From Acidobacteria bacterium RBG_13_68_16 (lineage in GTDB: Bacteria; Acidobacteriota; Thermoanaerobaculia; Thermoanaerobaculales; Thermoanaerobaculaceae), in NCBI GenBank assembly GCA_001766905.1, contig MEKI01000137.1, forward strand, positions 30,319 to 94,318: a DNA stretch of 64,000 nucleotides. The letters are read 5' to 3'. A program made the translations under genes and the position numbers. This document shows positions 1-64,000 of the stretch, piece by piece (positions within the stretch are counted from its first letter, which is position 1; every line of letters starts with the position of its first letter). The notes beneath the pieces are model-generated. The model was not told where the DNA came from, ran no database searches, and worked only from the letters and a program-made list of their open reading frames with translations.

Positions 1-27
1 CTCCCGGGCAAAAAGCGTGTCGGTCAT
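1..27 (-). CDS. 5' end of a gene running off the left edge (9 codons visible). The position after gyrB would suit gyrA, but this cannot be shown.
   Basis: ATG at 27..25 (MTDTLFARE...) lies 15 nt downstream of the gyrB stop and is preceded by purine-rich GAGAGAAG. Too short to identify. Confidence 0.3.
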
Positions 28-42
28 GGTCGGTCTTCTCTC

Positions 43-3554
<3,512 letters not shown>

Positions 3555-3558
3555 GCCG

Positions 3559-4668
3559 TCAGAGACGGATCGGCATGATGACGTACAGGCACTCCCCAGC
3601 CGCGGCGTCCTCGCCCAGGGGCGTGATGACGATAGGGCCGTCGGCGTCGCGGAGCTGCAGCTCCACCTCCTTGACATCGACGGCACCGAGGAAGTCGAGC
3701 AGATAGTTCGCGTTCACGAACACCTTCAACGACTGACCCGCGTAGCTGCAGGTCACCTCTTCCGCCGCCTGTCCGAGGTCGAACCCCACGGAGGCGAGCG
3801 CGATGGAGTCCTTGTCGAACTGCATCTGAATGCCGTGCGTCCGCTCGCTGGCGAGGAGCGCAACGCGCCGCAGGGCGGCTCCCAACTCCTGGCGCTGAAC
3901 CCGTGCGCGATGCGGGTTGTCGCGCACGAGCACCCGCTCGTACTGCGGAAACCGTGCCTCGAGAACGCGCGACAGCAGCACGCGGTCGCCAAGCCGGAAC
4001 GCGAGGTGGTTCTCCCCGCGGGCGACGTAAAGCGGTGTGTTGGCCTCGGCGCTGAGGTGACGCAGTTGGTTGAGAACCTTGCGGGGGAGCAGTTGGTGCT
4101 CGAAGGGCGGCGCTCCCGAACCGTGGGGTGCCTTCACCCAGGCGAGGCGGTGGCCGTCCGTCGCCACCATCTCGAGGAACTTCGCGGAGACGAGGAGCAG
4201 GGCGGCGTTGTACTGGAAGTGACCCTCCTCGCCGGAGACCGCGAACACCGAGCGATCAATCAGCCGACGCAACACCGCGAGATCAACTGCAAACCCCTGC
4301 CCATTCGGGACCTCGGGTAGGGTCGGAAAGTCGGCCGGATCGAGGCTCGCGAGCTGTGAGTTGAAGGCACCAGAGCGCACCTCGACACGCGCCTCCTTCC
4401 AGGAGAGGTCGAGGGTTTCCGCAGGAAGCGAGCGCACGAGATCGAAGAACACCTTGCCGTGGATGGTCGTACGCCCCTCTTTTCGCACCACCGCGGAGCA
4501 CTGGGTGTAGATCGTCACGTCGAGGTCGGTCGCGGCAAGGTGCAGGCGATCCCCTTCAGCCGTCAGGAGAATGTTCGAGAGGATCGGGATCGTGGTGCGG
4601 CGCTCGACGACCCCCTGGATCAGCTGGAGTTCCTCGAGCACGGTCGCGCGGTTGAGGGTGACGTCCAT
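3559..4668 (-). CDS. dnaN: DNA polymerase III beta sliding clamp
   Basis: 369 aa with the typical DnaN N-terminus (LQLIQGVVERRTTIPILSNILL) and three-domain length, sitting between dnaA and recF. Confidence 0.97.
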   Translation of the reverse strand: MDVTLNRATVLEELQLIQGVVERRTTIPILSNILLTAEGDRLHLAATDLDVTIYTQCSAVVRKEGRTTIHGKVFFDLVRSLPAETLDLSWKEARVEVRSGAFNSQLASLDPADFPTLPEVPNGQGFAVDLAVLRRLIDRSVFAVSGEEGHFQYNAALLLVSAKFLEMVATDGHRLAWVKAPHGSGAPPFEHQLLPRKVLNQLRHLSAEANTPLYVARGENHLAFRLGDRVLLSRVLEARFPQYERVLVRDNPHRARVQRQELGAALRRVALLASERTHGIQMQFDKDSIALASVGFDLGQAAEEVTCSYAGQSLKVFVNANYLLDFLGAVDVKEVELQLRDADGPIVITPLGEDAAAGECLYVIMPIRL

Positions 4669-4871
4669 TTGCTGGTCTCCCGGCTACTCCTACGAAGCAG
4701 AAGGATTGTACAGACTTTCGCCGTAGTCGTCGAGGGTGTGGAGGACCGATGTCGGTGCGGGAGGGGCCTGCTCCTGCACGGTTTGAGTGGGCGGGGCCTG
4801 TGGATAAGCGGGTGTGGATGGAGTGCGGAAAAAACAGACGGGTTCCCGACGGGACTGCGCTTTTCCGCAGG
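4669..4871. other. dnaA-dnaN spacer with a DnaA-box cluster; candidate oriC or part of it
   Basis: Perfect consensus box TGTGGATAA (TTATCCACA on the minus strand) at 4799..4807. A second box TGTGGATGG at 4813..4821 lies 5 nt away. A weaker TGTGGAGGA is at 4737..4745. Locally A/T-richer stretches occur around 4700-4720 and 4825-4835. Confidence 0.5.
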
Positions 4872-6155
4872 CTACCGAAAGTGTTCAATGAACGTGGTGA
4901 GGGTGGCGTCCAGAGACGGGTTGGAGCGGCGCTCCTCGGTGATCGTCTCCACTGAGTACATGACGGTCGAGTGGTGTTTGGCGAAGAGCTTTCCGATCTC
5001 GGGGTAGGAGACGCTGAGGATCTCTCGGATGAGGTAGATCGCCACCTGGCGAGGGAACGCGACGGATCGCCGGTTGTCGCGGCCCTTCAGGTCGGCGACC
5101 TTCACGCCATAGTGGTGGGCGACGAAACGGATGATGTCGGCCGGCGTGGCGTGGCGCTCCTCGGGAAGCAACGGCGTGAGCGCGTTTCGGACGGTTTCCA
5201 GCGTTGCGGGTTGCCCGGTGAGCGTGCAGTAAACGATCACCCGGTTGAGATACCCCTCCAACTCCCGCACGTTCTCGCGCACGCGGCGCGCGATGAAGAG
5301 AACAACATCGTCAGCGAGGTCAACGCCCTCCGTGTGGGACTTCTCGCGTATGATCGCGCACTTGGTTTCCAGGTCAGGGGGCTGGATGTCGGCAACCAGG
5401 CCCCACACGAAGCGAGTGCGCAGGCGCTCCTCGAGGCCTTGGATCGCAGCCGGTGAGGTGTCGGAGGTGAGCACGATCTGGTGCCCGGCCTCGTGAAGGG
5501 CGTTGAAGGTGTGGAAGAACTCTTCCTGGGTTCGCTCCTTGCCGGCCAGGATGTGAACATCGTCGAGGAGCAGCATGTGGATCGAGCGGTACGCCTCGCG
5601 AAACGCCGCCATTCGCTGCAACCGGATCGAGTTGATGAGCTCGTTGACGAAGTTCTCCGTGGGAACGTAGCGGACCCGGCTGCGCGGGTTGCGCGCGAGG
5701 ATCTCGTTTCCAATGGCGTGCAGGAGGTGGGTCTTGCCGAGACCGGAGCCGCCGTAAAGGAAGAGGGGGTTGTAGGCGCGACCGGGATTCTCGGCGACCG
5801 ACTGAGCCGCCGCGCGCGCGAACTGGTTGGACGGGCCGGGCACGAACGCGGCAAACGTGTAGCGGGGGTTCAGCGGGGCGCCGCGGTGCGTTGGGGGAGG
5901 CGCCTGCAGGGTGTCGCCCGCGATGTCGAGGGTCACCGCCACCGCGTGGCCGGCGGCTTGGGCCGCACAGTCCTGGAGGACGGGGAGGTAGTGATCGCGG
6001 ATGTAATCGGCATAGACCCGGGATGGTGCCACGAGGGTGAGTCGGTCGGCGACAGAGCGCGCGCCGAGGGGGGCGAACCACACCTCGAAGTCGTCAGCTG
6101 AGATCCGAGATCGCAGGATGTTCTTGACACCGGACCAGAGGTCAGTTGAAGGCAT
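4872..6155 (-). CDS. dnaA: Chromosomal replication initiator DnaA
   Basis: 427 aa with the AAA+ Walker A GGSGLGKTHLLHAIG and a C-terminal DnaA-box binding domain (AFPRQVAIYLIREIL...KHHSTVMYS). Confidence 0.97.
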   Translation of the reverse strand: MPSTDLWSGVKNILRSRISADDFEVWFAPLGARSVADRLTLVAPSRVYADYIRDHYLPVLQDCAAQAAGHAVAVTLDIAGDTLQAPPPTHRGAPLNPRYTFAAFVPGPSNQFARAAAQSVAENPGRAYNPLFLYGGSGLGKTHLLHAIGNEILARNPRSRVRYVPTENFVNELINSIRLQRMAAFREAYRSIHMLLLDDVHILAGKERTQEEFFHTFNALHEAGHQIVLTSDTSPAAIQGLEERLRTRFVWGLVADIQPPDLETKCAIIREKSHTEGVDLADDVVLFIARRVRENVRELEGYLNRVIVYCTLTGQPATLETVRNALTPLLPEERHATPADIIRFVAHHYGVKVADLKGRDNRRSVAFPRQVAIYLIREILSVSYPEIGKLFAKHHSTVMYSVETITEERRSNPSLDATLTTFIEHFR

Positions 6156-6201
6156 GTTTCACGGTCCCCGACGGGCCCGGGGAGCTTAACACAGGGCGTT
6201 C

Positions 6202-6230
6202 TTGACCGGGAGCGGCCGGCGACGTACACT
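6202..6230 (+). promoter_or_regulatory. Candidate sigma70-type promoter for rpmH-rnpA-yidD-yidC
   Basis: TTGACC (6202..6207), a 17-nt spacer, then TACACT (6225..6230), about 50 nt upstream of the rpmH ATG. Hexamer match only. Confidence 0.3.
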
Positions 6231-6278
6231 CCTTTTTCCCCGTACCCAGACGGTCGGGGGCAGTGAGGGGCGTGAAAG

Positions 6279-6413
6279 ATGAAGCGAACTTTCCAGCCGA
6301 ACAACCGGCGGCGGAAAAAGACCCACGGCTTCCGGGCGAGGATGAGCACACCCATGGGACGCCGGGTGCTCGCCGCGCGCCGGCGCAAGGGGCGCAAGCG
6401 CCTGACCGTTTGA
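6279..6413 (+). CDS. rpmH: 50S ribosomal protein L34
   Basis: Not in the ORF track (44 aa). Read directly: [44 protein letters not shown], the canonical L34 sequence, immediately upstream of rnpA. Confidence 0.95.
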
Positions 6414-6429
6414 GCCACGCGGGGGCGAT

Positions 6430-6774
6430 CTGGACAGGCTGCTACGACGCGCGGAGTTTCAGCGTGTCTACGCCGATGGCGTCAAGGTGGTGGGACGGTA
6501 CGTGGTGGTGTTCGCGCGCGCAGGGGATGGTGAAGTGTGCCGCCTGGGCATCACCGCGAGTCGAAAGACCGGCGGCGCGGTCGTGCGCAATCGGGCGCGC
6601 CGACGCGTTCGGGAGCTCTTCCGTGCCCACCGCGAACTGCTCTCGGGGTGGCGCGGGGACCTGGTTGTCAACGTGCGCCAGGGGTGCGCTGGGGCCGCAT
6701 GGGACGAGCTGGTGGAGGACTTCGCGCGGTGCCTGACCAAGCTCCGGCGGGGAGCGCACCCGCCCGCGTCCTGA
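6430..6774 (+). CDS. rnpA: Ribonuclease P protein component
   Basis: The track ORF (GTG 6487) lacks the conserved N-terminal RLRRxxEFxxVY block. That block ([20 protein letters not shown]) is encoded in frame upstream with no ATG/GTG/TTG. I therefore provisionally place the start at CTG 6430 (or 6439). The stop overlaps the yidD ATG (TGATG). Confidence 0.8.
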
Positions 6775-6986
6775 TGGCCACGCTCTCCGCCTACAAGCGG
6801 TGGGTCTCACCTCTGCTTCCACCGGCCTGCCGCTTCCAGCCGACCTGTTCGGAGTACATGCGGGACGCGATCGGAGAACACGGGCTGCCGCGCGGGGTGT
6901 GGCTGGGGGCGCGCCGTCTGGCACGCTGCCACCCGTGGAACCCGGGAGGGTACGATCCGGTGCCGCCGCGCAGAGGGGGACGGTAG
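6774..6986 (+). CDS. yidD: Membrane protein insertion efficiency factor YidD
   Basis: 70 aa: [33 protein letters not shown]...[13 protein letters not shown], the YidD signature, between rnpA and yidC. Confidence 0.9.
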
Positions 6987-8657
6987 ATGGAACGACGAGT
7001 GTTGCTCGCGGCGGTGCTGTCGGGCGTGGTCATCATCCTCTGGTTCTCGCTGTTCGCGCCGCAACGTCCGCCCGCGGGACCGGCCGCACCCCCACCCGCG
7101 GTGGGTTCCACGCCGGTGAGCCAGCCCGGTGCTCCGCCTGTACCCGCTGCAACCCCACACCCGCAGGTGCCTGTGCTCCCGGCGGTCGTCGGGCAGGACG
7201 CCGGCGAGATCGCCCTCGAAGGTGAGGGCTGGCACGGTCTGGTGAACCCGAAAGGGGGCGTGCTGACCTCGCTGATCCTCTCCGAGTACAAGGACGATGC
7301 GGGAGCGCCGCTCGAGCTGGTCCAACCGGGGGTTCCAGCGCCGCTCTCATTGGGGGTCCCGGGCCCATGGAACGACGAGCTCTACCAGGTCGAGAGGGGG
7401 AGCGGGTGGCTCGGCCTGCGGTGGAGCGATGGCAAGGGGAACTGGGTGGAGAAGAGGGTGAGCGCCGGGAAGGGGAAGTACGCGCTCGAGGTCGAAGTGC
7501 GCGGCGGGGGCGAGCCGGCGAGCGTCGGGGTGGTGGTGGCGACGGGTCTCCAAAAGGGGCTCAAGTCCGAAGAGCAGGGACGGTTCGGTGGTTTAGGGGC
7601 GGTGGTGAGGGTCGGGGGGAAAGTGGAGCGCGTGAGCGCCGCCAAGCTCGACGCCCCACAACCCGTGCGGGGCGCAATCGACTTCGCGGGCGTTGAGGAC
7701 CAGTACTTCCTGGTGGTCCTGCTGCCGTCGAGCGGGTTGGAGGGGGTCCGGATCGAAGGGGTGCAGGCCAGGGACCCCGGAGTCGGGCGGGACGCGACGC
7801 TGCCCGGTGCTGGGAGCGCCGACGCGACCCGATCGGATGCGACCCCCGCACCAGCGGCGAAGGCCAAGCCGCCGGCGAGGCTGCCGCAGGTGGTGGCCGT
7901 GGGATCGGGAGGCGTGGTGCGTGGGACGCTCTACGCCGGGGCCAAGGAGCGGGGCACCCTGGTGGGGTACGGGCGGGGGCTGGAGGAGACGCTCTCGTTC
8001 GGCATTTTCGGTTTCCTGTCGGTCGGGTTCCTGGCCGCGCTGCGCTGGATCCACTCCTGGGTGGCCAACTGGGGCGTCGCGATCATCGTCCTGACCGCGG
8101 GGATCCGGTTGCTGCTGTTCCCGCTGAACCACAAGAGCGCGGTGCAGATGAAGCGGATGCAGGCGCTGCAGCCCAAAATGAAGGCGATCCAGGACCGCTA
8201 CAAGGAACGGGCCAAGAAGGACTCAACCGTGCGGGCGCGCATGAACCAGGAGGTAATGGCGCTCTACAAGCAGGAGGGAGTCAACCCGATGGGCGGGTGC
8301 CTGCCGATGCTGGTGCAGCTTCCGATCCTGTGGGCGCTGTACACGCTGTTCGCCTACGCGATCGAGCTCCGTCAAGCCCCGTTCATGTTCTGGATCAAGG
8401 ACCTTGCCGCCAAGGACCCGACCTACATCACGCCCATCCTGATGACGGCGAGCATGGTGCTGCAGCAGCGCATGGCGCCCCAAATGGGGGACCCGGCGCA
8501 GCGGCGGATGTTCATGTTGATGCCGTTCATCTTCGGCTTCATGTTCATGAGCTTCCCATCCGGCCTGGTGCTCTACTGGCTGGTCAACAACCTCTTCACG
8601 ATCGGCCAGCAGGTTCTGACCGAGAAGATGATGACGGGAGCCGAGCCCGCGAAGTGA
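6987..8657 (+). CDS. yidC: Membrane protein insertase YidC
   Basis: 556 aa with an N-terminal TM helix, a large periplasmic domain and a C-terminal 60 kDa-IMP core (NPMGGCLPMLVQLPILWALY...LVLYWLVNNLFTIGQQ). Confidence 0.95.
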   Translation: MERRVLLAAVLSGVVIILWFSLFAPQRPPAGPAAPPPAVGSTPVSQPGAPPVPAATPHPQVPVLPAVVGQDAGEIALEGEGWHGLVNPKGGVLTSLILSEYKDDAGAPLELVQPGVPAPLSLGVPGPWNDELYQVERGSGWLGLRWSDGKGNWVEKRVSAGKGKYALEVEVRGGGEPASVGVVVATGLQKGLKSEEQGRFGGLGAVVRVGGKVERVSAAKLDAPQPVRGAIDFAGVEDQYFLVVLLPSSGLEGVRIEGVQARDPGVGRDATLPGAGSADATRSDATPAPAAKAKPPARLPQVVAVGSGGVVRGTLYAGAKERGTLVGYGRGLEETLSFGIFGFLSVGFLAALRWIHSWVANWGVAIIVLTAGIRLLLFPLNHKSAVQMKRMQALQPKMKAIQDRYKERAKKDSTVRARMNQEVMALYKQEGVNPMGGCLPMLVQLPILWALYTLFAYAIELRQAPFMFWIKDLAAKDPTYITPILMTASMVLQQRMAPQMGDPAQRRMFMLMPFIFGFMFMSFPSGLVLYWLVNNLFTIGQQVLTEKMMTGAEPAK

Positions 8658-9274
8658 CGGCGTGGCGAGGTCGCGGGCGGGAAGCGTGGGCCGAGCGGCT
8701 CCGGGTGGCCGACGTGGAGCCCGAGCTCGCGGGCGCGCTCGGCGGCTACCTCGAGCTGCTGGGCCGCTGGGGTTCTGCGGTGGATCTCCTCGGTGACGTC
8801 GATGAGAACGAGCTCGTGACCGGGCACGTCCTCGAGTCGCTGGCGGCACTTCCCTGGGTGGGCTCGCCCGGCACGCTGCTGGACGTGGGGAGCGGGAACG
8901 GGTTCCCGGCGGTGCCGCTGCTGCTCGCGCGGCCCGGAGTGCGCGGGGTGCTGCTGGAGCCCCGGGAGCGGCGGTGGGCGTTCCTGCGCGAGGTCGTCCG
9001 GGAGCTCGGGCTGCCGGCTGAGGTAGTGCGGGAGCACGCGGGCGAGCATCGAGGTGCCGATTACACGGTGGCCACGGTGCGAGGGGTCGAGGCCGGCGCC
9101 TGGCTCCCCCACGCGGGGCGTCTCCTGCATGCGAATGGCACCTGGCTGTGGTGGACCAGCGCAGCCAACGCCGCGGAGCTGGGGCAGAAGGTGCCGGAGG
9201 GGCGTGTGTTAACCTTCGCGCTGCCGGATCCATCGCGAGGCAGCCTCGCGGTTTGGCGTCGATGTTCCACGTGA
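8654..9274 (+). CDS. rsmG: 16S rRNA (guanine527-N7)-methyltransferase RsmG (GidB)
   Basis: SAM motif LLDVGSGNGFPAVPLLLA and the conserved position after yidC. Start revised to GTG 8654, overlapping the yidC stop (GTGA). Confidence 0.88.
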   Translation: MTAWRGRGREAWAERLRVADVEPELAGALGGYLELLGRWGSAVDLLGDVDENELVTGHVLESLAALPWVGSPGTLLDVGSGNGFPAVPLLLARPGVRGVLLEPRERRWAFLREVVRELGLPAEVVREHAGEHRGADYTVATVRGVEAGAWLPHAGRLLHANGTWLWWTSAANAAELGQKVPEGRVLTFALPDPSRGSLAVWRRCST

Positions 9275-9278
9275 AACA
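9263..9278. other. parS centromere-like site
   Basis: TGTTCCACGTGAAACA matches 15 of 16 positions of the palindromic consensus TGTTTCACGTGAAACA. It overlaps the rsmG stop codon and lies 13 nt upstream of the parA start. Confidence 0.85.
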
Positions 9279-9290
9279 CCGGGGGAAGTT

Positions 9291-10079
9291 GTGAAACGTC
9301 AGCGAGTTGTGGCGGTCGCGAACCAAAAGGGCGGGGTCGGCAAGACCACCACGGTGATGAACCTGGGCGCGGCGCTGGCAGCCTGTGAGGAGAGCGTGCT
9401 TGCCCTCGACCTCGACCCCCAGTCGAACTGCACCTCCGGCCTGGGGTGGGAGGGAAACGGCGTCACCTCCTACGAGGTTCTCGAGGGTCTGGTACCGCTG
9501 CGCGACGCCACGGTGAGCACGCGCTTTCCGGGCCTCGACCTGCTCCCCTCCAAGCGCGACCTCGTGGGGGCCGAGGTCGAACTGCTCGCCGATCCGAAGC
9601 GGGGGGAGCGGCTTCGCCAGGCGTTCTCGAACTCTCCCACCGATCACCGGTGGGTTCTGATCGACTGCCCGCCATCGCTCGGCATCCTCACACTGAACGC
9701 GCTGGCCGCCGCCGATGCGGTGCTGATCCCGATCCAGTGCGAGTATTTCGCCCTCGAAGGGGTGAGTGAGCTGATGCGCACCCTCGAGAGGGTGCGCGCG
9801 GCGTGGAACCCGACCCTCGCGGTGGACGGGGCGGTGTTGACCCTCTACGACGAGCGGGTGACCCTCTCGCACCAGGTGGTGTCCGAGGTTCGGCGGTTTT
9901 TCGGGGATCTGACCTTCCACACGGTGATCCCCCGCAACGTGCGCCTGGCCGAGGCGCCATCGTTCGGGCGCACGATCCTGGAGTACGACATCCGTTGCCG
10001 TGGTGCCCAGGCGTACCTGGGCCTGGCGCACGAGCTGGTGCAGCGGCGGAGGGCCAATGAAGCGGTCCGCGTTGGGTAA
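9291..10079 (+). CDS. parA: Chromosome partitioning ATPase ParA (Soj)
   Basis: 262 aa with the deviant Walker A NQKGGVGKTTT and a typical Soj-like sequence throughout. GTG start. Confidence 0.95.
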   Translation: MKRQRVVAVANQKGGVGKTTTVMNLGAALAACEESVLALDLDPQSNCTSGLGWEGNGVTSYEVLEGLVPLRDATVSTRFPGLDLLPSKRDLVGAEVELLADPKRGERLRQAFSNSPTDHRWVLIDCPPSLGILTLNALAAADAVLIPIQCEYFALEGVSELMRTLERVRAAWNPTLAVDGAVLTLYDERVTLSHQVVSEVRRFFGDLTFHTVIPRNVRLAEAPSFGRTILEYDIRCRGAQAYLGLAHELVQRRRANEAVRVG

Positions 10080-10896
10080 GGGCATCGCCGCGCTGATCCC
10101 CGAGGCGCCTTCGCTGAAAACCACCGGCGTGGCGGATCTGCCCGTGGCCGAGATCCACCCCAACCCCCTGCAGCCCCGACGCCAGTTCTCCGCCGCGAGC
10201 CTGGAGGAGCTGGCCGACTCGCTCAAGCAGCACGGGCTGCTTCAACCGGTGGTGGTGAGCCGCGGATCCACCGGGGGGTATGAGCTGATCGCCGGGGAGC
10301 GCCGGTGGCGTGCGGCGCGCCTGGCCGGTCTCGAGCGCATCCCGGCGGTGCTGCGGGAGCCGGAAGGGGACGCCGACCAGCTGGCACTGGCGTTGATCGA
10401 GAACCTCCAGCGCGAGGACCTGACCCCGATCGAGGAGGCGCGCGCCTACCACCACCTGCGCTCGGAGCTGGGTCTGTCCCAGGAGGAGATCGCCCGGCGA
10501 GTCGGGAAGGAGCGCTCCACGGTGGCCAACGCCCTGCGCCTGCTGCAGCTGCCGATGGCGGTCCAGGAGCTGGTTGACGGCGGGGAGCTCTCCGCCGGGC
10601 ACGCCCGTGCGCTCGCCGGTGTCGGTGAGGCCGAGCGGCAGGTGGGCCTGGCCGGGCGCTGCGTGCGCGAGGGGTGGAGCGTGCGGGATCTCGAGCGGCA
10701 CCTGCAGCCCCGCCCGGCCCGGCGGCGCCGGGCCGTGGACCCGGAAACTCAGGAAGCGGCCGATCGTCTCTCGCTGGCGCTTGGCGTTCGGGTTGAGATT
10801 CACCGCCGGCGCCGCGGCGGCGAGATCCGTCTGCGCTTTGCGAGCGAGGACGATCTCATCCGGCTGTTTCGGCAGTTGACGCGGGAGAGACGATGA
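10057..10896 (+). CDS. parB: Chromosome partitioning protein ParB (Spo0J)
   Basis: MKRSALGKGIAALIP start, ParB box GERRWRAARLAG, LIENLQREDLTPIEEA, and an HTH (EEIARRVGKERSTVANALRLL). Start revised to ATG 10057. Confidence 0.95.
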   Translation: MKRSALGKGIAALIPEAPSLKTTGVADLPVAEIHPNPLQPRRQFSAASLEELADSLKQHGLLQPVVVSRGSTGGYELIAGERRWRAARLAGLERIPAVLREPEGDADQLALALIENLQREDLTPIEEARAYHHLRSELGLSQEEIARRVGKERSTVANALRLLQLPMAVQELVDGGELSAGHARALAGVGEAERQVGLAGRCVREGWSVRDLERHLQPRPARRRRAVDPETQEAADRLSLALGVRVEIHRRRRGGEIRLRFASEDDLIRLFRQLTRERR

Positions 10897-11252
10897 AGAA
10901 GAGCCACGGAACGCTCAATGGGTTTCTGGACCAGGGGTGCAGCATCAAGGGTGAGGTTGTGTTCTCCGACCTCTTGCGGGTCCACGGACACCTCGCCGGA
11001 ACGGTCTCGAGCGAGCACGAGCTGCTGGTGGGCGAGGGTGGGGTTGTAGAGGGGGAGATCGCGGTGGGGCGGCTGGTGGTGGCGGGCACGGTCCGGGGGA
11101 CGGTGCGAGCCAAGGAGCGCGTCGTGATCCACGGGACCGGGCAGGTGTTTGCTGAGATTTTCGCTCCCACGCTCGTCGTCGCCGAGGGCGGTGTGGTGGA
11201 GGGACCGGTCCACATGACGCGACCGGACAAGGCCGAAGCGGCAGCCTCTTGA
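10893..11252 (+). CDS. Bactofilin-family cytoskeletal protein
   Basis: 119 aa made of repetitive beta-helix-type segments (G.V.G.I....L.V.G.V.G.V), typical of the bactofilin/DUF583 domain. Its ATG overlaps the parB stop (ATGA). Confidence 0.8.
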   Translation: MKKSHGTLNGFLDQGCSIKGEVVFSDLLRVHGHLAGTVSSEHELLVGEGGVVEGEIAVGRLVVAGTVRGTVRAKERVVIHGTGQVFAEIFAPTLVVAEGGVVEGPVHMTRPDKAEAAAS

Positions 11253-11277
11253 CACCGGACTCAGAACCGTTTAGCGT
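11249..11277 (+). promoter_or_regulatory. Candidate sigma70-type promoter upstream of fur
   Basis: TTGACA (11249..11254), a 17-nt spacer, then TAGCGT (11272..11277). Hexamer match only. Confidence 0.3.
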
Positions 11278-11317
11278 TGCCCCCTGGTGATATTGAGACG
11301 CGCATCCGGAGGCGACG

Positions 11318-11752
11318 ATGAAGCGTGCCGAGAAGTTCTTCGTCCAATACCTGCGTGACAACAACCTCAAGGTGACGAAGGAGCGTCTCATGCTCCTCGA
11401 GGAGTTGTTCAACTCGACGGGGCACCTGGATGCCGACTCACTCCTGTTCCAGCTCCGCAATCAGGGCAAGAGGGTCTCCCGCGCCACGATCTACCGCACC
11501 TTGGACCTGCTGGTGCAGTGTGGGCTCGCGCGCAAGTCCCGCCTCGGGCGCGAGCATTACGTCTACGAGCGGGTCACCCCGGGCAAGCGTCACGACCACA
11601 TGGTGTGCACAGGGTGCGGCAGGATCATCGAGTTCTACGACTCCGACCTGGACGAGCGCCAGCGGCAGGTCTGCCTGGAGCACAACTTCCGACCGAGCTT
11701 CTACAGCCTCCAGATTCAGGGGCTGTGCGCGGAGTGCCAGCGCAACGAGTGA
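11318..11752 (+). CDS. fur: Fur-family metalloregulator
   Basis: 144 aa with a winged-helix N-terminal domain, HDHMVCTGCG and a C-terminal CAEC (structural Zn CxxC pairs). Subfamily (Fur, Zur or PerR) cannot be decided by eye. Confidence 0.88.
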   Translation: MKRAEKFFVQYLRDNNLKVTKERLMLLEELFNSTGHLDADSLLFQLRNQGKRVSRATIYRTLDLLVQCGLARKSRLGREHYVYERVTPGKRHDHMVCTGCGRIIEFYDSDLDERQRQVCLEHNFRPSFYSLQIQGLCAECQRNE

Positions 11753-11786
11753 TGCCATCCCGCCGAAGTGACGGTGCCTCCTGAGC

Positions 11787-11804
11787 TGTTAAGTATACTT
11801 GACA
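11787..11804. promoter_or_regulatory. 18-bp near-perfect palindrome overlapping a TTGACA -35-like hexamer upstream of feoB; candidate metalloregulator operator
   Basis: TGTTAAGTATACTTGACA has 8 of 9 symmetric pairs and a perfect palindromic core AAGTATACTT (11791..11800). It is a conspicuously A/T-rich spot in an otherwise GC-rich region, 67 nt upstream of the feoB ATG. Confidence 0.4.
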
Positions 11805-11870
11805 ACCTGCCGTCGCGGCCCCACACTGGGTGTGACGCCGAGTCCGTTGCCTGGACCCGCATCCACAGAT

Positions 11871-13844
11871 ATGAGCCGCGCACCGGACCTCGCCGCACGC
11901 CCCACCGCGCCACCGGTGCTGCTGGTCGGCAACCCCAACGTCGGCAAGAGCGTGATCTTCGGCGCCCTCACCCGAACCTACGTGACGGTCGCCAACTACC
12001 CCGGGACGACGGTCGAGATCACCCGCGGCCGTGCGCTCTCGCTCCCGGGCGCGCCGGACGTCATCGACGCCCCGGGCACCAACTCGCTCACACCACAGTC
12101 CGATGACGAGCGGGTCGCGCGCGACCTGCTGCTCGCCGAGCCCGACGCGGTGGTGCTTCAGGTTGGCGACACCAAGAACCTGCGGCGTGTCCTCTACCTC
12201 ACCGCCCAACTCGGCGAGCTCGGCCGAAGGCAGCTGCTCGTCCTGAACCTGCAGGACGAGGCGCTGGACCTCGGCGTTCGCGTGGAGGCGAGCGAGCTGG
12301 AGCGCCGGCTCGGGGTCCCTGTGATCCCCGCCACGGCTACGCGCAACCAGGGGCTCGATGCCATCCCCGGCCGCCTCCATCAAGCGACCGTAGCCCGCCT
12401 CGAGTGCGCATACCCGGGGGTTGTGGAGCGGGCGGCGCTGGAGGTTGCCGCGCTGTTGCCCGAGGAACTGGGCAACGCCAGGCGCGGGGTGGCGCTCATG
12501 CTGCTCTCGGGCGACCGCGGTTTCGCGCAGTTGCCTCACTGCACCCTCCCCGAGGGCGCAGCGGAGCTGGTGGAGCGGCGACGGCGAGAGCTGGAACGGG
12601 CACTCGGCACGAGCGCCGCCACCGCCATCGCCCGCGCGCGCCAGCGGGCGGTGGTCGAGCTTCTCCAGCAGGTGTTTCACGTTCAGCGCGGGCGCGGCGT
12701 CACGCTGCGCGACCGGCTGGGGGACCTCTCCATGCACCCGATCTGGGGAGTGCCGGTGCTGCTGGCGGTGCTCTTCCTCGCTTACGAGTTCGTGGGCGTG
12801 TTCGGTGCCGGCACCTTGGTGAGACTCGTCGAGGACGGGCTCTTTGGCAAGGTGATCAACCCTGCGGCGACGGCCCTCGCGGGCAGGGTGCTGCCGTGGG
12901 AGTGGGCGCGCAGCCTCTTCGTGGGGCCGTATGGCGTCGTCACGATGGCGCTGACGTACGCCATCGCGATCGTCCTCCCGGTGGTAGGAACGTTCTTCGT
13001 CCTCTTCGGGGTGTTGGAGGACTCGGGCTACCTCCCGCGCCTGGCGGTGATGCTCAACCGGATCTTCCGTGGCATGGGACTGAACGGCAAGGCCGTTCTG
13101 CCCATGATCCTCGGCCTCGGGTGCGACACCATGGCCACGCTCACCACCCGTATTCTGCCCACCCGCAAGGAACGGGTCCTAGTCACGCTGTTGCTCGCGC
13201 TGGGTGTTCCGTGCTCGGCGCAACTCGGGGTCGTGCTGGCGATGCTCGGCTCGATGGCACCGGCGGGGACTTTGATCTGGGGCGGCGTCGTGGCGGGGAC
13301 TCTGTTCGGTGTCGGCTGGGCGGCGGCGCGGTTGGTCCCGGGGAAGGGCTCGCAGTTTCTCCTCGAGGTCCCGCCGATGCGGGTCCCGTCCCTCGCGAAC
13401 ATTCTGGTGAAGACCGTGGCGCGCACGGAGTGGTACCTGAAGGAGGCGCTACCGCTGTTCGTGCTCGGGACGCTGCTGCTGTTTGTCCTCGACGTCACCG
13501 CGATACTGCCACGCTTGGAGGCGCTCGCCCGCCCGCTGGTGGTTGGCCTCCTGGGCCTCCCGGCGCAGGCGACGGACGCGTTCCTCGTCGGGTTTCTGCG
13601 GCGCGACTACGGGGCGGCGGGGTTTTTCGTGTTGCGTCGCGGCGGCGAGTTGGACGGGGTGCAGTCGGTCGTCGCCCTCACGGTCATCACCCTGTTCGTG
13701 CCGTGCATCGCCAATTTCTTCGTGATGATCAAGGAGCGCGGCCTCAAGGTGACGCTCGCCATGGTGGCGTTCATCGTGCCGTTCGCCTTTGCGGTCGGGG
13801 CTGCCCTCAACTGGGCGCTGCGCTCGCTTGGGGTCCACCTGTGA
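11871..13844 (+). CDS. feoB: Ferrous iron transporter FeoB
   Basis: N-terminal G-domain (LLVGNPNVGKSVIFGALT, DAPGTNSL) followed by a polytopic gate/nucleoside-recognition membrane domain. Start revised to ATG 11871. Confidence 0.93.
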   Translation: MSRAPDLAARPTAPPVLLVGNPNVGKSVIFGALTRTYVTVANYPGTTVEITRGRALSLPGAPDVIDAPGTNSLTPQSDDERVARDLLLAEPDAVVLQVGDTKNLRRVLYLTAQLGELGRRQLLVLNLQDEALDLGVRVEASELERRLGVPVIPATATRNQGLDAIPGRLHQATVARLECAYPGVVERAALEVAALLPEELGNARRGVALMLLSGDRGFAQLPHCTLPEGAAELVERRRRELERALGTSAATAIARARQRAVVELLQQVFHVQRGRGVTLRDRLGDLSMHPIWGVPVLLAVLFLAYEFVGVFGAGTLVRLVEDGLFGKVINPAATALAGRVLPWEWARSLFVGPYGVVTMALTYAIAIVLPVVGTFFVLFGVLEDSGYLPRLAVMLNRIFRGMGLNGKAVLPMILGLGCDTMATLTTRILPTRKERVLVTLLLALGVPCSAQLGVVLAMLGSMAPAGTLIWGGVVAGTLFGVGWAAARLVPGKGSQFLLEVPPMRVPSLANILVKTVARTEWYLKEALPLFVLGTLLLFVLDVTAILPRLEALARPLVVGLLGLPAQATDAFLVGFLRRDYGAAGFFVLRRGGELDGVQSVVALTVITLFVPCIANFFVMIKERGLKVTLAMVAFIVPFAFAVGAALNWALRSLGVHL

Positions 13845-13876
13845 GCGCGTCGGGGGGCGGTGGCGAGGTGCGTGAG

Positions 13877-14050
13877 ATGCAGTGCCCGCTGTGCGGCGGA
13901 CGGTTCCCCGGGCGGGAGTCATGCGTGGCCGGCTGCCCGCTTCCCGCCTCGTGCCGGACGGTGTGCTGCCCGCACTGCCACTATCGGTTCGTCGAGGAGT
14001 CCACGCTCGCCCGATGGGTGGGAAGGCTCCTCCACCTGGGGCGAACATGA
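13877..14050 (+). CDS. Small Cys-rich (zinc-ribbon-like) protein coupled between feoB and the DtxR-family gene
   Basis: MQCPLCGGRFPGRESCVAGCPLPASCRTVCCPHCHYRF... has 8 Cys in the first 35 residues. It is hidden in the tail of a spurious 548-aa track ORF. An alternative GTG 13841 overlaps the feoB stop (GTGA). Its stop overlaps the next ATG (ATGA). Confidence 0.5.
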   Translation: MQCPLCGGRFPGRESCVAGCPLPASCRTVCCPHCHYRFVEESTLARWVGRLLHLGRT

Positions 14051-14745
14051 ACGGGAAGCGTTCCTTCGACTCGCGCCCTGCCGCCATCGCGCACGAGGAG
14101 GTGCTCGAGGAGCTGTGGACCGCCCGCGAGGGAGGGACACCGCTCACCGTCGCCCGCCTGGCCGAGACCATTCACGCAGGGCCCGGGGAAGGGTGGAGCG
14201 AGGTTGTCAGGGAACTGGTCGAGCGGAGGCTCGTGCGGCTCGCCAACGGCGAGCTGGAGCTCACCGAGACGGGCGAGCCGGAGGCGAGGCAGATCGTCCG
14301 CCGCCATCGCCTGGCGGAGGTGCTCTTTCACCAGGTGCTGGAGCTGCCGATGGAGGTGACCGAGGCCGAGGCCTGTAACCTGGAGCACGTGCTCACGCCA
14401 CAGGCCACGGCGGCCGTATGCTCGTTCCTCGGCCACCCGCCGCTGTGCCCGCACGGGCGGTCCATCCCGCCGGGCGAGTGCTGTTCGGCGCTGTCCCGGC
14501 GAGTCCCGTCGCTGATTTGTCGCCTGGCCGACCTCGTTCCCGGCGAGCGTGGGCGGGTGGTGCTGGTGGCGCCCCGCCAGCGGGAGCGGCTCCATCAGCT
14601 CGCCGACCTCGGCATCATGCCGGGAGCGATGCTCGGGCTGCGCCAGCGCAAACCATCCATAGTGGTCGAGGTTGACCAGACGGTCCTCGCCCTCGAGGAC
14701 GAGATTGCGCAGGCGATCTACCTGCAGCCGATGGTGGGGCCATGA
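14047..14745 (+). CDS. DtxR/IdeR-family metal-dependent regulator with C-terminal FeoA/SH3-like domain
   Basis: Winged-helix N-terminus, a metal-binding/dimerisation helix region (RRHRLAEVLFHQVL...CNLEH...CPHG), and a C-terminal FeoA-like segment (LADLVPGERGRVVLV...LADLGIMPGAML). Start revised to ATG 14047. Confidence 0.82.
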   Translation: MNGKRSFDSRPAAIAHEEVLEELWTAREGGTPLTVARLAETIHAGPGEGWSEVVRELVERRLVRLANGELELTETGEPEARQIVRRHRLAEVLFHQVLELPMEVTEAEACNLEHVLTPQATAAVCSFLGHPPLCPHGRSIPPGECCSALSRRVPSLICRLADLVPGERGRVVLVAPRQRERLHQLADLGIMPGAMLGLRQRKPSIVVEVDQTVLALEDEIAQAIYLQPMVGP

Positions 14746-14786
14746 CCCATGGCTGAGACGCGCAACGCACGCTGCGGAGGAAACCT

Positions 14787-15344
14787 ATGAGCACTCGACC
14801 ACGGCTCTGGCGCGCCTTCGAGGACAATGAGATCACGCACTCCGGGGCGCACTACCTCTTGGCCATCGCGTCGCTCGGCAAGCTCGGAGACGCGCCGCGT
14901 GCGGCTGATGTGGCACGTCGCCTGGGCGTGACGCGCGCCGCCGCATCGCTGCAGCTGCGTACCCTCCAGGAGCACGGTCTGGTCGAGATCGACGATCAGC
15001 AACGCCTGCGCCCCTCGCCGGCGGGTGCAGACCTGGTTGGCCGGGTGGCGAGCAAGCACGAGGTACTGCTGGTTTTTCTGCGCGAGGTCCTGGGGGTCGG
15101 GGAGGACACGGCGGAGCTGGATGCCTGCAAGGTCGAGCACCTGCTCTCCGAGGAGACGGGGGCGGCGCTGGTGCGGCTGATCCGGTTCGCCCGCTCCGGA
15201 CAGGCCGAGGCGAAGGCGTTTCTCTCCGAGTTCAGGCGCACCACCGCCCACTGCCCTCCGGACGCACTCTGCGAGCTTTGCACCGAAACGTGCCTGCTTG
15301 CCGCCGGAGGGCTCGGCGTGAGGTCGGGGCCTAGGAGAAGGTGA
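14787..15344 (+). CDS. Second DtxR/MntR-family regulator with a Cys-rich C-terminal tail
   Basis: HTH (ADVARRLGVTRAAASLQLRTLQEHGLV) and a dimerisation domain (KHEVLLVFLREVLGV...ACKVEH). The tail is HCPPDALCELCTETC. The 3' end overlaps the tyrS 3' end by 14 nt. Confidence 0.72.
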   Translation: MSTRPRLWRAFEDNEITHSGAHYLLAIASLGKLGDAPRAADVARRLGVTRAAASLQLRTLQEHGLVEIDDQQRLRPSPAGADLVGRVASKHEVLLVFLREVLGVGEDTAELDACKVEHLLSEETGAALVRLIRFARSGQAEAKAFLSEFRRTTAHCPPDALCELCTETCLLAAGGLGVRSGPRRR

Positions 15345-16563
15345 TCCGGGCGAAACGACGCTTGCCGACCTGGACGAGGTAGCTGCTTCCCGATCCTGCG
15401 GCCACGGTGGCGAACGGGTCACTCACCGCCTCGCCGTCAAGCCTCACACCACCCTGTTGAAGCAGTCGGCGGGCCTCGGAGTTGCTGGGGGACAGACCTG
15501 CGCTGACCAGCAACCTGACGAGTTGGGGAGGCTCCGCGCTTGCGGGGAGGGTGATCTCCGCGACGTCCTCGGGGGTCTCGCGCCGCTGGTGAACCGTACG
15601 AAAGCGGGCCTCGGCGTCGGACGCAGCCTGGGGCCCGTGAAAGTCCGCCGTGATCGTGCGCGCGAGCGAGAACTTGGCGTCCATCGGGTGGCGGGCGCCA
15701 GAGGTCACGCTCTTCTGGAGCGAGGCAACCTCACCGGGGTCGAGGTCGGTGAGCAGCGTCCAGTACCGCCACATCAGGGGGTCGGAGACCGACATGAGCT
15801 TGCCGAACATCTCCTCGGGTGGATCCTGGACGGCGACGTAGTTGCCGAGGGATTTGGACATCTTCTCCACGCCGTCGAGGCCCTCGAGCAGCGGCAGCGT
15901 CATCACGATCTGTGGCGGGAGGCCGAGCTTGCCCATGAGGTCCCGGCCTACCAGGAGGTTGAAGAGCTGGTCCGTGCCGCCAAGCTCCACGTCGGCTTTC
16001 AGGGCGACGGAGTCGTACGCCTGGGCCACCGGGTAGAGGAGCTCGTGCAGAGAGATCGGCTCGCCGCCCTCGAGGCGCGTGCGGAAGTCATCCCGCTCCA
16101 GGATCTGTGCCAACGTCACCTTGGCGGTGAGCCGGATCCACTCCTCGCTCGAGAGCGCTCCCAGCCAGCGCGCGTTGAAGTCGACGACCGTTGCGTCGGG
16201 ATCCAGGAGCTTGAAGATCTGCCGCTTGTAGGTTTCGGCGTTGGCCGCGATCTCGTCGCGCGTGAGCTGAGGCCGCGTCGACTTCTTGCCGGTGGGGTCC
16301 CCGATCATCCCGGTGAAGTCGCCGATCAGGAACACGACGCGGTGCCCGAGTTGCTGGAAGTGGCGCATCTTCCTGATCACCACCGTGTGCCCGAGGTGGA
16401 GATCGGGGGCCGAGGGGTCGAACCCCACCTTTACCGTGAGCGGCCGCCCCTCGCGCCCGGCGGCGACCACGCGTGCCTCGAGGTCCTCGGGGCGCACGAC
16501 GTCCACGCACCCCTTGAGCAGGAGCTCCATCTGCTGCGCCAACGTTCGCTTCACGATCTCCAT
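15331..16563 (-). CDS. tyrS: Tyrosyl-tRNA synthetase
   Basis: HIGH motif (PDLHLGH), the KMSKS motif, and a C-terminal S4-like domain (SNSEARRLLQQGGVRLDGEAV). Start revised to ATG 16563 (MEIVKRTLAQQ). Confidence 0.95.
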   Translation of the reverse strand: MEIVKRTLAQQMELLLKGCVDVVRPEDLEARVVAAGREGRPLTVKVGFDPSAPDLHLGHTVVIRKMRHFQQLGHRVVFLIGDFTGMIGDPTGKKSTRPQLTRDEIAANAETYKRQIFKLLDPDATVVDFNARWLGALSSEEWIRLTAKVTLAQILERDDFRTRLEGGEPISLHELLYPVAQAYDSVALKADVELGGTDQLFNLLVGRDLMGKLGLPPQIVMTLPLLEGLDGVEKMSKSLGNYVAVQDPPEEMFGKLMSVSDPLMWRYWTLLTDLDPGEVASLQKSVTSGARHPMDAKFSLARTITADFHGPQAASDAEARFRTVHQRRETPEDVAEITLPASAEPPQLVRLLVSAGLSPSNSEARRLLQQGGVRLDGEAVSDPFATVAAGSGSSYLVQVGKRRFARITFS

Positions 16564-16589
16564 GGCACCTCCAGCCGGCCCCGGCGGCC

Positions 16590-18506
16590 TCAGTGCGGGG
16601 AAGCGGATTTTCGCACACCACCCTTGCGAGCTGGCGGCGCGACCACCTGCGGTGCTCGACCGCGCGCGAAGCGGGCGAGCTTCTCCCAACCAGGGAGCGC
16701 GGTGAGGACGGCAGTCACATCGCGAGGATCCATCCCCAGTAGACCGGCGTCCGTGGGCACCACCGGCAGGAAGACAGCGGCCGCGGCTCGTGCCGTGGCC
16801 TGAGCCGCGTCACCGTAGAGGAGCGAGAGCAGACGGCGCGCCGCCGCCGTCGTCTCGCCGGCGGTGGTGGGGCGACACGCGCCTTTCCAGAGCGACGCCA
16901 GGCGGGTGTCGAGAGCCGGCACGTGGGCACCCCCGTCTACGGCGACCGCGAGCAGGAGTCGTCCGGGTGGCACCAGCAGGAAGGTGCGCACACCCGCCTC
17001 GTGGGACAGCCGGTCCTGCGCGACCTGGCCCGCCACCAGGCCGGCGGTGGTGGACGGCAACTCCACCATCCCGATCTCCTGGGGTGGGCCCTCTCCAGCC
17101 TTCCAGGCCAGCCCGGGAGAGGCCAAGGCGGCACCGGTGCGCACGCCTCCTCCGGACAGGCTGCCAAAGAACTTGCCGGCGGCCTCGGGCCCTTCCTCCA
17201 CCTCGGGCGGGAGTGCCAGCGCCACCGAGACGGTCTCGGCGGTCACACGCTCCGCGAGACCGAGGGCACGGGCCACCTCGGTGTCGAGGTCGTCGCCGGC
17301 GGGAGAGCCTGGGGCCGCCAGGACCTCGCTGACGTGCTCCATCACCGAGGTGACTCCGGCGGCGGGTGACGCAACCGCCAGGGTGGGGACGCCGAGCGTG
17401 TCGCCCACGGTCGCGGCCCACCCCTCGCTCGCGGTCGCCTCGGCAGCCGCGGTCAGGACCCTCCTCGCGGAGCGCGGGTCGACGCCTCCGAGCGCGACGG
17501 CCACGACGCCGGTTTCGCCGGGAATCCAGCGCACCGACAGCACCACGCCGTTCTCAAGCGTTTGCGGTGGCTCGATCTGCGGCCGACGCTCCTGCTCCAC
17601 CACGGTGGCGAAGCCGGCGTGGCCGTCGAGCACCTGATGGGCGAGCTCGCCGAGGGTGGCGGGATCAACGGCGGGCGTGGCGAGCGCACCCGCAATACTC
17701 CCGCCGAGGGCGAGCCGCTCCGCCAGCTCCTGGGCTGCGGCCGTTCCGGCCACTGCCGCGCGTGCGGCCCGCGACTGGCACGACGCCACAGCGCGGGCCA
17801 CCTCGTCGTCGGTCGGAGGTGTCGCCGGAAGCGCGGCCAGGCGCTGCCGCAGGCCCCGGAGAACGACGCGCGGATGCTCGGGCCCCGCAGGCAGGCGCAC
17901 GAGCAGACGCGCGCACGCGCCCTCGAGCTCGCTCTCCACCCGAACGTCCCGGAACGCAGCGGTCAGCCTGGCCCGCAGGAACGCCGCCAGGGCGGGCAGC
18001 GTGTCGTAGCGGGGGTCGGTGGGGCCGGGAACGGCGAGCGCGAGAGCGACGCGCTCCGGGGTGCCGCGCAGCACCTCCACGCCACCCTCCGCGAGCACGC
18101 ATGGCACCCGGGCCAGAGGCCGGACCGGCACGCCCTCGAGGGCCGCCATTGGTCCCTCGAGCTCGCGCGCGGGCACCGGGCCGAGCGCCACGACGGCCGC
18201 GGTGCCTGTCGGCGAGAGAGCCCGCACGAACTCCGAGAACGCCGGCAGGACGAGCAGCGCCGGCACGCGCACGGTCCACAGCAGCGCGCCGCGCCGCGAG
18301 GTGACCTGGGTGGGAAAACCCGCAAGGGTGTCGGGAGGTGACGCGTCGGCGGGGAGCACCGCGGCAAGGACCTCCACATCACCTCCCGCCACCTCCGCGA
18401 CCGCCACGGGGAGGTCATGGGTGGTCCGCCACTCACTCGTGGCCTGGCCGAAAGCTGGCACAGAGGCAACGAGACAGAGCGCAACGCGCGCGGAGATCGA
18501 TCGCAT
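16590..18506 (-). CDS. Secreted Ala-rich protein of unknown function (638 aa)
   Basis: Start revised to ATG 18506, giving a signal peptide MRSISARVALCLVASVPAFGQA. The two-lobed size is reminiscent of non-catalytic M16-like proteins, but no HxxEH motif is present. I cannot assign a family. Confidence 0.55.
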   Translation of the reverse strand: MRSISARVALCLVASVPAFGQATSEWRTTHDLPVAVAEVAGGDVEVLAAVLPADASPPDTLAGFPTQVTSRRGALLWTVRVPALLVLPAFSEFVRALSPTGTAAVVALGPVPARELEGPMAALEGVPVRPLARVPCVLAEGGVEVLRGTPERVALALAVPGPTDPRYDTLPALAAFLRARLTAAFRDVRVESELEGACARLLVRLPAGPEHPRVVLRGLRQRLAALPATPPTDDEVARAVASCQSRAARAAVAGTAAAQELAERLALGGSIAGALATPAVDPATLGELAHQVLDGHAGFATVVEQERRPQIEPPQTLENGVVLSVRWIPGETGVVAVALGGVDPRSARRVLTAAAEATASEGWAATVGDTLGVPTLAVASPAAGVTSVMEHVSEVLAAPGSPAGDDLDTEVARALGLAERVTAETVSVALALPPEVEEGPEAAGKFFGSLSGGGVRTGAALASPGLAWKAGEGPPQEIGMVELPSTTAGLVAGQVAQDRLSHEAGVRTFLLVPPGRLLLAVAVDGGAHVPALDTRLASLWKGACRPTTAGETTAAARRLLSLLYGDAAQATARAAAAVFLPVVPTDAGLLGMDPRDVTAVLTALPGWEKLARFARGRAPQVVAPPARKGGVRKSASPH

Positions 18507-18524
18507 GCGGGTATCATAGCTTTC

Positions 18525-19445
18525 ATGCGACTGAATCCCCTTTCCCCCCGGGTGCTGGTGCTTTCCTGGGGGGTGGCGCTGCTCGCCTGGCCTCTGGCCT
18601 GGCTCCTGCTGGCGGTCGCCCAGGGGCTCGGGACCGTGGTGGCGGGCGGTGGCTGGATCGGATTCGCAGTCCCGCTGGGCCTCCACCCCTGGGGGCTGGT
18701 GAACGAGCCGAGCATCGCGTTCGCACACACACGCGCGGCGCTCCTCCTCTACTGGCTGGCACCGCCGCTCGCCGCGCTGGCGCTGGCAGCCCTGCTGCCC
18801 ACGGTGGTGCCGGTTCCGCCATCGTGGTTCTCGGAGGTGGGCGTTTTCCAGCTCGCGGTGGCGTGCGCCGTCCTTGGCCTCGGCTGGGCCCCTCCCCTGG
18901 GGGTCGCCGACGGGCCGGCGGCGGGGGTGGCACGCTTCTGGGGGGCTTCTCCTCGCCTCTTTCTTGCCATAACCACTGTGGTCGGCGCCGGTGTAGTTCA
19001 GCTCGCAGTGGCGCGGCTCGCCAGTCACCTATGGGTGGAGCCGGGCGGGCCGCTGCGCACGCGCCGTCTCCTGGTGGCGCTCGCCCACACCTTCGTGCCG
19101 GCTGCGTGGTGGGGCTTGGTGGTCGTCGTCCAGGGGTGGGCGGTCCCACCGATCGCGGTGCTGACCACCGTCGCGGTGCTGGTCGGCGCGCTGCTCGGAG
19201 CCTGGTTGTGGGTGCCGCACTCCCCGCTCCACCCGCACCCGCATCTCCGCTGGCGGACGGTGGTGGGGGTGACCGTCGTTGGCGCGGCCGTGTTCGCGGC
19301 AGCCTCATGGGCGGGCGCACCGCGCCGCGGCCAGGGCACCGCCTTCGTCTGGGGCCATCCGGGACAAACCAACAACGTGCGCCCCGGGATGGCGGTGGTC
19401 AGGGTTATGCGGCTCCCCGCCCCGAAAAAACCGCCGGCACAGTGA
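18525..19445 (+). CDS. Polytopic membrane protein of unknown function (306 aa)
   Basis: ATG 18525 (MRLNPLSPRVLVLSWGVALLAWPLAWLLL) followed by about 7 hydrophobic segments. Coding-like composition. Only 18 nt separate it from the divergent upstream gene. Confidence 0.5.
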   Translation: MRLNPLSPRVLVLSWGVALLAWPLAWLLLAVAQGLGTVVAGGGWIGFAVPLGLHPWGLVNEPSIAFAHTRAALLLYWLAPPLAALALAALLPTVVPVPPSWFSEVGVFQLAVACAVLGLGWAPPLGVADGPAAGVARFWGASPRLFLAITTVVGAGVVQLAVARLASHLWVEPGGPLRTRRLLVALAHTFVPAAWWGLVVVVQGWAVPPIAVLTTVAVLVGALLGAWLWVPHSPLHPHPHLRWRTVVGVTVVGAAVFAAASWAGAPRRGQGTAFVWGHPGQTNNVRPGMAVVRVMRLPAPKKPPAQ

Positions 19446-20835
19446 GCAGCAGGATCTTCAGGTCGAGCCACAGCGACCACCTGTCGATGTAGGCTAGGTC
19501 GAGCTCCATCCAGGTGGCGAAGTCGAGTTGGGAACGGCCCGAGATCTGCCAAAGGCACGTGATGCCGGGCTTCATGGCCAAGCGGCGCCGTTGCCACGGC
19601 AGGTAACTCTCGACCTCCTCCGGAATCGGGGGACGGGGTCCCACCAGCGACATGTCCCCCTTGAGGACGTTGAGCAGCTGCGGCAGCTCGTCCATCGAGG
19701 AGCGTCGCAGCAGCCAGCCCACAGGCGTGACACGCGGGTCGCCGGGCGCCTTGAACACCGGCCCGTCCATCACGTTGAGGTGGGCGACGTCACCCTGCAT
19801 CTTCTCTGCATCCGCCACCATGGTGCGGAACTTGAGCAGCACGAAGCGGCGCCCGTGCAGCCCGCAGCGCACCTGCCGGTAGAGCACCGAGCCGCGAGAG
19901 GTGAGGCGTATCGCGAGGGCCGCCGCCAGCCAGAGCGGGAGCGAGAGCAAAAGCCCGGCCAGCGCGACCACCACATCCAGCATGCGTTTGAGGAACAGCG
20001 CCAACGGGGCGGTGGGCATGGTCGCGAAGGTCAGCAGCGGTGTTCCGTCGAGGGCCTCGACCTCGACGTGCGGTTGCAGGTGGGGGAACGGTTGCAGTGC
20101 CACGCGCACTCGCACCCCCAACTCCTGGCAGTGCAACAGGACCGGCTCGAGCTCACCGAGCTGGCGCGTCGGGACGGCCAGCACCACCTCGTCCACCACC
20201 TCCCGGGAGAGCAGCTCCGGCAGGTCCTCGACGCCCCCGACGACGGGGATGCCTTCCACATCGCGGCGCCCGCAGCCGTCGGCGTCCACGATCCCGCGCA
20301 GGGAGAGCCCCCAGGCTCTGTGGGTGACCACTTGGCGCGCGAGCGCCGCCGCCTCCGTGCCGCAACCGACCACTACCACTACACGCTCGGGGACCTCCGC
20401 GAGCTTTCGACCCCACGGCGTGCGGCGCTCCACGATGCGCGCCGCCGCCAGCACCGCGCCGTTGATGACGCCGAAGAGCAGCAGGAACGGGCGCGAGACG
20501 AAGTGGAGGCGCAACAGGTACCCTGCGGCCGCGAGCAGCACCACACCCAGCGCGGCGACCTGGATCTCCTTGAACGCCTCGCGCCGCAGAGAGAGCACTT
20601 GCCCCGGGGCGGTGAGCCGGTGGGCGGCCAGCAGCACCATCCAGAGGGGCAGCACCACTGCCAGCAGCGGAAGGTAGTCGCTCAGCGGGTAAAGCCCCCC
20701 GGGGAAGAGCGAGGGAAGCAGCCTCGGAATCAGGTTGGAGCGCACCTGGTGGGCGAGCAGGAAGCTGCCGGCCGTGAGCAGCACGTCGAGCAGAAGGCGC
20801 CGGTACGCGATCAGGCGCGCGGGTTCCCGCAGCAC
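19405..20835 (-). CDS. Polyprenyl glycosylphosphotransferase (WbaP/WcaJ-type priming sugar transferase)
   Basis: N-terminal TM bundle, a Rossmann-like linker (VVVVGCGTEAAALARQV), and the C-terminal bacterial sugar transferase domain (LKFRTM, GPVFK..DPRVT, DELPQL.NVLKGDMSLVGPRP). Start provisionally GTG 20835. Confidence 0.9.
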   Translation of the reverse strand: MLREPARLIAYRRLLLDVLLTAGSFLLAHQVRSNLIPRLLPSLFPGGLYPLSDYLPLLAVVLPLWMVLLAAHRLTAPGQVLSLRREAFKEIQVAALGVVLLAAAGYLLRLHFVSRPFLLLFGVINGAVLAAARIVERRTPWGRKLAEVPERVVVVVGCGTEAAALARQVVTHRAWGLSLRGIVDADGCGRRDVEGIPVVGGVEDLPELLSREVVDEVVLAVPTRQLGELEPVLLHCQELGVRVRVALQPFPHLQPHVEVEALDGTPLLTFATMPTAPLALFLKRMLDVVVALAGLLLSLPLWLAAALAIRLTSRGSVLYRQVRCGLHGRRFVLLKFRTMVADAEKMQGDVAHLNVMDGPVFKAPGDPRVTPVGWLLRRSSMDELPQLLNVLKGDMSLVGPRPPIPEEVESYLPWQRRRLAMKPGITCLWQISGRSQLDFATWMELDLAYIDRWSLWLDLKILLLTVPAVFSGRGAA

Positions 20836-21926
20836 AGCCCCTCCAGTAGCCGCTCGTAGGCAGCGGCCACGTCGTCCCAACGGTAGCGTGTCAGTGTGCG
20901 CTCGCGCGCCGCCACACCCAGGTGGGCCATCGCTCCCGGTTGTGCGACGTACGCCTTGAGCTCCTGCGCGAGCGTGCCGCCCCCGGTGAAGACGAACGGC
21001 ACCCCCGCACTGCACACGACTTCGCGGTTGGGCAGGTTGTCCAGGAAGAAGACCACGCGACCGGCTCCCATCGCTTCTACGAGTGCGGGGTGGGTTCCGC
21101 CTATCTCGGTGGCGTGAATGTAGGCGCCGGCGTGGAAGAGCAGCTCGCGGTACCCATCACCGTAGATCGGCCCGGTCAGCACCACCCGCGGGTCGGCGGC
21201 CGCGGACTCGTGCAGGCGCCGGGTGAGCGCACGGGCGTAGGGCGCCCCCCCCACCATCACCAGCGGCAGGTCGCCGGGAACCTCGCGGTAGGCCGCGATC
21301 ACGCGGTCGGGGTTGTTCTCCGGCTCGAAACGCGAGACGTAGAGGAAGTAGCGGCCGTCGCAGAGGCCGAACCGGTCCAGCGTTTCCTGCCCCTGCGGCG
21401 CGGGAAGGTCGCCTCCGTAGGGGATCATCACCGACGCCCGGCGCCAGGCGCGCCGGTAGTAGACCTGGATCACGCTGGCGTCGGTCACCACTGCGTCGGC
21501 CCAGCGCGCCGAGAGCCATTCGCAGAGACGGTAGTAGGCACGACCCATCGGCCCCCACTTGCGGCGCTTGCGCTCGAGGCCGTCCACGTTGAGGGCAACG
21601 GGCAGACCTCGCGCGTGCAGGAGCGGGATGAACGGCGCGTTGGCCGCGTTGCACAGCAGCACGACGTCGAAGGCGCTGCGCCCGACATCGAGGGACGAGA
21701 GAAGCGTGTGCGAAAACGTCTCCAGCGCCTTGAGGCGCAGCGCCGGCAGGAGGCGTACCTTGACCCCGCGGTGGACCGTCACGCCCGGAACCGCGGTGTG
21801 GGAGCGCGTGTATACGGTGACCGCATGGCCGGCCGCGGCCAGGCGGGCCGAAAGCTCCTCAGCAAACGTCTCGAAACCCCCGTAGCGCGCGGGGATCCCG
21901 CGCGTGCCCAGGAGCGCGACCCTCAT
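20811..21926 (-). CDS. GT4-family (GT-B) glycosyltransferase
   Basis: MRVALLGTRGIPARYGGFETFAEELSARL N-terminus and a C-terminal GT1/GT4 Rossmann half. The ATG 21926 overlaps the upstream stop (TGATG). Confidence 0.88.
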   Translation of the reverse strand: MRVALLGTRGIPARYGGFETFAEELSARLAAAGHAVTVYTRSHTAVPGVTVHRGVKVRLLPALRLKALETFSHTLLSSLDVGRSAFDVVLLCNAANAPFIPLLHARGLPVALNVDGLERKRRKWGPMGRAYYRLCEWLSARWADAVVTDASVIQVYYRRAWRRASVMIPYGGDLPAPQGQETLDRFGLCDGRYFLYVSRFEPENNPDRVIAAYREVPGDLPLVMVGGAPYARALTRRLHESAAADPRVVLTGPIYGDGYRELLFHAGAYIHATEIGGTHPALVEAMGAGRVVFFLDNLPNREVVCSAGVPFVFTGGGTLAQELKAYVAQPGAMAHLGVAARERTLTRYRWDDVAAAYERLLEGLCCGNPRA

Positions 21927-22930
21927 CACGTTCCTACCCTGCGTACACGACCCCCGGGCAGGAACCACCGTGCCACCCGCCACCCCGAGACGAGCGCCCG
22001 GGACGCATTGGCCCGCCCCCGCCCCCGCTGCTGTCGGCGCAACGCCCACGCCTCCTGCAGCCCCGGCAGCGAGGAGCGCTCAACCGTGAGGCAGGCCAGT
22101 GCCACCACGAGGTCGCGCACGAGCCACCAGGGGAAACAGGCCGCCAGCCACTGCCAGTCGGCGTTGGACCAGCGGAGGAGGAAGCGGTTGCGCACCGAGT
22201 GACGGTTGATCTCGGGAGTTGCGCTGCGCCGGTGCTCCGGCTTGAGGCCTCGCTCGTGCCAGGCCCGCGCCGGCGGCCAGTACAGGCACTCCCAGCCGCG
22301 GCGCTGCAGGCGCCACGCCAGGTCCGCGTCCTCGCGGTACGAGAAGAAGCCTTCGTCGAACACCTCGCCCGCAGGGTACGCCACGTCGTCAACGGCCTCG
22401 CGGCGGTAGAGGGCGGCCGCGCCCGAGGCGCCGAACACCAACGCAGGTCGCGAGAGGGGCGCGCGCATGCCTCGTCCGGAGGCGCGGTCCAGGTGCCTGC
22501 CCGAGGCGGTGACCACCATGCCGGCCGAGTCCACACGCTCGGTCGCCGAAAGAGCCTCACCCTCTCCGCGCAGGAGCAGCCCGGTGGCCGCGCCCACGCG
22601 CTCCCGTGCCGAGGCGGCGGCGACCAACTGTGCCAGAAAGTCGGGTGCGAGGCGGCAGTCGGGGTTGAGGGCGAGCACCCACTCGGCCCGGGTGTGCCTC
22701 AGGGCTTCGTTGGCGGCGGCGGCGAAGCCGCGGTTCTCGTGGAATCGATACAGCTCCAGCGGGATGGTCCGGGCAAGATCCTCGATGACGCCCACGGACC
22801 CGTCGGCCGAGCCGTTGTCCACCACCACGATCCGTGTCGGGCGGACGGTCTGGCCGACAAGGGATGTGATCGTCGAACGAAGCGTCCGCGCGTGGTTGTG
22901 GGCCACCACGATGGCGTCGACCCCGCTCAT
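21926..22930 (-). CDS. GT2-family (GT-A) glycosyltransferase
   Basis: AIVVAHNHARTL...IVVVDNGSADGS, ENRGFAAAANEAL and LNPDCRL are classic GT2 (rhamnosyltransferase-like) motifs. The ATG 22930 overlaps the upstream stop (ATGA). The remainder of the 1270-aa track ORF is a shadow frame. Confidence 0.9.
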   Translation of the reverse strand: MSGVDAIVVAHNHARTLRSTITSLVGQTVRPTRIVVVDNGSADGSVGVIEDLARTIPLELYRFHENRGFAAAANEALRHTRAEWVLALNPDCRLAPDFLAQLVAAASARERVGAATGLLLRGEGEALSATERVDSAGMVVTASGRHLDRASGRGMRAPLSRPALVFGASGAAALYRREAVDDVAYPAGEVFDEGFFSYREDADLAWRLQRRGWECLYWPPARAWHERGLKPEHRRSATPEINRHSVRNRFLLRWSNADWQWLAACFPWWLVRDLVVALACLTVERSSLPGLQEAWALRRQQRGRGRANASRALVSGWRVARWFLPGGRVRRVGT

Positions 22931-25900
22931 CGCTCCACCATCAGCCGGTCGAGCACGGCCTCGCCACCCGGCGGTGCCTGGAGCGTGATGCGCAGCGCGT
23001 GCCTGCCCGCGCCCGGCACGCCCGGGAGCGGAACCGACCCGGTTCCCTGGCCGCTCACGGGGACCCGGGTTGGTGCGGCGCCGTCCCAACTCACCAGCAG
23101 GGCAGCCCCCTCCCGTGAGGGTCCGTCCAGCCACCCCACGAGGGCAAGCCCGGCACGCTGCGGCAGGTTGAGCGGGACGACCACGCCCTCCGCGTCGGCG
23201 ACCCGCCACCCGTTGGGGTATGAGAACCGGGAGAACGTCCCAGGGGGAGGCTCGAGCCTGCCACCGATCTTTTCGACCTGAGGATCCTCCAGGTCCACGA
23301 CGTGATCCGTGCGTTGCGTCACAGCGAGTACGGCCGTGGCCGCGCCGGCGAGCCACACCACCGTGGTCGCTCGGGCAAGGCCGCGGGCGAAAGCGGGGTG
23401 GGCGCGCATCGAGAGCACCAGCAGCACCACCAGGGCGACGAGCCCGAGCGGCACGAGAAACGTGGCGGGGGAGGGGCGCAGGAACGACGGGATGAGGTGG
23501 CGCACGTCGCCGGCGAAGCGCCGTGCAAGAGCGTCGGCAAGCCACCAGCCGCCGTCGCCGGAATTGACAGAAAAGTGGGGACGGGTGACGAGGGTCCACC
23601 ACACGAGGACGCTGGGCGGCAGCAACACCCAGGCGAGGCGGCGCCAGCGGGGAGCCGTTCGCAGCACCATCGCGCCAGCGAGGGCGAAGGCCGGCAGGAG
23701 CGGGACGAGGTAGCGCGCTGGGGGGGAGCCGCCCCCGTACCACTCGTGGGAGTGCAGGAGCGCGACCACGGTAGCCACCCCGCCGGCAAGCAGCGCTCGT
23801 TCGCCGTTGCCCCCGCGCCGCCAGAGCGTGGCCGCCCCCGCTAGGGCGAGCAGCAGCAGCGGAGCCGCGAACGCCAGCCCCCCGGCCGGGTCGAAGAGGA
23901 GCCCGCCGAGCACCGTCACGGCGCGCCCCGGGCTCTCCGGCACCAGGGTGGAGAGCCGCCTGTAGCCGAGGGGATGCCCGAACGTCGCCCAGCTCGCGGC
24001 GAGCCCGACCCCAGCCGTCGCGACGAGCACGAGCACGGCCCGGCGAACGTCCCTGATGCGAAGTCTCGCCGGCCACCAGCCCACCAGCACGAGGGGAAAC
24101 ATGATCAACCCGAGGCGCGCCTTCACCGCGGTTGTGAGCGCGGCAAGAACGGCCACCCCCCCGCGCCGTGGGCGGGGCAGCGCGAGGAGCACCACGGCGG
24201 CGATGGTGGCCAGCGCAGCGGGGATCTCGACCCAGATTTGGGTGGAAAACGTCGCCAGCGGGTGCGTGACGAGCAGGACCATCGCCAGCAGCGCCACCCG
24301 GGTGGGCGGGCAGCCGAGCTCCAGGGCCCTGCGGGTGATCAACGCTACCAGCGCGGCTCCGGCGAGGGCGAGCAGCGCCAGTGCACCGGTCCTGCCCCCG
24401 ACCAGGTAGCCCGGTAGGAGAAACATCCCGAGCACCGGCGGCTGGATGAAGGCGCCCATGTAGATGCGGTTGTACGGGCGGTGCTCGAGGTCGTAGTTGT
24501 TGGCGAGGTCGAGGTCGTGGTCCTTGGTGAGGGACTCGAGGACGATCAGGTGGAATGGTTCGTCGCCGTACAGCGGTGGCGTAAGGTGCGGGGTCGCGAG
24601 GGCGATCGGAACGAGAAGGGCCGCGGCAGTGACGAAGCCTCGCCGCCGTCGCAGCCACGCCGCCGCGGCCGGCAGCCACGCCGAAAGGGTCGCCGCCAGC
24701 GCGATGTCCACCCCGTGTCGCTCCCCGACGAGCCGCAGCGGCTCGACCGGGAGCCGGGCGAGCAACGAGGCGGCGGTCAGCAGCACCCAAGGGAGCGCTG
24801 CGGCCGGCCTTCGCCACGTCCGGCTTGCGACCTGCACGAGGGCAACCGCAATGCCGGCGGCGAGGATCCACATCGGCAGCGGCCAGTCGCGCGGCGGGGT
24901 CGGCTGCTCCGTGCCGGCGGCCGCCGCCACCAGGACGACCTGGGGTGGAAGGGTCGCCTCCCGCACGAGACGTGGGCGCACGCGCGCCGACAGCCGGGCC
25001 TCGGTGCGGCCGGCCACGCCCCACACCGCGTTCGACCCGACTTCCCCGGGGCGCCACACGGGCCGCCTGGGGAGCGTGTGCGCGACGTGTGGGCGCACGT
25101 CGGGCCGTTCGTGCGACCACTCGGCGGTGTCCACGCCGGCGCGGAGGGCGAGCGGCGCACCGGCGTCCAGCACTGTCGCCACCGTTGTGCCTGTCTGAAC
25201 CTCCGCGGCGTTCGCTAGCGTCAGGTCCAGCACGTAGACGCCCTCTGCCGAGAGCGGGAGAGCCACCTCCGGGCTGGCCGCGGTGACCTCCACCGCGGGC
25301 CGGTCGGGGGGTGGTGGGCGCACCGGTGCGAGGGTGACGGTCGCGGCGAGCCAGGCCGCGCCGGCAAACGCCCCTGGGAGGAAGGGCGTGATGGCGAGGG
25401 CGGCGAGCGGCGCCGCCGCGCCTGCCCACCCCGCGTGCGGGAACGCCCGGCTCGGTGCGATGCCGCCCCAGGGAGCAAGCGAGGCCGCAACCAGCGCGAG
25501 CGCCGTCGCGCCCGGGAGCCACCCGGCCAGGCGAGGCGGCTTCGCACCTGCGCGCGGAACGGCGAGACTCGCTGCAGCCGCCGCGAGGAGTGCCAACGGC
25601 ACCCAGAGGGGCGCGGTCTCGAGCGGGAGCGTGCCCGCCAGCAACCCGCAGGACGCGCCCGCGAACCCTCCCGCAAGGCGCGTGGTGCCCCAGGCCAGGG
25701 CGGCTGCAACCGCCAGCACCAGGGTGATGTGCCACCACTCGAACCCGACGAGACCGAGGCCGCCCCCGGCGCGGGCGGCGAGTGCGAGCGCGGCCACCAG
25801 GAACGGTCGTGCGCGCTCGCTCGCTCGCGGGAACGCAGCAGCCGTGGCCCCGGCGGCGACGAGCAGCAGGAGCGGCGGCAGCATCATCCGCCGCATGGTC

Positions 25901-26130
25901 GGATCACCCACCAGCACGAGTGCGAGCGCGGCCGGAAGCAGCAGCGCCTCTGCCGCACGCCGACGCCAGCCGGAGGGGGCGATGAACCCCGAGGGGAGCA
26001 GCGCCGCCCCCACGCTCGCACTTGCCCAGACCACCTCAATGCCGGGCACGCCCCCGACCCAGGCAATGCAAAGGCCGAGCAGCGCGAACGCCGCCCACGG
26101 CAGGGCCGCCAGCACCCGCGCTCTGTTCAT
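22927..26130 (-). CDS. 1067-aa polytopic membrane protein with a GT-C-like (ArnT/PMT-type) core and a C-terminal beta-rich extracytoplasmic domain
   Basis: Start set at ATG 26130 (MNRARVLAALPWAAFALLG). About 10 N-terminal TM segments are followed by a soluble insert. Then comes PPLYGDEPFHLIVLESLTKDHDLDLANNYD (about 24480..24580), typical of a first periplasmic loop of GT-C enzymes, with many more TMs. A roughly 150-aa non-hydrophobic C-terminus closes the protein. Confidence 0.72.
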   Translation of the reverse strand: MNRARVLAALPWAAFALLGLCIAWVGGVPGIEVVWASASVGAALLPSGFIAPSGWRRRAAEALLLPAALALVLVGDPTMRRMMLPPLLLLVAAGATAAAFPRASERARPFLVAALALAARAGGGLGLVGFEWWHITLVLAVAAALAWGTTRLAGGFAGASCGLLAGTLPLETAPLWVPLALLAAAAASLAVPRAGAKPPRLAGWLPGATALALVAASLAPWGGIAPSRAFPHAGWAGAAAPLAALAITPFLPGAFAGAAWLAATVTLAPVRPPPPDRPAVEVTAASPEVALPLSAEGVYVLDLTLANAAEVQTGTTVATVLDAGAPLALRAGVDTAEWSHERPDVRPHVAHTLPRRPVWRPGEVGSNAVWGVAGRTEARLSARVRPRLVREATLPPQVVLVAAAAGTEQPTPPRDWPLPMWILAAGIAVALVQVASRTWRRPAAALPWVLLTAASLLARLPVEPLRLVGERHGVDIALAATLSAWLPAAAAWLRRRRGFVTAAALLVPIALATPHLTPPLYGDEPFHLIVLESLTKDHDLDLANNYDLEHRPYNRIYMGAFIQPPVLGMFLLPGYLVGGRTGALALLALAGAALVALITRRALELGCPPTRVALLAMVLLVTHPLATFSTQIWVEIPAALATIAAVVLLALPRPRRGGVAVLAALTTAVKARLGLIMFPLVLVGWWPARLRIRDVRRAVLVLVATAGVGLAASWATFGHPLGYRRLSTLVPESPGRAVTVLGGLLFDPAGGLAFAAPLLLLALAGAATLWRRGGNGERALLAGGVATVVALLHSHEWYGGGSPPARYLVPLLPAFALAGAMVLRTAPRWRRLAWVLLPPSVLVWWTLVTRPHFSVNSGDGGWWLADALARRFAGDVRHLIPSFLRPSPATFLVPLGLVALVVLLVLSMRAHPAFARGLARATTVVWLAGAATAVLAVTQRTDHVVDLEDPQVEKIGGRLEPPPGTFSRFSYPNGWRVADAEGVVVPLNLPQRAGLALVGWLDGPSREGAALLVSWDGAAPTRVPVSGQGTGSVPLPGVPGAGRHALRITLQAPPGGEAVLDRLMVER

Positions 26131-26210
26131 CCTCCGGAGTATACGTTCTCGCGGGCTGCGGCCATGATCGTTACCTGCCCGAACCTGGCCGAGCGGCGAA
26201 TCGCGCCCGG

Positions 26211-27543
<1,333 letters not shown>

Positions 27544-27558
27544 GGAAGGGGGACCACC

Positions 27559-28026
27559 ATGCTTGCGGCAACCCTGCTCGCGGTCGCCGCCTCGCTGCCC
27601 CTGGGGGTGTGGCCCTCCGAGACGGGCCCGGCAGCGACGACGGTGCACGACGTGGAGTTCTACGTCGCTGATCCGGAGGACGATTACACCATTCTCGCCG
27701 TGCAGCCGTTAGCGGCGCCGCTCAAGAAGGCAGAGCCGGCAGAGCTCCGGCGGTTGGCCGCCCTCGCCGAGAAGCTCGGGGCCGACGGCGTGTTGCTCCT
27801 GGGCGAGATGCCCGAGAGGAGCGTCCCCGAGGATTACGACGCCCCGCTGCCCACCACCGGGCGTTACTCGGTGGCGGTGTTCGTTAGCTTCGACGGGGTC
27901 GATGAATGGGAGGGTAAGCTCGCGGTGCCCAGCATCGCTCACCGGGTCCGATCCCGGTCGCGCGTACTCATGAACGGGCACCGTCACAGAGACCGGCTTG
28001 TGACAGCTCTTCACGACGGTCCGTGA
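27559..28026 (+). CDS. Hypothetical secreted protein (155 aa)
   Basis: N-terminal hydrophobic signal-like segment MLAATLLAVAASLPLG and coding-like composition. No family recognised. Confidence 0.45.
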   Translation: MLAATLLAVAASLPLGVWPSETGPAATTVHDVEFYVADPEDDYTILAVQPLAAPLKKAEPAELRRLAALAEKLGADGVLLLGEMPERSVPEDYDAPLPTTGRYSVAVFVSFDGVDEWEGKLAVPSIAHRVRSRSRVLMNGHRHRDRLVTALHDGP

Positions 28027-28078
28027 CTGCGCGGAACGACCGGAGCACGCTGTCACTCCCCTGCTTGGGTGTGGGCTC

Positions 28079-30370
28079 ATGAGACGGGGCGCGAGCACCC
28101 TTTTCGTCCTGCTGGTTCTGCTGGCAGCTGCCGTGCGCTGCGCTCTTGTGCCCTTTCACCAGTTCCTCCCCAATCGGGTGTGTACGCCCGACTCCCACGC
28201 ATACCTCGAGCTAGCCCACAGCCTGAGGGAGCGCGGCGTCTTTGGTCGCGGTGCGCAGGTGACAGGGCAATCGGCCGAGAACCCGGCGGATGTGGAGACA
28301 TTCCGAACACCGGGCTACCCGTTTCTTCTGGCGGGGTTGATGCACTTGCCCGCGCCCACGATCCCGCTCGTCCTCGGCCTCCAGATCTTGCTTGACGCCG
28401 TGGCGGTGGCTCTCGTCTTCCTGATTGGGTGCGAGTTTGTGCCCCTACGATGGGCGTTTGCCGCAGGTTTGCTTCAGATCGTCGACGTGGCAAGAGTCGT
28501 GTACTCCAACATGGTCATGTCCGATGTGGCCTTTACGTTCCTGCTTTCGCTCGCGGTCTGGCTGGTGGTGAGCGCCGACGTGGAACACCCCAAGGGCCGA
28601 TCCGCGCTCGCCGGGATCGCCCTCACGGCTGCCACCGCGGTGCGACCGGTGGGATTCCTGGTCTTTGTACCCGTTGGTGTTTTCCTTCTCCTGCGAAAGG
28701 CGGGCACCAAGGCGATCGCGACCATCACGGTCACGGCCATCATGTTTCCGGCTGCGTGGACGGTGCGCAACGGCGTTCGCGCCGGCCAATGGACGATGAG
28801 CAGTGCCTTTGACCTCAACCTTTGTCTGGTTGCTGCGGCAAAGGTCAAGGCGCGCGCCGAGGGGATCTCACGTGCCGAGGCGGAACGGAGGCTGGGGGAA
28901 GCGGCCGTCGCGTCGAGCCCCGGCCCCGACCTGGCGGCGCGGAGCGCGGCGTTTCGCACGGTCGGTTGGAGAACGCTCCGCCTCTACCCTGGTGCAGCCG
29001 CGCACGAGCTACTCTTGTCGGCCATGGAGATCACACTTGCCGGCGAGCGGCGCAACCTGCTTCGCTTGCTTGGCCGTCCTGGCGGCAGCGACGAGGTTTC
29101 CGCGCTCGGAGAAGGGCCGCGTGATCCGCGAGCCATGGTCGGTGCGCTGACTCGGGGGCAGCCAAGTGTGGCCGCGCTCGTGGCGGTCCAGGTGGTGTGG
29201 AATGCCGTGCTGTTGCTGGGTTCGGCAGTCGGTGCCGTTGAGTTGGCGCGCCGGAGAAAGTGGGCGGAAGTCGGTTTGTTCGTGCTAATGCTCGTGGTCG
29301 TTCTGGGCCCGTCGCTGGTAGTTGCCAACGGGCGGCTCCGCATGCCGGTGTCTTTCGTGGTAACGCTTCTTGGAGTGTACGGAGTCTGGACCGTGTTGTC
29401 GCGGCGGATCGGTTCCTCGGCCGGGCACACGGTTCAAGCGCGCTGGACACACGAGAACCCTGCCGCCGGCACCGCGCGCGCGTGCCGTCGCACGAGTCGA
29501 TCGTTTGCCAAAGGGAGGGAAAACATGAAGACCGGAATCAGGCTCGCCCTCATCGTTGCAGGCATGTTGCTGGTCGCCGCGGCGGCTCCGGGTCAGGACG
29601 AGCTCACAGAGTGCCCGTACTTCACCGCGATGCCCAGCTACCAGCTCACCAGCTCGGACGATAAGGAGTTTGACGCGCACAGGTTCTTCAACGGCAAGGG
29701 ACTCGTCAACGTCGAGGGGAAGCTCTGGTCGAAGTACTACGAGCTCAAGGAGGGCGCGACCCAGGCGAGCGAGCTCCAGGTCATGAGGAACTATGCGAAT
29801 GCGCTGCGGGCGATCGGCGGCACGGTCCTCATCGATGGGACGTGCGAGGGAGCGAAGTGCGAGGAGTACGAGGGCTGGGCATTTGTGAGCGGAAGGGCCA
29901 GCAAGGACGGCAAGGAGATCTGGCTCGAGATCGTGCCCCACAATTCGGGGGCGGACTACCAGATGATCGTGGTCGAGAGGGAGGCGATGAAGCAGGACGT
30001 GAGCGCCAGCGGCCTGCTCGCGGCGCTGAACGCCGCCGGTCACGTGGCGCTTTACATCAACTTCGACACCAACAAGGCGGACATCAAGCCCGACTCCAGG
30101 CCGATCATTGACGAGGTAGTCGCAATGCTGAAGGAGAACCCCGGTCTGTCGCTCTCCGTCGAGGGGCACACCGACGCGACCGGGACCGCGGAGAAGAACA
30201 GGGCTCTCTCCCAGCAGAGGGCCAGGGCCGTGGTTGCCGCGCTGGTAGCGGCGGGGATCGACGGCGCCAGGTTGTCGGCCGTGGGTCACGGGCAGGAGAA
30301 GCCGGTGGCGGACAACTCGACCGAGGATGGCCGCGCCGCCAACCGGCGGGTAGAACTGGTGAAGCGTTAG
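28079..30370 (+). CDS. Continuous 763-aa ORF: a GT39/ArnT-like (GT-C) membrane protein whose frame runs, with no stop codon, into an OmpA-family gene
   Basis: The N-terminal ~450 aa are polytopic with TPDSHAYLELAHSLRERGVFG...FRTPGYPFLLAGL (PMT_2/ArnT-like). After the last TM comes a low-complexity Arg/Ala linker that looks like translated spacer. The OmpA-type gene then follows in the same frame. Confidence 0.6.
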   Translation: MRRGASTLFVLLVLLAAAVRCALVPFHQFLPNRVCTPDSHAYLELAHSLRERGVFGRGAQVTGQSAENPADVETFRTPGYPFLLAGLMHLPAPTIPLVLGLQILLDAVAVALVFLIGCEFVPLRWAFAAGLLQIVDVARVVYSNMVMSDVAFTFLLSLAVWLVVSADVEHPKGRSALAGIALTAATAVRPVGFLVFVPVGVFLLLRKAGTKAIATITVTAIMFPAAWTVRNGVRAGQWTMSSAFDLNLCLVAAAKVKARAEGISRAEAERRLGEAAVASSPGPDLAARSAAFRTVGWRTLRLYPGAAAHELLLSAMEITLAGERRNLLRLLGRPGGSDEVSALGEGPRDPRAMVGALTRGQPSVAALVAVQVVWNAVLLLGSAVGAVELARRRKWAEVGLFVLMLVVVLGPSLVVANGRLRMPVSFVVTLLGVYGVWTVLSRRIGSSAGHTVQARWTHENPAAGTARACRRTSRSFAKGRENMKTGIRLALIVAGMLLVAAAAPGQDELTECPYFTAMPSYQLTSSDDKEFDAHRFFNGKGLVNVEGKLWSKYYELKEGATQASELQVMRNYANALRAIGGTVLIDGTCEGAKCEEYEGWAFVSGRASKDGKEIWLEIVPHNSGADYQMIVVEREAMKQDVSASGLLAALNAAGHVALYINFDTNKADIKPDSRPIIDEVVAMLKENPGLSLSVEGHTDATGTAEKNRALSQQRARAVVAALVAAGIDGARLSAVGHGQEKPVADNSTEDGRAANRRVELVKR
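29525..30370 (+). CDS. OmpA-family peptidoglycan-binding protein (281 aa) with its own RBS, ATG and signal peptide, nested in frame in the ORF above
   Basis: AAAGGGAGGGAAAAC precedes ATG 29525. Signal peptide MKTGIRLALIVAGMLLVAAAAPGQ. C-terminal OmpA_C domain (FDTNKADIKPDS...LSVEGHTDATGTAEKNRALSQQRARAV...GHGQEKPVADNSTEDGRAANRRVELV). The N-terminal ~170-aa domain is unassigned. Confidence 0.85.
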   Translation: MKTGIRLALIVAGMLLVAAAAPGQDELTECPYFTAMPSYQLTSSDDKEFDAHRFFNGKGLVNVEGKLWSKYYELKEGATQASELQVMRNYANALRAIGGTVLIDGTCEGAKCEEYEGWAFVSGRASKDGKEIWLEIVPHNSGADYQMIVVEREAMKQDVSASGLLAALNAAGHVALYINFDTNKADIKPDSRPIIDEVVAMLKENPGLSLSVEGHTDATGTAEKNRALSQQRARAVVAALVAAGIDGARLSAVGHGQEKPVADNSTEDGRAANRRVELVKR

Positions 30371-31855
30371 CTAGGCCCGCGCGGCGCGGTTGATCGCGAG
30401 GCCGCCGCCGCCCAGCAGCAGGAAGATCAGCGCCTGGACCGCGGTCTTGTACTGGATGGGCGAAGCCGTCACCGCGGCGATCAGAAACGCCACCCCCAGC
30501 AGGGCGATCAGCGCGTAGACACCGGTCATCACGCGTGCCGCCCTGCGCCGGGTCTCAGGAGTGTCCTCACCGAAGCGGCGCGCGAACAGCACCAGGCCGG
30601 CCGCCGCCAGCACGTCCAGGACCGCGAACATCACCCAGAAGAGGCGCGCCTGCGCCCCTGCCCTCGGCGTGCCCAACGCCGGCTTGAGCATGCGCTCATA
30701 GAGGAACGCGCCCAGGTTGGAGCCGAGCAGCGAGCCGAACACGCCGTAGAGGAACGCGTACCCCATGTAGACCGCCTTGCGGTCGGCCGGGGCCACGAGG
30801 CCCACGAAGCTGTAGTACTTCGGGTGGGCGGTCATCTCGCCGATCGAAAACACCGCGATCCCGGCCACGAAGACCCAGGGGTTGCGGGAGACTGCAAGAC
30901 AGGCGAACCCCACCGCCCCGAGCGTCATACCGGTGACCATCACGGGCAGGGCCGGCCGTTCCTTGACGACGCGCGAGACCAACACCTGAAGCAGGATGAT
31001 CATGCCGGCGTTGATCACGGTCACGTGCTCGGCGTCAAAGGTAAACGTCCACGGCAGACCGAGCGCGGAGAGCAGCGAGGTGACGGCCGCGCTGACCGGT
31101 GCCCGGTCGACGAAGTCGCGCAGGTACCAAAGTACCGACCCGAAGTTCTGGAAGTAGAGGATCCAGAACCCCGAATACACGACGATCATGAGCATGAACC
31201 GCGCGTCGCCCAGCACCTCGGCGGCGCCGAGCAGAACGTCCTTGAGCTTCTTGGTGCTCTCGGGGCGCGGTGGGTCCCGGTAGAGGAACGCCGCCGGCAG
31301 CAACATCAGCCCCGTATAGGCGGCCGAGGCGGTGAACACGTACTGCCAGGAGAACCCCTTCAGCACGCTCACCACCAGCGGCGCGAGGAACGCGCCCAGG
31401 TTGATCATCCAGTAGTAGATCCCGAAGCCGACCGACGAGGTGCGCTCGTCGGTGCTGCGCGCGATCGTTCCCGAGATGATGGGCTTGAACAGCCCCGAGC
31501 CGGTCGCCATCACCAGCAGCGCCAGGAAGACCAGCGCGTAGGCCGACATGTAGCCGGCCGCGAAGTACCCGGTCGCGAGGAGTGAGAACGCCACCAAGAG
31601 CATGCGCCGGTAGCCATAGCGGTCGGCGAGCGCGCCGCCCAGGATCGGAAGCACGTACGTCGCCGCGTAGACGATCCCCTGGAGGAAGCCGACCGCCTGT
31701 TCGGAGGCGCCGATGCCGCCCGCTGCGACGCCGATGGTCAGGTAGACCGCCAGCACCGAGTTGAGCCCGTAGTAGGCCGCGCGTTCGAACAGCTCCATCA
31801 CGTTGGCGACCCAGAACGTGCGCGAGAAGTCGCGCACGACACTCACCTTCGCCAT
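30371..31855 (-). CDS. POT/PTR2-family proton-dependent di/tripeptide transporter (MFS)
   Basis: 494 aa with the PTR2 signature WVANVMELFERAAYYGLNSVL and about 14 TM segments. Its stop abuts the OmpA stop with no gap. Confidence 0.88.
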   Translation of the reverse strand: MAKVSVVRDFSRTFWVANVMELFERAAYYGLNSVLAVYLTIGVAAGGIGASEQAVGFLQGIVYAATYVLPILGGALADRYGYRRMLLVAFSLLATGYFAAGYMSAYALVFLALLVMATGSGLFKPIISGTIARSTDERTSSVGFGIYYWMINLGAFLAPLVVSVLKGFSWQYVFTASAAYTGLMLLPAAFLYRDPPRPESTKKLKDVLLGAAEVLGDARFMLMIVVYSGFWILYFQNFGSVLWYLRDFVDRAPVSAAVTSLLSALGLPWTFTFDAEHVTVINAGMIILLQVLVSRVVKERPALPVMVTGMTLGAVGFACLAVSRNPWVFVAGIAVFSIGEMTAHPKYYSFVGLVAPADRKAVYMGYAFLYGVFGSLLGSNLGAFLYERMLKPALGTPRAGAQARLFWVMFAVLDVLAAAGLVLFARRFGEDTPETRRRAARVMTGVYALIALLGVAFLIAAVTASPIQYKTAVQALIFLLLGGGGLAINRAARA

Positions 31856-32358
31856 ACCGCCTCCGCTTCGCCACGATCCAGGGCCACAGCGATCCCGAGC
31901 CGCTCTCGCATCTGTCCGACGTGATCGGTGTCGTGGGCGAGTGCAAGCGCGACCAGGTCGGCCACGCTCGTCTCGCCCCTCACCGGGTGCACTCCGACCC
32001 GCGCCAGCCCGGCTGCGGAGCAGCTCGACAGCAACTCCAGTGTCTCAACTCTGCGCGAGCGAAAGCGCTCGAAGGCGACAGCCGGAGGCCACGAGTTGTA
32101 ACCCGCGAGCTCGGCCAGCACCGCCCCCTGGAACGGCTGCAGGAACGGCCGCTCTGAGGTGAGGACCAGGCGTGTCCGGGTGCCGAAGAAGAGCTCGGCG
32201 TCGGCGAGGTGGGCCAACACCTCGACGGGCGTCCACACGCCCTGGTCTGGCCGGCGCCTCCAGGCGTCGGGTGGGGCCAGGCGAAGCAGCTCCGCCACAC
32301 GCGGCGGCGTCTCCGCGAGCGCCTTGATCTGCACGAGGGCTTCCAGGAGGTCGGCCAT
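31843..32358 (-). CDS. DinB-family (DinB_2-like) four-helix-bundle protein
   Basis: 171 aa with His-containing helices (VLAHLADAELFF ... LALAHDTDHVGQM), characteristic of the DinB/YfiT superfamily. Confidence 0.75.
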   Translation of the reverse strand: MADLLEALVQIKALAETPPRVAELLRLAPPDAWRRRPDQGVWTPVEVLAHLADAELFFGTRTRLVLTSERPFLQPFQGAVLAELAGYNSWPPAVAFERFRSRRVETLELLSSCSAAGLARVGVHPVRGETSVADLVALALAHDTDHVGQMRERLGIAVALDRGEAEAVWRR

Positions 32359-32415
32359 GGAGCTCCGGGGGATTCTACGTCAGCGCCGCCCGGAGGGGCT
32401 GTAGAATCCGGACCC

Positions 32416-34461
32416 ATGGACGAGACACCCGCCGCACAGCCCATCCCGGGTCTGCCGGACAACGCGTATCGACCGCTGGCGCCCGGCGAGACGTACCAAC
32501 CGCTGATCGCGCCGGAGAAGGTCGTGCCCGAGCTGACCTGGCGCTCGTTGGTATTCGGCCTCGCGATGACGGTGCTGTTCTCAGCCGCAGCGACCTACAT
32601 CGCGCTCAAACTCGGACAGGGAATCGAGACTGCGATACCGATTGCGATCCTGGCCGTGGGTTTCTCTGCGCTCGTCTCGGCGAGCGGCCGGCGCCCGAGC
32701 ACGCTGCTGGAAAACCTCCAGGTGGCGACGCTCGGCGCCACCGCCGGCATCGTGGTCGGGGGCTCGGTGTTCGTGATGCCGGCGATCTTCGTGCTGGGCC
32801 TCGAGGGTCGCTCGGGGTTCTCCCAGATATTCCTCGTCCCCTTCCTGGGCGCCGTGCTGGGGGTGATGTTCCTGATCCCGTTCCGCCGCTACTTCGTTTC
32901 CGAGATGCACGGCAAGCTGCCGTTCCCCGAGGCCACCGCCACGACCGAGATCCTGGTCACCGGCGAGAAGGGAGGGCGCGCCGCGGGCGTGCTTCTCGGG
33001 TCCATGGGCCTTGGCTTCGTGCTCGACTACCTGGCGGCGGGTTTCGAGGCGTGGCGCGACACGTTCACCACGGCCCTGGTGCCGGCGTTCGACGGATTCA
33101 CCAACAGGCTCAAGGCGATCTTCACCCTCAACACGTCGGCGGCGGTGATGGGGCTCGGGTACATCATCGGCGTGCGTTACGCCGCGATCATCTGCGCCGG
33201 CTCGGCGCTGTCGTACTGGGTGCTGGTGCCGCTGGTGGCGCGAGTCGGGGGCCAGGTGCCGGGACCACTCTTCCCCGGCCTGCCACCGGTGGCGGGGCTG
33301 GACGCGGAGGGGGTGTTCGGCAACTACGTGCGCCTGATCGGCATCGGCGGGATCTTCGCCGCGGGGATCATCTCGATCGCGAAGATGAGCCCGGTGATCG
33401 TGCAGGCGCTGAGGACGGTCCTCAAGGAGCTGACCCGGCTGAAGGCGGGAGGGGGCTCGCAGGTCCTGCCCCGCACGGAGCGCGACATCCCGATGGGGCG
33501 CGTCGCCTTGCTGACGGGGTTGGGCGCCATCGCCATTGGGGTCTACTTCCGCTTCGTGGTCTTGGGCGGGATGCCCGGCGCGACGGGCAAAGCGCTCGTG
33601 GCGCTTGCCCTCACTCTGCTCATCTCGTTCCTGTTCGCGGCGGTGTCCGCCTGGGCGGTGGCGATGATCTCGATTACGCCGGTCTCCGGGATGACGCTCA
33701 CCACGCTGATCGTGTCTGCCGTCATCCTCTCCCACCTCGGCCTGGCGGGCGGGGACGGGATGCTGGCCACACTGCTCATCGGCGGGGTGGTGTGCACCGC
33801 TCTCTCGATGACGGGCTCGATGGTCACGCTGATGAAGATCGGCTACTGGCTGGGCGGGACGCCGAAGCGCATCCAGTGGTCGTTGCTCGGCGGTGCGGTG
33901 CTCGCGTCGCTCACGGTCACCGGCGTGATGTTGCTCTTCGCCTACACCGACGGTTACGTACTCTCCGCGGCCCACCCCAGGCCGTTGCCTGCGCCGCAGG
34001 CGAACGCGATGGCCGCGGTGGCGCGGTCGATGATGGGCTCGGGCGAGGCGCCCTGGTTCCTGTATGGGCTCGGCGCGGTGATCGCCATGCTCGTGGAGAT
34101 GACCGGCGTGTCTGGCCTCGCGTTCGCACTCGGGATGTACCTGCCGATGGACCTCAACTCCCCACTCCTGGCGGGGGCGATCGTGGCGTGGCTGGTCAAA
34201 TGGTCCGGCCGGGGAACCGCGGGGTTGGAGAAGGCACGCAACGACCGCGGCACGCTGGTCGCATCCGGACTCATCGCCGGCGGGGCGCTGGCCGGTGTGT
34301 TCAAGGGAGTCATGGACGCGGCGCAGGACCGCTTCCACGTCGGCTTGGTGCCGCACCTGGGTAACACCGGGTGGGGTGGCAACTGGCTCGGGCTCGCGGT
34401 GTTCGTCGCGCTCGGAGTGGGCATCTTCCTCGACGCCCGTCGCGCCAAACCGGCGACCTAG
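32416..34461 (+). CDS. OPT-family oligopeptide transporter
   Basis: 681 aa. Start revised to ATG 32416 (MDETPAAQPIPGLP). ELTWRSLVFGLAMTVLFSAAATYIALKLGQGIETAIP and a long polytopic body are typical of the bacterial OPT family. Confidence 0.88.
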   Translation: MDETPAAQPIPGLPDNAYRPLAPGETYQPLIAPEKVVPELTWRSLVFGLAMTVLFSAAATYIALKLGQGIETAIPIAILAVGFSALVSASGRRPSTLLENLQVATLGATAGIVVGGSVFVMPAIFVLGLEGRSGFSQIFLVPFLGAVLGVMFLIPFRRYFVSEMHGKLPFPEATATTEILVTGEKGGRAAGVLLGSMGLGFVLDYLAAGFEAWRDTFTTALVPAFDGFTNRLKAIFTLNTSAAVMGLGYIIGVRYAAIICAGSALSYWVLVPLVARVGGQVPGPLFPGLPPVAGLDAEGVFGNYVRLIGIGGIFAAGIISIAKMSPVIVQALRTVLKELTRLKAGGGSQVLPRTERDIPMGRVALLTGLGAIAIGVYFRFVVLGGMPGATGKALVALALTLLISFLFAAVSAWAVAMISITPVSGMTLTTLIVSAVILSHLGLAGGDGMLATLLIGGVVCTALSMTGSMVTLMKIGYWLGGTPKRIQWSLLGGAVLASLTVTGVMLLFAYTDGYVLSAAHPRPLPAPQANAMAAVARSMMGSGEAPWFLYGLGAVIAMLVEMTGVSGLAFALGMYLPMDLNSPLLAGAIVAWLVKWSGRGTAGLEKARNDRGTLVASGLIAGGALAGVFKGVMDAAQDRFHVGLVPHLGNTGWGGNWLGLAVFVALGVGIFLDARRAKPAT

Positions 34462-34546
34462 GCGTGGAACCTCACCGAGAGGGGTGGCCCATCCAGGTCA
34501 CGTTCGGCGCGGAGAACGAGCAGTCTTGACATGCACTAGGTGGTCC

Positions 34547-35914
34547 TCACCGCGCGACCTCTGCCACGCGGTACACTCCACCCGCCTCGCGCATCACGCC
34601 GTTCGCCCAGTAGGCCGCGAGCACAACGCCCTCGGCGGCCAGGTCCGCCACCGCGGCTCCCGGTGCGCCCCACAGGCGCACCAAGGACCAGCCGAAGACG
34701 AGGCGCAACGCGACGTTGAGCGCCGCGGTCGAGTTGGCAAGCTTCTCGCGACCGGTGGTGTAGAGGTGCAGGGTCGTGGTGGTGTTGAGCAGAAACGGGA
34801 CCGCCTGTACGGCGAGGATGCGCAGGGGTAACGCCGCGGCCGCATAGGCGCGCCCGAAGGCTACGACAACCAATACGTCGGCTAGCGCCAACCCGACCGC
34901 GACAGCCGCACAACCCGCTAGCGCCATGCGCACCAGCGCCCGGCCGTATAGGCGCTCACCGGCCATGCTGCCACTCTCGCCGTGGGCCGCCGCAAGCGCG
35001 GGGAACAACACCGCGAAGAACGACGCGGGAGCCAGCGTGAGCAGACCCTGCAGGCGCGCCGCGACCGAGAACATGGCCACCTCGGCTGGCCCGCGCAGGG
35101 CTTCGACGAGGAAGAGGTCGACGCGGAGCTGGAGTGCGCCGAGCACACCCGCCAACGCGAAGGGGAGGGAGCGGCGCAGCAGCGCGACGGTGCTGTCCAT
35201 GGGCGAGGTGCCCGGCGACCCGCCCGGGGCCGGGGCGGTCCCCTCCCTGGCGATCTGCGCCTCACCGCGGCGAAACAGCGCCATGCCGCCGAGCAGCTCG
35301 CCCACCTGCACGAGGATCAGCCAAGCGACGAGGGCGGTGACGGTTGGGGCCAGGAGGAGCACCGCGAGCACACCGGCGAGCTGCACCGCAAGACCCGTGA
35401 GGTTGACCAGCAGCACGTAGCGCATCTTTCCCCAGGCCCGAAACAGCGCCGCGAAGGAGCTGTTGGCCGCATTGAGCGCGAGGAGCACGCCGGACAGGCG
35501 GATGGCACCGACCGCGCCAGGGTCGGGTGCGAGGATCTCCGCTAGAGGCGGCACTGCCAGGAGCAGCGCGAAAGACCCACCGAGGGTACCCTTGGCGCGC
35601 AGCGAGGCGGCGAGCAGGGCGCGGCTGCGTTCGGGGCGGCGGGCTACCTCGCGGGTGAGGCTCGCCTCCAACCCGGCCTCGGCGACCATTCCGAGCACGA
35701 AGACCATCGCCATCACCGCCGCGTACTGGCCGAACGCCGTCGCCCCCAGCACCCGTCCGATCGCGACGGAGGTGAGGAACGCCAGCCCCTGGCCGACGCT
35801 GTTGTTGACCAGCAGGGTCAGGCCACGGTTGAGGAGCCCCTGCACGGGAGATCCACCACGCTCCGGAGGCGCTGACGATCCGCCGGGTACACGGGGGACC
35901 GGGGACGTGCTCAC
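34547..35914 (-). CDS. Wzx-type oligosaccharide/polysaccharide flippase (MOP superfamily)
   Basis: 455 aa with about 12 or more TMs and the polysaccharide-biosynthesis-protein N-terminus (LLVNNSVGQGLAFLTSVAIGRVLGATAFGQYAAV). Its start overlaps the upstream GT4 stop by 4 nt. Confidence 0.82.
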   Translation of the reverse strand: MSTSPVPRVPGGSSAPPERGGSPVQGLLNRGLTLLVNNSVGQGLAFLTSVAIGRVLGATAFGQYAAVMAMVFVLGMVAEAGLEASLTREVARRPERSRALLAASLRAKGTLGGSFALLLAVPPLAEILAPDPGAVGAIRLSGVLLALNAANSSFAALFRAWGKMRYVLLVNLTGLAVQLAGVLAVLLLAPTVTALVAWLILVQVGELLGGMALFRRGEAQIAREGTAPAPGGSPGTSPMDSTVALLRRSLPFALAGVLGALQLRVDLFLVEALRGPAEVAMFSVAARLQGLLTLAPASFFAVLFPALAAAHGESGSMAGERLYGRALVRMALAGCAAVAVGLALADVLVVVAFGRAYAAAALPLRILAVQAVPFLLNTTTTLHLYTTGREKLANSTAALNVALRLVFGWSLVRLWGAPGAAVADLAAEGVVLAAYWANGVMREAGGVYRVAEVAR

Positions 35915-37101
35915 GCCCGACGTCCCCTGGAGGATGCTGCAACCCTGGTTGCCGCGAGAACCCGGCGTTTCTCGACGAGGCGCGTGTACAGCCGGGTGAG
36001 CTGCCGCACCGAACTGGACAGGGTGTACCGCGACTCGACCGCTGCCCGGCTTGCCTCCCCGAGGGCGGTGCGGCGAGCCGGGTTGCGGGCGAGTGCCAGG
36101 ACCGCCTCGGCCAGCCCCTCATCGTCCCCGACCCGGACCGTGAGGCGCTCCCCGAACAGCTCCGGGAGCACGCCCACCGCGGTGCCCACGGTAGCGCGGC
36201 CGCACGCCGCCGCCTCCAGCGCCACCATGCTCTGGCTCTCGAAGCGCGACGAGAGCACGGCGAGGTCGCAGGCGCGGTAGTACGCGGGGAGTCGGTCATG
36301 CGCCACGGCCCCATGAAACGTCAAGTGGGGCTCCACTCCGAGCCTTTCGGCGAGGCGCTCGAGGTCGCGCCGGAGGGGGCCGTCACCGACCATGTGCAGG
36401 TGCGCGGCCGGGGTCGCGGCCGCCACGCGCGCAAGCGCACGGAGCAACGTTTCCTGGTCCTTGACGGGCACAAGCGACGCCACGTGGAGGATGCACGGTG
36501 CACCCGCCAGGTGCATCGCGGTGCCACCGCCATCGCTCGGATGGAAGAGGTTTGTGTCCACGCCCAGGGGCAGCCGTGAGAGTCGCCCGGCTGGTACGTG
36601 GGGCGAAGCAAGCCTCTCCATCTCCCGTGAACCTACGGTGACCACGTCCGCGTGGCGGAGCGCTCGGCGGACGAGCGTGCGACCGGCGATGGACAGCGCC
36701 GTGCCGTACCCGAGGCTGGGCAGGCCGACGAGCTCGCCGCCGACGAGGGAGACCACAGCCGGCATCCCGAGGGCCCTCGCCGCTGCGGTGGCGAGGAACC
36801 CGGCCTCGTCGGCCCACAGACCGTGGACCAGGTCGAAGGCAGCGCGCGCGTTCTCCCGGCGCACGCACGCGAAGGCTCTGGCAAGCAGCGCCAGGCGGCC
36901 GAACGCCCCGTCCTGGGCGGCGCCCAGCGCGTGCACGCGCGCGGAGAACGCCACGTAGCTCGCCTTCTGATGCGGATACCTCAGCGCGAACAGCTCGACC
37001 TCGTGCACCCTGGCGAGTTCCCGTACCAGCCCCGTAAGCGCCGGGACGCACCAGTCGCTCTCGTCAGCGGAAAAACCGGGTGTTAGGAGGGCCAGGCGCA
37101 C
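35911..37101 (-). CDS. GT4-family (GT-B) glycosyltransferase
   Basis: VRLALLTPGFSADESDWCVPAL... N-terminus and a C-terminal GT1 half (LLRALARV...LHMVGDGPLR...FESQSMVALEAAACGRATVGT). Start set at GTG 37101, 8 nt after GGAGG (alternative 37110). Confidence 0.85.
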   Translation of the reverse strand: MRLALLTPGFSADESDWCVPALTGLVRELARVHEVELFALRYPHQKASYVAFSARVHALGAAQDGAFGRLALLARAFACVRRENARAAFDLVHGLWADEAGFLATAAARALGMPAVVSLVGGELVGLPSLGYGTALSIAGRTLVRRALRHADVVTVGSREMERLASPHVPAGRLSRLPLGVDTNLFHPSDGGGTAMHLAGAPCILHVASLVPVKDQETLLRALARVAAATPAAHLHMVGDGPLRRDLERLAERLGVEPHLTFHGAVAHDRLPAYYRACDLAVLSSRFESQSMVALEAAACGRATVGTAVGVLPELFGERLTVRVGDDEGLAEAVLALARNPARRTALGEASRAAVESRYTLSSSVRQLTRLYTRLVEKRRVLAATRVAASSRGRRA

Positions 37102-37196
37102 CCTTTTCACCTCCCTGCGGGCGAGTGGTCGCCCCGGGCGGGTTTTCGGCCCCACGCCGTTGACGCCACTGTGGGCCAGCCGGACAATGACCCGCC

Positions 37197-38720
37197 ATGC
37201 GGTGGGGAACGAAGTGGCGAGACGTCGCGAGCCTGTTCGCGCTGTCGCTGGGCATGCGGGCGGTGGTCCCCCTCGGGACCGGATTCGACGGGCTGTACGG
37301 TCAGGATCCGTTCGCCTACTACGGCTATGCGCTGCAGCTGCGCGATGCACTGGCGGTGTTGCACCCACCGCCTCCGTTCTTCTGGCCCATCGGCTACCCG
37401 CTGCTCGTCGCTGCCGCGTTCGCCGTGGTCGGGGCGCACCCGCTCGCCGGTCAACTGGTCAGCGTCGTGGCCGGCGCAACGGTCGCCCCCGTCGTGTACC
37501 TCCTGGTGCGCGAGGCTGCCGGGCGGGCGCGGGCAGGGGCGTTGGTGGCCGGCGCCGTGGCTGCGGTCGGCCCTCAACTCCTCCTCTCGAGCCTTTCGGT
37601 GATGTCCGATGCCTCTGGCCTCGCTTGGGTCACGCTCTCGGCGCTGGCGATGCTGCGCTATCTCCGCAGGCTCGAAGTGCGATGGCTCGCCGCCGCCGCG
37701 TTCGCGCTGGGCTGGGCAGTGCTTACCCGCTGGGTGTACGCGCTGGCCGTGATCCCCTGGGCGGTAGCAGCGGCGATCGCCTGGCGGGCGGCTGGGCTCC
37801 GTCTCCGGAGCGTAGTGGCCGCCGCGGCGTTGGCGGTGGCGGTCGGGGGTGCGGTGATCGGGGTGCAGTTCGCTGGCGACGTTCGTGGCGTCGGGCCATC
37901 CCACGTGGGCGACCTGCAGGTGGTGAGCTGGAACCCGGCGAACGCGCTCCTGGCCACCGTGCGCAACTCCGATGGGGTCTTCCATTACCGCTATCCGATT
38001 GGGGTGTTTTACGCCCTGCCCCCACTCCACCCCGCCTTCGTGTTCCCGGTGTTCACGCCTTTCCTCCTGCTGGGGGTGGCCTCGCTGTGCTCGCTGCCCC
38101 GCGCGCTGGCAGCGCTGCTCGCGGGGTGGCCGGCCGTGGTGTGGATGTTCCTCGCCGGCATCGCGTGGGAAAACCCGCGCTTCTCGCTCGCGCTTCTCGT
38201 GCCGCTGCTGGTGTTTGTGGGCCTGGGTGTCCAGCGCGCGCTCGAGTTGGACGCGGGAAGGTGGAGGAGAGCCGTGGCCGGCGCATGTGCCGTCGGCCTG
38301 GTCGGGGCGCTGGCGTGGTCGGTGCGCGACCTCCGCCGTTTCGTAGCGGAGAAGGATGCGGCGCTCGCGATGAGCCGGTGGGTGGAGAGCGAGCTTCCCC
38401 CGGGCGCGACGCTCCTCACGTTCAGACTCACCAACACGGTCGCGCACTACACCTCGGTTCGGGCGGTCGAGCTGTACAACGAGAGCCCGGCGTCGCTGAC
38501 GGAACGGGCGTGCGGCCCGGATGCGCCCTACCTGCTGTTGGACGTCGGGAACCTCACGGCGCAGTGGAGCGGCCTCTCGCCCCATCTCAACTTCCTGTGG
38601 CTGCGCGACGAGGCCGGTCTCGCCGAAGTGGGGCGGCGTGGGGGGTATACGCTGTGGCGGGTCGGGGACCTGTGTCGCCACGCCGGGGAAGCGCCGCCTC
38701 CCGCGGTTTCCGGGCCTTGA
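37197..38720 (+). CDS. GT-C-fold membrane glycosyltransferase-like protein (PMT_2/ArnT-like)
   Basis: 507 aa and polytopic. The first-loop motif GLYGQDPFAYYGYALQL is followed by many TMs and a soluble C-terminal domain. Divergent from the GT4 gene at 37101. Confidence 0.7.
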   Translation: MRWGTKWRDVASLFALSLGMRAVVPLGTGFDGLYGQDPFAYYGYALQLRDALAVLHPPPPFFWPIGYPLLVAAAFAVVGAHPLAGQLVSVVAGATVAPVVYLLVREAAGRARAGALVAGAVAAVGPQLLLSSLSVMSDASGLAWVTLSALAMLRYLRRLEVRWLAAAAFALGWAVLTRWVYALAVIPWAVAAAIAWRAAGLRLRSVVAAAALAVAVGGAVIGVQFAGDVRGVGPSHVGDLQVVSWNPANALLATVRNSDGVFHYRYPIGVFYALPPLHPAFVFPVFTPFLLLGVASLCSLPRALAALLAGWPAVVWMFLAGIAWENPRFSLALLVPLLVFVGLGVQRALELDAGRWRRAVAGACAVGLVGALAWSVRDLRRFVAEKDAALAMSRWVESELPPGATLLTFRLTNTVAHYTSVRAVELYNESPASLTERACGPDAPYLLLDVGNLTAQWSGLSPHLNFLWLRDEAGLAEVGRRGGYTLWRVGDLCRHAGEAPPPAVSGP

Positions 38721-40020
38721 AGATCATCTCGCAGCCGAAGACGTACCGGTACCGCTCGACATCGAACCCCATCGCGCGCAGGCGGGCCGCGAGGCCACGG
38801 CGGGCGAAGTGCGTGATGTGCTCGCCGGCGTACGCATCGGGGAGAAGCTTGCCGTAGCACCACTCGATCGCGCGCCACAGCAGCCTGCCGTAGTCGGGGG
38901 TACCGAGGATGAGCGATCCGCCGGGCGCGAGGACGCGATCGAGCTCGCCCAGCACATTTGGCGTGTCGGGGAGGTGCTCGATGAGCTGCGAGCAGATAAC
39001 GGTCCCAAAACTCGCCGCAGGAAACGGGAGGCGCGTGAGGGTCCCCTGCACCAGCGGCCCGTGCCGGGAGCGCAACCAGCGCAGCTTGGCGTGAGCGAAA
39101 TCGAGCCCAACCGCGTCCGGAAGGTCCACGATGATGTGGCTCGAGCCGCAGCCGACGTCGAGGACCGGGGTGTGGTCGTCGAGTAAACCCAGGACGGTCC
39201 CGTGGCGCCGCCGCTGCCAGGCGCGCTGGAGCCACAGGGGACTGTCGAAGGCACGCCAGTCGTAGTCGGGGGCGGAAGCGGAGTTCCGCAGACGCCACAT
39301 GCGCACGAAGGTCGCCAGAAACGCGCGGGCGAGCCGCACGAAGCGGACGTGGGAATCCCCATTGCGGCGGGGCATGTAACGGAACGGCACCTCGACGATT
39401 CGGTGGCCCGCGTTGTGGGCCCGAATCAAGATCTCTTCCAGGGCGTCGAAGTCCCGGGCGGCGAACGGGTGGGCCTCGACGACGCTTCGGTGGTACATGC
39501 GAAACCCGCTCGAGAGGTCTCGGATCGGCAGCCCAAGGGCCCACCCGAAGCTGCGGTTGAGAGCGCGGCTGAAGAGTCCGCGCACCCACCCCATGACGGC
39601 TCGACCGCCTGGGGCATATCGCGAGGCGATGATGATGTCGGCGTCCGCGCGCCGTTTCCAGAGATCCGGGAGGAACTCGCAGCGGTGCGAGAGGTCGGCA
39701 TCCATTGTGAGGATCCAGGGCGCCGAGGTCGCGGAGAAGCCGGCCAGAAGGGCGCCCCCGTACCCTTCCTGGCGCTGCTGTACCACACGGGCGCCGAGGG
39801 CCTCGACGACCGCGGCGGTACCGTCGCTTGAGGCTCCGTCCACCACGACCACCTCCGCCGGCACCGCCAGCCGCGCCAGCGCCACCCGCAGGGCCGGCAG
39901 CAGCAGTTCGAGGTTCTCGCGCTCGTTGAGCGCCGGTATCACGACCGCGAGCGAGGCCCGCGCAGCGCCGGTCGGTGCGCTTTCCGTCACGTCGGCTTGC
40001 TCACGGTTGCTGGCGTGCAT
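38587..40020 (-). CDS. Fusion protein: GT2 polyprenyl-phosphate sugar synthase-like domain plus class I SAM methyltransferase domain
   Basis: Start revised to ATG 40020 (MHASNREQ). The GT2 half (about 39315..39950) has AVVIPALNERENL, VVVVDGASSDGT, TMDADLSH and SGFRMY (DPM1/GtrB-like). The MTase half (about 38650..39270) has VLDVGCGSS...FGTVICSQLIEHLPD...LAPGGSLILGTPD. Confidence 0.85.
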   Translation of the reverse strand: MHASNREQADVTESAPTGAARASLAVVIPALNERENLELLLPALRVALARLAVPAEVVVVDGASSDGTAAVVEALGARVVQQRQEGYGGALLAGFSATSAPWILTMDADLSHRCEFLPDLWKRRADADIIIASRYAPGGRAVMGWVRGLFSRALNRSFGWALGLPIRDLSSGFRMYHRSVVEAHPFAARDFDALEEILIRAHNAGHRIVEVPFRYMPRRNGDSHVRFVRLARAFLATFVRMWRLRNSASAPDYDWRAFDSPLWLQRAWQRRRHGTVLGLLDDHTPVLDVGCGSSHIIVDLPDAVGLDFAHAKLRWLRSRHGPLVQGTLTRLPFPAASFGTVICSQLIEHLPDTPNVLGELDRVLAPGGSLILGTPDYGRLLWRAIEWCYGKLLPDAYAGEHITHFARRGLAARLRAMGFDVERYRYVFGCEMIFKARKPREAALPRRGDTGPRPATAYTPHAAPLRRDRPRRAATGS

Positions 40021-40030
40021 CCCATCACCT

Positions 40031-41314
40031 CTACGAGCCAGCGAGTGCGCCAGACGACGCGCCTCCCGGATCGGGGTGTGCGCGGGTGCCGGCGAGCCAT
40101 GCCGCCCCCAGGAGGGCCGCCCACAGCAGGAGGGCACCGTAGAGCTTGGGGTAGGCCAGCAGGGCCCACGCCCCGTGGTCAAGCCCGGGCGAGCGGTACG
40201 GCAGGTCGGCGGCGACCGGGAGGAAGGCCGCGGCAAGCAGCACCCAGGCCATCGGCGACCGCCGCTCCAGCGCCCACGCGAGGGCGATGGCGGAAGGGAG
40301 GAGGAGCATCGTGTACGTGTAGTCGAGCGACATGGGGCTCGCCACGACGCCGGCGATCACGAACGCCGCGAAGACACGGTCGTCGCGCGGGCGCGACCGC
40401 GCCACCCAGAGGCCAGCGCCGATGAGGGCGAGTAGTGCAACCCACGGTCCGAGGAACGCGACACCCGGTGCGTTGAGCAGCGGTGCAGGGTTCCAGACCG
40501 GGTCGGGTGCAAAGAAGTGGTGGAAGAAGCCGGTCACGCTCTGGTACGCGGTGACGGCCCGTTCGGGGCGCGTCGCGGCGAAGGCGAGAGCGGCGGCGTC
40601 GGCTCGCCACGCGCCCACGCCGATCCACGGGAGCGACCCGAGCGCCACCGCGGCAACCGTGGCCGCCCCCCACGCCAGAGCCCGCCAGCGCCGCTCGGAG
40701 AGCGCGAGCACCCACAGTAGGCCCCCGGCCAGCTTGATCACCAGCATCAGGCCGAGTGCGATCCCGAGGACCACTTCGTTCCCCGCTCGGTACCCGTACC
40801 AGGCGGCGGTGGCTAGGGCGAGGAGCAGCACGTACACGTTGGCGACGTGAAAGTTGGCGGCCAGAGGTTGGTAGACGAGGGTGAGTGCCACGAACCCGAG
40901 GGCCCACGGCCATGGGAGGCGGGCCTCGCGGAGCAGCCAGGGTAAGGTGACCGCCAGCAGCACCAGGCTCAGAGCGGTCCAGGCGATGCGCGCACCGGTG
41001 TACTCGAGGCCTGCGAGGGGGAGCAGCACCAGTGCGGTGGTGGGTGGGTTGACGTTGATGTCGGTGACGCCGGGGGTGAAGCGGCCACTCTGGCCCGCGA
41101 ACCAGGTATCGTCGTAGGTGAGCGAGAGATCCTCACCGTTGGCGAGCAGCCGTGCCAGTGTGTAGTGCGCCCCGAAGCACGCCGACGGGCGCACCGCGGC
41201 TCGAGCGACGAGCGTCGCGAAGCGCCACCCTGCCACCAAGACCACCGCCCCGAGGGTCACGAGCCCAAGCGTGCTGAGCCACTGCCGTGCGCGGGATCGT
41301 CGGGAGTCTGTCAT
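40031..41314 (-). CDS. DUF2029/GT87-like GT-C membrane glycosyltransferase (polyprenyl-phosphate-sugar dependent type)
   Basis: 427 aa and polytopic. The first periplasmic loop (GEDLSLTYDDTWFAG...DINVNPPTTALVLLPLAGL) resembles the Y.YPP...PL pattern of the GT87/DUF2029 mannosyltransferase family. Confidence 0.65.
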   Translation of the reverse strand: MTDSRRSRARQWLSTLGLVTLGAVVLVAGWRFATLVARAAVRPSACFGAHYTLARLLANGEDLSLTYDDTWFAGQSGRFTPGVTDINVNPPTTALVLLPLAGLEYTGARIAWTALSLVLLAVTLPWLLREARLPWPWALGFVALTLVYQPLAANFHVANVYVLLLALATAAWYGYRAGNEVVLGIALGLMLVIKLAGGLLWVLALSERRWRALAWGAATVAAVALGSLPWIGVGAWRADAAALAFAATRPERAVTAYQSVTGFFHHFFAPDPVWNPAPLLNAPGVAFLGPWVALLALIGAGLWVARSRPRDDRVFAAFVIAGVVASPMSLDYTYTMLLLPSAIALAWALERRSPMAWVLLAAAFLPVAADLPYRSPGLDHGAWALLAYPKLYGALLLWAALLGAAWLAGTRAHPDPGGASSGALAGS

Positions 41315-41324
41315 CGACGCCGAC

Positions 41325-42800
41325 CTAGAACCCGCTGGTTTCGGGGCGCTGGTACGAGAGCAGGTGGTTCAGCGCCCGGAGCTCGAGGGGGTGAGCGTAG
41401 ATGTGGAGGCGGTACCGCCACCCGCTCGCCGCCTTCAGTACTGCCCGCCAGAACCCCCGCAGCTTGATATCTGTGATCGTCGGGTAGTAGGCGTTGAGCA
41501 CCTGCTCGAAGTTGCGCACCTCCATCCGGGTGCCGTCGGAAAGCCAAGGCATGGTGGTCGAGCGGTGCTGGGCGAACTCCTGCCAGGCGGGGGAGATCCA
41601 TTCCTCGAGCGTGTCCGGGAAGCGGAAGCCGGACGCCTTGGCGCGCTCGTACAGCTCGCCGTCGAGCGGCACAGGCGAGTACATGTACAGCACGATCTCC
41701 GCGTTCGGGTTAACACCCTTGACGCGGCGGATGAACGCGAGCGTCCGTCGGGTGTCGGTTTCCGGGTCCGGCGGATTGCCGAGGACGAAGGAGAGTTCGG
41801 GGACGATCCCGTAATGCCGCATCTTCTCGGCGATGGCGAGAGTTTTCTCGGCCGAGGCGGAGCCGCCCTTGTTCATGCGCTTGAGGGTCTCGTCGGACCC
41901 GGACTCGGCCCCCAGGAAGACCATCTTGAGCCCCGAGTCGCGCATCATCCCCCAGCTCCGCTCCGAGTAGCGCAACAACGTGTCGATGCGTGCCTCCCCC
42001 CACCACGCGATTCGCAGGTCGCGAATGCGCTCGGCGAACTCCGTCGTGCGGGATTCCTGGACGAAGAAGTTGTTGTCGTAGAACTCGACCGCGTCCGCGC
42101 CGAAGCGTTCCACCAGCGTGCGCGCCACCCGGGCGGTGCGGTCGGCGGACTGTGCGAGCCATCGTCCCGAAACCATGTTGACGACCGCGCAGAAGTTGCA
42201 GAAGAAAGGGCAGCCATAGCTGGAGTGGTGGGGCAGGGTGCGTGCCCCCATGAACGTCCGGCGCACGTACCGCGACACCTCGGCTTTGTGGTACGGAAAG
42301 TCGGGGAGGCGATCCGGGTGAGGGATCGGCGCCATAGTGTTGGTGACGGGCTCTCGCACGGCGTTGCGGTACGCGAGCCCAGCGAGGGAGGTGGGATCCC
42401 CGCCACTCTCGAGACGGTCGAGGAGCTCTTTGAGCACGAGCTCGCCGTGACCGCGCACTACGAAGTCCACGTACGGGGCGCGCAGGCAGACGTCCCAGTG
42501 CTGGGTGGGGAAGTAGCCGCCCCAGATCACCGTCAGGCGTGGGCGCAGCTCCTTGAGCCTTCGGCAGGTCGGTACGGCGCCTGCGAGCTGTGGGCCCGGC
42601 ATGACTGTCACGGCCAGCGCTCGCGCGCCCCACTCACGGACGAGAGCGTCGATGGCGGCGACGGGGTCGGGCTCGAGGTTGCCGTCCACTAATGCGTACT
42701 CGTGGTGTTCCTCCAGCACCGCCCCCAGCGCCAGCAGCGACATGGGAAGCACCGGCTTGCGGGTAGCCGAGCTGGGTGGGTTGTAGAGCACCAGCCTCAT
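41325..42800 (-). CDS. Cobalamin (B12)-binding-domain radical SAM enzyme, copy 1
   Basis: Start revised to ATG 42800 (MRLVLYNPP, GGAGGG RBS). An N-terminal B12-binding-like Rossmann region (LAVTVMPGPQL...VIWGGYFPT) is followed by the CxxxCxxC cluster GCPFFCNFC (42189..42212). Confidence 0.88.
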   Translation of the reverse strand: MRLVLYNPPSSATRKPVLPMSLLALGAVLEEHHEYALVDGNLEPDPVAAIDALVREWGARALAVTVMPGPQLAGAVPTCRRLKELRPRLTVIWGGYFPTQHWDVCLRAPYVDFVVRGHGELVLKELLDRLESGGDPTSLAGLAYRNAVREPVTNTMAPIPHPDRLPDFPYHKAEVSRYVRRTFMGARTLPHHSSYGCPFFCNFCAVVNMVSGRWLAQSADRTARVARTLVERFGADAVEFYDNNFFVQESRTTEFAERIRDLRIAWWGEARIDTLLRYSERSWGMMRDSGLKMVFLGAESGSDETLKRMNKGGSASAEKTLAIAEKMRHYGIVPELSFVLGNPPDPETDTRRTLAFIRRVKGVNPNAEIVLYMYSPVPLDGELYERAKASGFRFPDTLEEWISPAWQEFAQHRSTTMPWLSDGTRMEVRNFEQVLNAYYPTITDIKLRGFWRAVLKAASGWRYRLHIYAHPLELRALNHLLSYQRPETSGF

Positions 42801-43468
42801 GCGGCCCTCCTGACCCGGTACAGGGAGAGGGTCTCTGAGATCAAATGCCGGCGGCCGACCACCGCCGCCTCGAGACCCCCCGTGGCGCACCCCGCGAAGA
42901 AGCCGTCCGCCTCCGCGAGGGAGGAGAGCAACACCAGGGCGTGGCCGAGGGGCTCCAGGTGGGCAGCGAGCGACCCGGTGAAGCGTTCGAAGAAGTCCGG
43001 TGCGCGCCAGGAGGCATCCCAGAGGTCGCGCGGCGAGCCGCGGTAGAAGGGGGGGTTGCAGAGCACGACGTCGAAGCGCCGACCGTCAAACGGCCCGAAC
43101 AGATCGCCCTCCGCAACCGAAACACGGTCCTCGCAACGGTTGAGCATGACGTTGAGGCGGGCGCAGCGCACCGCGTGGGGGTTGAGGTCGACCGCCGCCA
43201 CCGAGCGGGCGAACTGTGCCGCCACGATCGCAAGGGCGCCCGAACCGGTCCCCACGTCCAGGACGTCGGCGGTGCTGGGAACGAGCTCGGGGGTGAGGGC
43301 CGAGGCGAAGAAACCGGTGGTGAGGAACAGGGTCGGGTTGAAAACCTCGGGCAGAACCAGGAGCGGGTGGCCGGCGAACCGCTCCAGGACCAGCCGACGG
43401 TGGCGGCGACGCTGGAACAGCACGAACCGCCCCCGGAGGTAGAGGCGGACGAGGCTAGCGCGCACCAT
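42797..43468 (-). CDS. NPPF-motif class I methyltransferase (HemK/RsmC-like small MTase domain)
   Basis: VLDVGTGSGALAIVAA (motif I) and VVLCNPPFY (motif IV of N-directed amino-methyltransferases). Start provisionally ATG 43468. Its stop overlaps the radical SAM ATG (ATGA). Confidence 0.78.
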   Translation of the reverse strand: MVRASLVRLYLRGRFVLFQRRRHRRLVLERFAGHPLLVLPEVFNPTLFLTTGFFASALTPELVPSTADVLDVGTGSGALAIVAAQFARSVAAVDLNPHAVRCARLNVMLNRCEDRVSVAEGDLFGPFDGRRFDVVLCNPPFYRGSPRDLWDASWRAPDFFERFTGSLAAHLEPLGHALVLLSSLAEADGFFAGCATGGLEAAVVGRRHLISETLSLYRVRRAA

Positions 43469-44462
43469 TCCGCCTCCCGAACCGGGTTTCCAATCGACTT
43501 GCCGCCCAAGGGCGGCGCCGCCCAACGATGACCGGAAACGTAGCCCGTTCCCTCTGGCCCCTCATGGTTGCCAAAAGGGAGTGTCCTCGCATCGGCCACC
43601 AGCGGAGGGGCCGCAGCAACCGGAAGCGCAGCCCCAGATCGGTGGCGAGTTCACGCAATCGGCGATGGGTGAGGAAACCCTCGCTGGCGACGGCATTGGA
43701 CGGGAATCCGTGGTCGCGGATAAACGCGTGCTCGCGCTCGCGGACCATCCGGGCCCCGCTCACTGCGTCGTGGTAGATGGGGGAATCCATGATCACGAGA
43801 TGGCCGGTGTCGCCAAGAACCCGCAGCGCCTCGGCGAGCGTCACCACGAGGTCCGGGGAGTAGTGCAACGCGGCGTTGAACACCACGATGTCCGCCTGTC
43901 GCCCGGCGAACGGCAGGTGGTCAAAGTCCGCCACGACCGAGGTGAAAACCGTCGGGTAGTGCACGTGGGCCCCGAGTCCGTCGCGCGCGTCGTCGCAGAG
44001 GTCCACGGCTGCAAGCCGGTGTCCCCGCTCCGAGAGACGGTGCGACAGCCAGCTGTTACCCGCCCCGAGGTCCAGCACGGAAAGCGGCGTTTGGGTCTGC
44101 AGTTCGATGGGGCGAAGCACGCGCTGGACCAGAGTTGCATAGCTGGCCGCGCGGATTCGCCAGATCTCCTCGAAGCGCCCGGTGAGGTCCACGAAGGGGA
44201 GGGCGCGGAAGTAAGCGGGGCCGCGGCTGCCCCACCCTTCCCGGTGCCGCACCTCGCGGTACTCGGTCACGAAGCGACGCAGCGCCAGTTCGCGTTCCGG
44301 CGGCAGGAGGTGCCAGATGCCTCCATCGCGCGAGAAGCGCAGCTCGCAGGCCGGGCAGCGGAGGAGGTCGCGGCCGCTCGGGAACGGCTGCCGACACCGG
44401 GGGCAGGCCAACCGAAACTCGGTCGGCGTCTCCACGTTCAGGGCAAATGCGCTCTCACTCAC
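43455..44462 (-). CDS. Class I SAM methyltransferase with N-terminal CxxC...CxxC zinc ribbon
   Basis: CPRCRQPF...LRCPACELRF (Trm112-like ribbon), then VLDLGAGNSWLSHRLSERG...DIVVFNAALHY. Confidence 0.78.
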   Translation of the reverse strand: MSESAFALNVETPTEFRLACPRCRQPFPSGRDLLRCPACELRFSRDGGIWHLLPPERELALRRFVTEYREVRHREGWGSRGPAYFRALPFVDLTGRFEEIWRIRAASYATLVQRVLRPIELQTQTPLSVLDLGAGNSWLSHRLSERGHRLAAVDLCDDARDGLGAHVHYPTVFTSVVADFDHLPFAGRQADIVVFNAALHYSPDLVVTLAEALRVLGDTGHLVIMDSPIYHDAVSGARMVREREHAFIRDHGFPSNAVASEGFLTHRRLRELATDLGLRFRLLRPLRWWPMRGHSLLATMRGQRERATFPVIVGRRRPWAASRLETRFGRRNGAR

Positions 44463-45267
44463 GTTTGCGTAGCACCATCAGGAAGTGGTCGCCGGCCTCT
44501 CGCAGCAGCGGGAGGGCGCCGAGCTTTCCGTCCAGCCACCAGAGCGCCCGGCTCGCCCGGCGCAGGCGCCGGTGGAACCCCACGAGGTACGGAGGCGGAG
44601 AGAAGAGACCCAAGGCGCGAGACGCCTCGTGCGCGAACGAGCCCCGGAAGTGATCGAGAAACTCCTTCGGTCGGTAGTAACGGGTCCACACCGTGCCGCG
44701 GTTCAAGCCGACCGGGACCGCGCGTGAGCCGAGACGCACGAGCGCACGCCGCAGGTCGCCGCGAGCCACGAAGTACGCCAGTTCCCAGGGACAGAGCTTG
44801 CCCATGACCGACGCAACGAGCACGCCTCCGCCGTTGAGGAGGCTGCCGCAGCCCGCCGCAACGGCTGAGAGGTCCGGGACGCAGTTGAGGGCTCCCAGGT
44901 CCGAGTAGATGGCGTCGAACGGCCCCCCTGAAAGCCGGTCCAGCGCTTCGATACCCAATTCCAGGGCCGTGACACGCTCGGTAAGCCCCTCCTCGGCCGC
45001 ACGGGCGCGGGTCCGGGCCACCATCTGTGGCGAGGCATCGATGGCCACGACCGTGTAGCCGCGCGCCGCAAGGTGGGCGGCGTCGATGCCGGTGCCGCAC
45101 CCGACGTCCAGGAGCCGTGCGCCGGGGCTCACCCGTCGGGTGAGTTCATCGACCAGGCCTGTGCGCATCCGCTGGACGATTTCGTTGTTGCCGAACGGCC
45201 CGTCGTAGAAGGAGGCGACGGAGTCGAACGCCTGCCGCGTCTCGTGCAGCTGCGCCTGGGCGCTCAC
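44455..45267 (-). CDS. Class I SAM methyltransferase (Methyltransf_11/25-like)
   Basis: LLDVGCGTGIDAAHLAARGYTVVAIDASPQMV...FDAIYSDLGALNCV. The GTG start overlaps the upstream stop (GTGA). Confidence 0.83.
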   Translation of the reverse strand: MSAQAQLHETRQAFDSVASFYDGPFGNNEIVQRMRTGLVDELTRRVSPGARLLDVGCGTGIDAAHLAARGYTVVAIDASPQMVARTRARAAEEGLTERVTALELGIEALDRLSGGPFDAIYSDLGALNCVPDLSAVAAGCGSLLNGGGVLVASVMGKLCPWELAYFVARGDLRRALVRLGSRAVPVGLNRGTVWTRYYRPKEFLDHFRGSFAHEASRALGLFSPPPYLVGFHRRLRRASRALWWLDGKLGALPLLREAGDHFLMVLRKRE

Positions 45268-46817
45268 GGCTCACCTTCGCTTTGGGCGGTGGGTCGGGCG
45301 GCCTCGGTGGGAACCATGTGGGGCAGCAGCCCGACTCCGTCGTACGGCGCCCGCGCGAAGAGCGCGAGGCGCACCCGGGCGAGCGGCAGCGTGAGGGCGT
45401 TGTAGGCCATCGCCGCCGCGTGACGCAACTCCCGGCGGCCAAGGCGGAGGGGGTGCCGCAGCGCGTGGCGCAGGGCTCGGGCCGACCTTCGCGCGCGAAA
45501 CTCCTTGTGCAGCACGGTGTGGAGCTGACGGTAAAAGCCGGTGGAGAAAGGCCCCCGGTAGAGCATCGCGAGATCCGAGGAGTCCTGCCAGTTCTGCTTG
45601 GCACCCAGCTCGCTGCGGACCGTTTCGAAGAAGCGTGTGCCGGGGAGCGGGTACGACACGGACATTCCGATGTCATCCGGCGCGCACGCTCGAACCATTT
45701 GGAGGGTCTTCTCGATGTCCTCGCGGGTCTCACCCGGATAACCGAACTGGAGGAAGAAGCAGACCTCGACGCCTGCCTCGTGCAGGCGCCGCGCGGCCTC
45801 GTGGATCTGCTCGACCCTGGTGCCCTTGTCCATCGCGTCCAGGATCCTCTGCGATCCGGACTCGGCCCCGACCCAGACCGTCCTGGCACCTGCGCGCGCG
45901 AGTGCGGCGATCGTATCCCCCTTGAGGAGCAGGTCGACGCGGTGAAGGCTCTTGAAAGGGACGAGTGCGTTCTCACGCTCTGCGACTTCGGCGAAGCGCT
46001 GGACCCAGCCAGGCTTGAGGCCAAGGATGTCGTCGGCGAAGGAGATCTGGTCGGGGTTGTAGGTCCGCTTGAGCCATGCGAGCTCGGCCACGACGTTCTC
46101 GGGGGAGCGGGCGTGGTAGCGCTGACCCCAGATCGGCTTGGCGCACCAGTTGCAGTGGTACGGGCACCCCCGTGTCGTGACCATGTTCATCGAGAAGTAC
46201 CCGTGGTGCTTGACCCAAATTGCTCGGTACCGAGGGACATCGATGAGGTCCCACGCCGGGAAGGGGAGCGCATCGAGATCCGCGAGCACTGGGCGAGGAG
46301 CGGTATGAATCACCCGTGAGCCGACGATGGTGTCCGGAAACGCGAGCCCCGGGATCCGGTCCAGGGGCGTGTCGGTGCGGCCGGTGAGCCGGGCCATTAA
46401 CTCGGCGAGGGTGGCCTCGCCCTCACCGATCGTCACGAAGTCTGCGCCGCGCGCGAGGTACTCCTCGGCGTGGTCAGAGGCGTCGGCCCCAGCCACGATC
46501 AGCGTGCTGCCGTGCCGCTTCGCCATACCGATCATCGTGAAGGCTGCCTCGCGCATGCGCAGCAGGCACATTTTCGAGAGGTAGTTGAAGTTGTCCTCGA
46601 AGAGGACGGCGAACTGCGGGCGCTCACGGTCGAGCGCCTCGGACCACGCCCACTCCGAGTCGGCCAGCATCGCGTCGAAGAGGGCGACATCGTGACCGTG
46701 CTCGCGCAACACGCTTGCCGCGTACATCGTGCCCAGCGGAGGGTAGGGCTGCATCCCCTCCCAGAGCTTGGGATCAAAACGCAGGTAGTACGACTGACCG
46801 AGGAGGACCGCGCTCAT
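45264..46817 (-). CDS. Cobalamin (B12)-binding-domain radical SAM enzyme, copy 2
   Basis: Start revised to ATG 46817 (MSAVLLGQSYY). B12-binding-like N-terminus (AVLFEDNFNYL...LIVAGADASDH...FVTIGEGE), then TRGCPYHCNWC (46143..46166). Not obviously similar in sequence to copy 1 outside the shared motifs. Confidence 0.88.
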   Translation of the reverse strand: MSAVLLGQSYYLRFDPKLWEGMQPYPPLGTMYAASVLREHGHDVALFDAMLADSEWAWSEALDRERPQFAVLFEDNFNYLSKMCLLRMREAAFTMIGMAKRHGSTLIVAGADASDHAEEYLARGADFVTIGEGEATLAELMARLTGRTDTPLDRIPGLAFPDTIVGSRVIHTAPRPVLADLDALPFPAWDLIDVPRYRAIWVKHHGYFSMNMVTTRGCPYHCNWCAKPIWGQRYHARSPENVVAELAWLKRTYNPDQISFADDILGLKPGWVQRFAEVAERENALVPFKSLHRVDLLLKGDTIAALARAGARTVWVGAESGSQRILDAMDKGTRVEQIHEAARRLHEAGVEVCFFLQFGYPGETREDIEKTLQMVRACAPDDIGMSVSYPLPGTRFFETVRSELGAKQNWQDSSDLAMLYRGPFSTGFYRQLHTVLHKEFRARRSARALRHALRHPLRLGRRELRHAAAMAYNALTLPLARVRLALFARAPYDGVGLLPHMVPTEAARPTAQSEGEP

Positions 46818-47770
46818 GCCCACGCTCCGTCGAGCTGACGAAGGCGCGTCTCCCACGCCGCGAGAATCCGTGCCCCGTGGCCGTGGAAGTGGCCCTTGTA
46901 CCCGTCGGCGTCGAACGCTGCCTCGCCGCCGGAGAGCTCACCGCGCGCGAGCTTTCCCTGCAGGTGAGATGCCTGCCAGCGCGCCAGCGCCGCCTCGATG
47001 CGGTCGCCGACGCGGCCGCGCAGCGCGGCTTCGGCCAAGCGCGCGAGGGCTCCGCCCACCCGACGCGGCGTCACCGAAGGAGGCGCGACTCCTGGGGAGT
47101 TGGGCAGGAAGATGCGAACCCAGGGGTTGGCCTCGCGCATGCGCTCGCACGTTTCGGGTCCCGCGATAGGCACCATCTGTAGCAGTTCGTGCGCGGTGTA
47201 GAGCGTGCGCTCGGCCAGAGCGAGCGCCCGTTCGGAGAGGACGTAGTTGGGGCAAAGACGGGTGCCGGCGGCGCCTGCCGCTCTGGCGAGGGCGGTCACC
47301 AGCGCCCGGCACAGCCAGACTCTCCCGGTACTTGCCACCACGAGGTAGTCGATATCCGCGTCGGGCTCGACGGCGTCCACAGCGAGGGCACCGGTGACCG
47401 CCACCATGCGAACGAAGGGAAGCGCCCCGAAAACCCGCCCCCAGCGCCGTGCGCGCGGCCACAGCGCCGCAGCCGAGGTCTCTCGCCGGAGGCGGACCTC
47501 CACGATCGCCTCGCGCCCCACGAGAGTGAAGAACTCGCCCCATCGCGTCGTGCGGCGCACGAGGCGCGGCGAGCGGTCCAGAGCCTCCGTGACGTCCGCG
47601 AGGGTGGCGTGCGCTGCGACCAGGTGCCGATGTGCCTCGGCAGCGGTGAGGGGGTGATCGAAGAGGTCGGCGTAGGCGAGCGTGGCGAGAACAGCGCGCG
47701 GAAGGTCGGGCACGGCCGGTGCGAGATCGGCGGGGAGAGACGTGTCGGTTGGGAGCCAGTTCGCCGTCAT
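46814..47770 (-). CDS. Unknown 318-aa protein with a Pol-beta nucleotidyltransferase-like G-x-x10-DxD signature
   Basis: VAVTGALAVDAVEPDADIDYLVV fits the pattern hG[GS]x9-13DxD, with Ala in place of Ser. Coding-like composition. Its stop overlaps the radical SAM ATG (ATGA). No confident family assignment. Confidence 0.55.
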   Translation of the reverse strand: MTANWLPTDTSLPADLAPAVPDLPRAVLATLAYADLFDHPLTAAEAHRHLVAAHATLADVTEALDRSPRLVRRTTRWGEFFTLVGREAIVEVRLRRETSAAALWPRARRWGRVFGALPFVRMVAVTGALAVDAVEPDADIDYLVVASTGRVWLCRALVTALARAAGAAGTRLCPNYVLSERALALAERTLYTAHELLQMVPIAGPETCERMREANPWVRIFLPNSPGVAPPSVTPRRVGGALARLAEAALRGRVGDRIEAALARWQASHLQGKLARGELSGGEAAFDADGYKGHFHGHGARILAAWETRLRQLDGAWA

Positions 47771-47780
47771 GCTGTATGCC

Positions 47781-48986
47781 CTACCCGATTGCGCGCGAAC
47801 GCGCCGCTCCCACCGGGCTGCCCAACACCCTGAGCATCTCTTGCTGGAAGCGAGCCTTGGAGAAGCGCTGCGCCGTCGCGCTGACGCGCCGCGGGTCGAA
47901 CCGTCGAAAGTTGAACGCCGTCAGGGCGGCCGCCAGCGTGTCGGTCTCCTGTCGGTCGAAGAAGACGCCGTTGACTCCTTCCTGGACGATATCGAGCGCC
48001 CCACCCGCTCGGTAGGCGATGACGGGCGTGCCACACGCGACCGCCTCGGCGGCGACGAGGCCAAAATCCTCGACCTGAGGGAAGATCAAGCCCCTCGCTT
48101 CGCGGTACAGGCGGGGCAACTGGGTCTCCTCGACCCAACCAAGGAACTCGACCGTGGGACCGGCCAGGCGCTGCAGGCGCTTGCGCTCACGGCCCACCCC
48201 CGCGATCTTGAGGGGGAGGCCCAACCGGGTGCAGGCCTCGATGCCGAGGTCGAAGCGCTTGTAGGGGAGGAGTCTTCCGACCATGAGGAAGTAGCCGTCT
48301 AACGTCGACCTGGCCCCGGTGCCGTTAACGCAGTACGTCTCGGTGTCAACGGGTGGAAAGACGACGGCGTCCGGCTGGCGGCCGTAGATCTCGCGAATAC
48401 GGCCGGCGATGTGAGTGGACACCGCAAGGAGTGTGGTGGGGCGCAGCGCAGCTTTGCGGTCCCACCGTCGCATCACGCGGAAGAGCGCCTCGCCCACCGC
48501 GGTGACTGGTGGGCTGGCCAGGAAGCCGTTGACGTACTTGGTCACGTCCTCCCAGAGGTAGCGTGTTGGCGTGTAGCAGTAGCAGACGTGGGGGACGTGG
48601 GGCGGCGGGACGACCCCCTTCGAGTACGAAGCGCTCGACGAGAGCACCAGGTCGAACCCGGAGAAGTCGAAGCGCTCGACCGCTCCGGGAAAGCTCCAGA
48701 AGAACAGGTGGTGGTGGTTGCCTATCCGCTTGCCTGCCACGGGGAGGCGGCTCAGAAAGGAGGTGCGCACATCCTTAGAACGGAAACGTCCTCGGGTACG
48801 GCCCTCGTCGTAGAACAGGCTGAAGATCGGTGAGCGAGGGAACATCTCGCAGAGCACTTCGAGAACGCGCTCGGCGCCGCCGTACTGCACGAGGAAATCG
48901 TGGGCGATGGCGATCCGCAGCGGGAGGTTGCGGTCCCTGGGGCGGGGTTCGGTGATGACCGGCACGTGCGCTCGCGCGGCTGGCAT
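47781..48986 (-). CDS. GT4-family (GT-B) glycosyltransferase; first gene of the nine-gene operon
   Basis: RIAIAHDFLVQYGGAERVLEVLCEMFP N-terminus and a C-terminal LKIAGVGRERKRL...EDFGLVAAEAVACGTPVIA (E-x7-E-type region). Confidence 0.85.
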   Translation of the reverse strand: MPAARAHVPVITEPRPRDRNLPLRIAIAHDFLVQYGGAERVLEVLCEMFPRSPIFSLFYDEGRTRGRFRSKDVRTSFLSRLPVAGKRIGNHHHLFFWSFPGAVERFDFSGFDLVLSSSASYSKGVVPPPHVPHVCYCYTPTRYLWEDVTKYVNGFLASPPVTAVGEALFRVMRRWDRKAALRPTTLLAVSTHIAGRIREIYGRQPDAVVFPPVDTETYCVNGTGARSTLDGYFLMVGRLLPYKRFDLGIEACTRLGLPLKIAGVGRERKRLQRLAGPTVEFLGWVEETQLPRLYREARGLIFPQVEDFGLVAAEAVACGTPVIAYRAGGALDIVQEGVNGVFFDRQETDTLAAALTAFNFRRFDPRRVSATAQRFSKARFQQEMLRVLGSPVGAARSRAIG

Positions 48987-49105
48987 GTACTCCGCAACCC
49001 GGTTTGGCCGCCGGAAATGCCAGCCTAGAGGATGGCAACTGGCTGGTCAGGCGCAGGTTATTGCCATCGAAATGAGACTCATCGGGGCAAAGGTATTCGG
49101 GGTGT

Positions 49106-49124
49106 CACGGCCCCAGGGGCCGTG
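49106..49124 (-). terminator. GC-rich hairpin downstream of the outer-membrane operon (possible terminator)
   Basis: CACGGCCCC-A-GGGGCCGTG is a perfect 9-nt inverted repeat about 45 nt past the stop at 49170. No U-tract follows on the minus strand, so it is not a canonical intrinsic terminator. Confidence 0.3.
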
Positions 49125-49169
49125 GCACGCGGCCGGTCGAGCGGGCGCAGGAACCGGCCTCAAGCCCTC

Positions 49170-52004
49170 CTAGAACTGGAACCCGACCCAGAACGAGGTC
49201 TGGGCACCTCTGCTGATAGTGTGCTTGAAGTCCCACTGCTTCGAGAAGTCCCAGTTGACCGGCAGGCCGAACAGGTAGAGCGACATTCCGAACCCATACG
49301 ACGACACGCAGTCCTGGAGCCTGCCATCACTCATACAGGTGAAGTCCTGCTTGTAGCCTGGCACGTCGAAGTAGGCGCCGCCCACGTCCAGGAAGAAACG
49401 GCCGCGCACCTCGGCGAGTTGCAGCCACGGCAGGATCAGCCGGTCGATGAGCGGGAAGCGCCACTCCGCGTTGAGGTAGGCCGCGCGGTTGCCGACCAGG
49501 GTGTTGTAGTCGAAGCCCCGAAGCGTGTCGAGGCCCCCGAAGTAGTTGATGTTGGGGCGGTCACCGTTGGCCAGCGTGGCGTACAGGCGCAGGGCGAGCT
49601 CGTTGCGGCGCGACAGCGGGAGGTACTGACGCCCGTCGAAGGTGACGTCCCGTGAGAGCGTACCCCCGCCGGTGTTGAATGCGTTGCTCAGGGTCAGCTG
49701 GTAGCGGCGCCCGGCGTGGGGGCCGTAGCTCTGCCAGGACACCGTGTCTCCAGTAAAGGAGGCTTGCACGAAGGGGACCTTGTCCTCCACGTCGACGAAC
49801 GCCAGCCCGAACTCCGTCTGAACCGGGTACGCCGCGCTTCGGTCGATGTAGCCCACCGCGCCCCCGACGCGGTGGTAGAGGGAAAGCGGGTACTGGGCGA
49901 ACGCGGCAACGCCGGTCTCCCGATAGACCCGCTGTCGCAACACGTTGCCCTCGAGCGAGGCCCCGTAGACGTAGTACTGGCGGTTGTCGAAGACAGTTGC
50001 CCCCCACTGCATGCGCTTCGCGAGTTCAAGGTAAGTGAACTGGAAGTTGGAGAACCCGCTCACCGATTCGAGCAGCAGGTCGAAGCGACGGTCGCCGTAC
50101 TGGTCGGCAAAGGAAAGGTAGGTCTGGGAGACCAGCGTGTTGTCGCTATTGACGCCGACGAGCACCTGGGCGCCATCGATGAACAGCTGGCGCTTCTTGA
50201 CCGCCTCGATCTTGTCCTTGCTGACGGTCACGGTCACCGCCGGCACGTACGGCTGGCGCTCCTTCACCTCCTGGGGTGCCTCCTCCTTACCAGCGGGCTT
50301 GCCCTCGACCGGGTCGGTCTCGTAGAGCCAGAAGTGGCCCTTCGTGTAGGCCTGGTAGACGACCCGTTCGCCGTCGCGGGTCGGCACCGCCACGGGGTTG
50401 GTGGCTGCGCCGACGACTCTGGTCAGGCGGGTGAGATCGTGGGTGTCGAGGGCGAGCATGTAAACGTCGTAGATGCCGCCGTCGCGGTCGGAGGTGAAGA
50501 AGATGTGCTTGCCGTCGCGGGAGAAAGAGCTTCCCTCGTCGTTCCCGGCGGCGAAGGTGAGCTGCTGGCGTTCGGTCGGGTTGGTCAGAGAGATCTCGAA
50601 AAGCTTGGCGTTCTCTGCGGTCTGGGAGCTGTAGACGATGCGCTTCCCATCGGGCGTGAACACCGGGTCGGAGTCGTACGCTTCGTCGTTGGTGAGGTTG
50701 GTGAGCTTGTCGGTTGCGAGGTCCAGCAGGTAGATGTCGGAGTGACCCCCGGCGTAGGCGTGGAAGGCGATGGTCGTCCCGTCAGGCGAGTAGGCGGGTT
50801 GCATCGCTTGGTCCACGTCGACCGGGATCGTGCGTTCGATGCCGCCGGAAAGCGCGTTGAAGAACACGAGCATACGCCCGCGCTCGTGACGGGCGAAGGC
50901 TGCCACGCGATCGCCGTTGGGCGAGAACGCCAGGTCACGTCCGCGGTCGGGCCCGACGGTGAGCATCTGCGCGACCAGGTACTGGTAATCGGTGGTCTCG
51001 CGCGGGGTGAGGGTACGGAAAAGACTGCGGTCCGGGACCCCGAGTAGCACGATGTCTATGTTCTCCCTGTAGGTGGAGAAGGCGGCAATCAGGTCGCCGG
51101 AAGGCGACGCGATGGGCGAGGTTTCGTACGAGCGTGTGCCCTCCGGTCCAGCGATCCTGAACTCCCGGCCGAACTCTCGCGGATCTGCGCGGTCGGCAAT
51201 GGTGGGCTGGTAAAACTTGCGCAGCCACGCGCGGAAGCGGGCGTCGAACTCGTCGGGTTCGATGTCGAAGGCCCTTTTGAGGGCCTTCGCGACCCCGCTG
51301 CCGAGGGTGTTGCGGAACTCGTATATGAAGTCGCGGAGACCATCCTGGCCCCACTCCGCCTCGACGAATTGGAAGACCATGTGCCCGAAGCGGTACGCAG
51401 CGTACCCTTGGATGTCGACCATGACCGAGGGCACACGATCAGAGGCCACGGCGTCGCGCATGACGGCCTTGGCCATTGCGTCCTCATCGTTGCCAAAGTA
51501 CGACGCCATCCCCTCCATGAACCACTGCGGCGGACTCATCGCAAGCGCCTTGCCCAGCCTCCCCTGGTACATAATCTCGAACTGGAAGACGTGGGTCAGC
51601 TCGTGCTGGATGAGTTGCTGGAGTTGCTGGTCGGGCATGTCCACCGGCAGCACCATGCGGTTGCGGGCGGGTACCGCAAACGCTCCGACGCCCTCCGGGA
51701 TGAACTCGGCGATGACGTTGTTCTGCTCGAATTCCGCGTGGGTGGCGAAGGCAATCAGCGGAATCGGGTCCGGGACCTGGTAGTTGAGCTTGCGGGCGAG
51801 CTCGTCGTAGGCGGACTCGGCGAAAGAGGCGAGCTTGGGCAGGGAAGGCTCGACGTGATCGTAGAAGGAGATCCGGAAGTGCGGTGTCGGGTAGACCTTC
51901 CAGCGAAAGGTGTCGTAGCGGACCTTGTTCTTGCCGAAGTATTGTGCGGCGGCCGAAGACGCGAGCAAGAGCGCCAGCACGGGAACGATCAGACGCAGCT
52001 TCAT
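49170..52004 (-). CDS. 944-aa outer-membrane protein: signal peptide, MA-clan gluzincin-like domain, TolB-like PD40 beta-propeller and Omp85-type beta-barrel (no POTRA)
   Basis: Start revised to ATG 52004 (MKLRLIVPVLALLLASSAAAQ, GGGAGGG RBS). HELTH at 51591..51605 with a downstream WFMEGMASYF. Five PD40-type repeats (SPSGD, SPNGD, SPDGT, TPDGK, SRDGK). The Omp85 loop-6 motif GGLDTLRGFDYN is near 49512..49535. The C-terminus is the aromatic ...FWVGFQF. Confidence 0.85.
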   Translation of the reverse strand: MKLRLIVPVLALLLASSAAAQYFGKNKVRYDTFRWKVYPTPHFRISFYDHVEPSLPKLASFAESAYDELARKLNYQVPDPIPLIAFATHAEFEQNNVIAEFIPEGVGAFAVPARNRMVLPVDMPDQQLQQLIQHELTHVFQFEIMYQGRLGKALAMSPPQWFMEGMASYFGNDEDAMAKAVMRDAVASDRVPSVMVDIQGYAAYRFGHMVFQFVEAEWGQDGLRDFIYEFRNTLGSGVAKALKRAFDIEPDEFDARFRAWLRKFYQPTIADRADPREFGREFRIAGPEGTRSYETSPIASPSGDLIAAFSTYRENIDIVLLGVPDRSLFRTLTPRETTDYQYLVAQMLTVGPDRGRDLAFSPNGDRVAAFARHERGRMLVFFNALSGGIERTIPVDVDQAMQPAYSPDGTTIAFHAYAGGHSDIYLLDLATDKLTNLTNDEAYDSDPVFTPDGKRIVYSSQTAENAKLFEISLTNPTERQQLTFAAGNDEGSSFSRDGKHIFFTSDRDGGIYDVYMLALDTHDLTRLTRVVGAATNPVAVPTRDGERVVYQAYTKGHFWLYETDPVEGKPAGKEEAPQEVKERQPYVPAVTVTVSKDKIEAVKKRQLFIDGAQVLVGVNSDNTLVSQTYLSFADQYGDRRFDLLLESVSGFSNFQFTYLELAKRMQWGATVFDNRQYYVYGASLEGNVLRQRVYRETGVAAFAQYPLSLYHRVGGAVGYIDRSAAYPVQTEFGLAFVDVEDKVPFVQASFTGDTVSWQSYGPHAGRRYQLTLSNAFNTGGGTLSRDVTFDGRQYLPLSRRNELALRLYATLANGDRPNINYFGGLDTLRGFDYNTLVGNRAAYLNAEWRFPLIDRLILPWLQLAEVRGRFFLDVGGAYFDVPGYKQDFTCMSDGRLQDCVSSYGFGMSLYLFGLPVNWDFSKQWDFKHTISRGAQTSFWVGFQF

Positions 52005-52014
52005 CGCGCCCTCC

Positions 52015-52701
52015 CTAGGGTACAAAGAGCATTCGCCTGGTCTTGACGCTGCGGGGGACAAACACGCCAATGATCTGGTTCTCCAGGGCAAAGAGGTTGG
52101 CAAACATGCCGGTGAACTCGTCGAAGTTTCGCTCCGGCTTCTCCTGAAAGTCTTTGAGCGGCTGTTCGAAGACCGGGGCGCCCGTACGGGCGTCGTAGAC
52201 GTTGAGCAGGATGTCGTACGTGAAGCCTGTCTGCTCGACGAGCACCTGACGGTAGAACGTTTGCCCGGTGACGGGAGACTCGTAAGGCTCCATCTTGTAG
52301 GCGGTGCGGTCCTGTACCTCGAAATCGATGGACCCGGCCACGATGTAGTCGGCACCGGTCTGGGTCCCAAGCTCGCGCCAGAAGTCGGAGCTCTTTGCCA
52401 GGCGCAGGGGGTCGGAGGTCGGTGGACGGACGCCCTGGACGGCGGGGAGAAGGATGTACTTGCTCTCCTTGCGGAGCAGCTTGCGGATGTAGCGCTCGAA
52501 CTCTGCGGGGACGTCGAAGGCGAGGTCCGGTGCTTTCTCGTCACCTTTCCGCTCCCGCACGAAAGGGCCGATGTACAGCTTCTCGTGGCCGGTGAAGGCG
52601 ACCTTGGAGCGCACCGGCAGGGAGAGCTGCACGTCGCGCATCCCCCCGACGCACCCGGCGGCAAGGACGCAAATGGTGATGGCCAGTCTAGCGTGGCGCA
52701 T
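52015..52701 (-). CDS. Putative lipoprotein of unknown function (228 aa)
   Basis: MRHARLAITICVLAAGC is a signal peptide ending in a lipobox-like AAGC. The body is soluble and charged. It lies 10 nt upstream of the OMP gene and overlaps the TPR gene by 14 nt. Confidence 0.65.
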   Translation of the reverse strand: MRHARLAITICVLAAGCVGGMRDVQLSLPVRSKVAFTGHEKLYIGPFVRERKGDEKAPDLAFDVPAEFERYIRKLLRKESKYILLPAVQGVRPPTSDPLRLAKSSDFWRELGTQTGADYIVAGSIDFEVQDRTAYKMEPYESPVTGQTFYRQVLVEQTGFTYDILLNVYDARTGAPVFEQPLKDFQEKPERNFDEFTGMFANLFALENQIIGVFVPRSVKTRRMLFVP

Positions 52702-53065
52702 CGGACCCCTCCTTCGGCTTTACGCCCTTGGCGTAGCTGGTGTAGAACTCGGCAAAGCGGGCGTAGTTCTTGCGAATGACGCTGCTCTTGGGGGTGTCCT
52801 GGAGCGCCTGCTTATACGCTGCGAGAGCCTCGTCGTAGCGGCCCAGGGCCTCGAGAGCCACCGCGAGGTTGTTGAGGACCTCTCCGTTCGTGGGGTTCAG
52901 GTTACGAGCGCGCTCGAAGCGGAAGAACGCCTCTTGCCAGTAGCTGCGCTGCGCCGCCCTCACGCCCTCACGCATCTCGACGTGCGCCGCCGCCTGCGGT
53001 TTGCTGCCGCTGGCGCAGGCGCCGGAGATGACTGTAAGTCCCAGAACTGCTACTGCAAGCCGCAT
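52688..53065 (-). CDS. Small TPR-repeat putative lipoprotein (125 aa)
   Basis: MRLAVAVLGLTVISGAC is a signal peptide with a Cys. TPR-like helices follow (WQEAFFRFERARNLNPTNGEVLNNLAVALEALGRYDEALAAYKQAL). Confidence 0.7.
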   Translation of the reverse strand: MRLAVAVLGLTVISGACASGSKPQAAAHVEMREGVRAAQRSYWQEAFFRFERARNLNPTNGEVLNNLAVALEALGRYDEALAAYKQALQDTPKSSVIRKNYARFAEFYTSYAKGVKPKEGSDAPR

Positions 53066-53119
53066 AGTCCCCCCGAAAACGTCCAGTTAGTATAGGCTCA
53101 CACGGAGGAGCGCATTCCC

Positions 53120-54145
53120 ATGTCTCGTCTCGCCTTGGCCTGTGTTGTTGCGCATCCGGAAGGCAGTCGCAGAGCGCGGGAGGTGGGGCGCGCCTTCGTA
53201 GCGGACCCGGATGTCGCGGGCAGCGAAGCCGACGAGATAAGGACCGCGCTCGAGGCCCGGGTGCCGGCCGTGGAGGGCGAGCTTTCCAGACTCGGCTGGC
53301 GCTTCGTTACGCCCGGCGATCCCGCCTTTCCACGGCGTGTCGCCGCCATCGTAGACCCACCCCTCGGCTTGTTCGTGCGCGGGACCCTCCCTGACGGGCA
53401 CGCGGTGGCACTGGTCGGGGCGCGTCGGGCCAGTGCCTACGGCCGCGAGGTGGCGGAATACCTCGGCCGCGAGCTCGCCGCTTCCGGCGTTGCGGTGGTC
53501 TCCGGAATGGCGCGGGGCGTGGACGCGGCCGCACACCGGGGTGCACTCGCGGCGGGCGGACCCACCGCCGGCGTCTGGGGTGCGGGCCCCGACCGGGTTT
53601 ACCCCCCGGAGCACGGAGCGTTGGCCGAGGAGATCGCCGCCCACGGCTGCCTCGTGACCGAGTACCCCCCGGGGTGCGCCCCGCTCGCCCATCACTTCCC
53701 CGAGCGTAACCGGATCATTGCCGGTCTCTCGGAAGCGGTGGTCGTGGTCGAGGCGGACGAGCGCTCCGGGGCGCTCATCACGGCACGCCTTGCGCTCGAG
53801 GAGGGGCGCGAGGTGATGGCGGTGCCTGGTTCTGTGTTCTCGCGTCTCTCGGCCGGGCCGAACGGTCTCCTGCGCGCGGGCGCTGCACCGGTGCTCACCG
53901 CCGACGACGTGCTGGGCGCTCTCGGTCTGCCCCCGCACCCCGCGCGCGTCGACGCTTCTGAGGAGCCCCCACTGCTCGCAATGATCCGGCCAGGGGAGGC
54001 GGTCACGGTAGACCGCCTGGCCGTCGAGAGCGGATTCCCGATCGCACAGGTGCTGGAGGCGCTCCTCGCGCTCGAGCTCGCCGGCCGGGTCTCCAGGCAG
54101 GCTGACGGCAGGTATTGCCGCTCGCACGTCGGCCCCGACTCCTAG
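53120..54145 (+). CDS. dprA: DNA processing protein DprA (Smf)
   Basis: Rossmann-like DprA core (VALVGARRASAYG...VVSGMARGVDAAAHRGAL...ERNRIIAGLS...VVVEADERSGALITA) plus a C-terminal winged-helix-like domain. The start codon is uncertain. Confidence 0.9.
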   Translation: MSRLALACVVAHPEGSRRAREVGRAFVADPDVAGSEADEIRTALEARVPAVEGELSRLGWRFVTPGDPAFPRRVAAIVDPPLGLFVRGTLPDGHAVALVGARRASAYGREVAEYLGRELAASGVAVVSGMARGVDAAAHRGALAAGGPTAGVWGAGPDRVYPPEHGALAEEIAAHGCLVTEYPPGCAPLAHHFPERNRIIAGLSEAVVVVEADERSGALITARLALEEGREVMAVPGSVFSRLSAGPNGLLRAGAAPVLTADDVLGALGLPPHPARVDASEEPPLLAMIRPGEAVTVDRLAVESGFPIAQVLEALLALELAGRVSRQADGRYCRSHVGPDS

Positions 54146-54738
54146 CTCTCGGATCCCAGCCGGAAGGGGATTCGAACGTTGGTCTCTTCCAGGTCGATTT
54201 GCAGCTCGTACGGCCCCGTTTGCACTCCCATCGGGATGTCGAAGTAAAGGCGACCGATCGCCACGTCCTGATCGTTGACCCACACGGATTCCAAGGCGAG
54301 GCCCGACCCTGGGGGCACGAGAAGGTCGAGGCCTTTCGGTCGGCGGCTTGGGTAGTAGTCGAGGGGCTCGCTCGCGACGTCCGCCCTCGCCAGCACGGCG
54401 GCCAGCTTCGGGTAGGCGGCCCCGAATTCCTGCTGGGTCGCCAACGGGATGATCTCGTCGCTGGGGGTGCGGATCGCGATCCTCTCCCGTTTGACCTCCA
54501 CCGAGTTCCGGGTCTCGGCCGTGATGCCGACATCGAGGAACAGCCAGTCCTCACCTGGGTTGGAGTTCGCGAACCGGTAGCTGAGCACGACATCGAGCTC
54601 CGGACCGCGGTAGTGCAGGATCGTGCCGCCGATACGCTCCACCCCCGGGGTCGCGGTCGGCGTGGCGGTGGAACACGCAAGGTTTGTCGTGAGTGCAAGC
54701 GCCAAAACGATCCCCATCGCAAGCCTCGTGGGCTTCAT
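54142..54738 (-). CDS. Secreted protein or possible lipoprotein of unknown function (198 aa)
   Basis: MKPTRLAMGIVLALALTTNLAC is a signal peptide with a Cys. GGAGGA RBS. The body is beta-rich. No family recognised. Confidence 0.6.
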   Translation of the reverse strand: MKPTRLAMGIVLALALTTNLACSTATPTATPGVERIGGTILHYRGPELDVVLSYRFANSNPGEDWLFLDVGITAETRNSVEVKRERIAIRTPSDEIIPLATQQEFGAAYPKLAAVLARADVASEPLDYYPSRRPKGLDLLVPPGSGLALESVWVNDQDVAIGRLYFDIPMGVQTGPYELQIDLEETNVRIPFRLGSES

Positions 54739-54956
54739 TTTTCCTCCAGACCGTCAGGCGACGGCCACACGCACCGGTACGGGTGAGCAAACGCTGTGCC
54801 AATCGTAGCCGAAGAGAGGCGCCTCAGGCGGGTGCCGATACCCGGCCGTGCGACCGATCAGGGGACAGGTTGTGTCCTCACTGAGGGACGGGAACGGAAT
54901 GACCCTGCCAGGCGCCCCCCTTGACATCGCTGCTAGAGTGCAGCCCCGGAGGAAGA

Positions 54957-57275
54957 GTGGACGAGTCGCTGGTGATCGTGGAGTCCCCCGCCAAGGCGCG
55001 GACGCTGGGCCGCTACCTGGGGAAGGGGTATGCCGTTGTGGCCTCGGTCGGGCACGTGCGCGATCTTCCGAAGAACGAGCTCGGTATCGACGTCGAGCAC
55101 GGGTTCGAGCCGATCTACCAGCCGCTCCCGGCCAAGCGCAAGGTGATCGCCGAGATCCAACAGGCGGCGCGTAAGGCCGCGCGGGTTCTGGTGGCCACAG
55201 ACCCCGACCGCGAGGGGGAAGCGATCGGCTGGCACCTCGCGGAGCTGCTTGGCGGAAGCGGCAAGCCGGTGGAACGGGTGCTCTTCCACGAGATCACGAA
55301 GCAGGCGGTGAAGGAGGCGATCGCCCACCCCCGCCCCCTCGACTACCATCTCATCGACTCTCAGCAGGCGCGGCGGGTGCTGGACCGCCTGGTCGGCTAC
55401 AAGCTCTCGCCGTTGCTCTGGGACAAGGTCAGGCGCGGCCTCTCGGCGGGTCGGGTCCAGTCGGTCGCTCTGAAAATGATCTGCGACCGCGAGGCCGAGA
55501 TCGAGGCGTTTGTCCCGGAGGAGTACTGGCATCTGGACGCGCGGCTGGCGGCGGGGCAGCCCCCCTCGTTCGTCGCCCGGCTGGCCCAGCGCGACGGCAA
55601 GAAGCTCGTCGTGCACGACGGCGAGACGGCCGCGGCCGTGAAAACCGAGGTCGAGCGGGCGCGCTTCGTCGTGGCCAAGGTCACGAAGCGGCGCCGTCAG
55701 CAGAAGGCGGCACCCCCGTTCGTGACCGCGAAGCTTCAGCAGGCCGCCTACAAGCGCCACCACTTCCCGGTGCGCAAGACCATGCAACTCGCGCAGAAGT
55801 TGTACGAGGGCGTGGACCTGGGTGGCGGGGAGCGGGTGGGTCTGATCACCTACATGCGCACCGACTCGGTGCGCGTGGCTGCGGAGGCCCTCGCTGCCGC
55901 CCGTCAGCTGATCGCCGAGGCGTATGGCAGCGAGTCTCTCCCGGAGAAGCCGAACTTCTTCAAGAACCGCTCCGAAGCGCAGGACGCGCACGAGGCAATC
56001 CGCCCCACCGATCCAGCCAGGACGCCGGACGCGATGAAGCGCTACCTCGCCGCCGACGAACTGAAGCTCTACACGTTGGTCTGGCAGCGATTTGTGGCGT
56101 CCCAGATGACGCCGGCGCTGTTCGACGTGACCGACGTGCTGGTGGAGGCGGGGCGCTACGGTTTCAAGGCCCGCGGCGAGATCGAGGTGGAGGCGGGCTA
56201 CCTGCGGGTCTACCGCGAGGACGAGACGCCCGAGCAGAAGCCGCCCCAGGAGCAGGAGGAGGAGGAGGCTACCTCGAAGAGGCTCCCGGTGCTGAGCGAA
56301 GGGGAGATACTGGCGCTCGAGGAGCTCACATCGACCCAGAAGTTCACCCAGCCGCCGCCGCGGTTCACGGAGTCGACGCTCGTGAAGGCGCTGGAGGAGA
56401 ACGGCATCGGCCGTCCCTCGACGTACGCACAGATCATCGCCACCCTCGCCGACCGCTCGTACGTGGAACGTCAGAAAGGGACGTTCTTCCCCACGGAGCT
56501 TGGGAAGCTGGTCAGCCGGCTACTGATCGCCTCGTTCGGGGATCTAATCAACGAGTCGTACACCGCCCGCATGGAGGAGCAGCTCGACGAGATTGCCGAA
56601 GGCAAGCTCGACTGGCGAGTGGCGCTCGCCAAGTTCTGGGCCACGTTCACGGACGACCTCGAGCGCGCCAAGGCCGAGATGGCCTCGGTAAAGGGCCAGG
56701 GGGTGGAGACCAAGGAGACGTGCCCGACGTGTGGCGCCCCCATGGTCCTCCGCTTCGGGCGCTACGGGGAGTATCTCGCCTGTTCCAACTACCCAACCTG
56801 CAAGACCACCCGGGAGCCAGGCGCACCCGGCGTCACCGGGGAAGCCCCGGCGTGCCCGGAGTGCGGGGCCCCCATGGTGCTCAAGCGCTCCCGATTCGGA
56901 CAGTTCTGGGCGTGCTCACGCTACCCGGAGTGCAAGGGCATCCGCAAGCTGGTCACCGGCACCGCGAGCCCCAACACCCCGTCGGGAGTGGCGTGCCCGT
57001 CGTGCGGCGAGGGGGAGCTCGTCGAGAAGCGCTCGCGACGCGGCCGCGGCTTCTGGGGGTGCAATCGCTACCCGAAGTGCAGCTTCACGCTTCCGGCCAG
57101 GCCGGTTCTCCACCCCTGCCCGTCGTGCGGCGCGCCGTTCGTGATGGAGAAGAAAACAGTCCGGCGCGGCGTCGAGTGGGTGTGCGCCCGCGAGGGCTGC
57201 GGCTTCCGGGGTCCCGCCGAAGACGGGGGATCGAGAGCCGGGGTCAGGGATCCGGAAAAACCAGGGAAGGATTAG
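54957..57275 (+). CDS. topA: DNA topoisomerase I
   Basis: Toprim start LVIVESPAKARTLGRYLG, active-site region LITYMRTDSVRV, and four C-terminal C4 zinc ribbons (CPTCGAP..CSNYPTC, CPECGAP..CSRYPEC, CPSCGEG..CNRYPKC, CPSCGAP..C..EGC). Start revised to GTG 54957, after GGAGGA. Confidence 0.95.
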   Translation: MDESLVIVESPAKARTLGRYLGKGYAVVASVGHVRDLPKNELGIDVEHGFEPIYQPLPAKRKVIAEIQQAARKAARVLVATDPDREGEAIGWHLAELLGGSGKPVERVLFHEITKQAVKEAIAHPRPLDYHLIDSQQARRVLDRLVGYKLSPLLWDKVRRGLSAGRVQSVALKMICDREAEIEAFVPEEYWHLDARLAAGQPPSFVARLAQRDGKKLVVHDGETAAAVKTEVERARFVVAKVTKRRRQQKAAPPFVTAKLQQAAYKRHHFPVRKTMQLAQKLYEGVDLGGGERVGLITYMRTDSVRVAAEALAAARQLIAEAYGSESLPEKPNFFKNRSEAQDAHEAIRPTDPARTPDAMKRYLAADELKLYTLVWQRFVASQMTPALFDVTDVLVEAGRYGFKARGEIEVEAGYLRVYREDETPEQKPPQEQEEEEATSKRLPVLSEGEILALEELTSTQKFTQPPPRFTESTLVKALEENGIGRPSTYAQIIATLADRSYVERQKGTFFPTELGKLVSRLLIASFGDLINESYTARMEEQLDEIAEGKLDWRVALAKFWATFTDDLERAKAEMASVKGQGVETKETCPTCGAPMVLRFGRYGEYLACSNYPTCKTTREPGAPGVTGEAPACPECGAPMVLKRSRFGQFWACSRYPECKGIRKLVTGTASPNTPSGVACPSCGEGELVEKRSRRGRGFWGCNRYPKCSFTLPARPVLHPCPSCGAPFVMEKKTVRRGVEWVCAREGCGFRGPAEDGGSRAGVRDPEKPGKD

Positions 57276-57378
57276 ATCTTGGTCGGATCCCGTGGGTTCG
57301 GAGCCCGGACCCCGGGCCCCAGAACCCGTAGGGTGGGGCGAGCGAGTTCGGGTGGCCTCTCGCGAGGCCAAGAGGCCG

Positions 57379-58737
57379 ATGAGTGATCGTACCGTGACCG
57401 TGGTCGGGGGAGGCCTCGCCGGGTGCGAGGCGGCCTGGCAGCTTGCCTGCGCGGGCGTTCCGGTGCTTCTGCTCGAGATGCGGCCCGGGTCCTCCACTCC
57501 GGCGCACCGAACCGGCACCCTGGCGGAGCTCGTGTGCTCCAACTCCCTGCGCTCCGACAATCCGGAGAACGCGGTGGGGCTGCTCAAGCGTGAGATGGAG
57601 GCACTGGGCTCGGTGATCGTGGCCGCGGCGCGGGCGGCGGCGCTGCCGGCTGGGGACGCGCTGGCGGTGGACCGCGAGGTGTTTGCGGACTGCGTGCAGG
57701 AGGCCGTCACCTCCCACCCGCTGGTGACCGTTACGCGGGGGGAGGTGCGGGAACTCCCTTCAGGGCCCGCGATCGTCGCCACCGGACCGCTCACCTCCGA
57801 GGCTCTGCACGCCTCTCTCACCGCGCTCCTTGGGGAGGGTTCCCTGTCGTTCTTCGACGCGATCGCCCCGGTGGTCGCCGCCGACTCGTTGGACACGAAC
57901 CGCCTCTACCGAGCCTCCCGCTACGGCAAGGGGGGCGGCGAGGATTACCTCAACGCCCCGCTGGAGCGCGAAGAGTACCTGGCGTTCGTCCAGGCTTTGC
58001 GGTCGGCGGAGAAAGTCCCTGTCAGGGAGTTTGAGCGTGAGATCCCGTACTTCGAGGGATGCCTGCCGGTCGAGGTGATGGCGGAACGAGGGATCGACAC
58101 CCTGCGATACGGGCCGATGAAACCGGTGGGGTTGCCCGACCCGCGAACCGGTCGGCTCCCGCATGCGGTGGTTCAGTTGCGCCGGGACGACCTGGCCGCC
58201 GTGCATTGGAACCTGGTTGGCTTCCAGACCCGCATGACGTTTGGCGCGCAGCAGCAGGTCTTCCGCCTCATCCCGGGCCTCGAGGGCGCGCGCTTCGCTC
58301 GGCTCGGCATGATCCATCGCAACACCTTCATCTGCGCTCCCAGACACGTCGACTCACAGTTGCGCGTGAAGGTGCGACCATCGCTGCGGCTGGCCGGCCA
58401 GCTCACCGGTGTGGAGGGGTACGTGGAATCCGCCGCGATCGGTTTGCTCGCCGCGCTCTACGTGACAGCAGAGCTACGAGGCTCGGAGGTCCCAACCCTC
58501 CCCGCGTGGACCGCCCACGGCGGCCTGGTGCGCCACCTTACCGAGCGCCCGCCGCATCGCTTCCAACCCGCCAACGCCTCTTGGGGCCTGATGGTGGACC
58601 CGCCGATTGAACTGCCGAGGGAGAAGGGCGCTCGGCGCCGGGCATGCGTGGGCGTGGCGCTGGAAGCGGTTCGGAGTTGGCGAGCGGCGTTCCCGTGGCC
58701 GGTCCCGGATAGCGCGCGACGCTCGTTCAGTAGCTGA
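57379..58737 (+). CDS. trmFO: Methylenetetrahydrofolate--tRNA-(uracil54-C5)-methyltransferase TrmFO (Gid)
   Basis: FAD motif VTVVGGGLAGCEAAWQLA, CSNSLRSD, and GQLTGVEGYVESAAIGLLA. Start revised to ATG 57379. Confidence 0.92.
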   Translation: MSDRTVTVVGGGLAGCEAAWQLACAGVPVLLLEMRPGSSTPAHRTGTLAELVCSNSLRSDNPENAVGLLKREMEALGSVIVAAARAAALPAGDALAVDREVFADCVQEAVTSHPLVTVTRGEVRELPSGPAIVATGPLTSEALHASLTALLGEGSLSFFDAIAPVVAADSLDTNRLYRASRYGKGGGEDYLNAPLEREEYLAFVQALRSAEKVPVREFEREIPYFEGCLPVEVMAERGIDTLRYGPMKPVGLPDPRTGRLPHAVVQLRRDDLAAVHWNLVGFQTRMTFGAQQQVFRLIPGLEGARFARLGMIHRNTFICAPRHVDSQLRVKVRPSLRLAGQLTGVEGYVESAAIGLLAALYVTAELRGSEVPTLPAWTAHGGLVRHLTERPPHRFQPANASWGLMVDPPIELPREKGARRRACVGVALEAVRSWRAAFPWPVPDSARRSFSS

Positions 58738-59305
58738 CGAGCGTGCGGAGGGCGGCGACCTCCTCTGGCGTGAGCTCGCGTCCCTCAGCTTCGGGCAGGT
58801 CGGCGAGTTCCACCGGGCCCACCGCGACCCGGATCAAGCGCCGGACCTTGAAGCCGATGGCCGCGAATAGCCGGCGGATCTCGCGGTTGCGTCCCTCGTG
58901 CAGAACGACCTGCACGCGCGTGCCGCCGCGCGGGGCCTTGCCGAGACGGGTCACCTCGGTGGGCAGCGTCGTTCGACCGTGGATCGCCACCCCGCCCCGC
59001 CGCACCGTTTCGAGGTCCCTCTCGCGTGGGAAGCCCGCCACCGTGACCAGGTAGCTCTTGCTGACCCGGCCCGGGTCCATGAGGCGCTGGGCGAGGCGCG
59101 GGTCGTCGGAGAACAACAGCAACCCCTCCGAGTCCTTGTCCAGGCGCCCCACCGCAAACCACTCACGGTAGCCCTCGGGCAGCAGCTCGAACACCGTGGT
59201 CGCGCCGCCCTCGCGGACGCGCGAGACCACCACCTTGCGCGGCTTGTGCAGCGCGAAGATGCGGGCGAACCTGAGCGAGGAGGTCGCCGGGTCAGCCACC
59301 ACCAC
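58727..59305 (-). CDS. RsuA/RluB/RluE-family pseudouridine synthase (no S4 domain evident)
   Basis: Catalytic motif VGRLDKDSEGLLLFSDD and HEGRNREIRRLF. The start lies among three consecutive GTG codons (59299..59305) that overlap the upstream gene's stop. Confidence 0.82.
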   Translation of the reverse strand: MVVADPATSSLRFARIFALHKPRKVVVSRVREGGATTVFELLPEGYREWFAVGRLDKDSEGLLLFSDDPRLAQRLMDPGRVSKSYLVTVAGFPRERDLETVRRGGVAIHGRTTLPTEVTRLGKAPRGGTRVQVVLHEGRNREIRRLFAAIGFKVRRLIRVAVGPVELADLPEAEGRELTPEEVAALRTLVSY

Positions 59306-60806
59306 CCCCGATCTGAGAGTGGGCCCGCCGCGCCAGCTTGACCAGCTCCCAGTAGGGGGGAACGTAGCCGCGGTTGCGCTCAAACTCCCGTACCAGGCGG
59401 AGCACGCGGTCCCTGACCTGCGCGTGGGTTCGGACGAATCGCCTGGTGCGCAGCGCCCCCGCGGCGGAGAGGCCCTGGGGCACCGGGCCCACGAAGCCGA
59501 AGGAGTTCAGGGCGGAGCTGTAGAGCTTGGCCAGCCGCGCCGGTGCGAGCAGCGTCCATGCGTAGTCCAGCGTGTCCCCCCGCTCGGCGCCCTCCAGCAT
59601 GGCGTCCACGACCGCGTTGTCCACGTGGTCCGCGAGCAGAGTCGTTGGGTCGCGCCATTCGGCCACCACGGCGAGCTGCGGGTCGTACTCCAGGTCGGAG
59701 GGCTCCTGCGTCTCGAAATGGGTGACCCCGAACCCCGAGAGCCAGGAAGCGAGCCCCGGCGAGGAGATTCTTGAAAGGCTCATCCAGAGGGTGATGCCTA
59801 TACGCTCGAACGCGGCAGATGCAACCTCCGAGCAGAAAAGCCTGCCGTGGTCGGAGAAGTCCATTGAGAAGTCGTACGGGATGTGGTGCCCCCGCGCCTC
59901 GCGAACGGCCGCCGTGGCCGCCTGGTGCGGCAGCGTCGGATCTGCGGCCATCCGTGGGAGGTCGGCGCGGAGGCGGAGCACCATGACCCACAGCTTCACA
60001 TCCGCCAGGTATTCGGACAGGGTGGCCACTGCCACCCCCCTCTCGATGTGCGCCTCGACCACCGAGGCGGCCCCTGTGCGCCCGTCCACGTGAACCAGCG
60101 CGACGTGAGAGAAGTTGCCCGGGTAGTCGTTCCCCCGCGCGATCAGCGCCGAGGTCGGAGCGCCGCCGCGGGAGACCAGGACGTCGCCGCTGTGGACCCG
60201 AACCCCCAGGATCTCGGCGAACGGCGTGACCGAGGGCTCATCGTCGCCACGGACCAGGGCCGGCACCGTCCCCCGCGGCGCCTGAAGCATCGCCTCCTCC
60301 ACCGCGGCCCTGCCTGCGTACAGCATGCGGTAGAGCCTGTCGCGAGTCGCAAGCTGACCCATGTCCCAGCGCCGTGACTGCGTTTTGACCACCGACCGCA
60401 TCGTGGTGACGAGGTCGATGTAGTTCGGGATCCTGCCAGGGCAGGCCCCGACCATCGGGCCGAGCTCGAACGTGGCCCGCTCGAGCTCGTCGAACACCGC
60501 GCTCTTCGGCTCGAGCTGGCGGGAGGCCGCGGCGGCGAGCAGCCGACGACCGTCGCGCAGCGTGGCCTCGATCCGAGGCGCGACGCTTTCACAGCCGTCG
60601 GCTCGGGCACGCAGGAAGCTCGCCTCGAGAGCCTTCCACCGCTCGTCTTGGTGCCAGGCAAAAGGAGTACCGGCGGCGGTGTGCGGTGGAGCGGGCTCGG
60701 GAGCGGGTACCAGCAGGAACAGAAGGGCCGCCAGCGCGGCGAGGCCCGTCACCAGCAGCACCCGGCGCCACGGCGCACGGCTCGGTCTCCTCGGATTTTC
60801 GGGCAC
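59292..60806 (-). CDS. Membrane-anchored protein with a C-terminal YiiX/DUF830-like permuted papain-fold domain
   Basis: Start provisionally GTG 60806 (VPENPRRPSRAPWRRVLLVTGLAALAALLFLLV, a TM anchor). The His-before-Cys order (GNFSHVALVHVD ... GRLFCSEVASAAFE) is typical of permuted NlpC/P60-like YiiX proteins. The ~200-aa N-terminal region is unassigned. Confidence 0.62.
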   Translation of the reverse strand: MPENPRRPSRAPWRRVLLVTGLAALAALLFLLVPAPEPAPPHTAAGTPFAWHQDERWKALEASFLRARADGCESVAPRIEATLRDGRRLLAAAASRQLEPKSAVFDELERATFELGPMVGACPGRIPNYIDLVTTMRSVVKTQSRRWDMGQLATRDRLYRMLYAGRAAVEEAMLQAPRGTVPALVRGDDEPSVTPFAEILGVRVHSGDVLVSRGGAPTSALIARGNDYPGNFSHVALVHVDGRTGAASVVEAHIERGVAVATLSEYLADVKLWVMVLRLRADLPRMAADPTLPHQAATAAVREARGHHIPYDFSMDFSDHGRLFCSEVASAAFERIGITLWMSLSRISSPGLASWLSGFGVTHFETQEPSDLEYDPQLAVVAEWRDPTTLLADHVDNAVVDAMLEGAERGDTLDYAWTLLAPARLAKLYSSALNSFGFVGPVPQGLSAAGALRTRRFVRTHAQVRDRVLRLVREFERNRGYVPPYWELVKLARRAHSQIGGGGG

Positions 60807-60864
60807 CCTGAGCCCGAGGGTACCACCGCGCACCCCGGCGGGTGCGGGCGGGTAGAATGCTGCT

Positions 60865-61761
60865 GTGCCGTGGCGCCTTGAGGAGTTCACCGCCCACCTG
60901 AGGGACGAGCGCAACCTCTCCCCGCACACGCTGCGGGCGTACGAGCGCGAGGTGGCGCAGTTTCTCGAGTTCGCCCGGAGCGAGATGGGGTGTCGCGACC
61001 CGCGGGGCGTGAGCCCAAACGTGGTGCGCGCGTACCTCGCCCACCTGCACTCGCGGCGCCTGGCGAGAATCTCCACGCAACGGGCGCTGGCTGCCCTGCG
61101 CACGTATTTCCGTTTCCTGGGCCGAGAGGGGGTCGTGGACGCCAACCCGGCCAAGGTGGTGCCCACGCCACGTGCCCCGAGGAAGCTCCCCGAGATGGTC
61201 ACTGCAGTCCAGCTCGGCGAGCTGCTCGAAGCGCTCCCAGCGAACCCGGCGGGGCGACGCGACCGCGCCGCTCTCGAGCTCCTGTACGCGGCCGGGCTGC
61301 GGGCCGGCGAGCTGGTGGGACTCGACCTCGACGACGTGGACCTCTCCCGCCGCCTCGCGCGGGTGCGCGGGAAGGGGGGCAGGGAGCGTCTGGTCCCGTT
61401 CGGTCGCGAGGCGGAGAAGGCCCTGCGCGCCTACCTTCCCGACCGCGCCGCGTGGCGCTCTCACGCTCGCGCGCCGGCCGCCGGGGAACCGCTCTTCGTC
61501 AACCAACGCGGCGGCAGGCTCGCCGACCGCTCGTTACGGCGCATCCTCGATGCGGCGGTGCGGGAGGTGGCACTCATGCACCACCTGCACCCCCACACGC
61601 TGCGCCACGCCTTTGCCACCCACCTGCTCGAGGCCGGCATGGACCTGCGGGCGATCCAGGAGCTGTTGGGCCATGCGTCGCTGTCCACCACCCAGCGCTA
61701 CACCCACCTGGATCTGGCCCATTTAATGGAAACGTATAGCAAGGCTCACCCCAGGGCGTGA
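60865..61761 (+). CDS. xerC: Tyrosine site-specific recombinase XerC/XerD family
   Basis: 298 aa with an N-terminal SAM-like domain (LRDERNLSPHTLRAYEREV) and catalytic residues in ELLYAAGLRAGE, HTLRHAFATHLL and GHASLSTTQRYTH. Its context next to hslVU argues for the chromosomal dimer-resolution enzyme, not a phage integrase. Confidence 0.88.
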   Translation: MPWRLEEFTAHLRDERNLSPHTLRAYEREVAQFLEFARSEMGCRDPRGVSPNVVRAYLAHLHSRRLARISTQRALAALRTYFRFLGREGVVDANPAKVVPTPRAPRKLPEMVTAVQLGELLEALPANPAGRRDRAALELLYAAGLRAGELVGLDLDDVDLSRRLARVRGKGGRERLVPFGREAEKALRAYLPDRAAWRSHARAPAAGEPLFVNQRGGRLADRSLRRILDAAVREVALMHHLHPHTLRHAFATHLLEAGMDLRAIQELLGHASLSTTQRYTHLDLAHLMETYSKAHPRA

Positions 61762-61780
61762 GAACGCGCCCGGTGTCGCC

Positions 61781-62692
61781 TCAGCTGGCGAACAGCAGCG
61801 CGACGCCCGCCACGGTGACGGCCGTTCCGACAAGCGCTCGAACTGTCGGTCGGTAGCGCTCTGTGAGCATCAGGATCGGGATCACCAGCACCGGTGTGGT
61901 CGCCATGATCGTGGCGGCGATCCCCACGTCGGTGAGGTGCGCCGCCACGAGCGACAGCCAGACCCCCACGAAAGGCCCGAAGAACGCGCCGCCGACGATC
62001 GGGAGCCACGCGCGGCGGGTCGCGTCCGCGACCGCCAGGCCGCGGGCCCGTCCGGCCAGACCGGTCAGGGCCCAAATCACCGCAGTGGCCGTGCCCATGC
62101 GCACCCACGTTGCTGCGAGGGGTGGCACCCCCCCGGTCATCCCCAGCTTGGCCAGCACCAGCCCGAAGCCCTGGCAGACCGCTCCAACCACGGCGAGCGC
62201 CACACCCACTGCCCCATGGGCACCGCGGCGCTCACCCCCGTGCGGCTCGCCCACCACCCAGACGACGCCGCCCAGGGTGACCGCGATGCCAAGCAGCGCC
62301 AGGCGCCCCGGCTGCTCGTCCAGCAGAAGCAAGCCGGCCACCGATGCGGAGATCGGTGCCAGCGACATGATCAGGAAGGAGAGGCGGGGGCCGATGCGCC
62401 GCATCGCCTCGAACAGAGCGAGGTCGCCTATGACCAGCCCCACGACCCCACTGGCGGCCAGGTAGAGGGTACTGGTGCGGTCCAGCGACGTGAACGACGC
62501 GCCGGTGGCCACCAGCGCCAGAGACAGCAGACCCAGCGCCAGCGGCAGCCGGAGCAGGTTGACGCGCAGCGCCCCGATGCGGCGGGCGGCCTCGGCGAAG
62601 AAGAGGCCGGTCGCTGACCAGCACATCGCGGTTGCGAGGGCGGCGAGCTCCCCGGTGGGCACGGCTGCCAAGGATACAGGGGACAGCCTCAT
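61781..62692 (-). CDS. EamA/DMT-superfamily transporter
   Basis: 303 aa with ten hydrophobic segments in the two-repeat EamA arrangement. Confidence 0.8.
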
Positions 62693-62735
62693 CGGGGGTT
62701 GGCTTTCTTTGCTACCCTCGGCGGGGAGGTGTCAG

Positions 62736-63275
62736 ATGCGGCAGCAGTGGCACCACACCACGATCTGTGCGGTCCGGCGCGAGGGGATCACCGCGATGGC
62801 GTGCGACGGGCAGGTCACGCTCGGCAACACGATCCTGAAGCACGGGGCGACGAAGCTGCGCCGGCTGGGAGGGGGCAAGGTCCTCGCGGGGTTCGCGGGA
62901 TCGGTCGCCGATGCGCTCGCCCTTTTCACCCGGTTCGAGGTCAAGTTCGAGGAGTACTCCGGGAACCTCGAGCGCGCCGCGGTCGAGTTGGCGCGGGAGT
63001 GGCGCACAGACCGCGCACTCCGCCACCTGGAGGCGATGATGATCGTGGCCGACCGAGACCACCTCCTGCTGCTCTCCGGCTCGGGCGAGGTGGTGATCCC
63101 AGACGACGGCGTGCTTGGGATCGGCTCCGGGGGACCGGTGGCGCTGGCGGCGGCGCGCGCGCTGATCGCGCATTCGGACCTCGAAGCCGCCGAGGTCGCC
63201 CGCGAAGCGTTGCGGATAGCCTCGGAAATCGACCTTTACACCAACGACCACGTGACCGTGGAGGTGGCGCCGTGA
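62736..63275 (+). CDS. hslV: ATP-dependent protease subunit HslV (ClpQ)
   Basis: Start revised to ATG 62736 after [17 protein letters not shown] supplies the N-terminal catalytic Thr. [14 protein letters not shown] and [16 protein letters not shown] follow. Confidence 0.95.
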
Positions 63276-64000
63276 CAGCGCCGGAATACACCCCACGCGA
63301 GATCGTCGCCGAATTGGACCGTTTCATTATTGGGCAGGGCGCCGCCAAGCGAGCGGTTGCGGTCGCGTTGCGCAACCGGTGGCGGCGGCGCCAACTCACG
63401 GAGGAGCTGCGGCGCGAGGTGATGCCGGCGAACATCATCCTCATCGGGCCGACCGGGGTCGGCAAGACGGAGATCGCCCGCCGGCTGGCCCGACTGGCCA
63501 ACGCCCCGTTCGTCAAGGTGGAGGCTTCCAAGTTCACCGAGGTGGGGTACGTGGGGCGGGACGTGGATTCCATCGTGCGGGACCTGGTCGAGGCCGCGGT
63601 GGCCACCGTGCGGGAGGAGCGCGCGGCGTCGGTGCAGGTGGCCGCCCAGAGAGCCGCCGAGGAGCGGTTGGTTGACCTGCTGCTTCCCGCCGACCAGGCC
63701 GGCGACCGGGAGGAGTCCCGACGTGCCCTGCGCCGGCTGCTGCGCGAGGGCTCGCTGGAGGAGCGCGAAGTCGAGCTTGAGGTGGCTCAGACCCGCATGC
63801 CGGTGCTGAACCTGTTCGGTGGGCAGGGCATGGAAAGCCTCGAGATGAACCTGAAGGACGCCCTCGGGGGGATGTTCACCCGGCGGGAGCGCCGCAAGGC
63901 GACGGTGAGAGAGGCGCGCAAGCTCCTGGAGGCCGAGGAGGTGGAACGGCTCGTGGACCGGGAGGCCGTGGAACGGGAAGCGGTGGAGCGCGCCCAGGAG
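63272..64000 (+). CDS. hslU: ATP-dependent protease ATPase subunit HslU (ClpY); 5' part, runs off the right edge
   Basis: The GTG 63272 overlaps the hslV stop (GTGA). [33 protein letters not shown] and Walker [16 protein letters not shown]. The frame stays open to position 64000. Confidence 0.95.

Follow-up and report, generated by a model that had tools for sequence, protein, structure and literature searches.

A recurrent cassette of B12-radical SAM enzymes and methyltransferases in a putative cell-envelope glycan locus of an uncultured acidobacterium

Positions 34547–48986 of the window, the 64,000-nucleotide stretch of DNA analyzed here from the MAG of the uncultured acidobacterium Acidobacteria bacterium RBG_13_68_16, are read, with modest confidence, as a cell-envelope glycan locus for a polysaccharide or glycoconjugate, in which a nine-gene block is the main operon and a cassette of enzymes (g2–g7) tailors the glycan. 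This role is supported by the recurrence of Wzy_C, Wzx, GT4, GT2, and GT-C genes beside the cassette in two phyla, as well as by proteins in which the g2 domain is joined to glycan-assembly enzymes. The cassette is widespread and has never been characterized, and it sits inside a known kind of locus. In keeping with the earlier note on this DNA, which recognized no characterized pathway, no equivalent was found in NCBIfam or the PDB and no description in a literature search.

Gene organization of the locus

The minus strand at 38587–48986 carries nine ORFs with all predicted start codons, stop codons, and frames present (Table 1), and their junctions fall exactly where the earlier note had placed them. 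The genes overlap by ATGA at g2/g3 (46817/46814) and g6/g7 (42800/42797), by GTGA at g3/g4 (45267/45264), by 8 nt at g4/g5 (44462/44455), and by 14 nt at g5/g6 (43468/43455), while gaps of 10 nt, the longest in the operon, separate g1/g2 (47781/47770), g7/g8 (41325/41314), and g8/g9 (40031/40020). Homologs of g3, g4, and g7 align from residue 1, which validates the coupled starts; longer upstream extensions of these three ORFs were dropped. Most starts follow Shine-Dalgarno-like motifs, a leader of 183 nt lies upstream of g1, and terminator-like sites are not in excess within the block (6 found vs. 6.7 expected from shuffled sequence). The nine genes are a real operon, forming one tightly coupled block. 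Coupling this tight is ordinary among bacterial operons; the unusual part is the gene content, for which Pfam bears out the three glycosyltransferase folds, two B12-radical SAM enzymes, and four SAM-methyltransferase domains originally proposed.

Table 1. Genes of the locus, with positions in the window and principal assignments.
Gene	Position	Strand	Length (aa)	Assignment (Pfam scores)
g1	47781..48986	-	401	GT4 (GT-B) glycosyltransferase; Glycos_transf_1 92.7 bits
g2	46814..47770	-	318	Nucleotidyltransferase-like; founder of an uncharacterized family
g3	45264..46817	-	517	Cobalamin-type (class B) radical SAM "a"; B12-binding, Radical_SAM
g4	44455..45267	-	270	Class I SAM methyltransferase; Methyltransf_25, _11, _12
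g5	43455..44462	-	335	Zinc-ribbon (CPRC...CPAC) + class I SAM methyltransferase; Methyltransf_11 54.5 bits, Prok-RING_1 weak
g6	42797..43468	-	223	MTS/HemK-type methyltransferase; MTS 59 bits, PrmA 54.7 bits
g7	41325..42800	-	491	Cobalamin-type radical SAM "b"; B12-binding 55.4 bits, Radical_SAM 45.6 bits
g8	40031..41314	-	427	GT87 (DUF2029) GT-C glycosyltransferase; GT87 81.8 bits
g9	38587..40020	-	477	GT2 polyprenyl-phosphate-sugar-synthase-like + C-terminal class I methyltransferase, soluble; Glycos_transf_2 75.9 bits (residues 26–182), Methyltransf_11 59 bits (residues 287–372)
d1	37197..38720	+	507	PMT_2/PMT-type GT-C; PMT_2 35.1 bits, PMT 29.7 bits
d2	35911..~37101	-		Second GT4, divergent from d1; Glyco_trans_1_4 105.5 bits
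d3	34547..35914	-	455	Wzx-type (Polysacc_synt/MOP) flippase; Polysacc_synt 81.7 bits

The locus reaches past 38587, the end of the operon's last gene, g9, downstream to 34547, and so takes in a PMT_2 GT-C enzyme (d1), another GT4 (d2), and a Wzx flippase (d3), a context that fits the glycoconjugate reading offered earlier. The d1 gene, preceded by a promoter-like site at 37160–37188, is convergent with the operon, its 3′ end overlapping the tail of g9 by 134 nt. The start of d2 is likely the GTG at 37101 or 37110; homologs align from residues 88–90 onward, on which ground a start at 37368 was rejected, and a GGGAGG motif precedes 37101. The d3 start overlaps the d2 stop (GTGA). Only g8 and d3 (eight TM-like segments each) and d1 (about 12) encode polytopic membrane proteins; those of the cassette are soluble, as is that of the operon's first gene, g1, which has no TM segments. 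The best NCBIfam matches of g9 (AglJ, dolichyl-phosphate hexose transferase, and ArnC) are all under cut-off. Two absences count against the glycan reading. Nucleotide-sugar-modifying genes (dehydratase, aminotransferase) were not found within the locus, nor was an initiating phosphoglycosyl transferase, the nearest Bac_transf gene lying at 19405–21156.

Enzymes of the cassette

The g2 protein, for which neither Pfam nor NCBIfam has a matching family, begins with a winged-helix-like domain and ends in a helical/hairpin domain; between them lies a nucleotidyltransferase fold of the Pol-beta type (G127, D139-x-D141). Its AF2 model (pLDDT 90.5) gave weak Foldseek matches to MntA, AadA, ANT(4′), and GlnE (best E = 6e-3), the hG[GS]...DxD motif of g2 lines up with that of the MNT antitoxin, and 13 of 46 family members match NTP_transf_2 weakly, all of which agrees with the nucleotidyltransferase likeness first suspected for this protein. 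The signature is retained in G127 and the invariant D139 and D141, and the fold is ANT/MNT-like; Ala replaces Ser in the G[GS] motif, so that catalysis is only putative. The g2 protein appears to be a divergent Pol-beta-type nucleotidyltransferase fold that may act as a nucleotidyltransferase. Its family numbers 6656 representative clusters. In some members the domain is fused to cellulose-synthase-like GT2 (P0124), GT4 (P0127, P0191, and P0186), or Wzy_C (P0166), the GT2 and GT4 fusions occurring on several independent contigs.

The radical SAM enzymes g3 and g7, with the CxxxCxxC motifs CPYHCNWC and CPFFCNFC, were at first thought to bear no obvious resemblance to each other, but they are paralogs with 26% identity (E = 3e-18). 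Each is conserved across phyla (57–80% identity for g3 and 59–72% for g7). The best NCBIfam matches of g3 are to BchE (140 bits), HpnJ (129), and a ladderane radical SAM (124), all far under cut-off. The two enzymes score comparably across peptide-, lipid-, porphyrin-, and phosphinate-modifying families, which counts against the glycan reading, and "methylase" is a class-level guess for both. Enzymes acting on sugar rings, HpnJ and AprD4, are among the relatives of g3, and sequence comparison places AprD4, a non-methylating sugar diol-dehydratase, among the nearest solved relatives of both proteins. In a rival reading, considered unlikely, these cobalamin-type enzymes are not methylases but carry out dehydration/deoxygenation, ring contraction, epimerization, or C-C bond formation on sugars in a glycan context, with methyl transfer left to the four class I domains. 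The aminosugar diol-dehydratase AprD4 is indeed the best solved relative of g3 (1.7e-19) and g7 (1.3e-9), and the top NCBIfam matches include HpnJ, with its proposed ring contraction, and the cyclase BchE. Nevertheless, little identity is shared with AprD4, whose family score, 82.6 bits, falls well short of the cut-off of 500; the B12-binding domain is above the Pfam cut-off in both enzymes; and the majority of characterized class B radical SAM enzymes are methyltransferases (review PMC12931638).

The similarity of g3, g7, and their paralogs to HpnJ, HpnR, and the ladderane-lipid B12-radical SAM also raises the prospect, judged quite unlikely, that the cassette tailors a membrane lipid, the polyprenol carrier, or a nucleoside-derived polyol, after the model of hopanoid side-chain or methylation enzymes, with the glycosyltransferases building a glycolipid head group and no polymer. 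In 12 of 43 loci, a PNP_UDP_1 protein, with weak matches including AMP nucleosidase and HpnG, is encoded within the cassette, and a polyprenyl synthase gene lies downstream of it at the Sphaerobacter locus L001. Pairing a nucleotidyltransferase with a nucleosidase would resemble the adenosylhopane-to-ribosylhopane scheme of HpnH and HpnG. On the other hand, the family scores are all far under cut-offs, the polyprenyl synthase was seen one time, no recurring lipid-biosynthesis family was found among the neighbors, and the fusion partners of g2 include Wzy_C and cellulose-synthase-like GT2. Wzx, Wzy_C, and several glycosyltransferases together indicate a carrier lipid that bears an oligo- or polysaccharide.

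Among the methyltransferases, g4 is closest in NCBIfam to CpaM (74.9 bits, under the 180 cut-off), and g5 and g6 are fused in Chloroflexota as homologs of 563–572 aa (L001, L003, and L005). The g6 protein, whose NPPF motif reads CNPPFY and whose matches to PRK14968 (89.6 bits) and HemK2/MTQ2 (74.9 bits) are under cut-off, is probably an N-methyltransferase, judging from these similarities. HemK-type NPPF methyltransferases usually target protein glutamine or nucleobases rather than sugars, which counts against the glycan reading.

This property of g6, nearest to the protein-glutamine methyltransferases HemK2/MTQ2 and PrmC, is one of several that would suit RiPP-like modification or the maturation of a secreted or S-layer protein, an explanation considered distinctly improbable. 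The B12-radical SAM enzymes would then C-methylate amino-acid side chains, N-methylation of Gln/Asn amides would fall to g6 and recognition of the peptide to the winged helix of g2, and the glycosyltransferases, PMT, or Wzy_C (as a PglL-like oligosaccharyltransferase) would glycosylate the product; PMT-family enzymes of actinobacteria and eukaryotes are protein O-mannosyltransferases. Matches of g3 to the MCR glutamine C-methylase MgmA (PDB 9ccb, 2e-16; PMC11796369) and, under cut-off, to the RiPP radical SAM families ApyD and rSAM_ocin_1 point the same way, as do a radical SAM-SPASM gene after g7 in some loci and a Frankia_peptide gene downstream of the cassette at L001. However, the latter is confined to that locus, no match reaches a RiPP family cut-off, and the fusion partners of g2 are GT2, GT4, and Wzy_C and not peptide-modifying enzymes. 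No protease, leader-peptide-processing enzyme, or recognizable RiPP recognition protein accompanies the cassette. The earlier note had seen no precursor-peptide ORF in the operon, where gaps are ≤10 nt, and likewise a screen of 86 loci turned up no conserved small ORF within the cassette or next to it, which leaves the RiPP alternative without support. The preferred reading of a cell-envelope glycan locus would also be compatible with final transfer of the glycan to a protein.

Conservation and genomic context

Conservation of the block as a set, as first envisaged, holds only in part. The full nine-gene order is repeated solely in Acidobacteriota (L007 and L010, each with the convergent PMT gene d1), and the evolutionary unit is not the nine-gene set but the pair formed by g2 and the B12-radical SAM gene directly after it, which here is g3, the invariant partner of g2. 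The g2 core is carried by at least 549 species genomes, mainly Chloroflexota and also Acidobacteriota, and in 65 of 71 loci a B12-radical SAM gene starts ≤400 nt downstream of g2, usually followed by SAM methyltransferases and more B12-radical SAM genes. Across the 43 loci of ≥15 kb used for counting gene presence, homologs of g4, g5, g6, and g7 occur in 34, 21, 13, and 16, respectively. No protein reaches a curated family cut-off.

The neighbors of the core differ by lineage. In Acidobacteriota, it is found with GT4, GT87, GT2-MT, and PMT genes: g1 is 79–84% identical among acidobacterial relatives and always has g2 directly downstream, g8 is kept after the core, and g9 orthologs are restricted to L007 and L010. 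Genes g1, g8, and g9 are lineage-specific accessories. The Anaerolineae core is followed by Wzy_C and GT4, in Ardenticatenaceae-type loci Wzy_C immediately precedes g2 and the cassette itself contains Wzx (Wzx homologs lie within it in 9–11 Chloroflexota loci), L064 and L078 combine PMT with GT4, and d1 homologs lie downstream of the core in the Chloroflexota loci L012, L064, and L078. At least one assembly gene occurs in 25 of the 43 long loci, a lower bound, and in the other 18 none was detected with the queries used. Some recurrences reflect plain synteny of close relatives; holA, murE, and DUF6391 likewise recur in Ardenticatenaceae-type loci.

This context also bears on whether the product could be a polymethylated polysaccharide that stays in the cytoplasm for storage or as a chaperone, like mycobacterial MGLP/MMP, instead of a surface polymer. 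The many methyltransferase domains per glycosyltransferase, the cytoplasmic location of the GT4s and all methylating enzymes, and a GH57 gene close to L003 would suit such a product, which is nonetheless highly improbable: the flippase, the recurrence of Wzy_C, and the presence of two GT-C enzymes imply an exported product, MGLP-type acyltransferase or branching-enzyme genes are absent here, and no MGLP/MMP family matches were obtained in NCBIfam.

Proposed role in glycan tailoring

For a cell-envelope glycan, a tentative order of steps can be proposed, with substrate and sugar identity equally provisional. The cytoplasmic GT4s g1 and d2 would lengthen a lipid-linked glycan using nucleotide sugars, and the cassette would act on it at the inner membrane face. 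There, g2 would bind or nucleotidylate a sugar position, the B12-radical SAM enzymes would methylate unactivated carbons of sugar residues or perform related radical chemistry, and O-methyl and N-methyl groups would come from the class I methyltransferases and the NPPF enzyme, respectively. Polyprenyl-phosphate hexose would be made by g9, whose fused methyltransferase may methylate that hexose. After flipping of the intermediate by d3, the GT-C enzymes g8 and d1 would add sugars from the polyprenyl-phosphate donor at the outer face of the membrane. As the earlier note supposed, the product might be a mannose-type glycan that is elaborated in the periplasm and carries O-, N-, and possibly C-methyl groups.

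The locus would have two layers, a tailoring cassette of cytoplasmic enzymes (g2–g7) that is widely conserved and laterally mobile, and a lineage-specific assembly machinery (g1, g8, g9, d1, d2, and d3), and the cassette probably decorates a cell-surface glycan with unusual methyl groups.

Architecture of the operon and its surroundings

The nine minus-strand genes g1-g9 constitute an operon that is interpreted from its context as a glycan biosynthesis locus bearing a widespread tailoring cassette (g2-g7), in which a nucleotidyltransferase (NTase)-fold protein is combined with B12-radical SAM enzymes and methyltransferases. All nine ORFs are present with the start and stop codons assigned in the earlier note, and their junctions are as described there: gaps of 10 nt separate g1/g2, g7/g8 and g8/g9, ATGA or GTGA overlaps join g2/g3, g3/g4 and g6/g7, and g4/g5 and g5/g6 overlap by 8 and 14 nt, respectively. 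Because foreign homologues align from residue 1, the coupled starts of g3, g4 and g7 are taken as real in preference to those of the longer upstream extensions. No terminator-like signal inside the operon rose above shuffled expectation, and the sole promoter-like match of the transcription-signal search belongs to the convergent gene d1. A leader of 183 nt lies upstream of g1. No Rfam family match, and no tRNA, was found anywhere in the window, which leaves the g1 leader without a cobalamin riboswitch. The G+C content is 65-75% across the window and 69-70% in the operon block, which does not stand out.

Beyond g9 lie d1, which encodes a PMT-type GT-C enzyme, and two genes divergent from it, the GT4 gene d2 and the flippase gene d3, which are coupled to one another via a GTGA overlap. 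The true start of d2 is placed at ~37101, a codon with a GGGAGG motif in front of it, since alignments with homologues begin only at residues 88-90. The proline/arginine-rich tail of g9, which is unconserved in orthologues, overlaps the 3' end of d1 by 134 nt, and convergent transcription could couple expression of g9 and the d1 unit. Only g8, d1 and d3 of the locus (34547-48986) encode polytopic membrane proteins; the remaining proteins are soluble. Upstream of g1 are genes for a 1164-aa protein, in which PD40 beta-propeller repeats and a Peptidase_MA-like region are joined to an Omp85-like domain at the C terminus, and, preceding it, a small TPR protein; topA, dprA, TPR and Tricorn/PD40 protein genes are also found upstream of the cassette in the related locus L006. 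The 1164-aa protein is probably unrelated to the glycan locus.

At the other end of the window, the gyrB-recF-dnaN-dnaA and yidC-parA-parB gene set puts the glycan locus at a distance of ~30-45 kb from the probable origin of replication. One perfect DnaA box is located between dnaN and dnaA, and DnaA boxes in the window showed no significant enrichment over shuffles. An iron-homeostasis cluster follows, and the first of its DtxR/IdeR-type genes bears a C-terminal FeoA domain.

Positions of features in the window and in related loci (prefixed by locus code)
Feature	Position	Strand	Basis or remark
gyrB, recF, dnaN, dnaA	43-6158	-	origin-proximal
DnaA box TTATCCACA	4799-4807		perfect match
yidC, parA, parB	6987-10896	+	origin-proximal
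Fur, FeoB, two DtxR/IdeR-type repressor-like genes	11297-15344	+	iron homeostasis
Cluster that may be glycan-related	16590-26286	-	
Giant ORF, 812 aa	16590-19028		no Pfam match
Bac_transf (WbaP-type) initiating phosphoglycosyl transferase	19405-21156	-	Pfam
GT4/DUF1972 gene	20811-22079	-	beside Bac_transf gene
Giant ORF, 1119 aa	22927-26286		no Pfam match
d3, Wzx-type flippase	34547-35914	-	Polysacc_synt, 81.7 bits
d2, second GT4		-	
d1, PMT_2/PMT-type GT-C	37197-38720	+	convergent with operon, downstream of g9
g9 tail	38587-38720	-	final 36 codons
g9, GT2 + Methyltransf_11	38587-40020	-	Pfam
g8, GT87		-	Pfam
g7, B12-binding + Radical_SAM, CxxxCxxC		-	Pfam
g6, MTS/HemK-like, NPPF motif		-	Pfam
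g5, zinc ribbon + Methyltransf_11		-	Pfam
g4, class I methyltransferase		-	Pfam
g3, B12-binding + Radical_SAM, CxxxCxxC		-	Pfam
g2, NTase-like, 318 aa		-	
g1, GT4	47781-48986	-	Pfam
PD40/Peptidase_MA/Omp85-like protein	49170-52664	-	1164 aa
Small TPR protein	52688-53065	-	
Frankia_peptide gene, 69 aa	L001:17861-18070		PF14407, after cassette
Radical SAM-SPASM gene	L004:16370-17566		
Radical SAM-SPASM gene	L006:14917-15954		
Radical SAM-SPASM gene	L064:6637-7689		
PNP_UDP_1 gene	L045:12945-13721		nucleoside phosphorylase/nucleosidase

Domain assignments and the proteins g2, g3 and g7

Pfam searches upheld every domain call of the earlier note, and none of g1-g9 reached any curated NCBIfam cut-off. 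The g8 protein scores 81.8 bits against a GT87 cut-off of 25 and has eight TM-like segments, as expected of a GT87 (PimE-type GT-C) enzyme. The N-terminal domain of g9 (Glycos_transf_2, 75.9 bits) may be related to polyprenyl-phosphate hexose synthases, which supply its top, sub-threshold NCBIfam matches: AglJ (82.1 bits versus a cut-off of 325), dolichyl-P hexose transferase (71 versus 375) and ArnC (57 versus 529). The NPPF motif and the fold of HemK/PrmC/MTQ2 protein-glutamine N5-methyltransferases are present in g6, which likewise falls below the family cut-offs (TIGR00537, 74.9 versus 87 bits; PRK14968.1-3, 89.6 versus 162; PrmC, 62.3 versus 199). A defence-system reading, raised by weak GT4-conflict Pfam matches, was dropped, as these matches overlap ordinary GT4 models.

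The g2 protein, which is 100% identical to hypothetical protein A2Y78_14930 of the Acidobacteria bacterium RBG_13_68_16 MAG, matched no Pfam or NCBIfam family, no source record listed gave its family a functional name, and its profile found nothing better than E > 1 among PDB sequences. A confident AlphaFold model (pLDDT 90.5), for which 46 homologues were used, has a winged-helix-like domain at the N terminus, an alpha/beta domain in the centre and, at the C terminus, a helical domain with a hairpin, on which the invariant residue H294 sits. Foldseek comparison with the PDB yielded weak matches (best E = 6e-3; query-normalised TM-scores of 0.2-0.3; 10-17% identity), the top ones being almost all Pol-beta-type NTases (MntA/MNT, AadA, ANT(4'), ANT(9) and GlnE). 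Profile alignment paired the g2 segment VAVTGALAV...DIDYLVV with FGSRATG...DWDFAVL of the MNT antitoxin, corresponding to the signature hG[GS]x9-13Dh[DE]h; G127, D139 and D141 are invariant across the 46 sequences, and the Ser of G[GS] is Ala. NTP_transf_2 matched weakly in 13 of the 46 family members. The structural matches, aligned signature and family-level matches all favour the original guess that this protein is NTase-like; as judged from its model and motif, g2 is probably a divergent Pol-beta-type NTase-fold protein. It has the G...DxD motif, and probably the fold, in common with MntA/MNT, AadA, ANT(4') and ANT(9), as well as the C-terminal helical domain of the ANT enzymes. Unlike these enzymes, it possesses an extra winged helix at its N terminus and a hairpin at its C terminus, and its context is neither toxin-antitoxin nor resistance.

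The g3 and g7 proteins contain an N-terminal B12-binding domain (37.7 and 55.4 bits; cut-off 32.1) and, after it, a Radical_SAM domain (78.3 and 45.6 bits; cut-off 29.5), with the [4Fe-4S] CxxxCxxC motif appearing as CPYHCNWC in g3 and CPFFCNFC in g7; these are the architecture and motif of class B (cobalamin-dependent) radical SAM enzymes. The two proteins had been described as lacking obvious sequence resemblance; they are paralogues (26% identity, E = 3e-18). Neither reached the NCBIfam cut-off of a named B12-radical SAM family (BchE, HpnJ, HpnR, PhpK, MgmA, ApyD, AprD4, ladderane radical SAM or TIGR04295); the top match, BchE, scored 140.3 bits with g3 and 114.4 bits with g7 against a cut-off of 481, and the others were lower relative to their cut-offs. 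The nearest solved structures, all distant, are those of the sugar diol-dehydratase AprD4, MgmA (structure 9ccb; PMC11796369), CysS and TokK. The chemistry of g3 and g7 may be something other than methylation, in that their best matches, AprD4, HpnJ and BchE, are not methylases.

Distribution of the cassette and evidence for a glycan role

Relatives of g2 gave more than 453 matches in a word-indexed search, are encoded in at least 549 species-level genomes, and in a profile search filled 6656 representative clusters at E <= 1e-3, 2446 of them at E <= 1e-30. The carriers are mostly Chloroflexota (Anaerolineae, Ardenticatenaceae, Caldilineales, Thermoflexus, Roseiflexaceae, Herpetosiphonaceae, Sphaerobacter, Nitrolancea and Dehalococcoidia), and others belong to the Acidobacteriota (Thermoanaerobaculaceae, Terriglobia and Vicinamibacterales) or, in one case, to a Gemmatimonadetes MAG. 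Locus contents were tallied by tblastn with the verified window proteins; simple ORF calling wrongly put some high-GC genes (in the window, g6 and g8) antisense. In 65 of the 71 loci that extend far enough downstream, a B12-radical SAM gene begins no more than 400 nt beyond g2 and runs in the same direction. In the 43 long loci (15 kb or more), g3-like genes occur in 41, g4-like in 34, g5-like in 21, g7-like in 16, g6-like in 13 and g9-like in two, and fusion of g5 to g6 is frequent in Chloroflexota.

Identity between phyla is high (57-80% for g3 and 59-72% for g7). A rough neighbour-joining tree of g3 groups the acidobacterial clade, as sister, with a single subclade of Chloroflexota that also carries the PMT and GT4 pair, which suggests that the cassette moved between phyla. 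The full nine-gene order with the convergent PMT gene was found in Acidobacteriota only (L007 and L010), with variants in L004/L011 and L006/L008. The idea that the genes are conserved together in relatives thus holds within the Acidobacteriota; the evolutionary unit is the g2-g3(-g7) cassette and not the nine genes.

Chloroflexota cassettes include one to three extra B12-radical SAM paralogues, so that a locus can have as many as five B12-radical SAMs; the extra paralogues (in L009, L019, L051, L066 and others) include a type with 34-40% identity to g3 and a second type with ~30% identity to g7. A minimal variant in eight loci (L018, L020, L028, L040, L047, L050, L056 and L067) consists of g2 followed by the g3-like extra paralogue and one methyltransferase, with an FG-GAP protein next in about half of them and a GT-C-like membrane protein in some. 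Radical SAM-SPASM proteins are encoded after g7 or near the cassette in L004, L006 and L064, and genes of the PNP_UDP_1 family occur in 12 loci in all and are absent from the window. The extra paralogues and the SPASM and PNP-like proteins likewise score below every NCBIfam cut-off.

The genomic setting of the cassette points to glycan assembly. In the window it lies amid five glycosyltransferases of three folds and one flippase. Chloroflexota cassettes are also flanked by glycan-assembly genes, arranged differently from those of Acidobacteriota: Wzy_C immediately upstream of g2, Wzx within the cassette, Wzy_C and GT4 or PMT and GT4 downstream, and GT2 and GT-C-like membrane proteins nearby. 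At least 25 of the 43 long loci contain one or more glycan-assembly genes, a raw count rather than an enrichment and a lower bound, in that homologues of the query proteins alone were counted. This recurrence partly reflects the synteny of close relatives, as holA, murE and DUF6391 genes recur too. The g2 domain itself also occurs joined to a cellulose-synthase-like GT2, to a Wzy_C protein and, at either end, to GT4 enzymes; several independent contigs carry the GT2 and GT4 fusions. Such tethering of a cytoplasmic domain to membrane glycan machinery suggests that g2 would act on lipid-linked intermediates at the inner membrane face.

Of the expected assembly functions, a MOP-family Wzx is present in d3. 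No Wzy polymerase or Wzy_C protein is encoded at 34547-48986; Wzy_C occurs in 17 of the 43 long loci, mostly in Chloroflexota, and the GT-C enzymes (GT87 and PMT_2) may fill the periplasmic role in the window. The locus also contains no initiating phosphoglycosyl transferase of the WbaP/WecA type, and a Bac_transf gene lies 13 kb off. The cluster that includes this gene, whose two flanking giant ORFs have no Pfam match, might provide the transferase absent from the operon.

An alternative interpretation, that the cassette modifies a ribosomally synthesized peptide (RiPP), retains residual support from the HemK/MTQ2-like character of g6, the distant similarity of g3 to MgmA and the radical SAM-SPASM genes, which 5 of the long loci carry out of 43. 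Gaps within the window operon are all 10 nt or less, which argues against this interpretation, as does the failure to find a conserved precursor: in an all-against-all blastp comparison of 972 intergenic ORFs (25-110 aa) from 86 loci, from which very short or divergent peptides can escape, only antisense shadows of real genes were recovered. The Frankia_peptide gene of L001, a Sphaerobacter MAG locus, is without counterpart elsewhere, the window included.

There are also hints of lipid or nucleoside-polyol tailoring, which come from the HpnJ/HpnR/ladderane-type similarities of the radical SAM proteins, the PNP_UDP_1 protein that 12 of the 43 long loci encode within their cassettes, and a single polyprenyl synthase gene after the L001 cassette. 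The polyprenyl synthase does not recur in the other loci, and no lipid-synthesis family recurs among the neighbours, which speaks against this possibility. Sub-threshold scores of the PNP_UDP_1 protein rank uridine phosphorylase, AMP nucleosidase and HpnG above MTA/SAH nucleosidase; together with the NTase, it could remove the base from a nucleotidylated intermediate or could merely clear SAM by-products.

Relation to known systems and a proposed glycan-editing pathway

The assembly layer of the locus resembles Wzx/Wzy-type and GT-C-dependent polysaccharide loci (O-antigen, EPS and cell wall) in its cytoplasmic GT4/GT2 enzymes, MOP-family Wzx, embedded tailoring methyltransferases and co-directional coupled operon, and its relatives encode Wzy_C-family proteins. 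It differs from those systems in lacking genes for an initiating phosphoglycosyl transferase, for a chain-length regulator and for nucleotide-sugar pathways, and in adding an NTase-fold protein and a pair of radical SAMs of the cobalamin type, a combination that we know from no characterised polysaccharide locus. It also resembles the actinobacterial polyprenyl-phosphate-mannose system (Ppm1, the PimE-type GT87 and PMT/GT39, which serve LM/LAM synthesis and protein O-mannosylation) in the co-occurrence of a GT2 synthase-like protein, a GT87 and a PMT-type enzyme. In contrast to that system, it belongs to an acidobacterium and its synthase-like protein carries a fused methyltransferase; none of the scores attains a family cut-off, and the locus has neither PIM nor LAM genes.

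The tailoring layer has partial parallels elsewhere. Class B radical SAM enzymes with sugar or sugar-linked substrates (GenK/GenD1, Fom3, AprD4 and HpnJ) have the B12-binding and radical SAM architecture and the CxxxCxxC motif in common with g3 and g7, AprD4 being the nearest in solved structure, whereas identity is ~25-30% at most, scores are far under the cut-offs, and those enzymes make small-molecule antibiotics or hopanoids and not polymers. GenK/GenD1 carry out aminoglycoside C-methylation, and Fom3 uses the CMP-activated product of Fom1. In g2-g3, the neighbourhood of a putative nucleotidyl-transferring protein and a B12-radical SAM recalls Fom1/Fom3, although the cytidylyltransferase fold of Fom1 differs from that of g2. 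Proteusin RiPP clusters (the polytheonamide C-methylases PoyB/PoyC and N-methylase PoyE) likewise unite several B12-radical SAMs with an N-methyltransferase-like enzyme in one operon; unlike them, the window operon has no precursor peptide, epimerase or protease, it is accompanied by glycan assembly genes, and its relatives contain glycosyltransferase fusions. The mycobacterial MGLP/MMP clusters and chain-terminating WbdD exhibit a similarly high ratio of methyltransferases to glycosyltransferases and cytoplasmic-side methylation. They employ class I methyltransferases only, with no radical SAM or NTase, PMPS clusters are without a flippase or GT-C, unlike the window locus, and no MGLP/MMP-type NCBIfam family matched g1-g9.

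A full-text literature search, in which subscription journals are thinly covered, found no paper on the cassette, and the words polysaccharide, glycan, sugar and lipid are absent from a 2026 review of B12-radical SAM enzymes (PMC12931638). With no curated family at cut-off, no close solved structure and no paper found, no characterised counterpart of the tailoring layer came to light among these sources, and its predicted combination of NTase, B12-radical SAM and methyltransferases appears unprecedented.

In the glycan pathway that we propose, the GT4 enzymes would assemble an oligosaccharide on a polyprenyl carrier, and g2 would bind, or nucleotidylate, a sugar position. The radical SAM proteins g3 and g7 would then catalyse cobalamin-dependent radical methylation, or other radical editing, at unactivated sugar carbons, while g4 and g5 would O-methylate and the NPPF enzyme g6 would N-methylate an amino or amide group. 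The g9 protein would provide polyprenyl-phosphate hexose, to which its fused methyltransferase domain may add a methyl group; Wzx would flip the product, and the GT87 and PMT_2 GT-C enzymes would use the polyprenyl-phosphate hexose outside the membrane. The final acceptor would be a polysaccharide, a lipid anchor or a protein, among which the sequence does not distinguish. The conserved pairing of an NTase fold with a cobalamin radical SAM points to sugar chemistry undescribed for polysaccharides, e.g., C-methylation or other radical editing of building blocks. More broadly, and with rather less than even confidence, we suggest that g2-g3 and their companion methyltransferases form a glycan-editing module, widespread in Chloroflexota and Acidobacteriota, that installs C-methyl or other radical-derived groups on lipid-linked envelope glycans, possibly after transient nucleotidylation by g2.

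Assemblies of Sphaerobacter, Nitrolancea, Thermoflexus, Roseiflexaceae, Herpetosiphonaceae and Thermoanaerobaculaceae contain g2 homologues; the g2-g3 core is probably present in cultivable relatives, and the proposal is therefore directly testable. If it is true, it would provide the first known example of cobalamin-dependent radical SAM chemistry acting on a structural polysaccharide, and the g2 family, with several thousand members and so far without a function, would gain one. The apparent transfer between phyla suggests a portable tailoring unit, which might serve glycoengineering. Chloroflexota and Acidobacteriota are among the most abundant bacteria of soil, sediment and sludge, and to our knowledge their envelope glycans are almost unexplored. 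If the glycan reading is true, surface-glycan structure in these communities would be tied to cobalamin availability.

Follow-up and report, generated by a model that had tools for sequence, protein, structure and literature searches.

A conserved acidobacterial gene unit encoding a POTRA-less Omp85 barrel with an N-terminal gluzincin peptidase domain and a TolB-type propeller

Results

Layout and conservation of a three-gene unit

The window analysed here, a stretch of 64,000 nucleotides from Acidobacteria bacterium RBG_13_68_16, carries three genes on its minus strand: the first encodes a TPR lipoprotein of 125 aa, the second an envelope protein of 228 aa and the third a fusion protein of 944 aa. 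The open reading frames agree with the layout given in an initial annotation of this DNA, in which genes 1 and 2 overlap by 14 nt and genes 2 and 3 are separated by 10 nt. The features of the locus are as follows (residue numbers from the signal peptide onwards are those of the 944-aa protein):

53066..53119, no strand: divergent intergenic region of 54 nt between the TPR gene and dprA
52688..53065, minus: gene 1, TPR protein of 125 aa that has a signal peptide and the lipobox VISGA↓C (ORF, TPR profile matches)
52015..52701, minus: gene 2, 228-aa envelope protein with a predicted TolB-N/PelC/LptE/FlgT-M-like fold and lipobox LAAG↓C (ORF, AlphaFold2, Foldseek)
49170..52004, minus: gene 3 with its stop codon, 944-aa fusion of signal peptide, gluzincin domain, six-blade propeller and Omp85 barrel (ORF, profiles, AlphaFold2)
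51942..52004, minus: Sec signal peptide, residues 1-21, ending SSAAA↓Q (read from the sequence)
51135..51941, minus: gluzincin (MA-clan) metallopeptidase domain, residues about 22-290 (Peptidase_MA_2 and PDB profile matches)
51591..51605, minus: HELTH zinc-binding and catalytic motif (H134, E135, H138), invariant in 46 close and 48 diverse relatives
51513..51515, minus: E164 in WFMEG, predicted third zinc ligand (invariant; PDB profile alignment)
51393..51395, minus: Y204, predicted transition-state-stabilising tyrosine (invariant; PDB profile alignment)
50286..51125, minus: six-bladed TolB/PD40-type beta-propeller, residues 294-573 (PD40, TolB model, AlphaFold2, Foldseek)
50187..50285, minus: 33-residue linker (574-606) from propeller to barrel, no POTRA domain (AlphaFold2 model, POTRA profile search)
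49173..50186, minus: 16-strand Omp85-type beta-barrel, residues 607-944, with the beta-signal end FWVGFQF (AlphaFold2, Foldseek, PF01103)
49512..49523, minus: loop-6 LRGF (L828-F831), the Omp85 'lid-lock' arginine motif (R829 invariant in 48 diverse relatives)
49380..49394, minus: FLDVG (F871-G875), the FxDxG motif in strand 13, partner of the loop-6 arginine (conservation, AlphaFold2)
49106..49124, minus: GC-rich hairpin about 45 nt past the gene 3 stop codon, without a U-tract (fold energy -22.3 kcal/mol, z = -2.0)

GGAGG Shine-Dalgarno sites stand 5' of the start codons of genes 2 and 3, that of gene 3 being 6 nt upstream of its ATG, and the three genes are translationally coupled in the window. 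The mechanically called reading frame of the fusion reaches upstream to 52664; the start in all homologues is MKLRL. The 54-nt region shared with dprA is likely to be the promoter region of the unit, and a search of it for a sigma-70 consensus site found none; dprA is divergent and upstream in 63 of 80 related loci. At the other border, the hairpin may be where the transcription unit ends, and intrinsic-terminator prediction made no call there. Among the 80 related loci, the genes downstream are not conserved with the unit. Those lying just past gene 3 in the window encode a GT4 glycosyltransferase, a radical-SAM enzyme and two methyltransferases, a cluster found among the 80 loci only in the closest relative, L001. 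An OPT oligopeptide transporter is also encoded in the window, non-adjacent to the unit.

Among 80 Acidobacteriota loci, the order TPR gene, 228-aa gene and barrel gene on one strand was found in every one with enough upstream DNA. Both small genes are present in 72 and the 228-aa gene only in 6 more, while in locus L081 the TPR and 228-aa genes are fused. A second set of 80 loci, from distant members of the family, contains no homologue of either small protein within 5 kb of the barrel gene, and the partner genes are therefore not essential to the core mechanism. One distant clade has a BamB-like PQQ_2 lipoprotein immediately downstream of the barrel gene (15 of the 80 distant loci) and a PEGA protein about 1.1 kb downstream (11 of the 80) in place of the acidobacterial partners. 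Co-conservation of the two small genes with the barrel gene thus holds in Acidobacteriota, wherever the contig suffices, and breaks down in the distant loci.

Domain architecture of the 944-aa protein

The 944-aa protein is almost certainly a member of the 'WD40-like Omp85' subfamily, combining an N-terminal gluzincin peptidase, a six-bladed TolB-type propeller and a 16-strand barrel of the BamA/TamA type, with no POTRA domain. Its AlphaFold2 model (pLDDT 85.8, pTM 0.80) shows, in order, a helical N-domain, a 24-strand propeller, a 33-residue linker and 16 barrel strands. Profiles, model and Foldseek together bear out the four-part, POTRA-less architecture that had been read from the letters, and the HELTH motif at 51591..51605, the LRGFDYN sequence and the terminal VGFQF are all present. 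The signal peptide is followed by the mature N-terminus QYFGKNK, which is conserved family-wide. In a set of 48 diverse full-length relatives with 26-48% identity, G24, N26 and K27 show conservation of 90% or more, and residues 21-30 of the model have a mean pLDDT of only 52.

Profile searches with the window protein itself gave a clear result for PD40 (E 5.7e-21) and just sub-threshold ones for Peptidase_MA_2 (26.1 bits, or 26-30 bits across searches, cut-off 32.4) and for Omp85 PF01103 (23.7 bits, cut-off 24). Both sub-threshold calls are rescued by matches at the family level: among the 48 relatives, PD40 was detected in 47, Peptidase_MA_2 in 31 (best 8.5e-20) and Omp85 in 28 (best 4.7e-23). 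POTRA models matched none of the 48 at E<=0.001, and POTRA families gave no match in the window protein at E<=1. Some homologues are named 'BamA/TamA family outer membrane protein' by NCBI.

The peptidase assignment was strengthened at family level: of 22 N-domains, 18 match Peptidase_MA_2 (best 5.3e-19). Against the PDB, a family profile found the M1 aminopeptidase 3cia (1.5e-4) and the M9 collagenase 7esi (5.9e-3). E164, the predicted third zinc ligand, aligns with the zinc-ligand Glu of 3cia (in WLNEG) and with that of the WWSEG sequence in 7esi. Y204 aligns with the Tyr of GVPYVKGQ in 3cia, which we take to be the catalytic residue of M1 enzymes. H134, E135, H138, E164 and Y204 are invariant in all 48 relatives, as are R116 and D184, and the site looks intact. 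The GxMEN exopeptidase motif of M1 enzymes is absent from the 944-aa sequence.

For the middle domain, the TolB equivalog model matched at E 3.4e-49 (167.9 bits, under its own cut-off of 343), PDB TolB sequences at 1.7e-18 and, in Foldseek with the model, TolB at E 9e-13. The TolB-type propeller is thus upheld, and the count of five PD40 repeats gives way to six blades of four strands in the model. No propeller residue is invariant across the 48 relatives. A catalytic set that is invariant beside a propeller with no invariant residue is what would be expected if the enzyme is active and the propeller serves as its scaffold or gate. Precomputed Pfam matches in relatives include Tricorn_N, Tricorn_2nd and DPPIV_N.

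The linker (574-606) is nearly without secondary structure in the model and shows no POTRA fold. The barrel strands that follow it (607-943) match BamA barrels (Foldseek E 2.5e-13, target TM 0.62-0.66), with a long loop L6 between strands 11 and 12. This position of loop 6 would place strand 1, and with it the N-terminal domains, on the periplasmic side by Omp85 topology. The LRGF 'lid-lock' arginine motif and FxDxG are defined in the Omp85 family (PMC11358297). In the 48 relatives F871, D873 and G875 show conservation of 90% or more, at a site within the 13th model strand (861-878). Since FxDxG and LRGF, with its invariant R829, are both conserved, the barrel is under Omp85-type constraint, and the strength of this conservation suggests from sequence a barrel role beyond anchoring.

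The two small envelope proteins

The gene 1 product is a TPR protein that matches TPR_2 (E 6.7e-12) and numerous further TPR models; 48 of 72 orthologues carry a lipobox-like Cys. Its likening to BamD was not upheld, the BamD model TIGR03302 scoring 17 bits against a cut-off of 81.4.

The 228-aa protein has 441 homologues, none with an informative name, and scores 24.5 bits against FlgT_M, under the cut-off of 31.2. Its AlphaFold2 model (pLDDT 79.5) matched FlgT (1.5e-6) and PelC (1.7e-5) in Foldseek, followed by CsgG, LpoB, LptE and the TolB N-domain (rank 30, E 1e-3), with TM scores of only 0.3-0.6. A TolB-N/PelC/LptE/FlgT (ABD-like) fold is therefore predicted. The members of this fold class (FlgT, PelC, CsgG, LpoB, LptE, TolB-N) are outer-membrane-associated periplasmic proteins, several of which partner with barrels. 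The description of the gene 2 product as a second lipoprotein fits the window protein, which has the lipobox, and does not extend beyond its clade: only 10 of 77 orthologues (about 13%) have a lipobox-like Cys, and the majority have a signal-peptidase-I type end, ASA↓GVREV.

Discussion

A propeller-gated peptidase at the outer membrane as the most likely function

The most likely function of the unit, to which we give roughly even chances, is that of an outer-membrane-anchored, periplasm-facing, propeller-gated zinc peptidase complex. The barrel would act as an anchor that holds the enzyme module at the inner face of the outer membrane, and the gluzincin peptidase would be catalytically active. 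By analogy with tricorn protease, DPP-IV and the prolyl oligopeptidases, the propeller may filter substrates or offer a platform that binds them, which would restrict access to the active site to unfolded chains or peptides; unfolded envelope proteins or periplasmic oligopeptides would be the likeliest substrates. The pairing of propeller and peptidase is supported by the Tricorn_N, Tricorn_2nd and DPPIV_N matches in relatives and by a fold match to the tricorn-interacting factor F3 (PMC4104836). The predicted periplasmic orientation has a precedent in PlpD, the enzyme domain of which stays periplasmic (PMC11116518). The TPR lipoprotein and the 228-aa protein would be accessory subunits specific to Acidobacteriota, with a joint role in docking, stabilising or feeding, and other clades would use other accessories, such as the BamB-like lipoprotein and the PEGA protein. 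A partner role for the small proteins is supported by the gene order, the L081 fusion, the translational coupling and the 228-aa fold class, and the three proteins presumably associate physically. The idea that they may form a self-contained machine is a reasonable one.

An unlikely alternative is a cis-fused equivalent of BAM plus BepA, in which the POTRA-less barrel takes beta-barrel clients at a putatively opening lateral gate, the built-in peptidase matures or destroys them, and the TPR and LptE/PelC-like proteins are accessories in the style of BamD and BamE. The lid-lock motifs and the terminal beta-signal are kept as in functional Omp85s, the barrel is nearest to BamA, and the 15 distant loci with a BamB-like gene directly after the barrel gene, together with the likening of the subfamily to a BamA-BamB fusion by Heinz & Lithgow (PMC4104836), fit such an assembly; so does BepA, a TPR-bearing metalloprotease that docks on BAM. 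However, the POTRA domains are lacking, the TPR protein fails the BamD model, the peptidase is of the MA-clan M1/M9-like type rather than M48 like BepA, and the accessories vary between clades. The propeller, whose best sequence and fold match is TolB, could also belong to a Tol-Pal-like envelope device and bind a lipoprotein that is Pal-like or associated with peptidoglycan, with the TolB-N-fold protein and a CpoB-like TPR protein as the remaining Tol-type parts and the peptidase cutting peptidoglycan stem peptides or lipoprotein tethers. We consider this improbable: although the TolB N-domain and LpoB are among the fold matches of the 228-aa protein and the TPR protein very weakly matches a CpoB-like model (E 0.02), the TolB equivalog score is less than half of its cut-off, the TolB N-domain ranks low among those matches, the partners are missing in other clades, and the absence of any invariant propeller residue speaks against a single conserved ligand of the Pal kind.

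It is slightly less probable still that the barrel exports protease and propeller in a type V-like manner, for extracellular degradation by a peptide-fermenting organism. Translocation was raised by Heinz & Lithgow (PMC4104836) after the then-current view of PlpD, but with regard to another subfamily, the 'Metallo' Omp85 proteins (PF00149); the OPT transporter in the window points weakly in the same direction and is not adjacent. The N-terminus is placed in the periplasm by Omp85 topology, the PlpD precedent speaks against export of a folded domain (PMC11116518), and the linker is short and without a POTRA domain or a TpsB-type plug helix. Last, the TPR protein, the PelC-fold protein and the 16-strand barrel beside glycosyltransferase genes recall a PelBC-like polysaccharide export pore. 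PelC is indeed among the top fold matches of the 228-aa protein and the glycosyltransferase cluster lies just downstream, but that cluster is shared with L001 alone, the barrel carries Omp85 signature motifs and matches BamA, and such a pore leaves the conserved protease site without a role; this weak reading is very improbable.

Comparison with known systems

The predicted fold links the 228-aa protein to PelC, LptE, LpoB, CsgG, FlgT-M and TolB-N (Foldseek E 1.5e-6 to 1e-3), whereas its sequence similarity to them is sub-threshold and its lipidation is not conserved. The pairing of a PD40/tricorn-type propeller with a peptidase recalls tricorn with its M1 cofactor F3, DPP-IV and the S9 enzymes; these are cytosolic or soluble, and propeller gating in the 944-aa protein is putative. 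TolB likewise has a six-bladed PD40 propeller, but that of the window protein falls below the equivalog cut-off and is attached to both a barrel and a protease, and the N-terminal alpha/beta domain of TolB is not fused to it, a protein of that fold class being encoded separately.

Where BepA docks on BAM, a zinc metalloprotease likewise comes together with TPR repeats and an Omp85 barrel on the inner side of the outer membrane. BepA is an M48 enzyme that contains a TPR domain itself and engages BAM in trans, whereas here an MA-clan M1/M9-like protease forms one covalent chain with the barrel, and the TPR repeats are on another protein. PlpD, the patatin-like Omp85 of type Vd, also joins an N-terminal hydrolase to an Omp85 barrel, and its enzyme domain has been placed experimentally in the periplasm, export of folded domains through such barrels being judged energetically and structurally unfavourable (PMC11116518). 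Unlike the window protein, PlpD retains a single POTRA domain, has a lipase in place of the zinc peptidase, lacks a propeller and assembles into homodimers. With BamA and TamA the barrel shares 16 strands, a loop 6 between strands 11 and 12, the RGF and FxDxG motifs and an aromatic C-terminal beta-signal, and BamA barrels are its best structural match; enzyme and propeller sit where BamA and TamA have the POTRA arm, and the BamA equivalog model gives the window protein 21.5 bits against a cut-off of 297.

The closest known system is the 'WD40-like Omp85' subfamily, defined computationally by Heinz & Lithgow in 2014 (Front Microbiol 5:370, PMC4104836), with the same POTRA-less barrel, TolB-like PD40 repeats and N-terminal aminopeptidase/collagenase-like fold; the full-length relatives (26-48% identity) share all three parts. 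The protease-propeller-Omp85 architecture has thus been known since 2014. Table S3 of that work lists BamA/TamA, TolB and aminopeptidase fold matches for subfamily members, among which the Phyre matches to factor F3 (PDB 1z5h) recur for the N-domain; its main text treats only the propeller, as a 'BamA-BamB fusion', leaving the peptidase domain and gene neighbourhoods undiscussed. In the literature searched we found no functional study (activity, localisation or interaction) of any subfamily member and no earlier description of the TPR and TolB-N-fold partner genes of the acidobacterial clade. To this known architecture, the present analysis adds the conserved three-gene unit, the predicted fold and rare lipobox of the 228-aa protein, and the turnover of partners in distant clades.

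Organization of the three-gene unit

Inspection of the open reading frames gave three genes on the minus strand, with the overlap and the gap between them exactly as the initial annotation had described:

52688..53065, minus strand, TPR protein, 125 aa
52015..52701, minus strand, second protein, 228 aa, 14-nt overlap with the TPR gene
49170..52004, minus strand, fusion protein, 944 aa, 10-nt gap after the second gene

The mechanical ORF of the third gene reaches upstream to 52664; its homologues all start at the MKLRL signal peptide. Both the second and the third gene have a GGAGG Shine-Dalgarno sequence ahead of the start codon. Consensus scans for promoters and terminators at the unit found nothing, the sole terminator candidate being a GC-rich hairpin without a U-tract.

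Domain architecture of the 944-aa protein

The large protein, which carries HELTH (51591..51605), the loop motif LRGFDYN and the C-terminal VGFQF, had been read as a metalloprotease-like domain, a propeller of PD40 repeats and an Omp85 barrel, and profile searches support this reading. PD40 passes its Pfam cut-off (E 5.7e-21); Peptidase_MA_2 (26.1 bits for the full protein and 29.6 bits for the isolated domain versus a cut-off of 32.4) and Omp85 PF01103 (23.7 bits versus a gathering score of 24) stay just below theirs in this protein. Among 48 diverse full-length relatives (26-48% identity), 47 matched PD40, 31 Peptidase_MA_2 (best E 8.5e-20) and 28 Omp85 at E<=1e-3 (best 4.7e-23). Judged by these profile matches, the borderline Pfam calls of the 944-aa protein find support at the family level.

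An AlphaFold2 model based on 46 homologues (pLDDT 85.8, pTM 0.80) comprises a mostly helical N-domain (residues about 36-270), a propeller whose 24 strands make up six blades of four (residues 294-573) and a barrel of 16 strands (residues 607-943) with a long loop between strands 11 and 12. The 33-residue linker from propeller to barrel lacks the beta-alpha-alpha-beta-beta fold of a POTRA domain in the model, and no POTRA model was matched by the 944-aa protein at E<=1 or by any of the 48 relatives at E<=0.001. When the model was compared with the PDB by Foldseek, BamA barrels ranked top (E 2.5e-13, target TM 0.62-0.66), followed by TolB (E 9e-13); TolB was the only match in a PDB sequence search with the protein.

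TolB identity of the propeller was nevertheless rejected. In TolB, a six-bladed propeller follows an N-terminal alpha/beta domain in the same chain, whereas the 944-aa protein matches it over the propeller region only, the region upstream being the peptidase domain, and the NCBIfam TolB model (TIGR02800) scored 167.9 bits (E 3.4e-49) versus a cut-off of 343.15. Relatives of the protein also match Tricorn_N, Tricorn_2nd and DPPIV_N.

Loop 6 of the barrel contains L828-R829-G830-F831, with R829 invariant in the 48 relatives, and strand 13 contains F871-L-D873-V-G875, in which F871, D873 and G875 are at least 90% conserved. The lid-lock motifs of Omp85 proteins are (V/I/L)RG(F/Y/W) in loop 6 and FxDxG in strand 13 (PMC11358297). 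The NCBIfam BamA equivalog gave 21.5 bits versus a cut-off of 297. With 16 predicted strands of the BamA/TamA/FhaC type and both lid-lock motifs, the modelled barrel fits the Omp85 superfamily.

In the diverse alignment of the 48 relatives, the invariant positions are R116, H134, E135, H138, E164, G165, D184 and Y204 in the N-domain and D634, P706, G765, Y794, R829, E847 and G904 in the barrel, with no invariant residue in the propeller. We take this to mean that functional constraint acts on both the peptidase site and the Omp85 barrel, the propeller being kept as a scaffold.

Few stretches of the family are as conserved as the mature N-terminus, QYFGKNKVRY (51912..51941, residues 22-31), in which relatives at 26-48% identity keep G24, N26 and K27 to at least 90%. 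Residues 21-30 are modelled at low confidence (mean pLDDT 52). TolB carries an N-terminal TolA box, a partner-binding epitope, and by analogy this N-terminus could be a candidate epitope of the same kind.

The predicted peptidase site

The gluzincin signature is complete, comprising HExxH (H134, E135, H138) and the downstream E164 as predicted third zinc ligand, all invariant in the 48 relatives. Peptidase_MA_2 was matched by 18 of 22 family N-domains (best E 5.3e-19), and a profile of the N-domain family matched the M1 aminopeptidase 3cia (E 1.5e-4) and the M9 collagenase 7esi (E 5.9e-3). E164 is aligned with the zinc-ligand Glu of M1 'WLNEG' (3cia) and M9 'WWSEG' (7esi), and Y204 with a Tyr of 3cia that we take to be the catalytic tyrosine of M1 enzymes. 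Membership of M1 itself was ruled out: the GxMEN exopeptidase motif is absent from the translation of the 944-aa protein, read directly, and the Pfam Peptidase_M1 model was matched by only one of the 22 N-domains (E 0.0073). The domain is therefore placed as a gluzincin at the clan level. With its catalytic set intact, the predicted zinc peptidase is apparently active.

Conservation of the unit in Acidobacteriota

A genome scan with the narrower alignment A3, one genome per species, retrieved 80 loci, nearly all labelled Acidobacteriota, from Thermoanaerobaculia and Holophagae, in which the barrel protein is 36-79% identical. In every locus with enough upstream DNA, the TPR gene, the second gene and the barrel gene follow one another on one strand. 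Both small genes are present in 72 of the 80 loci, every absence falling at a contig end, so the co-conservation on which the initial annotation had staked its reading is borne out in these loci. The gene dprA lies divergent upstream of the unit in 63 loci and topA in 38. Among named organisms, Thermoanaerobaculaceae are the closest; EG19_03790 of Thermoanaerobaculum aquaticum is 65% identical to the 944-aa protein.

The downstream glycosyltransferase, radical-SAM and methyltransferase genes were considered as further members of the unit and rejected, since across the 80 loci they are common only to the closest relative (locus L001); the conserved unit therefore consists of exactly three genes.

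Genomic surroundings

Other features were observed in the window:

43..2436, minus strand, gyrB
6987..8657, plus strand, yidC
8223..10226, minus strand, 667-aa ORF without a Pfam match at E<=1e-5
16590..19028, minus strand, 812-aa ORF without a Pfam match at E<=1e-5
28079..30370, plus strand, 763-aa protein with a C-terminal OmpA domain as its sole Pfam match and a large unannotated N-terminal part
32209..34461, plus strand, OPT-family oligopeptide transporter
43455..48986, minus strand, directly 3' of the unit: GT4 glycosyltransferase, 318-aa Pfam-less protein, B12-binding radical-SAM enzyme and two SAM methyltransferases
54142..54738, minus strand, between dprA and topA: 198-aa predicted lipoprotein (LALALTTNLAC) with zero Pfam matches

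That the cluster at 43455..48986 is shared only with L001 suggests that it is a modification cluster, either variable or acquired recently. The 198-aa predicted lipoprotein is kept at the dprA/topA position only in the five closest related loci. The 812- and 667-aa ORFs may be spurious frames over real genes in DNA of about 70% GC. Canonical BamA was not found among the nine large ORFs scanned in the window. Near the window start lie gyrB and yidC, the cumulative GC skew climbs steadily across the window, and the window may be near the replication origin region.

The two small proteins

The TPR protein (125 aa, about 2-3 repeats) had been likened to BamD, a likeness that fails. BamD is a lipoprotein of about 245 aa with five TPR repeats; the protein here is shorter, and the BamD model TIGR03302 gave 17 bits versus a cut-off of 81.4. 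Its best named match was Tgl, far below threshold (38.4 bits versus 225).

Both small proteins had also been described as lipoproteins. In the window, both signal peptides do end in a lipobox (ISGA|C in the TPR protein, LAAG|C in the second protein). Across orthologues, a lipobox-like Cys occurs in 48 of 72 TPR proteins but in only 10 of 77 second proteins, whose signal peptide mostly ends ASA|GVREV. On these sequences, lipidation of the small proteins does not appear to be a conserved feature.

None of the 441 homologues of the second protein has an informative name, NCBIfam gave zero matches to it, and FlgT_M (Pfam) scored 24.5 bits, below its cut-off of 31.2. Foldseek searches with its model (228 aa, pLDDT 79.5) returned significant fold similarity to FlgT (E 1.5e-6) and PelC (1.7e-5), with TM 0.3-0.6; further matches were 8z5n (a flagellar LPHT-ring entry), CT253, HpaA, CsgG, GNA1162, LpoB, LptE and the TolB N-domain. 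The set formed by FlgT, PelC, CsgG, LpoB, LptE and the TolB N-domain is one fold class, of ABD-like alpha/beta type, of outer-membrane-associated periplasmic proteins, several of which partner with barrels.

An apparent fusion of the two small proteins was seen in a single, more distant locus, L081 (4854..5990), where the barrel protein is 35% identical. In its 378-aa product, residues 10-115 correspond to the TPR protein and residues 204-331 to the second protein; an acidic Glu/Gln-rich linker joins them, and a lipobox Cys is lacking. This apparent fusion argues that the TPR and second proteins act together.

Partners beyond Acidobacteriota

A profile search of the protein database with the diverse alignment A2 found almost only Acidobacteriota and added two more distant loci. 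The family occurs widely: about 1,466 clusters (50% identity) were matched at E<=1e-30, including long multi-propeller proteins; many are full-length matches, and named homologues belong to Acidobacteriota (including Aminicenantes), WOR-3 and Cloacimonadota, with more accessions given by Heinz & Lithgow 2014. A further 80 distant metagenomic loci were fetched with a distant sub-alignment; the named homologues of their representatives are from Aminicenantes, WOR-3 and Cloacimonadota.

Searches with HMMs of the Acidobacteriota orthologues found no homologue of the TPR or second protein within 5 kb of these 80 distant barrel genes at E<=0.01, with one chance-level TPR match as the sole exception. 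Clustering of all flanking ORFs in the 80 loci yielded no universal neighbour, and those recurrent upstream neighbours that were checked have housekeeping roles (RNase R, MurA). The fusion gene of one distant clade sits in another operon: directly 3' of the barrel gene, 15 of the 80 loci encode a BamB-like PQQ_2 propeller protein of about 390 aa, with an ORF overlap or a 4-nt gap at the junction:

L120, L121, L122, L128, L131, L132, L137-L140, L145, L146, L150, L152, L160: distant loci with the BamB-like gene

The one example inspected, from L150, has a lipobox-like FTGC. A PEGA-domain protein (about 250 aa) comes next in 11 of the 80 distant loci, nine of them among those with the BamB-like gene. 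The accessories differ by clade and are therefore lineage-specific, as with BAM.

Relation to catalogued Omp85 proteins

Heinz & Lithgow 2014 (PMC4104836) divided the Omp85/TpsB superfamily into ten subfamilies, one of them 'WD40-like' and without POTRA. Their Table S2 lists architectures with PF07676 and PF01103, and Table S3, among the members shown, gives Phyre matches to BamA/TamA, to TolB and, for most members, to an 'aminopeptidase' template (among them 1z5h, 4kxd, 4fgm, 4ar1 and 3qnf), the tricorn-interacting factor F3 (1z5h) being a recurrent fold match. The main text treats the propeller only, as a possible BamA-BamB fusion. A 2024 paper sums up the class as Omp85s with 'divergent WD40 and peptidase domains'. 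Like the WD40-like proteins, the 944-aa protein combines a barrel and a PD40/TolB-like propeller with an aminopeptidase-like N-domain and lacks POTRA; it is almost certainly a member of this catalogued, functionally uncharacterised subfamily. The initial annotation had the anatomy largely right, and the architecture it reported, already catalogued in PMC4104836, is a rediscovery. Our search of the full-text literature found no experimental or functional work on the WD40-like family, and homologues bear public names such as 'hypothetical protein', 'PD40 domain-containing protein', 'Tol biopolymer transport system component' and 'BamA/TamA family outer membrane protein'.

Four points seem to be new: the strictly conserved three-gene unit of Acidobacteriota, the predicted fold of the second protein, the apparent joining of the TPR and second genes in one locus, and the alternative BamB-like and PEGA partners in another clade.

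Proposed function

Loop 6 lies between strands 11 and 12, which puts the start of strand 1 on the periplasmic side, and the peptidase and propeller would therefore hang in the periplasm. We propose that the unit may encode an outer-membrane-anchored, periplasm-facing zinc peptidase complex filtered by its propeller, with the TPR lipoprotein and the TolB-N/PelC-fold protein as clade-specific subunits that would dock or stabilise it. We give this mechanism about an even chance of being correct.

The main alternative holds that the barrel itself acts on beta-barrel clients, which the peptidase would mature or degrade, making one chain the analogue of BAM plus BepA. Such an active barrel is favoured by the conserved lid-lock and by the BamB-like neighbour seen in another clade, but the POTRA-less build and the clade-variable accessories weigh against it, and we consider it unlikely. 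Its wider form, also improbable, is a POTRA-independent Omp85 core whose barrel would engage clients, whose own zinc peptidase, gated by the propeller, would process or destroy those clients on the spot, and which would recruit lineage-specific accessories: if true, the TPR lipoprotein and the LptE/PelC-fold protein in Acidobacteriota and the BamB-like lipoprotein and the PEGA protein in another clade. Were the barrel an active POTRA-independent client-handling device, the finding would gain substantially in interest. A Tol-Pal-like role, a surface protease and Pel-like export are less likely readings.

In the outer membranes of bacteria and organelles, Omp85 proteins serve universally as insertases and translocases, and to our knowledge nearly everything learned about them involves POTRA domains. 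In this family a propeller and a zinc peptidase that appears to be active stand in for the POTRA arm, and the barrel retains its lid-lock signatures. The function of the family would tell whether an Omp85 barrel can be a platform for outer-membrane proteolysis, with possible roles in envelope quality control, protein maturation or peptide harvesting, and the Acidobacteriota unit and the partners in the other clade are concrete candidates for interaction and genetic tests.

[quoted passage not shown] In the Omp85 fusion PlpD, the hydrolase domain has been shown experimentally to stay periplasmic (PMC11116518), in agreement with the periplasmic side that we infer for the peptidase and propeller. 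The protein also resembles the propeller-gated peptidases, in which, as here, a PD40/tricorn-type propeller is paired with a peptidase.
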